Source: Squalus acanthias (Eukaryota). Taken from it: a DNA stretch of 64,000 nucleotides. Positions within the stretch are counted from its first letter, which is position 1, and each line of letters opens with the position of its first letter. The notes under the pieces were generated by a model. That model was not told the DNA's origin. It saw only the letters and a program-made list of their open reading frames with translations, and ran no database searches. The stretch spans positions 11,098,001-11,162,000 of the forward strand of contig CM059432.1 of assembly GCA_030390025.1 (NCBI GenBank), written 5' to 3'. This document shows positions 1 through 64,000 of the stretch, piece after piece. Made by a program: the position numbers and the translations under genes.

Positions 1-363
1 TTAGAAGGTTAAGGGGTGATCTGATCGAAGTTTTCAAGATATTCAGGGGAACAGATAGGGTAGATAGAGAGAAACTATTTCCACTGGTTGGGGATTCTAG
101 GACTAGGAGGCAGTCTAAAAATTAGAGCCAGACCTTTCAGGAGTGAAATGAGGAAACACTTCTACACACAAAGGGTGGTAGAAGTTTGGAATTCTCTTCT
201 GCAAATGGCAATTGATGCTAGATCAATTGTAATTGTTAACCAAAGGTATTAAGGGGTGTGGGCCAAAGGCGGGTATGTGGAGTTAGGACGCAGATCAGCC
301 ATGATCTCATTGAATTGCGGAGGAGACTCAAGGGGCTGAATGGCCTACTCCATTCCTATGTTC
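1..363 (+). mobile_element. CR1 LINE 3' fragment (end of ORF2 plus 3'UTR)
   Basis: Encodes an RRLRGDLIEVFKI...FYTQRVV-like C-terminus and ends in the gatcagccatgatct...ggcctactcc..cctatgttc 3'UTR shared with other CR1 copies in the window. Confidence 0.85.
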
Positions 364-679
364 TTGTTGCTTGATCTTCTCCATCCTGTTTGATCTAAGT
401 CTTGTCTTCTGTCGACTGTGTTGATCGAGCTTGAATAATTGATTTTCCTGTGGAACCTTTCTTCTAACACTAAGCCCTAACCAGACACCCCTGCCTTGCT
501 GAGTTTAGGTCCGCCTATGGTTTTTTGTGTAAGAAGGTTATGGTCACTTTTTTTGCGCACGGTGACCATAATTTGAGAGAGAAGGGAGAATCGCAAACCA
601 AAGTTTCACATTTAAGTAAAGCAAACTTCAAAGGGATGATAAATAAATTGGCCACGGTAATTTGATTTTTAAAAAATAT

Positions 680-985
680 TTTACTTTTTTTCAATCCAAT
701 CTTTCCCTTTTTATTTCACTTTCTGTACCTGATTTTGACATTGAATTCATTATTCTAACTTACACTTCCTGGTTCAGACTCTGTGCTGTTCAATTCACAA
801 TACTTCAATCTGATTGGTTAAGGAGATAGTTAGTTGCTTGTCTGTTCATGCAGACCACAGATGCCCTGTAGAGGGCACCGTGCTGTTTCGATCTCCCATT
901 TGCAGCAACTTCCAGTGCAGAGTCTCATGGAAGTTAACTGGGCGAGCAAGTCTAATGAATGGCGGGTGCTGTTTGCCCACTATAT
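680..985. mobile_element. Degenerate DNA-transposon/MITE remnant
   Basis: ttcctggttca...tgattgg segment resembles the interior of the MITE at 4086-4874; no termini found. Confidence 0.3.
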
Positions 986-2837
986 GTTAATTGTTAGTGA
1001 GTTTAAGGCTTTAACTACATGCTACTTAGAAGAGACCTCCAGTGAAACATATGTGTACATGTTTCTCATAACAGAAAATCAGGATTAGATGATAAAATAC
1101 TCTTATCTGTTTACCATATCTAAACTAAGTTGCTTGTGCGGTATAAGATTTTTAGTGGTTGCACAGGTAAGTAAATGCTCTTTGCGTAGTGGCCACAAAG
1201 TGGAGCTGTGGTTATCTAAAGTGGGGAAAAAAAACTCTTGTGATTTACCGTTTGCAGTACTCCTAACAATAGATTTGACTTGTTAGGCCCCGATCTCTTC
1301 CCTTTTAATTGCTCAGGTGCCAGAGTGCACAGAAACCAGATCTTCCTTCCACCTTCTCCCCTTCGCAGAAGCGCAAAATAAATCAGTGATATTTGAGCAT
1401 TTTCATTAGTTGAGAATATTTTCAGGATGTTGCCCACCTGCGCTCAATGCGACAATTATTTGAAGGCATTGTCAGATACGACAGCATTTGCTATTTTTTT
1501 TTCCTGTGGAGTGTAACGAGAGATCCTAACACCCTGTGTACGTTCTGAAAGCGGTTGTCGTTCGATATATCACAATGATGTGAAGAAAAAAAATCAGCGG
1601 TCACTGAATAGCCTCCTGAGCCAGATTAAGTGTAATGTTCACGGAGGCCTGGGAAGCCAGTTACCTGCCTGCTTGCCTTATTCATGACATTGGAAGATAC
1701 AAGAGTGGCAGAAAATAAAATAGCTTTAAAGACTATTTTCTGTCACGTCTTTGCTCCTCTTCTTCACCAACCCCCCCGCCCCCCCACCCCATATCACATC
1801 CCCATCTTTTGTAACCATGTTGAGCTTAGAAATAACGCCACAGCTTTGATATCAGTCCTTGACCAAGCCCCCAGATGCTGCATTTGACCAATGAATAACT
1901 AGTCTGCTCCTCAAGCTATTTTCTTATCCTTCGCATGATCTTGCTGACACGGGAAACAATCACCTACCTGAAGAATCCCAATTGTAGCCAAGGCTAAATC
2001 TTGAACAAAAGTCTCCTCATTTTAGTGGCTACTGCGTGCCCAGTGTTTTAATGCTCTAAGCTTGGAGAAAACTGTTGTAATGCACATAAAAAATACATGC
2101 AATTCAATTTGCCATTTAAATAGTGTAGAGCAGGCAAAGCCACAAGTCAGTAACTAAATTAAGTGGAATGTTTTCCCACATGTAACTGACTTTTAAAATA
2201 TTTATGATGCCAAATAAAACGGTTGTGGATTTTTTATTGGTTTCATGGGACAGGTAGCTATGCTACGCTGTGTTCGTGGAGTGCGCACATTTTTAACGAC
2301 ATGGAAAATTAAAACTTTATATTTGGGATAATTTTTGTTTTCTGCAAAATTCCCAGTTAAAATGGCAATTCAATCTTTTTATTCATCACTGCTCCAAGTA
2401 AACTGTGCTGTTCAATTTACAAATCTTGTATAGTTTCATGTTCTTTGGTTCATAACTCTCGGTTACTGCATTTCTGTTATCCAAACTCTTCCTTTGTCTT
2501 TGCAGCAGTTGAGACAAAAATATGGGTTAAAAATTTGTCTGGGCCTGTTTTTGAGCCCAGCCTTGAGACTGCACAATTAGCAAGAGGTCCAAGGATCAAT
2601 AGAATATGGTCCTTGGGCCTCATCTGCATACTCGGGGCAAGCTGGTCGCACCTCCCCCCCTCCCCAGGCAGATCGCCTGACGAGAGATTCCAATTTAGGG
2701 TCGCCTGCCTCACCGACAGTGACGCCTGATGAGTCGGGGAAGTCTTCATGTTTCTCCTGGCTCTGCGGGAAGAGTACTTTTAGCTAGTGGCTGAAGAACC
2801 CTGAGTGAGGCAAGCTTGACGCCTGATCCCCCACATC

Positions 2838-3481
2838 GGGCCCGAATTTCCCCAAAGGCTCAACAGGTGTTAGGGTCCTCATCAACATATTCGTGGGGCC
2901 TGACTGCTGTTTTGGGGACACCTTAAAAACAAAAATGGGCCTCACTAATTCAGGAGGTCAATTTTGACTTCTATCGGCTACCGTTGATGGTCTGAAACAC
3001 TGAAAATGGGGTCAGTAGCCATACCGCTCCGATAATCCCACAGAAGAGGCCAGCAACATTTTGAAAAGGTGCCGACTGGGTGTGTGGATCATCTGCCTGC
3101 TTCAAATGGTAGGCTCATTTTAATATGCAAATCACCCCGATTGCCAATTTATGTTGGAACGGGTCGGAGCACGCGTTCTGTGTACACTCCAACCAGTTGC
3201 ATAGGCAATGGAGCCGAAAAGGCCCAGCCAAGCTAAGTTTGGAATCATTATTGTGTTGCCCAGAGGCTCCGGTCCTACAGAAATAATCTGGGTCGCTGCC
3301 GCTCCGGGACCGCCCCCCACCACCACCACCCTCCGCCAACTGGGTCAGCCACCCAAACGTTAAAACCGACCCCAATCAGTGGGATCAATGCCTGCGCAGA
3401 TTAGGCACAGACCATCCCATTGCTAAACTGGTACGTTTTGCGCCCGAAAAATGGGTGCAAACGTGTACAGATTTCTAGCCC
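2838..3481. mobile_element. Possible degenerate Harbinger-type MITE(s)
   Basis: GC-rich block bounded by gggcccgaattt and atttctagcccc, which resemble other MITE termini here; TSD unclear. Confidence 0.3.
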
Positions 3482-3564
3482 TATGTTTTATATACACAAG
3501 TACCGTACTTTCAAAAGAAGATTACTTGATGTATTAACTTTTTTGGAAAACTGAACTGGTGTGT

Positions 3565-3930
3565 TTCCCCACAATGATTCAGTCGGTAAATGGATCACAT
3601 GGTGTGCTGCATGAGTCACCGGGATCAGAAAATCCCTGAGTTTGATCCCTGGTCTATGCTAAGAAAGCTGATGCCAGCCAAAGACTTCAGTCTCGTCGCT
3701 CTGGGCAGAAGAAAAATCACCCAATTACTCCTGTTCCTGATCGCTATCAAGTGACTCCCGACCTGGGTAGTGCAAATATGTAGGATATTCAATGAGGGCA
3801 ATGTTGATCTTGCTTACAATGCTGCCATGGTTAAAAAGCTTGGCAGTGCTCACTGTCTAGACTCACACATGAATAGGTTTGGGTGAGGTATCAAAGGGCT
3901 GCCAGAGTAATTGGAACCCTATCCTCTGCC
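3565..3930 (+). mobile_element. Old tRNA-derived SINE
   Basis: Degenerate A/B-box-like motifs (tgattcagtcggt, gagtttgatccc) followed by a SINE-like body. Confidence 0.35.
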
Positions 3931-4085
3931 ATCCCCTTTAAATTGCAGGGCGGAACATAACAGAAGCTAATTTACAGGTTTAAAAAAAAGACCAAGATGT
4001 TGGAAACTGAAATAAAAACAGAGAATGCTGGAAACACTCAGCAGGTCAGGCAGCAGCTGTGGAGAGAGAGAGAAACCGAGTTAAT

Positions 4086-4874
4086 GGCCCGTAATTTGCG
4101 GTGGTTAATAACGGCAAACAAAGCGTTTGCTTGCCATTGCCACTTTGAAACTGACCGCAACATCAGGTTGCAGCCCCTGCGCATCCTAATGCTGAAATCC
4201 TGAAGTTGCGCTCAGTCATTCACTGCTCCGACACCGGCTGCGCTGTGAAACCGCCCACCCCCCGCCCCACAGCCAGCAATCAGGATAATCTCTCTCATCA
4301 GGGAAACTGACGAAAACTTTGGTTCCTCCGCGGTAATACTGCTGTTAAATACCACATTAAAAGTTAGACCCTTTAGGATTAGATGTAACTGGGGTTTTAA
4401 CAACGTATTGACTGCTAAACAAAGGTTATAGCCCTGAAAAATGAATTTTCATTTTGTGGAGTGTTAAATTTATCTTTATTTCAGGTTTGCCTCTTCCCCA
4501 TGTGAGAGCCTCAATCTTTGTTTTGCTCTCTCTAACATTTTTAAAACGTTAGAATCAAAGGAACCTTCCCATTTCCTGGTTCACTGTCTTGTGAGAATTC
4601 GGCATTTTGATTGGCTGCTAAGACAGCTTGTTGACGTCGCAGCAGCTCGAGTTAGGGATTCCCCATTAGCTCGCGTTAGTGATTCCCCATTAGCTCGAGT
4701 TAGGGATTCCCCATTAGCTCGCGTTAGGGATTCCCCATTAACTTGCATTGATTTCAATTATGCGTCGGAAAAGCCGAACGTCTCGCCACAGAGATCGCGA
4801 GATCTTTGTGGGAAGCTTACTTCAGGGCCGGTGGCGAACGCCTTTGCTTCACCGCTGACCGCAAATTACGGGCC
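4086..4874. mobile_element. PIF/Harbinger-type MITE inserted in a Penelope pLTR
   Basis: Perfect 17-bp TIR ggcccgtaatttgcggt / accgcaaattacgggcc; 3-bp TSD aat/aac (the difference fits CpG decay). Confidence 0.85.
4644..4739. repeat. Tandem repeat, 4 x 24 bp (agctcgMgttagggattccccatt)
   Basis: Four contiguous near-identical units with no spacers. Confidence 0.95.
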
Positions 4875-5199
4875 AACGTTTCAGTTCAATGACCTTTCTC
4901 ACCGGCCTGAAACGTTAACTCTGTTTCTCTCTCCACAGATGCTGCCTGACCTGCTGAGTGTTGCCAGCATTTTCTGTTTTTATTACTAATTTACAGGTGT
5001 TAGGTGGCACTCCTGACAGATTTTTGGTGGATAAAAATTTTAAGATTTTCTACCAAATTCCACCAGATGCATGCTAAGGCATCCAACTGTGCAATGCCAC
5101 AAATAATCACAGTTAAGTACCACTATGAGTTGAAAATTCACCCTCGATCCCTTTGAGACACAGTGCACAAATTCTGTCAGAAATTTGAGAAACAATGTT

Positions 5200-5566
5200 A
5201 GAAAGAAAGAACTTGTACTTATATAGCTCCTTTCACAATCTTATGATATCCTAAAGTGCTTTATAGTTAATTAAGTATTGCACTTTAGAAGTAGAGTCAC
5301 TGTTGTAATGTAGGAAATGTGGCAGCCAATTTGCACACAGCAAGCTCCCACAAACACCACTGAGATAATAATCAGGTATTCTGTTTTTTAGTGATGTTAG
5401 CTGAGGGATAAATATTGGCCAGGACACCAGGGATAACTCCCTTGCTCTTCTCTGAATGCTGCAATGGGATCGTTTATGTCCACCTGAGAGAGCAGATGGG
5501 ACCTTGATTATAACGTCTCATCTGAAAGACGGCACCTCCGACAGTGCAGCACTCCCTCAGTACTGA
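5200..5566 (-). mobile_element. Deu-domain SINE (SacSINE1-like), 5' truncated
   Basis: Deu-like core gagttatccctggtgtcctggccaatatttatccc and an L2-like tail on the minus strand. Confidence 0.8.
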
Positions 5567-6009
5567 AAGAAAAGAAGAAAGACTTGCATTTCTATAGCGT
5601 CTCTCGTGACCACCGGATGTCCCAAAGCGCTTTACAGTCAATAAAGTACTTTTGAAGTGGAGTCACTGTTGTAATGTAGGAAACTCGGCAGCCAATTTGC
5701 GCACAGCAAGCTCCCACAAACAGCACGGTGATAATGACCCGATAATCTGTTTTTGTGATGTTGATTGAGGGATAAATATTGGCCAGGACACCGGGGATAA
5801 CTCCCCTGCTCTTCTTCGGAATAGTGCCATGGGATCTTTTACCTGAGAGAACAGACACCTCATCCGAAAGATGGCACCTCCGACAGTGCAGCACTCCCTC
5901 AGCACTGCAATGAAGTGCCAACCTAGATTATGGGTTCAAGTCTCTGGAGTGGGACTTCAACCCACAACCTTCTGACTCAGAGGTGACCCACTGAGCCACG
6001 GCTGACACC
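5567..6009 (-). mobile_element. Deu-domain SINE (SacSINE1-like), near full length
   Basis: tRNA-like head (tggctcagtgg, ggttgaagtcc), Deu-like core, tail tgtaaagcgctttgggac...aaatgcaagtc. Confidence 0.85.
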
Positions 6010-6027
6010 TTATGTTGAAAGTACTCA

Positions 6028-6250
6028 AAAAAACGTAATTTTGCAGGAAGAGAATTTTGGTGAAGAAAGTAATGGACACGAAGCCTTTGATTTTTGAGAC
6101 AGCCAAACACCGCCCAAGAAGGGAGAAATGGGAAGGGGTGAATCAGTGGTCGAAAACAATCTGTGCAACAAGAAGCTGACAGCATATCTGCAAGAGATTT
6201 AACAATACTAAAAAGATTGTTAAACAAATAAAAACTAGTCAGCAGCTAAG
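6028..6250 (+). pseudogene. Degenerate Myb/SANT-like (Harbinger ORF1-type) domain relic
   Basis: KKRNF, then a frameshift, then KRILVKKVMDTKPLIF...REKWEGV...TRS*QHICKRFNNTKK; spacing fits a trihelix Myb domain; in-frame TGA at 6177. Confidence 0.45.
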
Positions 6251-7247
6251 TCAAATGTGGAACCTTTGATTGTATCCTCTTGAGACCCTGAAGGTTACGG
6301 GAAGTATAAAAGTCGGAAGTAGCTTCACAAACTCTGGTAAGTGTTTCTTTATTGTTTCGGATTTTCATGACACCAAAGTATAAAAATAAAGTTTTGTTTG
6401 AACCCAGTAGCTACAGTGCACCCCGCCGTAGGTTACATAAAGGATAAATTATTCTCAGTGTACCATTGTTTTACTGAGGATGTGAAGATTCTGAAGGTGG
6501 AGTGAAACGCTCCCAATTTCATAAATTTTCCGCTCTCCACAGATAACCTAATTTAGCCACAAGCCACTGATCACAAGCAGCACCAGCACACACAATTTTC
6601 AAGTTTGCAAGCGTGCAACTGGTGGAGGGGAAATTAATGCTACCAGTAGTTAAGAACGATGTCCTATTGCGTGCATCACAAGCCACATCCCTCTTGATTA
6701 CGCGGGAGAAGTAGGTGCAGACGCAGGTGGACAGCTACACCATTTGTCAGCCTGGTTGGATTGAACATTCATTCTGCATCATAGTAGGGTTGCCAACCCT
6801 TCAGGATTGCCCTGGAGTTTCCAAGAATGAAAGACGAATCTCCAGGACACTGCTGTGAGCAAACCCTGGAGAAAAAGCTCAGGGGCATAAAAAAATTGTG
6901 TTTAAAACAAAAAAAAATTCTTTGAACACTTTTGTTATAAAACAAATTGGAGATGGGGGAGGGGGGGCAGGGGAAAGGCTGTTTGACTGACAATCAAGAA
7001 TCATCCAATCAGGTAACAAAGAGTCTATTCACTTTCCAGTTGGCGTTGTAACAGTTCAAATCCGACTCCAAAAATGGATGCAATAAAAAACCAAGTCCAG
7101 ATACACACAATATCTTTAAGCTGTAGACATACAGAGAAATAAATGATACTACACCGTCCGGTTTCTCCGGGTAGAGATGTAACCTTCGTTGTTCCTTTCC
7201 AATCCTGATTTTCTCTACAACTTGTTACGAAAAGCTTGAGATCTTTA

Positions 7248-7388
7248 TACAAAAGCAAAATACTGCGGAGGCTGGAAATCTGAAATAAAAACAGAAAATG
7301 CTGGAAATACTCAGCAGGTCGGGCAGCATCTGTAGAGAGAGAGAAACAGAGTTAACGTTTCAGGTCGATGACCTTTCGTCAGAACACT
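7248..7388 (-). mobile_element. Penelope pLTR 3' end insertion
   Basis: Matches the ends of the Penelope element at 43613-46722; 12-bp TSD ttgagatcttta at 7236-7247 and 7389-7400. Confidence 0.85.
7351..7385 (-). ncRNA. Minimal type I hammerhead ribozyme motif (Penelope type), core intact
   Basis: gtt-CTGACGA-a-AGGTC-atc-GACCT-GAAAC-GTT-aac: conserved core, 5-bp helix II, palindromic AACGTT helix III region. Confidence 0.7.
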
Positions 7389-8444
7389 TTGAGATCTTTA
7401 CAGTCTGTTTCTCACAAAATACTGTCATTGCTGATTCAGTATGGCATGACAAGTTTTATTGTGAACAAGACACCCCAGAAAGGATGTATTTCCTTCAAAA
7501 CAACAGATGCCAACTTGTTACCACCCTGTCCTTCCATTGTTCCATTCCTTATCTCAAAACTGACTTGGATAACTGTTTCCAAATGTGGCCATGAAAACAA
7601 GTCAAGGGACATGAATCTTATACATCCTGTAGTTTCAGCAAATAATTAAAGCACAGTGTGAGCTAAATTGTACCCTGACAAATCAAACCCTAAAGCATCC
7701 TGGGAATGAGCAATTGTTTAACCATTTCAGTCAGTAAAAAGAAACCAGAAACTTTAATAGTATGAGATTAAACCAAATCCTAATCCTATGTTTGTATGTA
7801 TACACAACTAAGGTATCTTACAGAGTGGGAAGGCGGGTTGCGAGGATGGACATGTCGGGCAACCAATGGCGAAAGTGTGGGGGGGGCGGGGCAGTTAGAG
7901 GCAGGAGGTCATGTGATGAAACCACCAGCAGTATGTCCAGCCAGAGGTGGCAACCCCAGCAGCTCGTGAAAGCCTATTGTCTATGTTGTCTTATGTCCAC
8001 ATTCGATCGGACGTATTTCCTAATAAGTGATGACGCAAGTTGTTTTGAATCCTGTGCAGAAAATATTTTCCGTCGAAATAAGTGCAGGGTGCTAAATTCA
8101 GACTGTTGGAAAGTCGATGATAAAAAAATTATTAGTCAAATCGAAACTGGACAGAGAATAGACTGACAGAAAATGCTCCGGTCATCTTTTCCATTCTTAT
8201 TAAACGAGTGCCAGCCTACAATCTTGTGAGACTTTTTTGAGTTGTATGTTATTAAATGGCTATGTTACAAGTGTTTATCGTTTCAGAAAAGGAGTGCGTA
8301 TTCCTAGTGCAGGTTGAGATGGCAGTAAATTCATCAATTTATTTGCATAAAGCCCTCCATCAGCTACAGATCCTGCCCACTCAATGATTAGTTGACTCGT
8401 TCGTCATCATAAAAGATAAATTGCTGATGCTAACTTTGTAACTG

Positions 8445-8836
8445 TAGATAAGGTTAAGGGGTAATCTGATCGAGGTGTTTCAAACGTTAAAAGGATTCGA
8501 CAGGGTAGATACGGAGAAGTTATTTCCTCTGGTGGGGGGGAATCCAGAACGAGGTGGGTGCAGTCTTAAAATTAGAGCTAAACCATTTAGGAGGGAAATC
8601 AGGGAGCAATTTTTCACTCGAAGGGGGCAGCAGAAATCTGGAATTCTCTGTCCCAAAATGCTGGATCAGTTGAAGCTTTCAAGACTGAGATCGATAGATT
8701 TTTGTTGGAGGGACGGGTATCGAGGGATATGGAGCTACGGCAGGTAAATGGAGTTGAGGCGCAGATCAGCCCTGATCTCACTGAATGGTGGAGCAGGCTC
8801 GAGGGGCTGAATGGCCCCCTCCTGTTCCTATGCTCC
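8445..8836 (+). mobile_element. CR1 LINE 3' fragment
   Basis: ORF 8475-8747 (KGFDRVDTEKLFPLV) followed by CR1 3'UTR. Confidence 0.85.
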
Positions 8837-9435
8837 TAATTCAAACTATCGAATGAGAATTGAGGGCAATCGGGTGATAAAATGTGACTGTTCAATTAAC
8901 CTAATTCTTTCATCTTAATTTTTTAACAAGTATTTAGTGTTGTTCTCCCAAAGACTTTTTTTTCCCCCTCCCCGTCACTTTTGTTTTATCTTGCACTTCC
9001 CCCCCTAAGTTTGGCCAAGTCACAGACTACTCTCCGGCCAAACGGGGCAGGCAGGTTACCGGGCTTCTGCCGATGGATGGTATAACAATGCCTTCAGTCA
9101 CCAATTGTTGTGTGGAAGCGTCTAGTCCTTGCTCACTGCCTCCTCTTTGGCAGCACAACCGAGATTCCTTAGAATCTGGGGAGGCTGCAAAGAGCAAACC
9201 CATTCTGATATGCTGCTATACCTTGATGCTTTTTGCGCCTCTCATTTCTAACCTTGAAGTGGCAGAGTGAGACCATCCAGCATGTGATCAACATCAGTGG
9301 TGTTTCCATAAAAGCATATTGGTAATACAGTGAGATGGATAAAGTTCTGCCATCACATTTGTCCCATCAGGAGCCCCAACAGTATCCATGAACAGCTTGT
9401 GTCTCAGCATCAGGAAGCACTAAGACTTGAACCTA

Positions 9436-10195
9436 CCACAACAACTTGCATTTATATCGTGCCTTTAACATCAAAAGAATCCCAAAGTGCTTCACAAATA
9501 GGCATAAGGAAAACAGGCACTGAGCCAGAAAGGAAGCCATTAGGAGGGGAAACTGACAGCATTGTTGAAAAGCTGGGTTTAGAGGAAGGTTTTAAAAAAG
9601 AAAGACTTGCATTTATAGAGTGCTTTTCACAACCTCAGGTCCTCCCAAAGCGCTTCACAGCCAATGAAGTACTTTTTGAAGTGAAAACAAACAAAGACTT
9701 GCATTTCTACAGCGCCTTTTGCGACCTCATGACGTCCCAAAGCACTTTACAGCCAATGAAGTACCTTTTGAAGTGTAGTCACTGTTGTAATGTAGGAAAC
9801 GCGGCAGCCAATTTGCGCACAGCAAGCTCCCACAAACAGCAATGTGATAATGACCAGATAATTTGTTTTTAGTGATGCTGCTTGAGTGATAAATATTGGC
9901 CAGGACACCGGGGATAACTCCCCTGCTCTTCTTCAAAATAGTGGCCCTGGGATCTTTTACGTCCACCTAAGAGGGCAGACGGGGCCTCGGTTTAACGTCT
10001 CATCCGAAAGAAAGGTGGGCTGACAGGTGCAGAGGTCTGAAGGAGACAGTTCCAAATAGTAGCGACAAGGCAGCTGAAGGCTCGGCCAACAATGGTGAGT
10101 CCAAGTGAGGGAGAGGATGCACAAAAGGCCCGAGTTAGAGGAATGGATAAAGGGCTGGAGGAGACTACAGAAATAGGGTGTGGAAAGGCCACCAA
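9436..10195 (-). mobile_element. L2 3' fragment interrupted by SINE copies
   Basis: L2 tail (acaacttgcatttatat) at about 9440; resumes after about 10010 with ggcagctgaagg, matching L2 copies at 33300 and 39600. Confidence 0.6.
9596..10010 (-). mobile_element. Deu-domain SINE plus an extra SINE tail
   Basis: Same core and tail as 5567-6009. Confidence 0.8.
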
Positions 10196-10663
10196 GTGCT
10201 CTTGCTGCTGCACTTAAGGCTATCAGAGTTCTTGCTATTAAGCACTTAGATGCAGATTGGAGAATGTTGTATCGGTTGCCGAACAGTTCCTCGCAGCGTC
10301 ACCCTCAGAACACATTAGCAACGCCTCCATGTTTCACACTCATGATTTTTCCCAGGAACTATGGGCATTTAAGTCCTGGTGTCTGTGGAAGGTTCTGTGC
10401 TCAGATTGTGGTTTGTGATTCAACACTTGTCAGAGAAGTTGTTATTTTCCACTGCCCTGCCTGGGTTTCAGCCAACTTGTCTCCTGAGAAGATTAGTTGC
10501 AGAGACTCGAGTGTTAACCTTGATTTCAGACTATTAGTCATCCAGATAATGACAGTAATTATTTTCTCTCTCCTCTTCTCTCCTGTGCACCCAAATTGCA
10601 CCAACAAAAACAAGCAAACATTTTAGAAACCCGTTTTAAGGTATTTACTTCTTTATATAAGCT

Positions 10664-11378
10664 TTTTTTCGTTCATGGGATCTGGGTGTCGCTGGCAAGG
10701 CCACCATTTATTGCCCATCCCTAATTGCCCTCGAGAAGGTGGTGGTGAGCCGCCTTCTTGAACCACTGCAGTCCGTGTGGTGAAGGTACTCCCACAGTGC
10801 TGTTAGGGAGGGAGTTCCAGGTCTTTGACCCAGCGACGATGAAGGATCGGCGATATACTTCCAAGTCAGGATGGTGTGTGACTTGGAGGGGAACTTGGAG
10901 CTGGTGATGTTCCCATGCGCCTGCTGTCCTTCTAGGTGGAAGAGGTCGCGTGTTTGGAAGGTGCTGCCGCAGAAGCCTTGGTGAGTTGCTGCAGTGCATC
11001 TTGTAGATGGTACACACTGCAGCAACGGTGGTGGAGGGAATGAAGGTTTAAGGTGGTGGATGGGGTGCGAATTTGTCCTGGATGGTGTCGAGCTTCTTGA
11101 GTGTTGTTGGAGCTGCACTCATCCAGGCAAGTGGAGAGTATTCCATCACACTCCTGACTTGTGCCTTGTAGATGGTGGAAAGGCAAGGGGCGGTGGTTAG
11201 ACTCTCGCTTGTTGGAGATAGTCATTGCCTGGCACTTGTGTGGCGCAAATGTTACCTGCCGCTTATCAGCCCAAGCCTGAATGTCGTACAGGTCTTGTTG
11301 CATGCGGGCATGGACTGCTTCATTATCTGAGGAGCTGCGAATGGCGCTGAACACTGTGCAGTCATTAGCGAACATTCC
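10664..11378 (-). mobile_element. LINE family B (CR1/L2 group, possibly CR1-Zenon-like) 3' fragment with internal deletions
   Basis: RT motif GMFANDC...QQDLYDIQAWADK; C-terminus FKKAAHHHLLEGN*; shared family tail. Confidence 0.8.
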
Positions 11379-11379
11379 C

Positions 11380-11489
11380 AGGGATACAGGCCAAAGTCGA
11401 GTATATGGAGTTAGGTCGCAGATCAGCCACGATCTCATTGAATGGCGGAACAGGCTTGAGGGGCTGAATGGACTACTCCTGTTCCTATA
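11380..11489 (+). mobile_element. CR1 3'UTR fragment
   Basis: gatcagccacgatctcattgaatggcgg...ctcctgttcctat. Confidence 0.75.
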
Positions 11490-12767
11490 CTAGCACCATA
11501 GAGTGCAGAGAGGGCGAGTGAGTCACCAGATTCTGCAGTTGCCATCTGTGACTGACTTCTAGGAGATGCATGGAAGCATCCCAAAATACTTCTGTGAATG
11601 TTACTTTCCATCCCCCACAGCATCCATTCAACACCTCTCCATAATGGCGTGACTGAGAAATTTTAATTCACCACCTGGGGATTAACAGTGCAAACTCACA
11701 ACCTTTTAATCCACAACACAGCGTGTTGGTTCCTCCCTTCAATTTCTACATTGTACAGGACACAACACACCACTGAAAAGCACCACGCCGTCTAAGGTCT
11801 GTATTGTTGAGTTTGCCAAGTCTATCAATTAAACAAACCTAAACCTTTCGAATACCAAAATTGCATTCTGTATTAGTACGTTTAGCATGCTGGGCCTTGT
11901 TGCATTCTTCTGCGGGAATATCAATAAAAAGTAGAGTTTCGGATGCGTAACGAGCTCCCCTGGTGTGAGCTCCATGCTACCTTTGTTTCCAAATTAATTT
12001 TAAAGCAGAAAGCACCTACCAATATGATCGATGGTAATTATTATCCATGAGAGCATCTTCACTGAACCCTGTCCGTTTCTGTAGCGCCTGGCACTGAGTA
12101 AGAGGAGCTGCTGAGTGACATAGGGTAAGGGAATCCCCTTGTCACATGTTTGAAGTCAATGGAAAGGAAAGTTGGGAGAGGCGGATAATGGGCCGTCGCT
12201 CCGTTATTGTCCATTTTACACTTATCGCCAAAAGTTAAAATGACCCCCTCTGAGTGGGTGAAAATATATCAGTGTTATGGCCAAATGAACCCCTTCACTC
12301 CCCCCCACCCATCACATAGCGTCTTGTCTTTAGGAGGACAGGATTCCCTGCAATCAGCACTTTATTTTCCCTGTCATTTTGTTTTTTTGCGAGTTTTTAC
12401 CCCTTATCTCTTGAGACTGGCTCTTCACTGGGAGTTTCCTTCTGGTACCTTGCCCAAGTTGCAATCCAGATAGTGAGAGCCAGGAGAGAAGGAGGGTAAA
12501 AATCACAGGACAATTCGCCTTGGGTTCTTCTGTGCTACAAACAAATTCAAGAACAGCATGACTGGCAGAAGGTCCTAAGATCACAAGATAATTAGGAATG
12601 AGGAAGTCCATCTTAGTTCATCTATCAAGGAAGACCCATTTATCCAATTGTCTCTCCTCCAGTACTCTATCTGAAAGTCCATTCCATATATTGATCACTT
12701 GGTGAAGAAGAACCAAATTAATCCCAAATTTGCCTTTTAATAGTTCTACTCCTGCAATTTAATTAGA

Positions 12768-14010
12768 TCATAAGAACTAGGAGCAGGTGTAGGTCATTCG
12801 GCCCTTCGAGCCTGCTCCGCCATTCAATGAGATCATGGCTGATCTTCTGCCTCAACTCCATTCACCAGCCCTATCGCCATATCCCTTGATGCCCTTACTA
12901 GTCAGAAATCTATCGACTTCTGTTTTGAATATACCCAATGACTGAGCCTCCACAGCCCTCTGGGGTAGAGAATTCCAAAGATTCACCACCCTCTGTGTGA
13001 AGAAATTTCTTCTCATCTCAGTCCTGAATGGCCTACCCTTTATCTTGAGGCTGTGGCCCCTGGTTCTAGACTCCCCAGCCAAGGGAAACATTCTCCCAGC
13101 ATCCATCCTATCAAGCCTTGTAATAATTTTGTATGCTTCAATGAGATCCTCTCTCATTCTTCTGAATTCAAGAGAATACAGGCCTAGTTTACTCAATCTC
13201 TTCTCATACGACAGTCCCGCCATGCCAGGAATCAATCTTGTGAACCTTCATCGCACTCCCTCTGTGGCAAGTATATCCTTCCTTAGGTAAGGAGACCAAA
13301 ATTGTACACAGTACTCCAGGTGTGGTCTCACCAAGGCCCTATATAATTGGAGTAAGACTTCTTTACTCCTGTACTCAAATCCTCTTGTAATGAAGGCCAG
13401 CATACCATTTGCCTTCCTAATGGCTTGTTGCACCTGCACATTCACTTTCAGTGACTCATGTACAAGGACACCCAGGTCCCTTTGAGCATCTGCATTCCCC
13501 AATCTTTCACCATTTAGGAAATACTCTGCCTTTCTGTTTTTTCTACTAAAGTGGATAACTTCACATTTATCCACATTATATTCCATCTGCCATTTCTCGC
13601 CCACTCATTGAGCCTGTCGAGATCCCCTTGAAGCCTCTTCACATCCTCTTCACAACTGACACTGCCACCTAGCTTTGTATCATCAGTAAATTTGGAAATG
13701 TTACATTTAGTCCCCTCATCTAAATCATTGATATAGATTGTGAATAGCTAGGGCCCAAGCACCGATCCTTGCGGTACCCCACTAGTCACAGCCTGCCATC
13801 CTGAAAAAGACCCGTTTATCCCTACTCTTTGTTTTCTGTCTGTTAACCAATTCTCAATCCATGCTAATATATTACCCCCAATTCCATGTGCCCTAATTTT
13901 GTTCACCAACCTCTGTGTGGGACCTTATCAAAGGCCTTCTGAAAATCCAGATACACTACATCTATCGGTTCCCCTTTGTCTACTCCACTAGTTACATCCT
14001 CAAAGAACTT
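12768..14010 (-). mobile_element. CR1 LINE, 5'-truncated RT and 3'UTR
   Basis: ORFs 13248-13604 and 12852-13235 ([22 protein letters not shown]); CR1 tail. Confidence 0.9.
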
Positions 14011-14049
14011 TAAAGTAATTTTGCAGATTTATTTTTTCTATACTATTTA

Positions 14050-15150
14050 CGATATTATGTACACCTATAAGATCACCTCTTTTCAAGGCTGAAATGCCCA
14101 AGTTTCTCCAATGGTTCCTCATAGTCATTCCTCATAATTCAGCCCCAGAGGGCTGTGGATGCTGAGTCTTTGAGTATATTCAAGGCTGAGATAGATAGAT
14201 TTTTGGACTCAAGGGATATGGAGATCGGGCAGGAAAGTGGAGTTGAGGTGGATGATCAACCATGATCTTATTGAATGGCGGAGCAGGCTCGAGGGGCCGC
14301 ATGGTCTACTCCTGCTCCTATTTCTTATGTTCTAACACTAGGGTTCAGCCTCATGGCTCTTAACTGCACAGCCTTGCTCTACTTGAACAACTAGCCTGTG
14401 TCTCGGTGGCCAGAACCAGATACTGTACTCAAGGTATGGTTTGGTCAAAACACTATACAGTATGAGTATGACTTCCTTTGACTTGTACAGTACTGTGTAG
14501 GCTATATTTTTTTTGGTTTTGTTGATTGTTGCTCTGCACTGGTTGGAGATGTTGAGTGTCAAGTCCACTAACGCTCTGAGATTCATAGAATCATAGGATA
14601 GTACAGCACGGAAGGAGGCCATTCAGCCCATCGAGTCTGCGCCAGCTCTTTCGAAGAGCAATCCAAGTTAGTCCCACTCCCCTGTTCTTTGCCCATACTC
14701 CTGCAATTTTTTTCTCCTTCAAGTATTTATCCTATTCCCTTTTGAAGGCTTCTATTGAATCTGTATCCACCACCTTTTAAACTTTATCTTTAGCTATTAT
14801 AACATGGAGTATGTATGTTGCCAGTTTTTCCTTCCTATTTGCAATATCTTATACTTGTCCACATTAAATTTCATCTGTCATTGCTCTACTCTTATATATT
14901 TTGTCCGAAATCATTGTGTAATTTCTGAATCACCTTCTTTCAATCCACCGCCCTTCCTAGTTTGGTCTCATCAGAAAACTTGACTTGCTTTGAGTCTCTA
15001 AATCCAAATCTCTGATGTATATTAAAACAGTAGTGGCCCCAACACCAAGGACAAAGGCACGCCACTCAGTACTTTCCCACCCTGGCTTACCTTCCTCTAA
15101 CTAGTACCTATTGTTTTCTCTGTGCTTCAGACAACTTCTTACCCATTTCA
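14050..15150 (-). mobile_element. Old CR1 fragment interrupted by two younger CR1 3' ends (14140-14333 +, 14580-14776 -)
   Basis: ORF 14338-14622 (LYSVLTKPYLEYSIWFW); CR1 3'UTR motifs in both inserts. Confidence 0.65.
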
Positions 15151-15184
15151 AAGAATTACCCCGAATCCCACAACTTTGAGCTTA

Positions 15185-15292
15185 GCTTTCCTACATTACA
15201 ACAGTGACTACACTTCAAAAGCACTTCATTGGCTGTAAAGCTCTTTGGGACATCCTGAGGTCGTGAAAAGCGCAATATAAATGCAGGTCTTT
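15185..15292 (+). mobile_element. Deu-SINE tail fragment
   Basis: tttcctacattacaacagtgactacacttcaaaag...aaatgcagg. Confidence 0.75.
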
Positions 15293-15369
15293 CCATGTGG
15301 AAACTTGTGCTTTTTCCCCACAGTCCACTTGGGGTTATCAACAAGTTAAGAAGGTTGTTTTTTTCCCCC

Positions 15370-15530
15370 CTTTATCCGTTCATGGGATGTGGGCGTCGCT
15401 GGCAAGGCCAGCATTTATTGCCCATCCCTAATTGCCCTTGAGAAGGTGGTGGTGAGCTGCCTTCTTGAACCGCTGCAGTCCGTGTGGTGTTTTCCTAGCG
15501 GTTTGATACTGAGTGGCTTGTTCGGCCATT
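15370..15530 (-). mobile_element. 5'-truncated short derivative of LINE family B (end of head joined to LINE tail)
   Basis: The family tail is joined directly to ctgagtggcttg..ggccatt, which matches 26964-26985 at the 5' end of the long copy. Confidence 0.65.
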
Positions 15531-16727
15531 CTTCTGAATTCCTGGCACTAAGTGTATATTGTCTGTCTGCCTGGCTTTGTGTGGTACAGGGAGTCTACGA
15601 ACAAAGAGTAAAAGAAAACTTACGAAATAAATAAATGCATTTTTAATTATGTGTTTCGACACAGTGAAATAAATCAATTTTGAAAATGTTTTCTGTTCTC
15701 TTTAAAACAATATGATTTGATTTGATTACATGACAGTGTGTAAACTTGACAAACATTTGACAGAGGTTTAACAAGGTACTTTTAAAATATGATTGTAAAT
15801 AGCATGTATTAACAACATATTAGGGGGTAGGATTTTCAAAGTAAATTAATGGACTAGAGCAGGATTCCATCCCATCTCAAATGTATCTCAAACATTACAC
15901 GATTATCATTATAGTTGGGTGGTGGGGCGGAACTGAGCGTTGTAGCGGAAAGGTTTTGCACCATGGAGAAAGGCACAACCCCAATTTCAATCTCCGCTCC
16001 ACTCATCTACACTCCACTAAGTGGGAAAATGCTGAGCAGATGGGAAATGTGAAGATCAGAAGGGAGAGTCCCCAAGACCTCCTAGCAGGAGGCAACAGGT
16101 AGACTTTACAGAGATCTGCGAGCAGTCAAGTTGCCTGCCTTTTCAAGCCTAGGCAGACCAAAAGGTGGGCAATAAATCATCAGAAGAAAAATGAAAATGA
16201 GGGGAAAAAAGGCATAACTAATGCGTCTATTTATTATGGTCATTCACGCCAATTACTGCATATTCTCAATATGAGTTACCTTCTAAAACTATTGTCCTCT
16301 ATTTTCTGAACCGGAAACAAAGCTGAAATTCAGTGGCAGTCTTGCGTTTGCCATTATTTCATGTGTGTGTGTGAACTTTGTTGTTTTGTTCCTGAAGGTT
16401 TGGCAGGTTCCCATATTATTCGAGAAGTACGCAGACAGGATCAGCATAACAATGAGCCGCAAGAATCAAGAATCTTTACTTATAAGATTTTATTTAGCTA
16501 AAAATAACATTCAGAAAAATAAAAGCAACTGCAGAAATTTGCAATTGTCAAATGCTGCTATGATTTTAGGTAAGTGGTTCAGACTTGAGTGAAGTGATGC
16601 ACAACTGGTTTAACCATCCATCACTAGATCTGGCTGGACCACATCTAGCGCTACCTACCCTCACTCTCCTCTGCCGAAACCGCTACTATGCCAAGATCAT
16701 CCCGGAGAGCAAAGATAACCCTCAGCT

Positions 16728-17832
16728 ACAAAAAGCAAAATACTGCGGATGCTGGAAATCTGAAGTAATAACAGAAAATGCTGGAAATACTCAGCAGGTC
16801 AGGCAGCATCTGTGGAGAGAGAGAAACAGAGTTAACGGGCTGAATTTTGATACTGGGGCGGGTTGGGGTCGTGTTATCCACTTTTCGTGTTATCCACCCG
16901 ACTGCAATTGGATGTGGGAGATTGATGCAATTTTCACCTAATTGGGCAATTGAGTTCCAGCATGTGGGAACCCATGAACCAATTAGTGTTTTCAGTCTGA
17001 AAGTCGTCTCTGATGATGTCATCATTGCTGCTGCATTGAAGGTCTTCAGAGACTGCCTGGCCTTTGTTGTGAGAGGACCTGGATGCAAAATGAGCAGCAG
17101 CACTAAGTCTGCACCCAGATATTTTTACACCACCACTGAGATATATATATATATATATCCAGCTCCAGCCAAATGTACTCCAGCCAGCCATCCAAATCTG
17201 CTCCCGCCAGGTTTCACAATTGTGATTCAGAACAGGCGTGCTTCACGTAGAACAAGGGTTAAAATCAAAAAGGCCTTTCAAAATGGCATTATAGAGCCAA
17301 TTTAGTGCTTGTTAAGGGCCTTAACAGCCTATCCCGTCTCTTAAAGGCGGGACGCAGTCGGGACTAGCAGACACGATTTCATGAAAATTGCGTGGAGGCG
17401 GGATGGAGGCGGACTTGTGTCTGCCCGCCAGTTTTCGCAATTTTAACCCCCCACACGCCTCCAAACCCGCCTCCACGGGTCAATGAAAATCCAGCCCAAT
17501 GTTTCAGGTCGATGACCCTTCATGGCCACATTGGGAAACAGTTAGCCAAGGCAGTTTTGAGATAAGGAATGGAACAATGGAAGGACAGGATGGTAACAAG
17601 TTGGCATCTGTTGTTTTGAAGGAAATACATCCTTTCTGGGGGGTCTTGTTCACAATAACACTTGTCATGCCATAATGAATCAGCAATGACAGTATTTTGT
17701 GAGAAACAGACTGTAAAGATCTCAAAGTGTTCTCACGAAAGCTCATCGACCTGAAACGTTAACTCTGTTTCTCTCTCCACAGATGCTGCCTGACCTGCTG
17801 AGTATTTCCAGCATTTTCTGTTTTTATTTCAG
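16728..17832. mobile_element. Penelope-type insertion carrying an inverted copy of 7278-7595
   Basis: 15-bp TSD agataaccctcagct at 16713-16727 and 17831-17845; inverted pLTR ends; 17519-17834 is the reverse complement of 7595-7278. Confidence 0.85.
16837..17497. mobile_element. PIF/Harbinger-type MITE inserted in a Penelope pLTR
   Basis: TIR gggctgaatttt / aaaatccagccc; 3-bp TSD aac/aat; pLTR reads through (gttaac|gtttcaggtc). Confidence 0.8.
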
Positions 17833-18734
17833 ATAACCCTCAGCTTCTTTACTCCACTACAGCTCCTTGAAGCCCTCATCTTGTCCATGAAACCCACATC
17901 TTGCTCCCTTGACCCCATTCCTACTAAAGTGCTGATCAGTCAATTTCCTTTCCTGGCCTCCCATGCTAGCTGACATGGTAAATTGTTTCCCTCTCCACAG
18001 TTACTGCGCCCCTCCTCAAAAGAACCATCCTGGACCCCAGTCCTGATTCCAAATCAACCTCCCCTTCCTCTCCAAAGTCCCTGAATGTGTTGTTGCCTCC
18101 CAAAGCTGCACCCATCTTTCCCACAATTCTGTTGGAATCTCTCCAATCATGTTTCCACACCACAGCATCAAAACAGCCCTAATCAAAGTCACAAAGGACA
18201 CCCTGTGTGACTATGGTGCATTTTCCTTCCTTGTCCTTCTTGACCTCTCTGAAGCCTTTGTCACAGTCAACACCCCTCCAATGCCTCTCCTCTGTCGTCC
18301 ATTTTAGAGGGACTGCCCTCGCTTGATTCTACTATGACCTTTTCAATTATAGCCAGAGCACCTCCACCAATGGCTTCTCTCCCTGACTCCCGCACCGTTA
18401 CCTCTGGAGTCTCCTAACGATCCATCCTTGGCTCTCTCCTCTTCTTCCTCAACAGGCTACCCCTTGACAACATCATCTGAAGACATGAGGGGAATTTCAA
18501 CATTGAAGAGCGTGTGGGTTTAGGTGCGGGTTGGGGGGGTTAAATTCGCCGAAAATGTCAGCGCACCTAGAAGCCGGCTCCAACCCGCCAACTTCTGGGT
18601 TTCACTGGGACGCGTTGGGCAGATTGCCGGTAACCCCCCTCAGGAGAGGTGGGTTACTAATTTGAATTTGCAAATCGCTCCATTGTCCTTTAAAATTTAA
18701 TGCCACATGCACGGGTTTCCCGGGCTTCCTGAAA

Positions 18735-18996
18735 CTCGAGAAGAGCAATGCCTCCGGAATCTGAGGTTGTCTTGTCAGGTGATGGCTGATACCTGCAGCC
18801 TCCGAGAAGAAGACCTGCTCCCTGCTGGACCTAGTGGCCACACATTACCACTGGTTTTTAAAGTCACCGCCGCCCTCCACATTTTTGCCTCCAGATCCTT
18901 CCAGGGTGCTGCAGGAGCCTTATCTAGGATCTCCCAGTCATCTGCACGCAAATGCAGAAGGCAGGTCATGGATGAGATGTTTGCCAGGGCTCGCAG
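18735..18996 (+). pseudogene. Harbinger (HARBI1-like) transposase, N-terminal remnant
   Basis: EEQCLRNLRLS...KVTAALHIFASRSFQ...ISQSSARKCRRQV. Confidence 0.8.
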
Positions 18997-19668
18997 TTTT
19001 TATTTATATTCGTTCATGGGATGTGGGCGTCGCTGGCAAGGCCAGCATTTATTGCCCATCCCTAGTTGCCCTTGAGAAGGTGGTGGTGAGCCGCCTTCCT
19101 GAACCGCTGCAGTCCATGTGGTGAAGGTACTCCCACAGTGCTGTTAGGTAGGGAATTCCAGGATTTTGACCCAGCGACGATGAAGGAACAGCCATATATT
19201 TCCAAGTCAGGATGGTGTGTGACTTGGAGGGGAACTTGGAGGTGGTGGTGTTCCCATGTGCCTGCTGCCCTTGTCCTTCTAGGTGGTAGAGGTCGTAGGT
19301 TTGGAAGGTGCTGCCGAAGAAGCCTTGGTGAGTTGCTGCAGTGCATCTTGTAGATGGTATACACTGCAGCCATGGTACGTCGATGGTGGAGGGAGTGAAT
19401 GTTTAAGGTGGTGGATGGGGTGCCAATCAAGTGGGCTGCTTTGTCCTGGATGGTCATAGAGTCATACAGCACAGAAAGAGGCCCTTCGGCCCATCGTGTC
19501 CGCGCCGGCCATCAAGCCCTGTCTATTCTAATCCCATTTTCCAGCACTTGGTCCGTAGCCTTGTATGCTATGGCGTTTCAAGTGCTCATCTAAATGCTTC
19601 TTGAATGTTGTGAGGGTTCCTGCCTCTACCACCCTTTCAGGCAGTGAGTTCCAGATTCCAACCACCCT

Positions 19669-20673
19669 CTAGGTGAAAAAGTTTTTCCTCAAATCCCCTC
19701 TAAACCTCCTGCCCCTTACCTTGAAACTGTGCCCCCTGGTTATTGACCCCTCTACTAAGGGGAAAAGTTCCTTTCTATCTACCCTATCTATGCCCCTCAT
19801 AATTTTGTACACCTCAATCAGGTCCCCCCTCAGCCTTCTCAGCTCGAAGGAAAACAACCCCAGCCTGTCCAGTCTCTCTTCATAGCTGAAGCGCTGCAGC
19901 CCAGGTAACATCCTGGTGAATCTCCTCTGCACCCTCTCCAATGCAATCACATCCTTCCTATAGTGTGGCGACCAGAACTGCACACAGTATTCCAGCTGTG
20001 GCCTAACTAACGTTTTGTACAGCTCCATCATAACCTCCCTGCTCTTATATTCCATGCCTCGGCTAATGAAGCCAAGTATCCCATATGCCTTTTTAACCAC
20101 CTTATCTACCTGTCCTGCTGCCTTCAGGGATCTATGTACATGCATGCCAAGGTCCCTCTGATCCTCTTTCCTTCCTAGGGTCCTACCATTCATTGTGTAT
20201 TCCCTTGCCTTGTTAGTCCTCCCAAAATGCATCACCTCACACTTTTCAGGGTTAAATTCCATTTGCCACTGTTCTGCCCATCTGACCAACCCGTCTATAT
20301 CGTCCTGTAGCCTGAGGCTTCCCTCCTCGCTATTTACCACCCCACCAATTTTCGTGTCATCTGCAAACTTACTGCTCATACCTCCTACATTCATATCTAA
20401 ATCATTAATGTACACTACAAACAGCAAAGGACCCAGCACCGATCCCTGCGGTACACCACTGGACACAGGCTTCCAGTCACAAAAACAACCTTCGACCATC
20501 ACCCTCTGCCTCCTGCCACTAAGCCAATTTTGGATCCAATGTGCCAAGTTGCCCTGGATCCCATGGGCTTTTATCTTCTTGACCAGTCTCCCATGCGGGA
20601 CTTTGTCAAAAGCCTTACTGAAGTCCATGTAGACTACATCAACTGCACTACCCTCATCCACACACCTAGTCAC
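19669..20673 (-). CDS. CR1 ORF2 reverse transcriptase, C-terminal part (after frameshift; premature TAG at 19669)
   Basis: [26 protein letters not shown] motifs. Confidence 0.9.
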   Translation of the reverse strand: MTRCVDEGSAVDVVYMDFSKAFDKVPHGRLVKKIKAHGIQGNLAHWIQNWLSGRRQRVMVEGCFCDWKPVSSGVPQGSVLGPLLFVVYINDLDMNVGGMSSKFADDTKIGGVVNSEEGSLRLQDDIDGLVRWAEQWQMEFNPEKCEVMHFGRTNKAREYTMNGRTLGRKEDQRDLGMHVHRSLKAAGQVDKVVKKAYGILGFISRGMEYKSREVMMELYKTLVRPQLEYCVQFWSPHYRKDVIALERVQRRFTRMLPGLQRFSYEERLDRLGLFSFELRRLRGDLIEVYKIMRGIDRVDRKELFPLVEGSITRGHSFKVRGRRFRGDLRKNFFT

Positions 20674-20679
20674 CCCCTC

Positions 20680-23415
20680 TCAAAATTCAATCAAATTGGT
20701 CAGACATGATCTCCCCCTGACAAAGCCATGCTGACTATCCTTGATTAATCCTTGCCTCTCCAAGTGGAGACTAATTCTGTCCCTCAGAATTTTTTCCAAT
20801 AATTTCCCTACCACTGATGTTAGGCTCACTGGCCTGTAATTCCCTGGTTTATCCCTACTACCCTTCTTGAATAATGGTACTACGTTAGCTGTTCTCCAGT
20901 CCTCTGGCACCTCCCCTGTGGCCAGAGAGGTTCTGAAAATTTGTGTCAGAGCCCCTGCAATCTCCTCACTTGCCTCACACAGCAGCCTGGGATACATCTC
21001 GTCTGGGCCTGGGGATTTATCCACTTTTAAGCCTGCTAAAACCGCTAGTACCTCCTCCCTCTCAATACTAATTTGTTCAAGTATATCACAATCCCCCTGC
21101 CTGATTTCTATGCCTACATTGTCCTTCTCCAAAGTGAACATAGATGCAAAATATTCATTTAAAACCCCACCTACATATTCTGGCTCTACACACAGATTGC
21201 CACTTTGGTCCCTAATGGGCCTTACTCTTTCCCTGGTTATCCTCTTGCCCTTAATATACTTATAAAACACCTTGGGATTTTCCTTTATTTTGCCTGCCAG
21301 TGTTTTTTCATGCCCCCTCTTCGCTCTCCTAATTTCTTTTTTAAGTACCCCCCTGCACTTTCTATACTCCTCTAGGGCTTCCACTGTTTTTAGTCCTTTG
21401 TATCTGCCAAAAGCCTCCCTTTTTTTCCTAATCCATTCTCGTATATCCCTTGACATCCAGGGTTCCCTGGACTTGTTGGTCCCACCCTTGACCTTTACGG
21501 AAACATGTTGCTGTTGTACTCTCTCTATTTCCTTTCTGAAAGACTCCCACTGCTCTGATTTGAAGTTTCCTACAAGTAGCTGATCCCAGTCCACTTTGGC
21601 CAGATCCTGCCTTATCATATTAAAATCGGCCTTCCCCCAATTTAGAACCTTTATCTCCGGTCCATCTTTGTCCTTTTCCATGACTACCTTAAATCTCATC
21701 GAATTATGGTCACTGTCACCAAAATGCTCTCCTACTAACACTTCTACCACTTGCCCGGCTACATTCCCTAGAATTAGGTCCAGTACCGCCCCCTCTCTTG
21801 TAGGACTTTCGACATGCTGGCTCAAAAAGCTCTCCTGGATGCACTTTAAGAATTCCGCACCCTCTAAGCCTTTCACACTCTGACTATCCCAGTTAATACT
21901 GGGGAAGTTGAAATCCCCTACTATTATTACCCTATTATTTCTACACTTCTCTGAGATTTGCCTACATATCTGTTCCTCTATCTCCCCCTGACTGTTTGGG
22001 GGCCTATAGTACACTCCCAGCAAAGTGCTTGCCCCCTTTTTGTTTTTAAGTTCTACCCATATGGCCTCATTAGAGGAACCTGCTAAGATATCATCCCTCC
22101 TTACAGCAGTAATTGACTCCTTGATTAATATTGCGACACCCCCTCCTCTTTTACACCCCCCTCTGTCTCGCCTGAAGATTCTATACCCCGGAATATTGAG
22201 CTGCCAGTCCTGCCCCTCCCTCAACCATGTCTCTGTGATAGCAACAATATCATACTCCCAAGTGTTCATCAACACCTTCAATTCATCTGCCTTACTCGTA
22301 AGACTCCTTGCATTAAAATAAATGCCATCCAGCCTTGCCATACTCCCTTGTGTCGTTACATATTTGCTCTGCCTTCCAGGCTGACTTGTTTTTTCCTCTA
22401 TATTTGGCTGTGCATCACCCCCTACTATAGCTCCACTCCGTATCCCATCCCCCTGCCAAGTTAGTTTAAACCCCCCCCCCCCAACAGTACTAGCAAACCT
22501 CCCCACAAGGATGTTGGTCCCGTTCCGGTTCAGGTGCAACCCGTCCGACTTGTACAGGTCCCACCTTCCCCAGAAGCAGACCCAGTGATCCAGGAAACTA
22601 AAGCCCTCCCTCCTGCACCAACTCTTTAGCCACGCATTTATCTGCTCTATCCTCCTATTCCTATACTCACTAGCACATGGCACCGGGAGTAATCCAGAGA
22701 TTAAAACCTTTGAGGTCCTGCTTTTTAATCTGCTACCGAGCTCCCTAAATTCTTGTTGCAGGACCTCATCCCTCTTTCTACCCACGTCATTGGTACCAAT
22801 GTGAACCACAACCTCTGACTGTTCGCCCTCCCCCTTCAGAATGCCCTGCAGCCGTTCAGTGACATCCTTGACCCTGGCACCAGGGAGGCAACATACCATC
22901 CTGGAGTCACGTCTGCGGCCACAGACACGTCTATCTGTTCCGCTTACGATAGAATCCCCTATCACTATTGCTCTCCCACTCTTTTTCCTCCCCTCCTGTG
23001 CAGCTGAGCCAGTCATAGTGCCACGGACTTGGCTCTTGCTGCATTCCCCTGAGAAACCCTCTCCCCAATCAGTATCCAAAACGGAAAATCTGTCGGAGAG
23101 GGAGATGGACCCAGGGTACTTCTGCACTACCTTCCTAGTTCTGTTACTCTGTCTGGTGGTCACCCATTCCCTGTCTGCCTGTGCACTCTTTACCTGTGGT
23201 GTGACCACCTTGTTAAACGTGCTATCCACGAAGATCTCAGCTTCGCGGATGCTCCACAGTGACTCCAGCCGCAGCTCCAGCTCCGAAACGCGGATTTCGA
23301 GTAGCTGCAGCTGGAGACACTTCCTGCACATGTGTTCGCCCTGGACACCTAAAGTGTCCCTGACTTCCAACATAGCACAGGAGGAGCACTCCACGCTGCC
23401 GAGCTGCCCTGCCAT
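20680..23415 (-). CDS. CR1 ORF1 (zinc finger plus SGNH esterase) fused in frame to ORF2 APE endonuclease and RT N-terminus
   Basis: CxxC...CxxC, GDSIV, HIGTND, DGLHLN; then NARSL, ETW, GDFN, SDHN, NYRPVSL. Confidence 0.9.
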   Translation of the reverse strand: MAGQLGSVECSSCAMLEVRDTLGVQGEHMCRKCLQLQLLEIRVSELELRLESLWSIREAEIFVDSTFNKVVTPQVKSAQADREWVTTRQSNRTRKVVQKYPGSISLSDRFSVLDTDWGEGFSGECSKSQVRGTMTGSAAQEGRKKSGRAIVIGDSIVSGTDRRVCGRRRDSRMVCCLPGARVKDVTERLQGILKGEGEQSEVVVHIGTNDVGRKRDEVLQQEFRELGSRLKSRTSKVLISGLLPVPCASEYRNRRIEQINAWLKSWCRREGFSFLDHWVCFWGRWDLYKSDGLHLNRNGTNILVGRFASTVGGGGFKLTWQGDGIRSGAIVGGDAQPNIEEKTSQPGRQSKYVTTQGSMARLDGIYFNARSLTSKADELKVLMNTWEYDIVAITETWLREGQDWQLNIPGYRIFRRDRGGCKRGGGVAILIKESITAVRRDDILAGSSNEAIWVELKNKKGASTLLGVYYRPPNSQGEIEEQICRQISEKCRNNRVIIVGDFNFPSINWDSQSVKGLEGAEFLKCIQESFLSQHVESPTREGAVLDLILGNVAGQVVEVLVGEHFGDSDHNSMRFKVVMEKDKDGPEIKVLNWGKADFNMIRQDLAKVDWDQLLVGNFKSEQWESFRKEIERVQQQHVSVKVKGGTNKSREPWMSRDIREWIRKKREAFGRYKGLKTVEALEEYRKCRGVLKKEIRRAKRGHEKTLAGKIKENPKVFYKYIKGKRITRERVRPIRDQSGNLCVEPEYVGGVLNEYFASMFTLEKDNVGIEIRQGDCDILEQISIEREEVLAVLAGLKVDKSPGPDEMYPRLLCEASEEIAGALTQIFRTSLATGEVPEDWRTANVVPLFKKGSRDKPGNYRPVSLTSVVGKLLEKILRDRISLHLERQGLIKDSQHGFVRGRSCLTNLIEF

Positions 23416-25281
23416 GTCCTACCCTTAGTTTACTCCCTTTAAATTAAAGAATATTAAATACACTAGGGACCTTACTTCCCTTTAAACACTACTTACTCCA
23501 AACTAGAGACCTTACTTTTACTTTAATGACTAGAATGTAGAAATACTGTAGAAATACTCACCGCTGGTGCTCTGTCCCCTCTTGTGCAGCTTTTTAGCTC
23601 CTGCTCTCCTGGAAGCTGACAAAGATGGAAAAAGAAAGGAACACCTTCCTCCCCGAACTCTCTCACTCACCAAACTCACAGTTTAACACTCTGTTCCAAT
23701 CTGCACTCCGTGACAAACTGCACTCTAGGTGTAGAGCTTTTTGAGTGTTGTTGGAGCTGCACTCATCCAGGCAAGTGGAGAGTATTCCATTACACTCATG
23801 ACTTGTGCCTTGTAGATGGTGGCAAGGCTTTGGGGAGTCAGGAGGTGAGATACTCGCCGCAGAATACCCAGCCTTTGACCTGCTCTTGTTGCCACAGTAT
23901 TTATGTGGCTGTCTAGTTAACTTTCTGGGCAATGGTGACCCCCAGGATATTGATGGTGGGGGATTCGGCGATGGTAATGCCGTTGAATATCAAGGGGCGG
24001 TGGTTAGACGCTCACTTGTTGGAAATAGTCATTGCCTGGCACTTGTGTGGCGCGAATGTTACCTGCCACTTATCAGCCCAAGCCTGAATGTCATACAGGT
24101 CTTGCTGCATGCAGGCATGGACTGCTTCATTATCTGAGGAGTTGTGAATGGCACTGAACACTGTGCAGTCATCAGAGAACATCCCCATTTCTGATGGAGG
24201 GGAGGTAATTGATGAAGCAGCTGAAGATGGTTGGGCCTAGGACACTGCCCTGAGGAACTCCTGCAGCGATGTCCTGGGGCTGTGATGATTGACCTTCAAC
24301 CACCACAACCATCTTCCTTTGTGCTAGGTATGACTCCAACCAGTGGAGAGTTTTCCCCCCGATTCCCATTGACTTCAGTTTTACTAGGGCTCCTTGATGC
24401 CACACTCAGTCAAATGCTGCCTTGATGTCAAGGGTAATCACTCTCACCTCACCTCTGGAATTGAACTCTTTTGTCCATGTTTGGACCAAGGCTGTAATGA
24501 GGTCTGGAGCCGAGTGGTCTTGGCGGAACCCAAACTGGGCATCAGTGAGCAGGTTATTGGTGAGTAAGTGCTGCTTGATAGCACTGTCGATGACACCTTC
24601 CATCACTTTGCTGATGATTGAAAGTAGACTGATGGGGTGGTAATTGGCCGGATTGGATTTGTCCTGCATTTTGTGGACAGGACATACCTGGGCAGATTTC
24701 CACATTGTCAGATAGATGCCAGTGTTATAGCTGTACTGGAACAGATTGGCTAGAGGTGCGGCTAGTTCTGGAGCACAAGTCTTCAGCACGACAACCAGGA
24801 TGTAGTCGGGGTCCATAGCCTTTGCTGTATCCAGTGCGCTCGGCTGTTTCTTGATATCAGGTGGAGTGAATCGAATTGGCTGAAGACTGGCTTCTGTGGT
24901 GGTGGTGGGGACTTCAGGAGGAGGCCAATATGGATCATCCACTCGGCACTTCTGGCTGAAGATGGTTGCAAACGCTTCAGCTTTGTCTTTTGCACTCACG
25001 TGCTGGGCTCCACCATCATTGAGGATGGGGACATTCCTGGAGCCTCCTCCTCCCGTTAGTTGTTTAATGGTCCACCACCATTCACGACTGGATGTGGCAG
25101 GACTGCAGAGCTTTGATCTGATCTGTTGATTGTGGGATGGCTTAGCTCTGTCTATAGCATGCTGCTTCCGCTGTTTAGCATGTATGTAGTCCTGTGTTGC
25201 AGCTTCCCCAAGTTGGCACCTCATTTTTAGGTACGCCTGGTGCTGCTCCCCTGGCTTGATGGTAATGGTAGAGTGAGGGAT

Positions 25282-26132
25282 ATAAGAACATAAGAAATAG
25301 GAGCAGAAGTCGGCCATTCGGCCCCTCGAGCCTGCTCCGCCATTCAGTAAGATCATGGCTGATCTGATCTTGGCCTCAACTCCACTTTCCTGCCCGCTCC
25401 CCATAACCCTTGATTCCCCTGTTTTTCAAAAATCTGTCTATCTCCGCCTTGAATATATTCACTGACTCAGCCTCCACAGCTCTCTGGGGAAGAGAATTCC
25501 AAAGATTCACGACCCTCTGAGAGAAGAAATTTCTCCTCATTTCCGTTTTAAAAGGGTGCCCCCTTATTCTGAAACTATGCCCCCTAGTTCTAGATTCCCC
25601 CACGAGGGGAAACATCCTTTCTGCATCTACCCTGTCAAGCCCCCTCAGAATCTTATATGTTTCAATAAGATCACCTCTCATTCTTCTAAACTCCAATGAG
25701 TATAGGTCCAACCTGCTCAACCTTTCCTCATAAGACAATCCCTTCAACTCAGGAATCAACCTAGTGAACCTTCTCTGAACTGCCTCCAATGCAAGTATAT
25801 CCCTCCTTAAATAAGGAGACCAAAACTGTACGCAGTACTCCAGGTGTGGTCTCACCAACGCCACGTACAGTTGTAGCAAGACTTCCCTACTTTTATACTC
25901 CATCCCCCTTGCAATAAAGACCAATATTCCAATAGCTGAGGCCCCAGCACTGATCCCTGTGGCACCCCACTAGTTACAGTTTGCCAACCTGAAAATGACC
26001 CATTTATTCCAACTCTCTGTTTTCTGTCAGTTAGCTAATCCTCTATCCAGTCTAATATATTACCCCTAACACCGTGAGCTCTTATCTTGTGCAGTAACCT
26101 TTTATGCGGCACCTTATCGAATGCCTTCTGGA
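25282..26132 (-). mobile_element. CR1 3' fragment with internal deletion, inside LINE B
   Basis: ORF 25376-25924; taagaaca tail repeat. Confidence 0.9.
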
Positions 26133-27286
26133 AATCCGGGCCACGAGGTTACAGATTGTGCTGGAATACAATTCTGCTGCTGCTGATAGCCCACAGCGCC
26201 TCATGGATGCCCAGTTTTGAGCTGCTAGATCTATCCCATTTAGCACGGTGGTAGTGCCACACAACACAATGGATGGTGTCCTCAGTGTGAAGACAGGACT
26301 CCACAATGACTGTGCGGTGGTCACTGCTACCAATACTGTCATGGACAGATGCATCTGCGACAGGTAGATTGGTGAGGACGAGGTCAAGTAGGTTTTTCCC
26401 TCACTATCTGTCGCAGGCCCAGACTGGCAGCTAAGTCTTTAAGGACTCGGCCAGTACTGGTGCTACCGAGCCACTCTTGGTAATGGGCACTGAAGTCCCC
26501 ACCCAGAGTACATTCTGTACCTTTGCTACTCTCAGTGCTTCTTCCAAGTCATGTTCAACATGGTGGAGTACTGATTCATCAGCTGAGGGAGAGCGGTAGG
26601 TGGTAATCAGCAGGAGGTTTCCTTGCCCATGCGCCATGAGTCTTCATGGGGTCCGGAGTCAATGTTGAGGACTCCCAGGGCCACTCCCTCCCGACTGTAT
26701 ACCACCCCTGGTGGAGCTGGACATACCCAGGGATGGTGATGGAGGAGTTTGGGACATTGGCTGAAAGGTATGATTCTGTCAGGCTGTTGCTTGACTAGTC
26801 TGTGGGACAGCTCTCCCACTTTTGGCACAAGTTCCAAGATGTTGGTGAGGAACACTTTGCAGGGTCGACTGGGCTGGGTGTGCCATTGCCAAGGTCGATG
26901 CCGGGTGGTCCGTCCGGTTTTATTCTTATTATTATTATTGTTTTTCGTAGTGGTTTTTTACAACTGAGTGGCTTGCAGGGCCATTTCAGAGGGCAGTTAA
27001 GAGTCAACCATATTGCGGTGAGTCTGGAGTCACATATAGGCCAGACCGGGTAAGGACGGCAGATTTCCTTCCCTAAAGGACATTAGTGAACCAGATGGGT
27101 TTTTACGACAATCCGATAGTTTCATGGTCACCATTCCTGATACCAGCTTTTTATTCTAGATTTATTTAATTAACTGAATTTAAATTGCGCAGCTGCCGTG
27201 GTGGGATTTGAACTCACGTCTGCACATCATTAGTCCAGGCCTCTGGATTACTAGTCCAGTAACATAACCACTATGCTACTGTTCCC

Positions 27287-27450
27287 AGCTTCAACTTAAT
27301 TTGTGATGACGCCAGCCAGAATGAGCAGGCACTCCAAGGAGGAAGAGGAAGAGGAAGAGGAGGAAGATGGTGACCACATCGCAGCACCAGCCGCTCACAT
27401 TGCTGCCCCGGGATGCCAGGGATTCCCTATAGCTGTAAGTTTCAGTTAGT
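27287..27450 (+). pseudogene. Harbinger transposase continuation and acidic C-terminus (catalytic core missing)
   Basis: Continues FARAR|SFNLICDDASQNEQAL from 18996, then jumps to a poly-Glu tract and an RDSLIAVSFS* end. Confidence 0.6.
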
Positions 27451-28936
27451 TACCACCACTGGACCCATGTAACAACCACATCCAACAGCAACTCCCATCC
27501 CCCCACAATCCCACTGACACAAAGCAGTCCTGCTATCAAACAACCATCCAATGCACATCCCCCCCATTGGTTCCTGTCAATTCATGTCTTCCCATTCATC
27601 AAGAAACAACTGAAAAGGCGAGTTGCCGCCCAGCAACCAAGAAGGGGGAACATGGGAAAGTGGTGCAAAGTAATAAACTTAATGTGATTCTACTAAAGAA
27701 TGGAAACTTAACAATATAACATTTTGTCATACGCCCATGGGCATACGCTTCAGCAACTACAACGCTTTACTCTTCCTTTTCCTACTGCTCCTACGTGGTG
27801 CAACCCATGTGGCTTCAGCCGAGGTAGAGGCAGGCTGCTCACATCCCTGCTCTGACTGCTGAGATGCTGTTGGGCGATCCTCTGGGTTTTGGAACCCGTG
27901 AGGGCCCCACCAAAGACTGCTCCACCTGCACCTGTGCAGGGGCAGACTTGGCCATCAGGACAGGAGGCAGCATGTCATCTACTGACTGAGGGGGGGAGGC
28001 AACAAGTGAGAAGTGGGAGCGCTTTGAGTGGAGTCCCCATTTCCATGTCCCCTTTCGCCATCATCCCTCTCATGTGCCAGCCGCGCTTCACTCCTGCCAC
28101 TCTGCCAGAGAGAAGCTTGGTACAGATCAGTGATGCGCTGTAAGGCCAAGGCTAAGGTATCGATTATCCTAGTTAAGGTGCCAGACATGTTGGCATCCAG
28201 AGTCTGCACGGCCATGGTCAAGGCCTGCATGGACTCATTTGATTGCCACGATTGATGTTCCACAGTGTTGGCCACTCTGTCCATGGAAGAAGACATCCTC
28301 GCAATGCCCTGCGCCATCAACCCATTCATGCTTGAGGTGGACTCCTCCATTCTCTCTGCAATCGTGGACATTGCGCGTGAAAGGCCTGTCAGTACGTCGT
28401 AGATTTTCTGCTGCCCCCTCAATAATTAACCTTTTCATCAACAGCCCCCGGGGTGCGACATCTGTGTCCAGCTGAGCAGAGCTCGGAGAGGGCTGCTTTC
28501 ACCGATGTGGGCTCTCCACTGCTGTCCCTGTCTCCACCATCTGTTCTTGCTCATTTGTGAACTGTGAGTCATCAGGTGAAAACCCAACTGTCTGACTAAC
28601 TGGACCCACCGAACTGAGAATATCTGCACTGATGCATGGTAAGCATGAGTCCTGTGATGGTGCACCTTAAGGAGGAATGAGCTCCTATGAGCTCGGGTAC
28701 CTCACCTGTGAAGTGGCCATTGGCGAGTTCATTCATTGACAGCTGGGAAAACCACATAAATACTGTAACATTACACCTCATTACTTGCCTCATTTTGTCC
28801 ACAGGTTTGGGTGTCTGCAGCTTGCAGGTCATTTTTGAAACCTCAGAAGCCACTCCCACTACATTCCTACTCACTATCACAACATTGAGGGATTGGCCCT
28901 CTGATCTCCACATTACCTGCCATCTACTACATCAGC

Positions 28937-29480
28937 ATGGGTGCCGCTTATACAGTCTCACCTTGGTCCTCAGAATCGAACCAAGATGAGCCCCACCACC
29001 AACAGGGCCAGCCACACCAGCAGCAACAGTTGCAACCACAACAGCAGCCTTCTCCTCAATGACCTGATGCTCAACAGGAGAGAGGGGGAACCACAGGGCT
29101 GCAGCGCGCTGGAGGCGATACCCCCAACACAAGGTATACAGGCAGAGGATGAGCTTCCTCAACATGACTGAGCAGCAGTGCTTCAGGAGGCTCAGGCTAT
29201 CGCGCCAGGTCGTCGCAAACATTTGTAGTCTGCTGGAAGAAGACCTGCTGCCCAGAGGTCCTGGTGGACACTCCTTACCAGTGGCTGTCAAAGTCACCAC
29301 CGCCCTCAACTTCTTCGCCTCAGGCTCCTTCCAGGAATCTGCAGCAGACATTTGTGGGGTCTCGCAATCGGCCGCCCACAGATGCATCACCCAGGTGACC
29401 GATCCCACGTTTCACAAGTCAGCCAATTATATCAACTTTGCCACTGATGAAGCCAATGTTACTGAATGGGCAACATATGC
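28937..29480 (+). pseudogene. Second Harbinger transposase N-terminal remnant
   Basis: ORF 29149-29508: [11 protein letters not shown]...[16 protein letters not shown]...[14 protein letters not shown]. Confidence 0.8.
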
Positions 29481-29969
29481 TGCTCAGAACATCACGTTCC
29501 CGACCTGACTCCAAGATAAAGATTCCGGCCGATCATACTTCACTCACTGCTGAAATAAAGTCTGCATGACTGAGTGTGGGTCGATGATATTGAAGTCTGT
29601 CGCCAGGTAGCTGGGAGCCCCCCATCTCTGATGGCCAGGGATGCCGAGACACCACTGATCTCCAGCGCCTCCTCCTCTGCAGGTGTCAGCTGCGAGATCT
29701 GTGGAGGACCACCTCCGGTTCTCTCCCTCTCCCTTGTGTTCTGTGCTCTCTTCTGCAACGGGGGAAGGAACAGACCTATGAGTGACTGTAATGGCACATG
29801 TTCACCTGATGGATGCAGTGCATTTGGTGAGGGTGACTATCAGGAAGAGGCATCATATTGCATAAGGATCAGGGTGCGTGGTAATGGTGGATGGATACAT
29901 GGGGATGTGAGGAAGTGCATAGAATGAGAAGGACGGGTGCTCTTGCAAGTTAAGTGATGTGATGTGGTA

Positions 29970-30605
29970 GAAACATAGAAAAATAGGAGCAGGAGTAGGC
30001 CATTCGGCCCTTCGAGCCTGCTCCATCATTCAATATGATCATGGCTGATCCTCCATCCCAATACCATATTCCCGTCCTCTCCCCATACCCCTTGATGCCT
30101 TTTGTGTCTAGAAATCTATCTATCTCCTTCTTAAATATATTCAGTGACTTGGCCTCCACAGCTTTCTGTGGTAGAGAATTCCACAGGTTCACCACCCTCT
30201 GAGTGAAGAAATTTCTCCTCATCTCAGTCCTAAATGTCCGACCCTGTATCCTGAGACTGTGACCCCTCATTCTAGACCCCCCAGCCAGGGAAAACATCCT
30301 CTCTGCATCCAGTCTGTCTAACCCTGTCAGAATTTTATACGTTTCAATGAGATCCCCTCTCATTCTTCTAAACTCTAGTGAATACAGGCCTAGTCGACCC
30401 AATCTCTCCTCATACCACAGTCCTGCCATCCCAGGAATCAGTCTGGTGAACCTTCGCTGCACTCCCACTATGGTAAGGAGACCAAAACTGCACACAGTAC
30501 TCCAGGTGTGGTCTCACCAAGGCCCTGTACAACTGTAGTAAGACATCCTTGCTCCTGTACTCAACTCCTCTTGCAATGAAGGCCAACATACCATTTGCCT
30601 TCCTA
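29970..30605 (-). mobile_element. CR1 3' fragment inside the Myb gene intron
   Basis: ORFs 29950-30495 and 30410-30670. Confidence 0.9.
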
Positions 30606-31799
30606 GTAGGCTTGACAAGGTGGGGGGGGTGCGCGGTGATGCGTGCAACAGGATGTCGATGAATGTGCAACTGTACTCACCTTTCCTGACCTGATTATGT
30701 CATTATAGTGCTTCCTGCACAGGAGCGTGACACAATGTGCTGCTGCTGACCTCCTGGGCCACCTCTAGCCACGCCGTCTTTGTAGCTGCAGCAGGTCTCT
30801 TCCTCCCATTGCTGGGGAAGAGTATCTCTCTCTCCGGCTCCTCACAGCCCCCAGCAGTACATCAAGCGAGGCATCAGTAAAGCGGGGCGCTGCCTTTGAG
30901 GGTCCGGAGTCCATATTCTGAAATTGCAGTCACTGTCCCAAACCTCCCAACTCCTCTTTGGATCCGCTGCCATACTGGAGTCAAGATTGCTTCATGCGGG
31001 TCCGCAATACACCCGCTGCCGCACATTCGACGCCAAACCCGGAAGTAAAATGATAACGAGGTGGCTGCATTAAAATCCCACAGACAGAAACGCTGAAATT
31101 ACTTCCGGGTTTGCCATGAGATATTGGACCCCACCCCTCCCCCACCCATCCTGCTCCCAACACGCCTCCAAGTTAATATTGGGGCCACAGTATCAGCTTC
31201 CACACGCACACTGATGACACTCAGCTCTACCACCTCTCTCAACCCTTCCACTGCCTCTGTGCAGTCAGACTGCTTGACTGATCCAGTCTTGGATGAGCTG
31301 CAATTTCATCCATGTTAATCATCGGGCAGACCAAACCCCCCAAGCCACAAACTCTGCACCCTTGCTACTGACTCTCGCCCCTTTCCCAGGCGGTGTCTCA
31401 GACTCAACCAGACTGTTTTGCAACCTTAGCATCTTATTGAACCGCAGGCTGAGCTTCAAATCCTATATAATCTCTAACACAAAGACTGCCTACTTCCATT
31501 TATGTAACACGATCTGCCCCTGCTTCAGTCCACCTGCTGCTAAAACTCTCATCCATCCCTTTGGAACCTCTATATAATTCTATGTAATTCTCCTGGCTGG
31601 CCGCCCATCCGCTGTAAACTTCAGCTCATCCAAACGTCTGCTGCCCATATTCTACCCTGCACCAAGTACAGTTCACCCATGATTCCTATCCTTGCTGACC
31701 CTGCATTGGCACCTGTTCCCCAGTACCTCAATTTAAAATTCTAATCCCTGTGCTTAAATCCCATCATGGCCCTCCCCCTTCCCTATCTCTCAAGATAAA

Positions 31800-31968
31800 T
31801 AGAAAGAACTTGCATTTATTTGGTGTCTTTCACCGCCTCAGGAGGTCCCTAAGCGCCTAAAACCAATGAAGTACTTTTTGAAGTGTGGTCACTGTTGTAA
31901 TGTAGGGAAATGTGGCAGCCAATTTGCACACAGCAAGCTCCCACAAACAGCAATGAAATAAATGGCCA
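31800..31968 (-). mobile_element. Deu-SINE 3' fragment
   Basis: Same tail as the other copies. Confidence 0.75.
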
Positions 31969-32109
31969 ATAGCCTCCTCCAACCCTACAAACTCCCCCCC
32001 CCCCAACCATCACCCCCCCGTATAAGAACTCTCTACTCCTCCGACTGGCCACTTATGCATACCCCCATCACTTTGCCCCACCAGTAGCAGCCATGCCTTC
32101 AGCCATTTA

Positions 32110-32378
32110 GGCTCCAATTTTAACTCCAGGTGGATTCCCCGCTCAGGCCCGAGATAAAATTACAGTCGGGTCTCAGTGATGTCATTGGGCCACAACATGC
32201 ATATATCAAGAAGGACCCTGCTGGCTCTGGGCGCGTGTCCTTGCTGCCTGCTCAGGAGAGCAGGTTAAAATTGCAGACGCTGCGATCATGGCGGCTTTCA
32301 GACGGGCAAGAGCCAGGATGATTTTAACTGCCCGGCCGCCAGGTTTCTGCTGAGCCAGTCGGGTTAAAATTGCCAGCC
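32110..32378. mobile_element. Harbinger-type MITE
   Basis: TIR ggctccaattttaac / gttaaaattgccagcc; TTA TSD at 32107-32109 and 32379-32381. Confidence 0.75.
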
Positions 32379-33297
32379 TTAGTCCTCACACTCTGCAATT
32401 CCCTCCCGTTAAACCCTTCCGTCTCTTCACCTCCCTCTCCTCCTTTAAGACCCTCCTTAAAACCCACCTCTTTGATGAAGCTTTTGGTCATTCCTCCCAA
32501 TATCTCCTTCTTGGGCTTGCATCCATTTATGTCTGATTACACCTCTGCCAAGCACCTTGAGAAGTTTTTCTATGTTAAAGGCTCTATAGAAATGCAAGTT
32601 ATTGTTGGTCGTCAGCCCAAGAAATAAGGGAGAGAAGGTTCTTTGGTCTGTCGTGCACCTTTGGAGTGTGTCAGCCAGTGGCATTTCTGCAAGCTGAAGT
32701 CCACGAAATCAAAACCTAAGCAATACACTCAATATCATTTATAGGTCTATAAGCTTCAGTAAGTGAAGTAATTGTATTTTATACATGAAGATGCACCACA
32801 GTAATAAGCTCTACATCTGCCAGAATGACAGTATCCTGATTGCATGTCAGTAATCCCTTTCCTATTACTGTTGTTTAGTGTCTCCATCAGGGAAGGCAGA
32901 GTCAGTCCGTTACGTTACAGAAGGAAGGAACATGAGAAATAGGGGACATCTCTCAGGTGAATGTAAGTTACAGCAGTTCTTTTGTGAGTGAGAAAGGCCC
33001 ATTACTCTTGAGTGCTGCAGTTATGAGTTATGACACTTTGCATGAACGGAATACGCAGAGTTCACTGTCGATGGTGAGGTATTCTGGTCATTGCACTTCT
33101 TAGAAGATTGTTTTTCTTTAATTTTATGTATAACAACTTTATAGCAGATTAGGAAAAGAATGCCACATTGTAGAAATCCACAAAATGTTCTTATCTGATA
33201 GATATGTACACATACGGTTATTTGTACTTTTTCCCCCTTATGTTCTGTAAACATAGAAGGAAGTACATATTTAATTTGCTTCCAAAAAATGAAAGAC

Positions 33298-33797
33298 CAC
33301 CAACAACAGCTTATATTTATATAGCGCCTTTAACGTAGTAAAATGTCCCAAGGCACTTCACAGGAGTATTATCAGACAAAATTTGACACCGAGCCACATA
33401 AGGAGAAATTAGGGCAGATGACCAAAAGCTTGCTCAAAGAGGTAGGTTTTGAGGAGCATCTTAAAGGAGGAGAGAGAGGTGGAGAGGTTTAGGGAGGGAA
33501 TTCCAGAGCTTAGGGCCTTGGCAGCTGAAGGCATGGCCACCAGTGGTGGAGCGATTAAAATTGGGGATGCTTAAGAGGCCAGATTTAGAGGAGCGCAGAT
33601 ATTTCGGAGGGTTGTGGGGCTGGAGGAGATTACAGAGACAGGGAGGGGTGAGGCCGTGGAGGGATCAGAATTTTAGAATCGAGGCATTGCTTAACCGGAA
33701 GCCAATGTGGGTCAGCGAACACAGGGGTGATGGGTGAATGGGATTTGGTGCGAGTTATGACACGGGCAGCAGAGTTTTGGATGACCTCAAGTTTACA
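33298..33797 (-). mobile_element. L2 3' fragment
   Basis: Antisense to the L2 3' end at 41200-41640. Confidence 0.85.
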
Positions 33798-33912
33798 TGG
33801 AACTTGCATTAATATAGCACCTTATCACGCCTCTCAGAATTGCCCAAACCTCAAGTTTACATGGAACTTGCATTAATATAACCTTATCACACCTCTCAGA
33901 AATGCCCAAACC
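33784..33912. repeat. Tandem duplication of about 63 bp
   Basis: acctcaagtttacatggaacttgcattaatata...gcccaa occurs twice. Confidence 0.9.
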
Positions 33913-34526
33913 GCTTGACATTCAAAATATTTATGCATATATCATTTTATCTTGCGACCACACCAGTCTATTAAATAAATGAACAAACATCCAGGACTCT
34001 AAGTTGGATGGAGGGAGGGAGGCTCAAATGTTATAACATTATCTTAAAACGTATAGTGTAAATTGTTTCTTTGATAGATACTGTGCTAATGAAAAAGATT
34101 ACAGTTTATTATATTCATTGCCAATATTGGACAAAAGGAAAAAAGGTCAGCAATTATTCATTTGACATTTTAAGAAAAAATATTGCGCCTTCTGTGCAGT
34201 ACGATTCTATTATTCTGTGTCGGAACAGTGCCAAAAAGTGCTTGTGGGGAAATTTCCTAAAATGTGCCTGAAGGTGGAGTTTTAGCTTGAAAGCCAACCA
34301 CACAAAATGGAATTCAGCTGTTGAAACCTTTTCCCAGCATTCAGTTTTAGTGAACACAAGTGAAGCTAACCCTCACCCAGGCTTTTGGCCACAGAGTTCC
34401 CAGATAAATTGGCAGTAAAATCTTCTAAGCTACGGGGAGTAAAGAAATTAAAGCCATAAAAACTCTGGGTTAATTGTACCAGAAAGGTTTGTGTTTATAC
34501 GGCAGACACTTCTTACTAGTACCTTG

Positions 34527-34958
34527 ACAGCTGTGGTTCAGTGGGTAGCACCCTTGCCTCTGAGTCAGAAGGTTGTGGGTTCAAGTCCCTCTCCAGCAAC
34601 TTAAACACAAAAATCTAGGCTGACACTCAGGTGCCGTGATTTGGGTGAGACGTTAAGCCAAGGGCCCCCGTCTGCCCCCTCAGGTGGACGTTAAAAATCC
34701 TATGGCACTATTTTGAAGAGGAGCAGGGGAGTTATCCCCAGTGTCCTGGCCAATACTTATCTCTCAATCAGCATCACTAAAAACAGATTATCTGGTCATT
34801 ATCACATTTGTGGGAGCTTGCTGTGTGCAAATTGGTTGCCGCGTTTCCTACATTACAACAGTGACTGCACTTCAAAAAGTATTTCATTGGCTGTAAAACG
34901 CTTTGGGACGTCCGGTGGTCGTGAAAGGCGCTATATAAATGCAAGTTTTTCTTTTCTT
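34527..34958 (+). mobile_element. Deu-domain SINE, near full length
   Basis: Head tggttcagtgg / ggttcaagtcc, Deu-like core, L2-like tail. Confidence 0.85.
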
Positions 34959-34987
34959 TATGAGTGGAACCTAATGGAATATAAAGA

Positions 34988-36155
34988 TGTCACCTCTCTG
35001 CATTTGTATGAGAAAAAAACTCTTGAGAAATGCAAGATCAGTGGGAGGGGGGCAGGTGTCTAAAAATTGTAGACACAAAGCCTGTCTTGCTGGGGGAAAA
35101 TCCATGCTCCAGCAAGTCAATAACAGGACTCCAGATTTATCAGGTTTGATTGGCAGAAGGGGTTGAGGGCGGCGAAACCTAATGTCACCAGTGTCATCCT
35201 GATTGGCTAGATGAATGTAGAGAGACCTACCTTTAAAATTAAGGTATAAAAATAAAGGTTCTGCATTCCTCAGGTTGTTCAGTATTAGGCAAACAATAGT
35301 AGCAGTTACTGTTAGTACTGTAAGAACCTTGATCGAGCAGATGCAGAAAGGTGCTTTATTAAGACAAGGAGTAGAACACCGAGCTAGCTTGTGCATCTGT
35401 ACCAGCCAACTGCAGGAAAAGAAAAGGGTCACTTAATTTTATAAGTGCCCATGATCAGAAAATGGTGATCAGAAAGTTGTGTGTAAGGTGGGTTGAGCCA
35501 GAGCCAAGATTCAAGTGGAACAGATAACCCCACTGCCAAAAGGGGGCTCATCAACTCAACACTCCAGAAGCTAACCCCTGCATAACAGGGAAGGAGGGGG
35601 ATAGACTCAACCAAGCTGCTCGTGAAGATGAGGTCTTGCAAGCTCTGAATGTTGTTAATCACACCGAGACCTGAGCTATGTGATAGACTGGCTATTCAAA
35701 GCTGTTAACTTGTCAGCTATCTAAGCCGTTACTCTTGAAGTAATCTTACCAATTTATAACCTCAGACTCTGGTCACTGCTATAGTTAATGCTCATCATCC
35801 ATTAGTGCTGATTTACAGTGATACACTGAATTGTCTATATATTGTTTGATAGTCATTTTGTTAAGTAACGCTGTCCATTAATGATTTGCTGCTCAACTGC
35901 TAGATAGCTCTGACGACACCTATGCATGTCTATTAAGCATTTGTGCACTCAACTTTAACTAGTTGTCATTTGTAACCAATAAATATGGTTCAGTGCCTGA
36001 CTTGTGGTCTGGCTTCTTCCTTTAATGGTCCACCTACTCAGCAGGTTGAAGGTAACCTAGTTAGTAAATCATTTTGAACCAATCTGGGTTAAATGTAAGA
36101 TAGTTCGGGAGCCGAGTCAGGAGCTGTGGCAGCCATACCTTAGAATGAGGTAACA
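34988..36155 (+). mobile_element. Probable solo LTR (about 1.17 kb)
   Basis: tgtcacctc...gaggtaaca inverted ends; reverse CCAAT at about 35201; TATAAAA at 35245; AATAAA at 35978; no TSD seen. Confidence 0.45.
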
Positions 36156-36183
36156 ACCTCGTGAAGCTACTATATAGGACTAA

Positions 36184-36925
36184 CTGGAATCCCCTACCTA
36201 ACAGCGTGTGGGTGTACCTTCACCACATGGATTGCAGCAGTTTCAGAAGATGTCCCACCACCACCTTCTCAAGGGCAACTAGAGATGGGCAATAAATGCT
36301 GACCTTGCTAGCGATAGCTGTATCCAGAGAATGAATATTTAAAAAAAAAACTGCATGCTGAACACTAAAGCAGCAGGCTATTGACAGGGCTAAGTGGTCC
36401 CACAGTGAATTGATCAAAGGAAATCTCTGTAGCCCGACAACATCCAGTCACGAGTGGTGAACAACCAGGCAATGAACAGGAGGAGGCGGCATCCATGAAT
36501 GTCTCCATCCTCAACTATGGCTGAGCCCAGCATGTGAGTGACACGGCTGAACTGTTTCGAAGAGTCTTCAGGCAAAATTGCTGAGTGGACAATCCTACTT
36601 GGCCTCCTCCTGAGGTCCCAACCATCATAGATGCTGGTGACCAGCCAATTTGGTTCACTCCATGTGATATTAAGAACTAGCTGAGTCCACTGGACACAAC
36701 AAAGGCTACAGACCCTGACAACGGCTGTAGTGCTATCGACCTGTGAACCACAGCTGGCTAATCCTCAAACAACCCAAAAGGTTACTTTGATAGCACCTCC
36801 TTCCCTTGCAATCTCTACCATTGGGAAGGACGAGCAACAATGTCATTGGAACACCAGTACTCCCAGGTTACACACTATTCTGACTTGGATTTATATCGCT
36901 GACCCTTCATTGTCGCAAGGTCAAA
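36184..36925 (+). mobile_element. Degenerate LINE family B fragments
   Basis: Family tail (ccaccttctcaagggcaac..gatgggcaataaatg) at about 36260-36345 and degenerate ORF sequence homologous to 24780-25130. Confidence 0.7.
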
Positions 36926-36932
36926 ATCGTGC

Positions 36933-37154
36933 CTGCAGCAGGTGGTGTAGCTTGGTGACAGCTTTCTTGGTGAAGCGCAGGTGCCTCACACATTGCTCCT
37001 CGGTATAATTGAGGTATGAGAAGTGCTCCCTTGAAGACCCGCTGTGGGCATGGCCTCCTTGCGCAGTGCACTCCTCCTCCCTGCATATTGAGCCTGCCGT
37101 ATCAGGCCATTAAGTGTAAAAAAAATGGACGCAACGCAATTGTATTTCTAGGCC
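36933..37154 (-). mobile_element. Harbinger 5' end with transposase N-terminal remnant
   Basis: EHFSYLNYTEEQCVRHLRFTKKAVTKLHHLLQ on the minus strand; terminus ggcctagaaat. Confidence 0.65.
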
Positions 37155-37624
37155 ACTGTATGTCCAAAGCACAGTTTCCCTGTCTAACCCCGTGCTTAAA
37201 CACCTTGTGGACTCTAGAGAGCAAGAGTGAGTATTAAAAAACAGTCTAGTTGAATCAGTGATAAGGCTTGTGAATGACCCAGTTCTTACTAATAGCATAT
37301 TAGTTTGCAGTATGCTCTTGAAGAGTCCAAACGCTACAAGGTCCATTTTACAAGCCACAGAAACATCATAGCAACCATCAATAAGAAAGAGATATTGGGA
37401 CGGATTATTGCTATGAACGACTGCCATTGAATAATTAACAACGAATGCATGTGTGTAGGTGGCATAACTGAATTAACGAGTAATTTTTTTATTATACATT
37501 CCCTAATTCACCAACCTGCCCAACACAGTTTCACGTTTTTACGGTCCGCCTGGCGAAGGAGGAGGTTCGCAATCTGCCTATCTGAAGGGGTTGAAAGGAG
37601 TGCTGGAACGTCATGAGGAGGGTC

Positions 37625-37942
37625 ACCTTCCAGTGTAACACCCCCCCAACCTTCCAGTCCCCAGTAACACACACCCCCAACCTTCCAGTTCCCAGTAACA
37701 CACACCCACAACCTTCTATTCCCCAGTAACACACCCCCCAACCTTCCAGTCCCCAGTAACACACACCCCCCCAACCTTCCAGTCCCCAGTAACACACACC
37801 CCCCAACCTTCCAGTCCCCAGTAACACACCCCCCAACCTTCCAGTCCCCAGTAACACACCCCCCAACCTTCCAGTCCCCAGTAACACACCCCCCAACCTT
37901 CCAGTCCCCAGTAACACACCCCCCAACCTTCCAGTCCCCAGT
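37625..37942. repeat. Minisatellite, about 10 x 30-33 bp (ccccccaaccttccagtccccagtaacaca)
   Basis: Directly visible tandem array. Confidence 0.95.
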
Positions 37943-38019
37943 CACCCCCATCCTAAGTCACAACCCACTCTCCCAATCTTCCAAGTCCCATCCAGGCAGC
38001 AGTGCCACCTTCCAGTGCT

Positions 38020-38600
38020 GCAGGTGGCGCTGCGGAGACGGCGGCGTGGTTGAGAAGCGCAGCGAGCGGTTGAGAGGAGTGGGATTGGTGTGTGTGTGTG
38101 CGCGCGCGCGGGGAGGTTTCCTCTTGCCACACCTCCCCCCTTCCCCTTCTGTCCTGCTTGGATGGATAGATGGAGCTGGAGCGAGGAGCAGTGACGACAG
38201 GAGGAGGAGGAGGCGGCGGCTGGGGCGGGCGCGCGGAGGCTGGGGCTGCGAGAGACGGTTAGGACGGTTGGAGCGGAGGGCGCGCGCGCGAGCGAGCGAG
38301 TCAGCAGCGCGAGCCTGGGAGGGGGAGGAGGAGGCGCTCGAGCGCCGCTCAGTCAGTCAAGTCAGTCAGTGACTGCCGCCGCTACCACCACAAACACGCA
38401 GCACCAGAGCCGCGGTAGGTAGGGTGAGTGAGTGAGTGAGTGAGTGAGCGAGCCTGTCTCGCTGTCATTTTATGATTTTTAAAGAGAGAGAGAGCGCGAG
38501 AGAAAAGGAGAAAAAAAAAGTTAATTCCGAGAGAGGTGGGGGTAATTTCCCCCCTCCCTCCTTGCCGGCTTTCCTGTGGCGGGCTGGGGTTGTTGGTTGG
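38020..38600 (+). promoter_or_regulatory. CpG-island promoter with probable non-coding first exon of an unidentified gene
   Basis: Only CpG-dense non-transposon block in the window; GC box ggggcggg at 38222; reverse CCAAT at about 38083; donors GTAGGT at 38415 and GTGAGT at 38424. Confidence 0.7.
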
Positions 38601-38740
38601 CCGGTCAGGGGTTGGGGTGGGGGGGGGGATTTTTTTCTTGTAAAATGGTTGTTTGCGGTGTGCAGAGTCTGCTGTGTTCCCAGACAGACAGGGAGGAGAG
38701 TTGCAGCCACCAGACTGGGGGCAGTCACACACTGAATGCT

Positions 38741-38743
38741 GTC

Positions 38744-38782
<39 letters not shown>
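38741..38782. repeat. (TCTG)n/(CT)n microsatellite
   Basis: Directly visible. Confidence 0.9.
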
Positions 38783-38801
38783 GTTTCTGTTATAGCCAGA
38801 G

Positions 38802-39258
38802 AGGCCCAAGTTTAAAGTCAACAGCACCGCAAATCCAAGTGCTGCAACACCATCACTCTGCCGTAGCCAAATAAAACCTATTGTAAAAGTAATTTTTTTT
38901 GGTCGTTGCACACTGCATTAAAGTGCAGCGGTATATCTTTGGTAATTGCAAAACTCGCGCTGGCAGGAGCTGTCGACAGTTGCTTCACCTCAATTCAGGT
39001 GAAGTTTTGTGCTAATTTTATGGATGGACACATTTTACATGGCTAAACGGCTGGTTCGCTTTTTAAACGGTAAATTGGGACAAAAAAAAACCTCATGGTT
39101 GCTAAATGCACAATTACCAAAGATATACTTCTGCACCTTTTAAGTAGGTGTAACTGCCAAAGATGTACTTTTAAAATCGGTTTTATTCTGCTATGGCGAG
39201 TGATGGTGCTGCAGCACTTGGATTTACTGTGCTGTATTAATAACAGTTAAATGTGTCA
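38802..39258. mobile_element. Fold-back MITE-like element with long imperfect inverted arms
   Basis: 38822-38950 is approximately the reverse complement of 39110-39235. Confidence 0.7.
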
Positions 39259-39574
39259 CCATCCTAATGCGATGCTTAAGTGCACGAGGGGTCTAACTTT
39301 TTTGAGAAATAAAAGTTTGTTGCAAATATAAAGGATGATTGAGGATGCTTTAGGAAGGTTCATCTTGGAACTGAGGTACTTTTGGGCTGTTTGAAGAAAC
39401 CATGAATGATAAATCCAAGCCAGTAGTGGAGCAAACATTAATCTTCCCCCCCCAGCCAATTTTTAATTTTATTTTATACAGTTCAATGTCGGAGCAGAGC
39501 TGTGATACCTCTTGTAGTGGGAGTGTTGTACTTCACTGTATAATGGCTGTGTTATGTGTGTTGTATACAGCAAC

Positions 39575-40385
39575 AACAACTTACATTTATATAACAACCA
39601 CTTGTATTTATATAGCGCCTTTACCGTAGTAAAACGTCTCCGGGTGCTTCACAGGAGTGTTATCAAACAAAATTTGACATCGAGAAACATAAGGAAATAT
39701 CAGGACAGAAAGAGGTTTTAAGGAGCGTCTTAAAGGAGGATAGAGAGGTGGAGAGGTTTGGGAGGCAATTCTAGAGCTTAGGGCCTTGACAGCTGAAGGC
39801 ACGGCCACCAATGGTTGAGAGATTGTAATCCGGGATGCTCAAGAGGCCAGAATTAGAGGAGCGCAGATATCTGAGGGTTGTGGGGCTGGAGGAGATTAGA
39901 GACAGGGAGGGGTGAGGCCATGGAGGGATTTGAAAACAAGGATGAGAATTTTAAAATTGAGATGTTACTCAGCCGGGAGCCATTGTAGGTCATTGAGCAC
40001 AGGGGTGATGGGTGAATTACACTTGCTGCGATTTCGGACACGGGCAGCAGATTTTTGGATAGCCTCAAGTTTACGGAGGGTAGAACGTGGGAGGCTGGCC
40101 AGGAATGCGTTGGAATAGTCATGTCTATAGGTAACATTCAGTGCCGGATGTCGGACAAGCAGTCTGACAATTTAAAGGCAGTGGTTGGGTCGAGAGAAGT
40201 GGTGGTGAGGTAGAGCTGGGTGTCGTCAGTGTACATGCGGAAACTGAGGCTGTGTTTTCGGATGATGTTGCCGAGGGGCAGCATGTAGATGAGAAATAGG
40301 AGGGGGCCAAGGATAGATCCTTGGGGGACACCAGAGGTAATGGTGCAGGGGCGAGAAGCGAAGCCGTTGCAGGTGATTCTCTGGC
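39575..40385 (-). mobile_element. L2 3' fragment with internal deletion
   Basis: ORF 40138-40590: GVPQGSILGPLLFLIYM...YTDDTQLY. Confidence 0.85.
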
Positions 40386-40772
40386 TACGATTAAATATAG
40401 TGCATTTAACATAGTAAAACGTCTCAAGGCGCTTAATGAGCGATATCAATTTAAAGAACAGGGGTGCTGGGTGAATGAGATTACAGTGTCCCTCTGTCAT
40501 GTTGATGCTGTATGGAGTTCTCAATATTAACCTATTTGCAACTTGAAGTTTGACATGGTTAATTTTGCTTACAGTTTGGTGTACAGTCATTTATTTATTT
40601 CGACATTTAGTGTTTCCCTTTGTGTTTTAGGAGGATGAAAGGTCCAGCAGTTTCAGTGAAGGCCTCCCGATGTTCTGGGAGACTTAAACTAATTGGGCTC
40701 CCTAAACTTTCTATTCTTGGGTTTTGGTGTTTCTGGTGTGAAGGATCGTAGTCACAAGCCCACATCCCACCA

Positions 40773-41640
40773 TTGCACATGTACGCTGATGACACTCAGC
40801 TCTACCTCACCACCTCTTCTCTTGACCCTTCCACGGTCTCTAAATTGTCAGACTGCTTGTCCGACATCCTTTACTGGATGAGCAGAAATTTTCTCCAATT
40901 AATTATTGGGAAGACTGAAGCCATTGTCTTTGATCCCTGTCACAAACTCTGTTTCCTAGCCACCAATTCCATCCCTCTCCCTGGCATCTGTCTGAACCAG
41001 ACTGTTCGAAACCTTGGTGTCATATTTGACCCTGAAATGAGCTTCAGACCACATATCCGTGGCATAACTAAGACCACCTATTTCCACCTCTGTAACATTG
41101 CCCGTCTCCGCCCCTGCCTCAGTTTATCTGCTGCGGAAACCCTCATCCATGCCTTTGTTACCTCTAGACTTGACGATTCCAACGCATTCCTGGCTGGCCA
41201 CCCACATTCTACCCTATGTAAACTTGAGCTCATCCAAAACCCGGCTGCCCGTGTCCTAATTCGCACCAAGTTCTGTTCACCTATCACCCCTGTGCTCACT
41301 GACCTACATTGCTCACCTCTCCCTATCTCTGCAAACTCCTCCAGCCCCACAAACCCCCGAGATATCTGCGCTCCTTTAATTCTTCCCTCTTGAGCATCCC
41401 TGATTATAATAGCTCAACCATTGGTGGCCGTCCCTTCAGCTGTCTAGGCCCTAAGCTCTGGAATTCCCTCCCTAACCCCCTCTACCTCTCCTCCTTTAAG
41501 ACGCTCCTTAAAACCTACCTCTTTCAGCCCTAATATCCTTGTGGCTCGGTGTCATATTTTTTGTTTTATAACATTCCTATGAAGCGCCTCAGGACGTTTT
41601 ACGACTTTAAAGGTGCTATATAAATACAAGTTGATGTTGT
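40773..41640 (+). mobile_element. L2 3' fragment
   Basis: ORF 40773-41393: YADDTQLY...LIHAFVTSRLD; tail gctatataaatacaagttg. Confidence 0.9.
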
Positions 41641-43612
41641 AAATCATGCACATATATGGTATGGTTACACAGAACTATAATCTTATGAAACATTTTTATA
41701 TATATATATTTTCATAAGATTATAGTTCTCAGTGTAACCATGCCAAGCATCATTGGAATTATTTCAAACATTCATCGCAAAACATCTCGCCCCTTCCCCT
41801 CAAATTACCGTGTCACTTTTTCTCCAAGTTGGTATGTTTGTACCTCTCCCTGGTTGTTTCACTCAACTGCCAACATAAGACAGAAGCTTCATTTCAGTTT
41901 TACCAAGTTTCTTCAACCAGAAGACTGCACTATACAGTCTCCTTGGTGCAGCAAACTTTAACAAAAATTAGGAAATCAGGTCAAGTAATTGTTCCTTTTT
42001 TAGTAATTTTCTGCTTTCCATCTTGGGTTCCTTGTACAAGAGGATTGGCTTGTAAACCTGTCTTTAGAATACTGTCAATACTGCTGTACAAGAGCAGTGT
42101 ACGGCGATTTGCCCTCTACGTTTGCTTGTTATAACTAAGTTTCGGGTTTTGACGTAAATAAAGTTAGGAAATCTATGTGTGGGGAGTTTGTAGGTGGAAA
42201 CCTGTGCTTTGTGGTCCAGCATGTTGAAGATGCTTTGTGCCACCATGTAGTTACTTCACTGATTGTTAAAAAATATATCTATCTCTGGCATAGCGCGCAG
42301 TTCCCATATTACACTTTTGTCCTTTTATATCATGTCACACTTTTTCACATTTTGGTCACTCTTTGATGCAAAATAAAACTGCAGTGAATCAGAGAGTTGA
42401 AGAGGTAGGGAAGTACAAATCAGAAGTGAGTGAAGTGGCTGGAAACTACCAGTGACTTATTAAAACAACTTATCCTGAAGGATCAGTCAGGTTAACCTAC
42501 CAATAAACGAAAGGAGAAGGTGAGACCATGGAAAATTACCTATTTCCCAATAACCAGATTTAATTCAGTATCTCTGGGGAAATTTCTTAAACTTGACTAT
42601 AAATTTGTCTTTTGTATCTTTGAGTGCCGTCAAAGGCTTCGGCCTCTTTCAAAAGGTTGGCCTTCAACTTGATATTTTTGCCCAGAGCTGTGACTGTCTG
42701 CTGAAGGCAGATTCTACAGAGTGATGCACGATTTTTCAGGATGCAGCATCAGCTCAACTAGAAAAGGGTTTGGTTGTTTTATTTTGACGATCTTTGAAGA
42801 AAATCTAGGGGACAAATTTCAAAAGCCTTATTCAGGTGTTAGTTTTGTTTAAACAACAAGGATATCTGTGTCTGAAAGGGGAAAAGAAGAAAAACAGGAA
42901 CAGGTGGAGATAATGCAAACCTGATGGTGCTTATTAAACAAATGTGGCTGTTTTTATTAAACAAATGTGGCTGTTTTTATTTATCTTTTATCCAATCTAT
43001 TTTTCAGCGGTCAAGTCAAAATTGTGCCTTTGTGTAGAACAGTATTTCAGTTTGTGTATTTTTTGAAAATGATTGGAATTTAAAATGGACAATGAATTTT
43101 AGTAGGTTTTCAACAAAACCGTTAAATAAAGCTATTGACTTCAGTTTTTTTTAGTTCAGAAAGTGTGTCCTACCACACATTTTATAAGCAATGCAAAAGT
43201 TCCTGACTGATTTTTGCCAGTTGAAAGTAAAAATAAATTCCAATAAGACGGAGTGAAATCTTTTACTTATTTTATGCAGGTGTATTTATTTATCTGAGGA
43301 GAGCAGTGTTTACTTATCCTCTCAGAAGCCAATTACATAACATTTAATTCAGTATCTCTGGGGAAATTTCTTAAAAGCTTACAAACCAGTGCTGACAGAC
43401 CCCTTCCCGTATCAGTGCTATTCTCTCTCTTTTGCCCCCTGCCCCCACCCCCCTTGTCCAGTGCTAACAGACTTCCGGAATCCACCAGTGATTCAAAACC
43501 CACGTTCCACTTGCCAGACCCCATTTTGTGCATATTCCAGGTTCCCCTAGTGATGCCAATCTCCACTACCTCACTGCTGCCAAACATCAGGAACTACCTC
43601 CAAACTATTGCA

Positions 43613-46600
43613 ACAACAGAAAATGCTGGAAATACTCAGCAGGCCAGGTAGCATCGTGGAGAGAGAAACAGAATTAACGTTTCAGGTCGATGACTCTTTG
43701 TGAGAACTGGAAAAAGTTGGAGAAGTAACAGATTTTTAAGCAAGTGTGGGGCAGGGAAAGGGAGGAGGGGAGGAAAGAACAAAGGGAAGGTCTGTGATAG
43801 GATGGGAGGCAGGAGAGATTAAAAGACAAAAGGGATGATGGTGCAAGGCAAAAGGAGATGGTAATGGGACAAGTTAAGAAACAAAAGATGACTCGAGATG
43901 AGGTGTAAATGGCGATGGCAGAATCATCAACAGTTGCCATGTGAGAGAAAAAAGAAAACATAGGGGCCGAGGTTATAGTCTGAAATTGTTGAACTCGATG
44001 TTGAGTCCAGAAGGCTGTAAAGTGCCTAATTGAAAGATGAGGTGCTGTTCCTTGAGCTTGGTTGGAACAGTGCAAGAGGCCGAGGACAGAGAGATCAGAG
44101 TGGGAGTGGAGCGGAGAACTAAAGTGACAGGCGACTGGAAGCTCAGGGTCACGTTTACGGACTGAACGGAGGTGTTCTGCATTTGGTCTCCCCAATGTAG
44201 AGGAGACCGCATCGTGAGCACCGAATACAGTATACTAAATTGCAAGAAGTACAAGTAAATCGCTGTTTCACCTGGAAGGAGTGTTTGGGGCCCTGGACAG
44301 TGGGAAGGGAGGAGGTAAAAGGGCAGGTGTTGCATCTCCTGTGCTTGCATGGGAAGGTGCCGTGGTGTTGGGGGTGAAAGGAGTGGACCAGGGTGTCGTG
44401 GAGGGAGTGGTCCCTTCGGAATGCTTAAAGGGTGGGGAGGGACAGGGGAAGATGTGTTTGGTGGTGGGATCACGCTGGAGATGACGGAGGATGATTCGTT
44501 GAATGTGGAGGCTGGTGGGGTGAAAGGTGAGGACAAGGGGAACCCCAATCATGGTTCTGGGAGGGAGGGGAAGGGGTGAGAGCAGAAGTGCGGGAAATGG
44601 AACGGACACGGTTGAGGGCCATGTCAACCAAGGTAGAGGGGAATCCTCGGTTGTGGAAAAAGGAAGACATAGCGGAAGTACTAGTATGGAAGGTGGCATC
44701 GTCAGAACAAATGAGATGGAGAAAATGGAAGAATGAAATAGTCCTTACAGGAAGTGGGGTAGGAGGAAGTGTAGTCCAGGTAGCTGTGGGAATCGGTGGG
44801 CTTATAGTGGATGTTTGTCAATAGCCTATCCCCAGAAATGGAGACAGAGAAGTCGAGGAAGGGAAGAGTTGGAGATGGACCATGTGAAGGTGAGGAAAGG
44901 GTGGAAATTGGAAGCAAAGTGAATGAAATTTTCTAGTTCCGGACGAGAGCAGGAAACGGCACTGATACAGTCATCAATATACTGGAAAAAGAGGAGAGGG
45001 AGGGAGCCTGAGTAGGAGTGGAACAAAGAATGTTCCACATATCCCACGAAAAGGCAGGCATAGCTAGGGCCCATGTGGGTTCCCATAGCAACACCTTTAA
45101 TTTGGAGGAAGTGAGGCGTCAAAGGAGAAGTTGTTCAATGTGAGAACAAGTTCAGCCAGGCGGAGGACGGTGGTGGTGGATGGGGACTGGTTGTGCCTCT
45201 GTTCAAGGAAGAAGCGGAGCGCTCTCAGGCCATCCTGGTGGGGGATGGAGGTGTAGAGGGATTGGATGTCCGTAGTAAAAAGGAGACGGTTGGGGCCAGG
45301 AAACTGTTAAAGTGGAGGAGGGCGTCGGAAGAGTCGCGAATGTAGTTGGGAAGAGACTGGACAAGGGGAGAAAAAATGGAGTTGAGATAGGAAGAAATCA
45401 GTTCCGTGGGGCAAGAACAGGCTGAAATGATGGGTCTACCAGGGCAGCCACATTTTGCGGAACACCTCCGTTCAGTCCGTAAGCGTGACCCCGCGCTTCC
45501 GGTCGCCTGTCACTTTAATTCTCTGCTGCACTCCCACTCTGATCTCTCGGTCCTTGGCCTCTTACACTGTTCCAACGAAGCTCAAGGAACAGCACCTCAT
45601 CTTTAAATTAGGCACTTAACAGCCTTCTGGACTCAACATCGAGTTCAACAATTTCAGACTATAACCTCGGCCCCTATGTTTTCTTTTTTCTCTCACATGG
45701 CAACTGTTGATAATTCTGCCATTGCCATTTACACCTCATCTCGAGTCATCTTTTGTTTCTTAACTTGTCCCATTACCATCTCCTTTTGCCTTGCACCATC
45801 ATCCCTTTTGTCTTTTAATCTCTCCTGCCTCCCATCCGATCATAAGAACATAAGAAATAGGAGCAGGAGTAGGCCAATCGGCCCTTCGAGCCTGCTCCGC
45901 CATTCAATAAGATCATGGCTGATCTGATCCTCACCTCAAATCTAAAGAAAACAAGAAGTAGGAGCAGGACCCGGCCACTCAGCCCCTGGGCCCGCTATGC
46001 CACCCACAGGGCCTCGACCGATCCGAACTCAGCCTCATGTCCAATTTCCTGCCCGCTCCCCGTAACCCCTAATTCCCTTTACTTCTAGGAAACTGTCTAT
46101 TTCTGTTTTAAATTTATTTAATGATGTAGCTTCCACAGCTTCCTGGGGCAGCAAATTCCACAGACCTACTACCCTCTGAGTGAAGAAGTTTCTCCTCATC
46201 TCAGTTTTGAAAGAGCAGCCCCTTATTCTAAGATTATGTCCCCTAGTTCTAGTTTCACCCATCCTTGGGAACATCCTTACCGCATCCACCCGATCAAGCC
46301 CCTTCACAATCTTATATGTTTCAATAAGATCGCCTCTCATTCTTCTGAACTCCAATGAGTAGAGTCCCAATCTACTCAACCTCTCCTCGTATGTCCACCC
46401 CCTCATCCCGGGGATTAACCGAGTGAACCTTCTTTGTACTGCCTCGAGAGCAAGTATGTCTTTTCTTAAGTATGGACACCAAAACTGTATGCAGTATTCC
46501 AGATCCAGATCACAGACCTTCCCTTTGTTCTTTCCTCCCCTCCTCCCTTTCCCTGCCCCACACTTGCTTAAAAATCTGTTACTTCTCCAACTTTTTCCAG

Positions 46601-46722
46601 TTCTGACTAAGGGTCATCAACCTGAAATGTTAACTCTGTTTCTCTCTCCACGATGCTGACCTGAGAGTTTCCAGCATTTTCTGCTTTTTCAGATTTCCAA
46701 CATCCGCAGTATTTTGCTGTTG
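43613..46722 (-). mobile_element. Penelope-like element: 5'-truncated RT and GIY-YIG remnant on -, followed by an inverted copy of its 3' end
   Basis: QIKGVAMGTHMGPSYACLF...YIDD; YKPTDSHSYL; YCIRC..CGLLYIGET; AEHLRSV; pLTR at both ends; degenerate TSD tccaaactattgca / tccaaaatgttgca. Confidence 0.9.
45841..46500 (-). mobile_element. CR1 3' fragment (long-3'UTR subfamily) inside the Penelope element
   Basis: ORF 46035-46406; Penelope arm reads through on both sides. Confidence 0.9.
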
Positions 46723-47094
46723 TCCAAAATGTTGCATCTTGCTGTGTTTTTAAGAATAAGGTTTAAAAATGAAATTCTCAGGTTAAAGAATATAATATAT
46801 GTACTAATGCATCTCCTGTGCCATTGCTTATGGTAAATCACAGGATATGTGCTGTGTTTCAACTGCCTGGTGTCTTTATGTAGCTAGTTCTGTCTTTCTC
46901 CCTCTCCTGGCATCTTCTGGTTTTCCCACATTTTGTTTTCTTCTACTTTCTTTCCCTGTCCTCTTGTCTCTCTTTCCTAGCCTTTTTTTCCATGTTTCTA
47001 CCCCACCCTTTGTTAATTACCATTATATATGGTGGCCAAGGTGGGTGTGTGTTCTTTGTGAGCTGCAGCTAGGGGGTGAAGCATTTGGTCAAGA

Positions 47095-47325
47095 CCGTGC
47101 CTTCAGCTGCCTCGGCCCTAAGCTCTGGAATTCCCAACCTAAAGCTCTCTGCCTCTACACCCCTCTCCTCTTTTAAGATGCTGCTTAAAACCTACCTCTT
47201 TGACCAAGCTTTTGGTCACCTGTCCTAATATCACGTGGCTCGGTGTCAAATTTTGTCTGATAACGCTCTTGTGAAGCGCCTTGGAACGTATTATGTTAAA
47301 GGTGCTATATAAATGCAAGTTGTTA
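47095..47325 (+). mobile_element. L2 3' end
   Basis: gccttcagctgcctcggccctaagctctggaattcc...gctatataaatgcaagttg. Confidence 0.85.
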
Positions 47326-47777
47326 CATTTTCAGGCGGTTGGTGCAGGGCATCCACCGGTGGAGGAGAATTGCAGCCACGGCCACAGGCTGATGAGTCAG
47401 TAATGCCTTAGGGGCTGCAGAAGGTAGTGTAGAAGGGATAAATTGTGTGTAATATGGCATAACACCTTATATCTTTTAACTCACGGTCAGCAGCAGGAGA
47501 TATGCTAGTATTATAAAAGCTTTACATGTGCATGTACTTCCTGTTGTCACACTTCAGACATCAGACATTGTCTAATGCAAATGTCTGTCACACTTGGGAA
47601 TTTTAAAGAAATCTGTCATTTCAATGTATTGATGAACTATTCAGCAAGCAGAGCCACATTGTCTGCAGACTCTTTGTTGAGCCCTGTATGAAATTCACTC
47701 GTGTTTATTTAACTTCAATTAGATTTTGTAGCTTTGAAAGAAGATACACTTGTACTTTAGTAGCAGAATATTACACC

Positions 47778-48560
47778 GGGGTAGATTTTGCACTTTGGGT
47801 GCAATTGGGAAATTGTGCCAAAATGCGCTTGAAATTGTACTGGTTAGGTTAGGCTTCAAGTTTCCACTAAAAATCATTTGCACAATCTTCCATGAAATTT
47901 TTTTTTTCCCTTTAAAAAATATTCTTTAAACCTGGTGCAGTTTTATTAATAAGCTGAAAATGGGTTTATCGCCAAAAAGAAGCATTTTTAGTGAGGGTGT
48001 CCAGTCTGCCACCTGTGAGTAACCTGATTTTAAAATCACTGAAAATGACTTAAAAAAATTATACTGAACCATTTCATAGTTTCATTGGTGTACGCTATTA
48101 TGTACTATATAGTTCCCACATTACAACAGTGACTACACTTCAAAAGTACTTCATTGGTTGTAAAGCGCTTTGAGATGTCCGGTGGTTGTGAAAGGCACTA
48201 TATAAATGCAAGTTTTTCTTTTCTTTTTACACTACTCAGTTTCTTAGTAAATTAAATTTTTTTGATCTGGAAAATGTTTTAAAACATGTCTGCTAGTGCC
48301 TGTGCGCCTCAGAAAATGAGTGCAATTTGAAGAGCCTTCTCGAACCAGCGCAGTTGGAATCTCGCAATTTTCACCTGCAGGTGTGGGCGGGGCCTGATTT
48401 GGGCAAATTGAATCTTGAAATAACGTAAAAGATCATGGAAAACACGAATGTAAGTTGTTTTGGGTGCAACTCCCTTATGTTTAAAGTTCCCCGATCTTTT
48501 GCACTGGTTCAACCGATTCTGCCCAGATTGCGCTGATATAATTAGTGGAAACTCGAACCC
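47778..48560. mobile_element. Possible old MITE containing a Deu-SINE tail (48112-48228)
   Basis: Starts ggggtagatttt; internal inverted motifs (agtttccactaa / ttagtggaaact); the SINE tail is clear. Confidence 0.4.
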
Positions 48561-49029
48561 TGGTGTTTAATGTGGTATAATGTTCTCGTCCTAAGACAGC
48601 ACATCCTCTGACTTGCCATGAGCACCACCAAGAAGTATCTATTGCATTCCAGATGCTGCATTTTGTTAGATGCAAAGCAATCATTTAAACAAAAACAGGA
48701 AGAGACAGAAAGACAATCACTTAATGCTGGCTGCTTCTGACGTGGAATTCAAAATTGTCAAGCAATTTTTAAACGTGCGCAGGCACACAACAATTAAATT
48801 CCGTAAATTGTTTTTATTTAACAATAATGAGACTTTTTTGCTCGGAAAGACAGAGGTCTACTTCAGCAGCAAAATACATTTTGTATTGTATGGTATAACA
48901 CTCCTGTTCTTGAAAAAAAGCGTCTGACTTAATGTGTGCAATGTCATGGGACATCTAGTATGCAGGATCTTCTAAACCCCACTGAATAAGCTGTAGAGAA
49001 ATAAATCCTCTCCTATCGCAAACTCACTT

Positions 49030-49955
49030 GTTCTTCAGAAAACCAATGCTTTCCTGGATGGCCTCCATTCTCACTCTGTAAATTTCTGCTGCCTGTAACC
49101 TATCCTGCACCACCCAGCTCACCTACCTCCCCTTGCTGACCTACACTGATTCCCAGCCCCTCAGCACCTCTACATTTATTTATTTATTTTTATTCGTTCA
49201 TGGGATGTGGGTGTCGCTGGCAAGGCCGGCATTTATTGTCCATCCCTAATTGCCCTTGAGAAGGTGGTGGTGAGTCACCTTCTTGAACCGCAGAGGGCAG
49301 TTAAGAGTCAACCACATTGCTGTTGGTCTGGAGTCACATATAGGCCAGACCGGGTAAGGACGGCAGATTTCCTTCCCTAAAGGACATTAGTGAACCAGAT
49401 GGGTTTTTACGACAATCCGGTAGTTTCATGGTCACCATTACTGATACTAGTTCCAGATTAATTTAATTAATTGAATTTAAATTCCCCAGCTGCCTGTGGT
49501 GGGATTTGAACTCATGTCTCTGGATCATTAATCTAGGCCTCTGGATTACTAGTCCAGTATCATAACCACTATGTTACCGTACCCTATGGGACATTATAAT
49601 TATCATCCTTGCGTTTCAGTACTTTCATGGCTTCACCCCATCCTATCTCTTTAACCTCTGCTGCGCTACAACCCTCTCCCCAAACTCCGTCTCTGTGACT
49701 GGTCTCTTGTGCATCTTTTCCTCCCTTCTCCCAATCATTGACGGCCATGCCTTCAGCTGTCTAAACCCCTCTGCCTCTCCATCTCTGTCTCCTTTAAGAC
49801 CTACCTTAAAATCCACCTCTTTTGACCAAGCTTTTGGTTATGCCATTTAATATCTCCTTTTGGTTAGGACGTCCTTCTTGTGATTAAGCATCTGCAAAGC
49901 GTTTTAGGACTTTTTTTTAAATGTTAAAGGCACTTTGTAAATGGAAGTTGTGAAT
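49030..49955 (+). mobile_element. Old L2 3' fragment split by a SINE
   Basis: L2 3' motifs on both sides of 49175-49584. Confidence 0.65.
49175..49584 (-). mobile_element. tRNA-Thr-headed SINE with LINE family B tail
   Basis: Head and body match 26987-27286; joined to the LINE B tail at 49290/49291. Confidence 0.85.
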
Positions 49956-50375
49956 ATACTGTTCTGGGTTGCTGTGCCAGTTTGGCTTTATCTGAACCCT
50001 TTTAAGTCATCTATAGAATCTTATTTCAAACTGGAACACTGGTTTTTGAGTATTTTACCTCTAACAGTGAATTTCTAATCTCCCTTTTTGAAATGTGGGG
50101 CAATTTAGTGGGTGAAACTAGGCAATCACCCACAATGAGAAGTGGCTGCTCTTGCATACCTTAGTGATTTTCAGAACAGTACCAGCAGAGAGTTTCTTGC
50201 GTGCTTGATTTCTTGGATAGAGGCTGGCATGTGGGAAGGACTAAAGAGTTGAAAGGAAATATGCCATCTCTTGTCTTAAGGACATTACATTTTTGAAATG
50301 CTGAAAACTAGTAATGCCTACTGTCGACTATAATGTATTCACTATAAAAAATAAATTGAAATGGTCATACTATAA

Positions 50376-51046
50376 ACAACTTGCAATTATATACCGCCAA
50401 TGTCCCAAGGTGCTTCACAGAAGTCTTATCAAACAAAATTTGACACCGAGTCACATGAGATACTAGGATAGAGGTAGGTTTTAAGCAGTGTCTTAAAGTA
50501 AGAGAGAGCGAGAGAGGCGGAGTGGTATAGGGAGGAAATTCCAGAACTTGGTGCCTAGACAGCTGAAAGCACGTCCGCCAATGGTGGAGCGATTAAAATC
50601 GGGGATGCGCAAGAGGCCAGAATTGGAGGAGTGCAGAGATCGCAGAGGGTTGTAGGGCTGGAGGTGGTTAGAGATGGGGAGGAGCGATGCCGTGGAGCGA
50701 TTTGAAAACAAGGATGAAAATTTTTAAATCATGACATTGCCGGACTGGGAGCCATGTAGGTCAGCGAACACAGGGGTGATGGGTGAACAGGACTTGGTGT
50801 GAGTTCCGATGCGGGCAGCAGAGTTTTGGATGAGTTCAAGTTTATGGAGGGTGGAAGATGGGAGGCCGGCCAGGGGAGCATTTGAATAGTCAAGTCTAGA
50901 GGTAACAAAGGCATGAATGTGGGTTTCAGCAGCAGATGAGCCGAGGCGGGGCGAAGATGGACGATGTTACGGCGGTGAAAGTATGTAGTCTTGTTGATGG
51001 AGTGGCTATGTGGTCGGAAGTTCGTCTCGGTCAAATACGACACCAA
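50376..51046 (-). mobile_element. L2 3' fragment
   Basis: Antisense to 41030-41640. Confidence 0.85.
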
Positions 51047-51534
51047 GCATTTAAAATTGAGGCTTAATTCATCTTTTCACTCAGACTTGCTGGGAGTGGC
51101 ACTGATATAGATGCAAATTTCAAATGAACTCACTTAACAGTGCAAACCCGAGTCTGTGACCTAATGCAAAACAGAGGGATGAATGGGTAAGCGGCATCTT
51201 TCCTCTTGTATTTTTTGTAACTTTTGCTTTATCCATTAGATGTCATATTTTTGAGAACATTTTTTTAAATGTTGGTTGCTTTAAGACTTTAAAAATATGT
51301 TTTGCATAGGTGCAAAGAATGACATTTAAACTGGTGATCTCTAATGTAGCAATATTAGTGGATCAGAACATAAATTGATTTATTTACACTTTTACTTGAG
51401 TAACAACTGTATAATTGAATTGTGCTTGGAGTTATTTCTGCATTTGTGGGGACCTTAGAAAAGAATAACTCTGAGGCTTCTTTTCAAATAATTACGATGA
51501 AATATGTCTGTACCGGAGGTTTAGTGTAAACAGA

Positions 51535-52032
51535 GTTGTAGACAAGCTTTCGGGAGTTGGGAGGTGAGCTGTTTGTCGCAGAATACCCAGCCTCTGACCT
51601 GATGTAGTAGCCACGTCATTTATGTGGCTAGTCCAGTTCAGTTTCTAGTCAATGGTGGAGCACTTGGCGATGGTAGTGCAATTGAATGCCAAGGGAGGTG
51701 GATAGGCTCTCTCCTGATAGAGATGGCCATTGCCTGGCACTTGTGTGGTGCAAATATTACTTGCCACTTATCAACCCAAGCCTGGATGTTGTCTAGGTCT
51801 TGCTGCATGCGGGCACAGACTGCTTCATTATCTGAGGAATTGCGAATGGAACTGAACACTGCAATATCACTGAACATCCCCACTTCTGTCCTTGTGATGG
51901 AGGGAAGGTCATTGATGAAGCAGCTGAAGATAGTTGGGCCGAGGACGTTGCCCAGAGGAACTCATTCGGCGATGTTCTGGGGCTGAGATGACTGGCTTCC
52001 AATAACCACAACCCTCTTTCTTTGTGCTAGAT
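51535..52032 (-). mobile_element. LINE family B RT fragment
   Basis: ORF 51638-51883: QQDLDNIQAWVDKWQVIFAPHKCQ. Confidence 0.8.
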
Positions 52033-52897
52033 GACACTAAATTAGGAGGGACAATTAAGTAGTGCAGATAAGAGCTGGAGGTTGCAAAGGGACATAGACA
52101 GATTAAGTGAGTAGCAAAACTATGGCAGATGAAGTTCAATGTGGTCAAGTGTGAGGTCATCCACTGTGAATCCAAGAAAGACAAATCGGAGGATTTTCTG
52201 CATGATGAGAAACTAGGAACTGTAGAGGAGCAGAGAGATTTGGGTGTCCATGTACACATCATTAAAAGCTAGTAGATAGGTACAAAAAGCAATTAAGAAG
52301 GCTACTGGATTGTTGGTCTTGATCTCAAGGAGGCTGGAATACAAAGGGGAGAAAGTTATGCCTCAGTTGTATAGAGCCATGGTTAGACCCCTTCAGAGTA
52401 CTGCGTTCTGTCTGGGCACCGCACCTCAGGTGTATTGGCCTTTGAGTGGGTGCAGCGCAGATTCACCAGAATGATACCGGGGCTTAAAGGGTGAAGTTAT
52501 GAGGTCAGGTTGCATAAACTTGGCTTTTATTTCCCTGAGTAAAGAAGATTGAGGGGTGATCTAATCAAGGTGTTTATGATTAAAGGATTTGATAGGGTAG
52601 ATAGAGAGAAACTATTTCCTGTGGTGGCGAGATCTAGAACATGGGGCATAATCTTAAAATTAGAGCCACCCCATTCAAGAGTGAAATCAGGAAGCACTTC
52701 ACACAAAGGGTAGTAGAAATCTGGAACACTCTTCCCACAAAAGGCTGTGGATGCTGGGCCAATTGAAAATCTAAAGACTGAGGTCGATAGATTTTTGTTG
52801 GGTAAGGGTATCAAGGGATATGGATCAAAGGTGGGTAATTGAGATTAAGGCCATGATTTAATTGGATGGCTGAATGGCCTACTCCTGTTCCTATGTA
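52030..52897 (+). mobile_element. CR1 3' fragment
   Basis: Starts gatgacactaaattaggagg (DDTKLG); ends ggcctactcctgttcctatg. Confidence 0.85.
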
Positions 52898-53839
52898 ACT
52901 CACTATTTGAAAAAGACAAGCTTTTAAATGGTGATTTGAAGGATAATTAAATTTTTTATTGAAATCAAAAAGATGCCAATCAAAATATATATTGGAACAA
53001 ATTACAATGTTTGCATTTGAATTGAGTAGCTTTGCTCCTCCCCCAGCATCTGTCATCAGACAAACTAACTAATTGTTGAAACAGTGTATTGAGTCAGCCT
53101 GGGATGTAATTTCTGAGAGTGAAGCTGGATTTTAATTCCTTATGTACTGTGGCAGAATTTAAGAAGCTGATATTAAGCTAAATCTTTGACACAAGTATTT
53201 AATTTTTGTCACAGTGGGTGTATAAAGATGTAAACAGGAAGAATCAGAAGAGTGGATAGGGTTGAATGATGAATGGAGGAGATCATTCATATGAAGAAGG
53301 AACAAAGTAGGAGGGAAAAACAGGCCCTGGGGAACTTCTGATGGAAGGGATGATCAACCACACTGCAAATAGAGTGGTTAGAGAAGAAACAAGATAGCTG
53401 TGAACATCCCTTTAGTGGGAGTGATGTGTCTCTAAGGTAAGTATATAATTTTAAAGTTCAAGTAAGATCCTCAAACAAAGTGAACAATGAAGAGGGGGCT
53501 ACCTTTGGCCATTTTTCAGTTGTGTTGTGTGTGCTCTGCAGTGGCGTATCCACAATCTGCCACCTCCATTGCGTATTTCACTTGTGTTGTGCTTTTTTGG
53601 AAAATGCAACTTGTAAACTTTCCAGTTATGCATGGTTTAGGGAGCTTTCGTGGCGATAGAATATCTGCGATTAAAGCTTTCACCAACACCCTTGCAGTAT
53701 AATTTATATGGATCATGTGAAGATTGGCTATTGAGTTGAAGCAGATTACTAAGCATGTTAGTTGCAAGTTTTGGGTCTGCCTTGGATATTTTCCCGGGTA
53801 GAACAGGGTTGATCTCTCCCAAGAATAGCAAAAATTTAC

Positions 53840-54700
53840 AACTATTTAGCACAAAATTACCTAAGGTGTTTCAGAGACTTGGGTACCAAGCTAATGAAGG
53901 AGATAATGACCAAAGAGGTGGGTTTTAAGGAAGGTCTTGGGGTGGGAATTCCACAGCATGGGGCCTAGGTAGCTGAAGGCAGAAGCCAGTGGAGTGGTGA
54001 AGGGGAGGATGCCCAAGAGGCTGGAATCAGGAATGAAGAGTTGGGGGATTGGGGGTGGTGGTTGTTTGTGGAGTGGGGCAGGTGCTGGGTTTCTGTCTTG
54101 AGAAGGTTATGGTAATAGGGGCATGTAAATAGAAGGATTTAAACTAAGGATGAGAATTTTAAATTTGATGTGCTGGGGACCAGGAGCCATTATAGTTCAG
54201 CGAGGGCAGAGGTGATGGACAAGTGAGACTTGTGTGAGATAGGTGTCGATGGTAAAAGTATGGAATTTGTGGTGGGGTGAAGGGGGGCTGAAGATGATGG
54301 CTTTGACCTTTCCAATGATTAGTTGAAGGAAATTATCGCTCATCCAAGACTTGCTGTCATACGAGCAGTCTGATGGGACAGAGGTCGTGAAAGCATCGAG
54401 AGTAGTGGTGGTAGGTAGAGCTAGGTGTCAGCAGAGTATTTGCAGTAGTCATGTTGGCAAATGATGTCACCAAGTGACAGCACGTATATGATTGGGCCAA
54501 AGATGGATCTTTGGGGTGGTACTCCAGATGTGACTGATCGGTGGAGAGAAAAAAAGCCACTTATGCGACCAGATGGGTGAGTAGAATTGAGCAAAAGCAG
54601 TCCAACCGAACTGGACAACAGAAGAAGAGTTGAAGCAGGATGATGTGGTCAAAGGCTGCAGAGAGGTGAAGGAGAGATAATGCATCACAGTCACAGCATA
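53840..54700 (-). mobile_element. Old L2 fragment
   Basis: ORF 54421-54618: TSGVPPQRSIFGP; L2 3' motifs. Confidence 0.65.
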
Positions 54701-54859
54701 TCGGGGAATGTGGATGACTGATTCTCAACTTATCATTACTATCTTGTTTGGCAACTCTCCTGCCTTCATAGGCTCTCATCGCTCTTGAATTGGCCCACAT
54801 TCTACCCTGGAATTCTCTGAAGGGCACGTCAAAGCACCAGTCACTGCCTCTCTCTGAGC

Positions 54860-55120
54860 AGCAGCCCAAAATACCCATCCTCCTATCTTGCCGACCTTTC
54901 TGCCCAGCTTGTCCATAGGGACTAACCTTAAGCCTCCTTTCCATCCTCATTCACCCACCACAGCACTCTTGCACTCTGCCAATGGGTCAACAATCGCTGC
55001 CCTGCTGGGCATTTTCCTCCAGAATGTCAGTTCATTCGCAGGCATGACGTTATTGTGGATGATTGTAGTTAACATCCTTGCTTTGACTGAAACTTGGCTT
55101 ACAAGTGGTGACAACTTTGC
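54860..55120 (+). mobile_element. L2-type endonuclease N-terminal remnant
   Basis: LQNVSS...ILALTETWL. Confidence 0.5.
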
Positions 55121-57173
55121 TGGACTATACTTTTGACCGCTGCCCACCCAATCCCTCTGTTGCCCCTCCCCTATTGAGGTTATCTCATCTTGTACAAGGT
55201 GTGGTGCAGACCTGCGTTCCAAATATTTTGTGCCCGCCCGCCCCGCCTTAATGACAGAACACTCTCTCTCTTAAGAAATGGTGCCTTTTTAAATTCAGTC
55301 TGAGTGTTGATGGGTGAGCTTTCTCTGCCTTTTCCTGAGCCCTGAAGATTGGTTGGTCACCTGCACATCCGCCAACCCCCTTTGGTTTGTACTTTCCAGG
55401 TCTTCCTGGAAGGTGAGACTCATAAAAATCGTTTAGTACCCTGCTTGCCACCACCCATACCCATCCTGCCTGTCTTCATGGTGTTTAAAGCCAATGCAGC
55501 ACTCTTTCTGTCTGGAATTGCCTTAGCCTCTGCCTTTCTTGTGTGGGGAGCCCTAAACCTCCAGCAACTTCATGGAGACCGGTTACTAACAGTCCCACAC
55601 GGATCGTTGTTGGTACCATTACTCTTCGATCTATATTAATGATGTGGATGAAAGCATTGGGGATACTCTTCTTGGCTGACACACAGATCTGCACTGGTAT
55701 CAAGCCTTGAGAGGGAAAAAAAGATTGCAATCTGATGTAGATGTGATGGGGAATGGACTCGCATCTGACAGTTGACATTTAATGTAGATAAATGCTTGTG
55801 GTTAAGGCTAATGTCAAGCATGTGAAAACCATGCTGGGTTCTGAATTAAAGTCTGTTTAAAGGGAAAGAGGCACCATTTCCTAGGAGAGTGTGCATGTAT
55901 TGCCCAATATCTAATTATACAAAAGTGTAAACTGGGGGTGTAACAATAGATCCCACTTGTGATCTGAATTTGATAGTGTCTTTTTGCATATGCCCTTGTG
56001 CACCTCTAATCTTCCTGAAAGTGGACTGAAATACTTGCTGAGATGAAGGCAGAAACGAATCGTTAAACTGCTTCATTTCACAGACTGCAAGTGAATGTAG
56101 TCACAGTTTGACGTTTCTGAACAGTCGAAGTCTCTCACCATGGCCAGGGGCTAACTATTTCCAAGCAGCCTCTAACTGACTGCATGATATGCCTATTTAG
56201 ACCACTTCCCTACAGGCACCTGAGCAGTGGCACTAAAGGGAGAGGCCAGGTTAAACACAGCTTGATCTTGCCAGCTCTACATCACAACAGTGCTGCAGAC
56301 CTCAGATTACCTTTGAGCAATGCCATAGGAGATCAGCTAGTTTTCAACACACGTGCTGGCTGGGCTATCCTGACCATGGGATGGTTACAGACTCTATGAT
56401 AAAATATATTTGTTAGTAATTCAGTTTTAGTAAGTATAGATATATCCTCTGTCTAGAGGGATGACATTTGCTAACACAAATGCAAAAGCTAGCTTGGCAT
56501 TGATTTTGAAGCCACATTCATGTAGAACAATAAGTCATTTAATTGTGCTAATTATTGAGCAGAACATCAGCTGACTGATATCTGCAGACACTTGGGAGAA
56601 CAGTCTGTGGATTAAGGCTTCACCTAACATCCAACAAGCTTTACTGTGGTGTTATGGTAATTTAATTTGCTTTTTATTCATCTAATTTCTTTAGAAATCT
56701 GCTTATTCCTTACATTAAGTCGATTGTAATTGAAGTATGCCTAATGTAATTGAATATTTACAGGTTTGCCCAGTCAGAACTTGCTTTTAATTTTCTGGGA
56801 GAAAAACATGCATTTTGGTGTTCTGATATTTTAATCTAAATTTACTTTATATAGAATACCTGGAGGATAGGTTTAGGCAGTAAACCATTTAAAGCCTTAC
56901 TATATGGAGTGTGTGTGTGACTTCCTGTAAATACCAACACACTCTCCTGTCCGAACTTCAGAAAAGCAGTGTCAGGTAGCCAAAGGACAACATTGCTATA
57001 TTTGCAGAAAATGTTTTTCATTATATTTATTTCTCTCTCAACAAAAATAAGTAGTTATTTTGTATATATTTCTCTCTACCTCTCTCTACCAATCAACTCG
57101 GCGAGGTCCCAATTTGGCAAAACTATGGTGTAAGCTTAATTTTTGAAATAGTACCTCATACTATTGTTCTAAA

Positions 57174-58331
57174 TAGGGCTGTCAAGTGATTAAAAAACAA
57201 TTAATTGCGATTAATCTAGTGATTAAAATGTTGATCGTTATTCTTTATTTTAATGGCATATTTAATTGATACAATTATTGCATCCATCTCTTTCAAGTTT
57301 GTTTTATTACTGATATTATGATCATTCAATAAACAACCCAGCATAAAAACCCTGTTTTTCCTATTTCTGGATTCATACAAATCTAATGTACTTCTAACAT
57401 AGCCAAGTGTATTGTACCGACATGATGGGAGGCCCCATATGTGCTCACGAGTCACAGCCATTTGATCATGTGGCTACGATTGTGCTGAAGATCAGCATAT
57501 GGACAGAAGAGCTCTGCTCTGTAGCGTACTTGGGAGACCTCCGGACAGGGCAACAAGTTGAAAACTCTGCCTGCCCACTTGGTTAATGTTAGTCAGGGGC
57601 GCATTAACGCGCAGGCCCACGTCCAGGGCACCCAGACAAATACGACACCACCGCCAGGAAAAGTAGAAGCAGGAGACTCTACCTAGAACCCCACTCCAGT
57701 CCTTCATCCTCCCTGCTCTCCTACCACTTTTCCAGTAGCAGCAGCAGCCCCAGCATGGGGACAAGGTCTGACGACGAAGGGTCATCGACCTGAAACGTTA
57801 ACTCTGTTTCTCTCTCCACAGATGCTGCCTGACCTGCTGAGTATTTCCAGCATTTTCTGGTTTTATTTCAGCTTTCCAGCATCCGCAGTATTTTGCTTTT
57901 GTATTGGGGACAATATAGTTATTTTTTTTAAAAGCTTTGACCGAGCAACTTGAGTGGGGAGAAGGGTAGCTCGGATCTCCGCACCTAATCCACCCGCCAA
58001 AGCCTCTCTTGGCATTTTCATCATCAGTGATCATTAACATCATCATGGTGGGGGTGAGAGAAGCAAAACTGAGGTAGCCGGAGATGATAATCATTACTGA
58101 CAATACCTGTGACACTGTAAAGAAGCTTTCTGAGAATTGATACAAAGAAGCTGGCAGCCCATGGAATGGATAAATGAAGGGTTGACGCGGGCTGCGGGAG
58201 CTACCGGACTGGGAACAGTGGACTTTGTTTTATTCGATCGGGAAGGCGGCGGATTTAACTACCGCGATTAATGCGTGTTAAATTTTTAAACGCGTTAACT
58301 TCACAAGTTAACTGAATAATTGACGGCCCTA
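57174..58331. mobile_element. Non-autonomous hAT element
   Basis: TIR tagggctgtcaa / ttgacggcccta; 8-bp TSD gttctaaa / gttctcaa; subterminal gcgattaat motifs. Confidence 0.85.
57765..57904 (+). mobile_element. Penelope pLTR end with hammerhead-like motif (57768-57802)
   Basis: CTGACGA-cga-a-GGGTC-atc-GACCT-GAAACGTT; 9-bp TSD tggggacaa at 57756-57764 and 57905-57913. Confidence 0.85.
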
Positions 58332-61079
58332 GTTCTCAACTAAAATTACTGGGCTCAATATTTAGTTGCTTGCTAAAATATTTGGCGAATCAGAAGTCAA
58401 AGTATATGTATGTTTATACTTTTTTTTGTTTGGGGAGAGTGACCTTCACGTGTGCCTTTTACGTTTGGCGCCAGGTGCCGGTGTCTGTAGGTGTGCAAAA
58501 CTCCGCTGTGTAACTTGGAGACCCAGAGCACAAACAAGCAGCACTAAACAGTCGCAGTAATTTTTCCAGAAAAGGAGACCTTAAACCGATGGGAGATTCA
58601 CAGACCTACATTCCTGCTGTGGGTCTCGCTGTTTGTACTTCCTACAGTCAATAGCAGGGAAACCATGCAGCTGCAGTCAGCTGTACTTTGTAATGTAAAT
58701 AAATGATTCGAAGCCTCGTAATTCTGGTGTTCAACATTTGATGATTCTTGTTCTGAGCTTTATAGATTTGGTCATAATGCTAAATGCGCGTTTCAATTTC
58801 AGAATGTGTTTCATGCCTTCCAAGTTTTTTTTCTGGAGGCAACTGGCCCAGCCAAGTACTATACAATGTTGATGCCCAGTCATTTATAGGATTAGACCAA
58901 GTCAGATTACATTGAGTTAAGAAGCCTGTAGGCGACTATGAATGCATGTAACTGGCAAATCGAACACTTCGGCATACTGGTGACAAATTGATGTTTAAAT
59001 TGAGGCCTGTCAGTTAGGCATATCCTGAGGTCAATTAGAGGTTCATTGTTAAAGTTTCCATACATTGATAGCTGCAAGTGTGAGTGTTTCTAATTATTTT
59101 TGTTTACAGGCCTGAGAATTACAGTTGCAGAATTCTAAGTGCAGCCAGTAAGACCCTTCATAGTGCCTAGCTATGAATTGCACTCTGGCCACCAATCATT
59201 TTGCATGCATGTTTACACACACATGTATAGCTCTGCTTCTGGTTGATAACTTAAAAGTTTTTCTGCAAACATGAAAAAATATTCTGCATTAAGCCTACAA
59301 AGAAAGTGACCAGAAGGGCCAAAGGAGCACTTTTTTCTGGCTTGACACTGCACTGCAATTATACTCCACATGGTGTCAGTGGAAGCCATTGTGCATTGAT
59401 ACAAAAATAGCAGTATAACTGCAGCCCGAGGGCCCTCTGATTTCCCACAAGAGATTAGAACATCACATCAAATTCCATCATCGATATTTAGTTTATTTTC
59501 TACATGCTGATATTGTGACCCTCTCCAAAATGTTGTCTTGACAGTGGTGCTGTCTAGGTGGCATCTGGAGTTTTTCAGTGAGGGTGGGGGAGGAGCCTTA
59601 TTTTGCCTGATGTTTTAGGTGACTTTTTGAAAGACTCAAGTTAAGCAGATTATATATATTTTTTTAGAAGAAGCAGGGTGGTGGGAAGATTCCAATATGA
59701 TACTTAATAGCAGACTAGTACCATAACCTGGGACACAAATTATTTTATATATATATTTTAGATTGTATTTTTTTCTGCAGCAGTGTCCCAAGGATACAGG
59801 AAGTATCACAGTGCTATGCTACAATGCACTAAAAGAATTTGTCCTCAAATTTAGTGCATCAGTTTGTAAATTTATTCTTCCTGCAATCTATTTTGTTCAT
59901 AGCTTCTGAGATTTTCATACTAGAGAAAGAGTATGAGCAAGTTACAAACAATTGAGGTGTTTGTAGGTCAAAACCCTTAAATTCAACAAGAGCAATTCAC
60001 TTACTTCTTGAGAATATTGTGACTTTGTGTTTAAATAGCAGACAAAAATGCACAATTGAGAGTAATTACTGGACAGTAATGTCACAAAGGGGTTCCAATT
60101 ATACAAAACCACAGGCGTTTAGTAGGTTTATAACTGTCTTCTGCACCCCAAAAAGAGACTGTAACCTTGAAATCATTCCTGTTAACCATTTTAAAAATAT
60201 TGTAATGTTTTCTGTAGCATTAGTAGGAACAGTTTCACTCCATTTTGGTTTTTCTTGTTGCTTGCATTTCATGACATTTATTGACCGAATGCTTAATATA
60301 GTTGATGCACTGTGACATCCTTACTGGAGAGTCGGTAATTTAATGCAATTATGGCAAGTGATGATCTGGTAGTAATGTACTGGAAAAGATGAAATGTTGA
60401 AATAAAAATGGAGTTTTGAAGTGATGCCAATTGACGTTTTAATTAGCAGTTTTCCCAGCATTTTATTAACCAATTTGTGCCAAGTTGAATTTTGCTTTAG
60501 CATCTCAAAATATTTTCAAGATGACAAAGTTCAATTTTGACTTCAATGGATATGCATCAGGCAAATAAGTCTGCATTCGAGAGGAAATATTTGGCTGTTC
60601 TTTAGGATTTTTGTCTGAGCTAAAATAGAAATGTTATTATCTTCAGGCAGTTGTTGAATGATTGTACATTACGTTGTGAATGTTGCAAAGAGTAAATTGT
60701 GATCCTTCAGTAGTTGTTTTGAGCCTAGAACTTTAAGAGGAAAACCTTTTATGCAACGTAGTGAGCTCCAAGCTTGTGCAAACGTTACTTTTGACCTAGG
60801 TGGTGCATGGGAGCTTGTTTTACTCTACTTTTCTCCTTTCCCATGGAGATACCTCTCTTCTGCTCAACTCTGTGCTATTCCAAATTGGGAACTATTGTAC
60901 AGAGAATTACCCATATCATTCCATTGCATATGTTATAGCCAAAATAATCTTTTGAAGTTCGCTGCAGACAACTATATGTATGGATGCAGTGGCAAAAGGT
61001 TGTAGTATTTCTGGCTATGTGCTATACGTATGGATGCATAACTTTGACTGTTCCTCCATTTCCTGTATATAGAAAGAAA

Positions 61080-62129
61080 GAAAGCAAAGAGTTGCAATAA
61101 ACGGGTCTTTTTCCGAGTGGCAGGCAGTGACTAGTGGGGTACCGCAGGGATCGGTCCTTGGACCCCAGCTATTCACAATATATATTAATGATCTCGACAA
61201 GGGAGCTAGATGTAATATCTCCAAGTTTGCAGACGACACAAAACTGGGTGGGCATGTGTGCTGCGAGGAGGATGCCGAGAAACTCCAGGATGATTTGGAC
61301 AGGTTGGGTGATTGGGCAGAAGCGTGGCAGATGCAATATAACGTGGATAAATGCGAGGTTATCCACTTTGGTGTCAAAAACAGAAAGGCAGATTATTATC
61401 TGAATGGCAATAGATTGGGAGAAGGGGAAGTGCAACGAGACCTGGGTGTCCTTGTGCACCAGTCGCAGAAGGTAAGCATGCAGGTGCAGCAGGCGGTTAA
61501 GAAGGCAAATGGTATGTTGGCCTTCATAGCGAGAGGGTTTGAGTACAGGAACAAGGATGTCTTGCTGCAGTTGTACAGGGCCTTGGTGAGACCACACTGT
61601 GTGCAGTTTTGGTCGCCTTATCTGAGGAAGGATGTTCTTGCCATGGAAGGAGTTCAGCGAAGATTCACAAGGCTGATACCTGGGATGGCAGGAATGACAT
61701 ATGAGAGAGATTGGGTCGATTGGGCTTATACTCGCTGGAGTTTAGAAGAATGAGAGGGGATCTCATCGAAACTTATAAAATTCTGACAGGACTGGACAAA
61801 CTACATGCAGGAAGATGTTCCCGATGGTCGGGGAGTCCAGAACCAGGGGTACAATCTATGGATAAGGGGTAAGCCATTTAGGACAGAAATGAGGAGGAAT
61901 TTCTTCACCCAGAGAGTGGTGAACCTGTGGAATTCTCTGCCACAGAAGGCAGTAGAGGCCAATTCATTAAATAGATTCAAGAAGGAGTTGGATATATTTC
62001 TTAAGGCTAAAGGGATCAAGGGATATGGGGAGAAAGCAGGGACAGGGTACTGAATTTGGATGATCAGCCATGATCGCATTGAATGGCGGAGCAGGCTAGA
62101 GGGGCCGAATGGCCTACTCCTGCTCCTAT
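61080..62129 (+). mobile_element. CR1 5'-truncated copy
   Basis: ORF 61127-61753 (GVPQGSVLGP, KFADD) and 3'UTR. Confidence 0.92.
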
Positions 62130-64000
62130 AAGAACATAAGAACATAAGAAATAGGAGCAGGAGTAGGCCAATCGGCCCCTCGAGCCTGCTCCGCCATTCA
62201 ATAAGATCATGGCTGATCTGATCCTAACCGCCAATCTACTATCTACTATCACAGAACCATCTCCTGCATCTAACAGAATTGCACACACGAAATAGGAGCA
62301 GAATCAGGCTACACGGTCCCTGGGCCCGCTCCACTACCCACAGGGCCATGACCGATCCGAACCTAGACTCATGTCCAAATTCCTGCCCGCTCCCCGTAAC
62401 CCTTAATGCCCTTTACTTCTAGGAAACTGTCTATTTCTGTTTTAAATTTATTTAATGATGTAGCTTCTACAGCTTTTTGTGGCAGCATATTCCATGGACC
62501 TACCACCCTCTGAGTGAAGTAGTTCCTCCTCATCTCAGTTTTGAAAGAGCAGCCCCTTATTCTAAGACTATGTCCCCTAGTTCTAGTCTCACCCGTCATC
62601 GGGAACATCCTCCCCGCATCCACCCGATCCAACCCCTTCACAATCTTATATGTTTCAATAAGATCTCCTCTCATTCTTCTGAACTCCAATGAGTAGAGTC
62701 CCAATCTACCCAACCTCTCCTCATATGACCACCCCCTCATCCCCGGGATTAACCGAGTGAACCTTTTTTGCACTGCCTCGAGAGCAAGGATGTCTTTCCT
62801 TAAGTAAGGACACCAAAACTGTATGCAGTATTCCAGGTGCGGTCTCACCAATACCTTGTACAACTGAAGCAATACCTCCCTATTTTTATATTCTAACCCC
62901 CTAGCAATGAAAGCCAACATTCCATTTGCCTTCTTAATCACTTGCTGCACCTGCATACTAACCTTTTGAGTTTCGTGCACCAGGACCCCCAGATCCCTTT
63001 GCACTTCAGTACTCTCCAGTTTCTTGCCATTAAGATAATAAATTGCTCTAGGATTTTTCCTGCCAAAGTGCATCACCTCACACTTTCCAGTGTTGTATTC
63101 CATCTGCCAAATCTCTGCCCACTTACTTAGCCTGTCTATGTCCCCTTGCAGGTTTTTTATGTCCTCCTCACTCACTACTTTCCCTCCCATCTTTGTATCA
63201 TCTGCAAATTTTGATATGTTACACTTGGTCCCTTCCTCCAAATCGTTAATATAGATTGTAAAGAGTTGGGGACCCAGCACTGACCCCTGTGGAACACCAC
63301 TAGTTACTGATTGCCAGTCTGAGAATGAACCATTTATCTCAACTCTTTGCTTTCTGTTAGATAGCCAATCCTCTATCCATGCCAGAATATTACCCCCAAT
63401 CCCGTGATTTTTTACCTTAAGCAATAATCTTTTGTGTGGCACCTTGTCAAATGCCTTTTGGAAGTCTAAATACACTACGTCTACTGGTTCCCCTTTATCC
63501 ACTCTATATGTTACTTCCTCAAAGAACTCCAGCAAATTTGTCAAACATGACTTCCCCTTCGTAAAACCATGCTGACTTTGTCCTATTAAATTATGATTAT
63601 CCAAATGTCCTGTTACTGTTTCCTTAATAATGGACTCCAAAATTTTACCTACCACAGATGTTAGGCTAACCGGTCTATAGTTACCAGCCTTCTGTCTACT
63701 GCCCTTTTTAAATAAGGGTGTTACATTAGCAGTTTTCCAGTCTGCCGGGACCTTAGCAAGAATCCAGGGAGTTTTGAAAAATTATTACCAATGCATCTAC
63801 AATCCCTACCGCCACTTCCTTCAAGACTCTAGGATGTAAGCCATCAGGTCCAGGTGATTTATCCGCCTTGAGTCCCATTATTTTACCGAGTACCACTTCC
63901 TTAGTGATTTTGATCGTGTTTAACTCCTCTCCCCCCTATAGCCCCCTGTTTGTCCAGTGTTGGGATATTCTTAGTGTCCTCTACTGTAAAGACTGATACA
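62128..64000 (-). mobile_element. Young CR1 (long-3'UTR subfamily), extends beyond the window
   Basis: Uninterrupted RT ORF; taagaaca tail repeats. Confidence 0.92.
62369..63655 (-). CDS. CR1 ORF2 reverse transcriptase (partial; ORF2 homology continues upstream)
   Basis: 428 aa with [26 protein letters not shown] and an intact C-terminus. Confidence 0.9.
   Translation of the reverse strand: MVGKILESIIKETVTGHLDNHNLIGQSQHGFTKGKSCLTNLLEFFEEVTYRVDKGEPVDVVYLDFQKAFDKVPHKRLLLKVKNHGIGGNILAWIEDWLSNRKQRVEINGSFSDWQSVTSGVPQGSVLGPQLFTIYINDLEEGTKCNISKFADDTKMGGKVVSEEDIKNLQGDIDRLSKWAEIWQMEYNTGKCEVMHFGRKNPRAIYYLNGKKLESTEVQRDLGVLVHETQKVSMQVQQVIKKANGMLAFIARGLEYKNREVLLQLYKVLVRPHLEYCIQFWCPYLRKDILALEAVQKRFTRLIPGMRGWSYEERLGRLGLYSLEFRRMRGDLIETYKIVKGLDRVDAGRMFPMTGETRTRGHSLRIRGCSFKTEMRRNYFTQRVVGPWNMLPQKAVEATSLNKFKTEIDSFLEVKGIKGYGERAGIWT

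Follow-up and report, generated by a model that had tools for sequence, protein, structure and literature searches.

A single triplet of a Penelope-like pLTR is a recurrent landing spot for Harbinger-type transposons. The hot spot is real and holds a small minority of copies; its recurrence was seen in a related species, and the two filled sites among eight in the window (the whole 64-kb stretch of DNA that was analyzed) are a high draw. The repeated hits on the same base are probably explained by a match between the triplet and an extended target sequence that these transposons prefer everywhere, present here in an abundant repeat, with no role needed for the ribozyme predicted in that repeat.

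Two elements, MITE1 and MITE2, interrupt pLTR arms at the triplet. The two loci (sites 1 and 2) are laid out as follows.

3967-3979, plus strand: left host target site duplication (TSD) of site 1, 13 bp, with its second copy at 4986-4998.
3996-4082, minus strand: inverted pLTR arm of site 1, the part 3′ of the triplet.
4083-4085, plus strand: TSD copy AAT, left of MITE1, probably AAC decayed at a CpG.
4086-4874, unstranded: MITE1, 789 bp, non-coding, Harbinger-type, with perfect 17-bp TIRs.
4875-4877, plus strand: TSD copy AAC, right of MITE1; its ribozyme-strand reading, GTT, is the predicted NUH triplet.
4878-4898, minus strand: remainder of the inverted arm of site 1 (GAAAC and stem II), ending before CUGANGA at the head-to-head junction.
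4899-4985, plus strand: forward pLTR arm of site 1, 5′-truncated, with an empty GTT site at 4914-4916.
4986-4998, plus strand: right host TSD of site 1, 13 bp.
16713-16727, plus strand: left host TSD of site 2, 15 bp, with its right copy at 17831-17845.
16731-16836, minus strand: inverted pLTR arm of site 2, whose final letters are the TSD copy AAC (16834-16836).
16837-17497, unstranded: MITE2, 661 bp, non-coding, Harbinger-type, unrelated to MITE1.
17498-17523, minus strand: AAT and the remainder of the inverted arm of site 2 (GAAAC, stem II and only ATGA of the CUGANGA box).
17519-17834, plus strand: host 3′ region and forward pLTR of site 2, with an empty GTT at 17758-17760; used in the contig test reference.

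The TIRs of MITE1 (4086-4102 and 4858-4874) are alike at 17 of 17 positions, with first letters GGCCCGTAATTT, and the 12-bp TIRs of MITE2, GGGCTGAATTTT and GGGCTGGATTTT, are alike at 11 of 12. MITE2 is flanked by AAC at 16834-16836 and AAT at 17498-17500. A G follows each AAT copy, so CpG decay of AAC explains AAT at both loci, as the first-pass annotation had proposed, and AAC is likely the original TSD of both MITEs. Among empty copies too, G>A at the triplet base was a common variant (contig alignment, place 17758). Eight pLTR sites in the 64-kb window span the triplet, two filled and six empty (4914, 7354, 17758, 43676, 46629 and 57797), which bears out the earlier estimate of two hits at the same base among about eight pLTR ends. 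The TIR boundaries, the flanks and the six empty paralogous sites confirmed that both MITEs occupy the identical triplet with AAC duplicated, and the empty sites supported a 3-bp TSD for both. MITE1 could also be drawn with an outer T/A added to its TIR, which shrinks the duplication to 1 bp, but that choice was discarded, since a TSD of 3 bp is dictated by MITE2 together with the empty sites. Read along the ribozyme strand, the triplet is GTT and lies immediately 3′ of GAAAC. The target had been described as a palindrome; as read from the sequence, the TSD lies where two 6-bp palindromes, GTTAAC and AACGTT, overlap, and not at a palindrome center. Separately, MITE1 contains an internal tandem repeat at 4644-4740 (a 24-bp unit present four times, 93% alike).

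The two cases are independent. Alignments between MITE1 and MITE2 did not exceed 24 bp, and the best had an E value of 0.77; tblastn with 10 HARBI1-like proteins (E 0.01) found no coding match in either. The two unrelated elements sit in host copies with different TSDs (13 versus 15 bp), and these separate host TSDs exclude one composite as the source of the two window cases. A single ancestral composite had been named at the outset as one finding that would overturn the interpretation, and it was not found for these two cases. The order that fits is two host insertions followed by two later transposon insertions. At both loci the MITE occupies the inverted arm, and the forward arm belonging to that host insertion is empty.

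The host repeat was identified as a Penelope-like pLTR because the same repeat follows an RT/GIY-YIG remnant. This remnant and the most complete empty copy are located as follows.

43612-45455, minus strand: Penelope-like remnant, with a broken coding region that runs from RT to GIY-YIG (45455-44185) and a pLTR after it (43707-43612).
7278-7385, minus strand: empty pLTR that alone among the copies shows the complete minimal-hammerhead pattern; its triplet is at 7354-7356.

Protein P0018 (RVT_1 plus GIY-YIG) aligned to 45455-44185 on the minus strand with an E value of 3e-67. When the broken frames were compared with Pfam directly, the scores were weak (E 0.12-0.13), and a further Pfam search of these frames returned nothing useful. 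Both filled loci show head-to-head arms, 5′ truncation, an inverted pLTR and their own TSD, an arrangement known for Penelope-like elements (PMC3846280 and PMC8969392, available parts). In the larger remnant at 43612-46723 each outer end is a pLTR, the right arm has received a LINE piece, and there is a 387-bp, 96% inverted duplication (43795-44181 and 45456-45842). The copy at 7354 reads GTT-CTGACGA-A-stem II-GAAAC-GTT-AAC with a 3-bp stem I, which matches the layout that Cervera and de la Pena give for minimal hammerheads in the available part of PMC4209133. Because of this layout GUU is the predicted cleavage triplet, and the earlier assignment of the triplet as a predicted NUH after GAAAC held up on comparison with that source.

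To follow the site beyond the window, contigs of four runs (X1, X5, X6 and X11) were aligned to 17330-17845, which comprises the MITE2 right end and an empty pLTR. MITE1 lies outside this reference, and the contig depths speak for MITE2 only. X1 and X5 are runs of the window's species, and X11 comes from a related species (organism D). In X11, at least 507 contigs had a loose 5′ end at 17759. This was the only place inside the arm among the six places listed for that run; the rest lay at the 5′ edge and at 3′ ends. The majority letters of these loose ends finish with AAAATTCAGCCC plus A, a MITE2-type TIR, and are followed by the decayed TSD (ATT). Their overall agreement was 0.46, and by eye the letters beyond the TIR differed from both window elements. 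The MITE2 body was nearly uncovered in X11 and X6. The low agreement and the almost uncovered body suggest that several other families probably occupy the X11 site. Depth over the last bases of MITE2 in X11 and X6 was consistent with junctions on the other side, to which short matches could contribute. In X1, X5 and X6 the triplet site was absent from the six loose-end places listed, corresponding to fewer than 379, 295 and 316 contigs, respectively.

Depth continuing from the MITE2 right end into the pLTR made up no more than 0.9-1.5% of the end depth in X1 and 2.2-3.2% in X5, a crude upper bound for one orientation in which summed contig depth is no copy number. In X1 and X5 the right end reached a summed depth of 1-2 million, compared with about 5-27 for a single listed contig, again no copy number. 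Since at most 1-3% of MITE2 end depth enters the pLTR, two of eight overstates the hot spot. For MITE2, on this crude single-orientation measure of about 1-3% at most, there was no sign that most copies sit at one target. The claim that pLTRs are a preferred target thus stands in part: a recurrent Harbinger-type landing spot exists (X11, at least 507 contigs), and a special preference for pLTRs finds no support, given the few percent at most of MITE2 end depth entering them in one orientation and the four other verified Harbinger-type insertions of the window, all outside pLTRs.

The same alignments showed other features of the repeat. Head-to-head pLTR junctions occur in other genomic copies too (17521-17523 joined to 17729-17748), with both arms beginning in or just past the CUGANGA box, a pattern that the reference may bias. 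Contigs that depart from the reference just before 17772 (379 in X1, 295 in X5) represent a diverged pLTR subfamily whose 5′ part is different. A pattern scan returned 21 loci in viral, prokaryote-genome and metagenome contigs; none extended past 31 bp of pLTR, and all were set aside as chance matches.

A search of the window for elements with GG-ended TIRs gave six further candidates; the four kept for comparison each had either a TSD or an empty paralogous site.

2524-3481, unstranded: Harbinger-type element, TSD TAT, flanks AAAA and GTTT.
18488-31186, unstranded: large Harbinger with transposase fragments, flanks AGAC and GTAT.
32110-32378, unstranded: Harbinger-type element, TSD TTA, flanks CCAT and GTCC.
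47779-48559, unstranded: Harbinger-type element, TSD CCG/CTG, right flank GTGT, left boundary uncertain by 1 base.

Candidates at 15824 (right end not verified) and 58352-59006 (weak TIRs) were dropped from the flank count. Flank binomials of 8/12 (P 0.005) and 9/12 (P 0.07) were discarded because they included the dropped candidates and a favorable 47779 boundary. The Harbinger at 18488-31186 splits a LINE RT that has an uninterrupted paralog at about 40253. Its TSD copies, ATG and ACA, are each one CpG change from ACG. The 12.7-kb span contains transposase 5′ fragments at 18707-19009 and 29083-29502 and several nested LINEs, and possibly represents two nested Harbingers. Within the element at 2524-3481, an extra TIR-like left end, GGGCCCGAATTT, lies at 2838, and no matching right end for it was found. 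For the right end of 47779-48559, a second TIR-like end at 47852 is a better match than the outer one; the target of that element is near the zebrafish 15-mer (10/15), with a CTG-like TSD. Elsewhere in the window, long inverted pairs of LINE fragments occur at 39590-41641 and 61079-63355, and a 157-bp hairpin of LINE tails at 62062-62218 gave sub-threshold microRNA matches in Rfam.

GT adjoins the TSD in all four verified non-pLTR insertions (P about 1e-4, window frequencies), and GTNT does so in three of the four (P about 1e-4, window frequencies); the pLTR site reads GTTT. Extended 9-15-bp target preferences are established for PIF/Harbinger (PMC2836001, available part). The 15-bp target consensus of zebrafish Harbinger3_DR, AAACACCWGGTCTTT, includes the GT/GTNT letters, and the pLTR site shares with it A at -4, a pyrimidine at -1, a central W, GT at +1/+2 and T at +4 (PMC3016246, available part). 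Taken together, the sites suggest a Harbinger preference of roughly A-N-N-Y [N-W-N] G-T-N-T, which keeps part of the zebrafish 15-mer in relaxed form and is derived from four comparison sites with features chosen after the sites had been seen and the pLTR site included. The full 15-mer was rejected as an explanation, as it does not single out the triplet: the pLTR site matches it at 7/15, a level reached by 12% of window positions, and the comparison sites match at 8, 8, 10 and 10 of 15.

The 104-bp intact arm contains one match to ANNY-NWN-GTNT, at the observed triplet. The pLTR copies provide 8 of the roughly 164 such sites in the window (4.9%, or 2.9% without the central W). With this expectation, two or more of six insertions would fall at the pLTR site with P 0.03 (0.012 without W), a value that would be unremarkable across 214 windows of the genome. 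Uniform insertion gives P about 2e-7 for at least two of six Harbinger-type insertions here, for a site picked after being seen. A looser ANNY-NNN-RNNT has six matches in the arm and a predicted share of 0.6% (P 0.0006); ANNY-RNNT is fitted without doubt by one of the four comparison sites, and a central C is found in one of the four. A general flank preference predicts a pLTR share of the size observed for MITE2, a few percent. The motif reading is plausible and of the right size, and the motif may by itself suffice.

In the mechanism we propose, the pLTR would offer the target about 125 times per megabase (8 sites per 64 kb). On the ribozyme strand, hammerhead positions A13, A15.1, C15.2 and U16.1 coincide with target positions -4, -2, -1 and the TSD center, respectively. 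The conserved hammerhead core GAAAC-GUH would then spell one Harbinger half-site, and stem I of this pLTR family (AACT) would supply R at +1 and T at +4. Because the core would spell a half-site, the cleavage triplet could be hit without any RNA-level mechanism or ribozyme activity. A putative transposase acting in trans would cut with a 3-nt stagger, producing the AAC duplication, and later one of the two AAC copies would decay at its CpG. The enzyme, the cut, the motif and the sufficiency of the motif are what we infer from sequence patterns.

The first-pass annotation had further proposed that these Harbingers disrupt the pLTR ribozyme, a claim that found no support. Both filled arms are 5′-truncated inverted pLTR pieces that end inside the CUGANGA box at the inversion junction. 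Since neither has CUGANGA, these insertions would have destroyed no working ribozyme, and the host TSDs make it unlikely that the arms were truncated after the MITEs inserted. The box is present in two of eight pLTR copies and the whole minimal-hammerhead pattern in one of eight. Rfam hammerhead models gave no match at E values up to 1. Monomer folds of four pLTR copies were no better than shuffles (z -0.27 to 1.05), and such folds are uninformative for a motif predicted to be dimeric. With the minimal hammerheads of metazoan Penelope-like pLTRs the repeat shares CUGANGA, an extra base before stem II, the pLTR location, GAAAC directly followed by the triplet, a palindromic 15.2-16.2 and a short stem I; stem II of the pLTR closes with A-U or G-U, in contrast with the usual G10.1-C11.1 (PMC4209133, available part). 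In an intact copy patterned like that at 7354, an insertion would part GUU from the 3′ strand of stem I, so triplet insertions might have been favored or kept because they silence Penelope RNA processing. We regard this as very improbable. The filled arms lack CUGANGA whatever the insertion does, six of eight copies have no box, and no Rfam hammerhead model matches. In addition, minimal metazoan hammerheads are described as cleaving weakly in vitro (PMC4209133), and an Anolis element as transposing in vitro with no need for cleavage (PMC11167929), as far as the available text of each goes.

Harbinger families could instead recognize the pLTR, or something bound to it, beyond a short motif, and so use it as a harmless and abundant refuge in the manner of Dada. 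Two of eight window sites are filled, X11 has a sharp single-base peak, and the poor 15-mer match (7/15) implies that the known motif is not the full explanation. This reading is nevertheless unlikely, as at most about 1-3% of MITE2 end depth, in one orientation, passes into the pLTR and four of the six verified Harbinger-type insertions lie elsewhere in the window with the same half-site. The counts could also be inflated by a few old insertions in parent Penelope elements that were then copied by the Penelope machinery. Mobilization of unrelated DNA in trans by pLTR sequences is described in the available part of PMC3846280, and contig counts cannot separate events from copies. Against such copying, the window cases are unrelated elements in hosts with separate TSDs, the pairing of an empty forward arm with a filled inverted arm at both loci fits insertion after integration, and the X11 ends are heterogeneous (0.46) and, by eye, unlike both window elements past the TIR; we consider it quite unlikely. 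Chance is scarcely credible as the explanation, that is, two insertions with only a 3-bp preference falling on homologous bases in a window picked for the coincidence. Hundreds of windows were read, and the runs of the window's own species lack the site among the top places listed. Still, a second species, with at least 507 contigs ending at this base, largely refutes it, and a uniform expectation of about 2e-7 for the named site also speaks against it. The extended target preference remains the reading we favor, and the hot spot is most likely what a known preference would ordinarily produce in a repeat this abundant.

Read in this way, the hot spot offers a natural and very large sample for the target preference of vertebrate Harbingers, until now known mainly from one zebrafish element. 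It also carries a warning for annotation, as Harbinger-pLTR junctions in sharks can mimic composite elements. If the half-site link generalizes, a conserved RNA motif of one mobile element would set the landing site of another class, and like hot spots would be predicted in other Penelope hammerheads. The data do not show that ribozyme function is altered. A bolder extension, which we hold to be possible though rather unlikely, is that ribozyme selection in active Penelope elements keeps remaking the landing pad. Hammerheads would then act as a long-lived sink that many Harbinger families share, in sharks and in other animals rich in Harbingers; the hit would always fall on the cleavage triplet, and some families would have sharpened their preference for it beyond the generic motif.

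Comparison with described systems, each as far as the cited text was available, placed the two elements near several groups. Both have the features of non-autonomous PIF/Harbinger (PHIS) elements: a 3-bp TSD, GG/GGG TIRs and no coding capacity. With Harbinger3_DR and Harbinger3N_DR they share the 3-bp TSD, TIRs starting with GG and a flank preference beyond the TSD (PMC3016246, PMC2836001). The TSD here is AAC, in contrast with CWG for Harbinger3_DR; the other window sites have TAT, TTA, CTG and probably ACG. Unlike in the Harbinger3_DR case, the shared target lies in the predicted ribozyme of another transposon. Tourist-like MITEs such as mPing are likewise non-coding and TIR-bounded, with a 3-bp TSD and an extended target preference, but the 789 and 661 bp found here exceed their 100-500 bp (PMC2836001). 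The AAC duplication also differs from the TWA of the strict PIF/Harbinger group (PMC4482050). For the PHIS groups, Han et al. 2015 give TSDs of CWG (NuwaI), C|TNA|G (NuwaII) and ANT (Pangu) (PMC4482050). TIRs starting with GG/GGG and a 3-bp TSD are shared with these groups, and the pyrimidine and purine beside the TSD are NuwaII-like (PMC4482050). Since AAC/GTT fits none of the three, MITE1 and MITE2 were left without a PHIS group; the TSDs described here fall outside the published group definitions. Dada elements, too, are DNA transposons that occupy a single position within a multicopy sequence encoding RNA; they are described as specific for their target genes, whereas in the present case the target is a selfish repeat and the majority of copies appear to be elsewhere (PMC3706591, PMC8869645).

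In the titles and abstract openings searched, nothing was found on Harbinger insertion in Penelope pLTRs or hammerheads. The available part of PMC4209133 makes no mention of an insertion hot spot, and the word "Harbinger" is absent from the main text, as available, of a retrozyme preprint (10.64898/2026.07.22.740005). The window itself contains DDE_Tnp_4-type transposase fragments, and the ends of the element that carries them resemble the MITE ends only loosely. The window is vertebrate DNA rich in repeats, and the closest named relatives of one of its transposase fragments are in sharks. A third, more diverged HARBI1-like transposase fragment lies on the minus strand at 36864-37031.

Follow-up and report, generated by a model that had tools for sequence, protein, structure and literature searches.

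A one-off capture by a Penelope-like element insertion in Squalus acanthias, with a sequence-matched donor 9–10 kb away

Capture of host DNA between pLTRs by endonuclease-positive Penelope-like elements (PLEs) is described in the rotifer Adineta vaga (Arkhipova et al. 2013, PMC3846280). For the Poseidon PLE of Anolis carolinensis, an in vitro study reported that both strands are nicked and extended, that two adjacent internal start sites of the reverse transcriptase (RT) give tailed and tail-less ends, and that hammerhead cleavage is dispensable (Frangieh et al. 2024, PMC11167929). According to the same study, the steps of Penelope insertion that follow priming have not been experimentally validated. 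Other retroelements offer partial likenesses: L1 or Alu cDNA takes nearby genomic sequence, typically <250 bp, or pairs with a homologous neighbour (bioRxiv 2024.08.27.596794, PMC11702581, PMC3415434); SVA and L1 5′ transductions, such as SVA_F1, carry along sequence from upstream of the source element, and SVA itself joins LTR-derived and non-LTR parts (PMC12593883, PMC13174262); and non-LTR retrozymes are short hammerhead-bearing, pLTR-related sequences moved in trans (bioRxiv 10.64898/2026.07.22.740005). A literature search with most subscription journals outside its scope turned up no PLE whose capture had been traced to a local donor.

The window analysed here is a 64,000-nucleotide stretch of Squalus acanthias DNA (GenBank assembly GCA_030390025.1, contig CM059432.1, positions 11,098,001 to 11,162,000, forward strand), and it contains a composite insertion of 1118 bp (16728–17845) which is a one-off capture of the kind already published, not a new family. 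Its head-to-head layout matches structures described in PMC3846280 and PMC8557442, and its single tailed arm matches the two RT start sites of Poseidon (PMC11167929). In contrast to the Adineta vaga cases, the donor is traced, 9–10 kb away in a vertebrate-sized genome, and what was captured is the donor pLTR's 5′ flank including the old junction (PMC3846280). The SVA and L1 transductions are ascribed in their sources to upstream promoters or splicing and gave rise to spreading subfamilies (PMC12593883, PMC13174262), whereas the present case is a single copy that does not begin at the inferred start of the LTR. The non-LTR retrozymes form tandem multi-copy families (bioRxiv 10.64898/2026.07.22.740005), whereas the present insertion is a lone head-to-head copy whose hammerhead core has changed.

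The core of the insertion, 17519–17834, had been read in a preliminary description as a diverged reverse complement of 7595–7278 holding LTR interior and a Penelope junction, and self-comparison and alignment of the window bear this out over 318 nt at 95.9% identity. The inverted copy consists of 193 bp of LTR U3 (17519–17711, plus strand, from 7595–7403, 96.4% identical to the donor), a 14-bp stretch (17712–17725, plus strand) that reproduces the upstream target-site duplication of the donor Penelope (7402–7389), and a right pLTR arm without tail (17726–17834, plus strand, from 7388–7278), which stops in the common tail-less end zone of the family and carries two changes in the hammerhead core and stem II. 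In front of it stands an inverted left pLTR arm on the minus strand, made up of an outer part with a ~35-nt Penelope tail (16728–16836, 94–95% identical to other pLTRs) and an inner remainder (17498–17523) terminating in the TTCAT (17519–17523) that it has in common with the captured segment. The preliminary description had this inverted arm right but omitted the 661-bp MITE (16837–17497, no strand assigned) that splits it and makes up 59% of the 1118-bp span. This MITE has the ends GGGCTG…CAGCCC and a 3-bp duplication (AAC/AAT), and its full-length relatives elsewhere in 1.66 Mb (85–88%) each have a 3-bp duplication of their own; it is presumably PIF/Harbinger-like and entered the left arm later. 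MITEs with 3-bp duplications lie at or beside the same pLTR GTTAAC site at no fewer than four separate loci (at least 16837, 4085–4874, and CM059432.1 near 10342550 and 10354800), which suggests that this site is a recurrent MITE target.

The whole insertion is enclosed by a 15-bp target-site duplication (TSD), AGATAACCCTCAGCT, identical at 16713–16727 and 17831–17845 (plus strand), the first 4 nt of the right copy (AGAT, 17831–17834) overlapping the pLTR. Microhomology had been claimed for both joins, and both TTCAT and AGAT are present in the sequence. Across the reconstructed empty site, the flanks give a single uninterrupted LINE ORF2-like frame (…KDNPQL|LYSTT…), presumably, by its motifs, that of an L2, the element in which the TSD had earlier been placed. 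Contigs of one sequencing run span both outer junctions (16616–16757 and 17808–18104), but the run may be the assembly's own sample and thus does not count as independent support. A joint corresponding to the empty site was absent from the best 15 of 1192 joints, and contigs from relatives end short of the junctions.

The pLTR family provides the frame in which this layout is to be read. A survey of 1.664 Mb of contiguous DNA gave 118 pLTR matches and 26 head-to-head pairs, 23 of which have exactly one tailed arm, and a TSD was found in 10 of the 17 pairs checked, eight of these being 13–15 bp long; thus the layout of the composite insertion is the family norm. Immediately 3′ of GIY-YIG ORFs, and in the same sense, this pLTR is found at two loci, L068 and L057, whose matches to PF01541 have E-values of 8.9e-5 (passing the cut-off) and 1.4e-4 (just under the cut-off), respectively. 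Among six ORFs, four match GIY-YIG (one passing the cut-off) and two match RVT_1. A longer, broken head-to-head Penelope copy at 43609–46723 retains what we take, by eye, to be RT, a CX4CX2C linker and a GIY-YIG motif, and no relevant Pfam match was obtained for this frameshifted copy. Within it are also a 387-bp inversion and a LINE insertion of 666 bp that came later, and one of its arms has in common with the copy studied here a CUCA change in the hammerhead core. A CX2-5CxxC linker between RT and endonuclease is described as a mark of Neptune/Nematis (PMC8557442), so that the linker ahead of the GIY-YIG motif in 43609–46723, a difference from Poseidon, would point to that assignment by motif rather than by an RT tree. 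Judged from these sequence features, namely the one-tailed head-to-head layout, the enclosing 15-bp TSD and the linkage of the pLTR to GIY-YIG ORFs, the composite insertion reads as that of an endonuclease-positive PLE, and the Penelope machinery invoked earlier holds up.

The same features weigh on the possibility that no Penelope enzymes were involved, i.e., that template switching during DNA repair or replication placed 7595–7278 beside a pre-existing solo pLTR. Such an event would account for the microhomology at both joins, and short-range inverted duplications made in this way are known (PMC8756506). However, both arms lie within a single 15-bp TSD, the right end belongs to the tail-less end zone of the family, and most pairs of the family share the one-tailed head-to-head layout, which makes an enzyme-free origin highly improbable.

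The donor Penelope end is a 5′-truncated copy on the minus strand (7250–7388) consisting of a minimal hammerhead motif, pLTR and tail, with a 14-bp TSD at 7236–7249 and 7389–7402. Its hammerhead, predicted from the sequence, reads CUGACGA, a 5-bp stem II and GAAA-CGUU, and the core CUGAYGA occurs in 36 of 51 scored pLTR copies. An Rfam scan of 7000–18000 found no hammerhead at E ≤ 1 in donor or copy (two chance matches), and the fold of the candidate has a z-score of −0.21. Several solo pLTRs with their own TSDs are cut off just upstream of the hammerhead core (7250–7388, 57770–57905 and CM059432.1 near 11302312), a position that is possibly a preferred 5′ end.

The identification of the donor depends on the junction between LTR and pLTR. 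A 19-mer across it occurs at two places in the 3.71-Gb genome, the donor and the copy, with none for the reversed control, and among 40 sequences scored of 486 candidates only these two span the junction, the others ending in the LTR part at ≤92%. The captured LTR part is 96.4% identical to the donor as against ≤91.7% to 29 other copies of the family, and it has one rare allele in common with the donor. By these sequence comparisons the locus 7047–7822 is identified as the source of the copied segment, and since the junction is found only at donor and copy genome-wide, the local origin proposed at the outset is upheld, with no closer relative elsewhere, and no family arose. The product of the capture has not multiplied; the suggestion that a new non-autonomous element had been born is therefore not borne out, given the two junction places and the single copy without a daughter.

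Among the 118 pLTR matches, only this pair has a captured host flank in common, in a survey that covers donors inside 1.66 Mb. The other flanks in common belong to an independently inserted MITE and to three loci inside a common host repeat. The latter (CM059432.1 near 10317400, 10480550 and 10524600) have a short head-to-head pLTR fragment and flanks that are 84–91% identical, as if the fragment had been amplified within another repeat. Further candidate captures did not stand up: a 122-bp spacer proved to be a high-copy repeat, two distant "TSDs" turned out to be repeats within the target itself, and one common pLTR flank reflects independent insertions of the same MITE family.

Seven differences separate donor and copy in the LTR part, and all of them are donor-derived (six clear, one in a gappy column). 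Six of the seven in 7403–7595 are transversions. The donor–copy divergence of 4% is similar in size to the ~5% divergence of a relative, one contig of which spans the left junction of the LTR, so the LTR is older than the split from that relative.

The donor LTR is a solo LTR of ~625 bp plus the Penelope insert (7047–7822, minus strand, 5′ end at 7822). In this family the ends are TG…CA, and 20 of the 27 copies with both ends found have a 4-bp TSD (≤1 mismatch); at 15 of 42 loci the left end was not found. Its orientation was obtained from a polypurine search, in which 7 of 10 loci have common internal sequence and a terminal purine tract just before TGTAAGATACC; these loci represent related subfamilies, four of the seven matching the donor at 67–75% over 350–470 nt, two in pieces only and one not at all. 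Because the purine tract and internal sequence adjoin TGTAAGATACC in these related loci, the 5′ end is placed at 7822 and the sense is that of the minus strand, the same as that of the donor pLTR. Both the earlier designation of 7047–7822 as an LTR and its minus-strand reading thus find support in the TSDs and the internal sequence of relatives. Searches for primer-binding-site patterns gave 14 matches without common downstream sequence on one side and one match against one control on the other. Searches of 15 ORFs plus 12 read-through frames from five internal stretches gave no match to gag, pol or env; such matches as there were fell on LINE domains. Among 93 end motifs just one LTR pair emerged, 11 kb apart, and it was rejected since it contains LINE RT and Myb pieces and is not a full-length element. 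The superfamily may be either Gypsy or ERV.

Several observations concern the surroundings of this LTR. The solo LTR itself lies within an element with the ends AGGGTTGCCAACC…GGTGGCAACCC (about 6786–7950), forming a three-tier nest of MITE, LTR and Penelope; the outermost element is presumably a hAT-like MITE. On the plus strand, TATAAAAG in 6290–6345 includes the motif CGGAAGT twice as well as a GTAAG resembling a splice donor, and 8001–8500 is a CpG-rich patch with an observed/expected ratio of 1.0; by their sequence, the two may be host promoter elements that flank the donor. An AATAAA lies within the last 75 nt of the LTR in 14 of the 23 copies with an assigned end. The donor (7047–7120) lacks the family AATAAA near its 3′ end owing to a ~18-bp deletion. 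The AATAAA near 7455 was rejected as a poly(A) signal, being donor-specific at a place where the family reads AATAAC.

The preliminary description held that an LTR promoter, with TATAAGA at 7622 as its TATA box, started an RNA at 7592 which Penelope RT copied to its cap. The spacing is as described, TATAAGA (7616–7622, minus strand) starting at 7622 and the A of TTCAT being 7592, i.e., exactly 30 nt. A strict TATA[AT][AG] falls in a 6–10-nt window at 0.7–1.2% of positions, and since such spacing arises by chance at only ~1% of positions, a cryptic start at 7592 keeps some plausibility. It would have to be a cryptic start in U3, perhaps used after the Penelope insertion had disturbed the normal TATA region: the family-conserved TATAAA (7244–7249, minus strand, ~410 nt into the LTR) coincides with the donor Penelope insertion site and was duplicated by that insertion, and the upstream duplicate (7402–7397) reads TGTAAA in donor and copy, which favours this account. 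However, of 29 copies, eight have TATAAG and none TATAAA at the 7622 site, whereas 20 have TATAAA further downstream, at the conserved site, and TATA is absent in the four of ten polypurine-search loci where the equivalent site could be located. The 5′ end of the copy lies ~190 nt upstream of the family TATA, so by motif anatomy, as distinct from measured starts, the family's transcription start is elsewhere and the copy begins inside U3, not at the inferred cap site. In addition, donor and copy go on matching for 3 nt upstream of 7592, within the microhomology, something accounted for by truncation but not by a cap end; the choice of motif came after the end point had been seen; and daughter copies are absent. 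On sequence grounds, the copy thus starts at a microhomology within U3 that is likely not the normal transcription start of the LTR, and copying to a cap at 7592 is judged unlikely.

The reading preferred here, tentatively and somewhat short of probable, is that nascent cDNA switched onto the nearby genomic pLTR copy and captured its flank. Following the PLE literature, two staggered nicks would prime two cDNAs, the tail end giving the left arm and the internal start the right arm. The growing right-arm cDNA would then pair by pLTR homology with the older Penelope end 9–10 kb away and be extended into the donor flank, copying ~207 bp into the U3 of the LTR, and the captured end was likely joined to the left arm via the short microhomology; the template at this step would be DNA, not RNA. 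The one-tailed arms (23/26 pairs) and TSDs (10/17) are PLE hallmarks that agree with this sequence of events. The distance also bears on it: landing within 10 kb by a freely diffusing RNA amounts to ~20 kb / 3.7 Gb, i.e., 5e-6 per event, so that a local template is needed, and pLTRs are dense enough (118 in 1.664 Mb, one per ~14 kb) for a homologous copy to be close by in most cases. The earlier assumption of an RNA template thus loses ground, as DNA-level template switching explains the short distance equally well or better.

The main competitor is a 5′ transduction, in which minus-strand read-through RNA from upstream of 7595 passes through U3 into the pLTR and is copied by Penelope RT, probably before leaving its locus; the RT would have ended synthesis prematurely and linked up with the other arm at TTC(AT). 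The LTR and the donor pLTR have the same sense, as this requires, and PLEs capture host sequence between pLTRs with TSDs and are reported to move it in trans through pLTRs (PMC3846280) without any need for DNA invasion, which counts against a DNA switch. The hammerhead would not remove the 5′ part of such an RNA, because uncleaved RNA is the main template in vitro (PMC11167929) and single minimal hammerheads barely cleave (PMC4209133). However, the 10-kb distance requires an extra step, the normal promoter of the LTR would not make the captured RNA since the conserved TATA lies downstream of the captured part, and no host coding exon was found in the 145 of 161 candidate ORFs that were scanned, the sole match being to low-complexity extensin. 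The captured segment contains no intron, and contigs of two runs presumed to be RNA leave the unique parts of 5950–9600 uncovered, which counts neither way.

The polymorphic sites of the two arms were compared with the donor. The left arm differs from it at two of them, 7378 and 7374, so it is likely derived from another template, which speaks against a single read-through RNA; the right arm agrees with the family wherever the donor has rare alleles 3′ of the hammerhead. Both observations agree with a DNA switch, but the sites in hand fit DNA and RNA templates alike, and the donor's rare pLTR alleles may postdate the event, as all seven LTR-part differences are donor-derived. A (TC)5 tract common to the left arm and the donor, present in 5 of 35 scored copies, would instead fit donor-derived RNA for both arms. 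Likewise, G>T on the minus strand accounts for four of the seven changes in the donor (6.4% in the family background), a skew that would fit minus-strand transcription but was noticed post hoc and falls to two of five with a stricter filter.

Precedents for the DNA switch come from L1 insertions containing stretches copied from genomic DNA close by (PMC11702581; bioRxiv 2024.08.27.596794) and from Alu cDNA completed by recombination with a nearby Alu (PMC3415434). However, the templates in the L1 cases are typically no more than 15 bp from the target site, in contrast to 9–10 kb and a different enzyme class here (bioRxiv 2024.08.27.596794), and the Alu cases have no TSD and delete DNA, whereas a perfect TSD is kept here (PMC3415434). 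The case was moreover chosen because donor and copy lie in one window. The misplaced promoter, the lack of a host coding exon in the scanned ORFs, the different template of the left arm and the L1/Alu precedents narrowly favour the DNA switch, and read-through RNA is a genuine but lesser possibility. The interpretation given in the preliminary description is thus partly supported overall.

Where the donor is known, the TSD intact and both junctions present, a capture can be read as a record of the Penelope steps after priming, and this one shows the use of a local template. It is a single event, and nothing points to a function or to spread. Should such pairs prove common, DNA and RNA templates could be told apart by how far away the donors lie, how they are oriented and whether introns are kept, and the pairs would reveal a route for short-range shuffling of regulatory DNA. 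A broader proposal, which must be regarded as rather doubtful, is that Penelope integration in this lineage routinely finishes via a nearby pLTR copy or its nascent RNA, shuffling neighbouring host DNA over kilobases. Extrapolation from 118 per 1.664 Mb gives ~260,000 pLTRs genome-wide, and if routine switching were true, even 1% of events would leave thousands of donor–copy pairs recording the second half of the PLE cycle. Elsewhere in the window, 37500–38000 is a tandem array of ~30-bp units.
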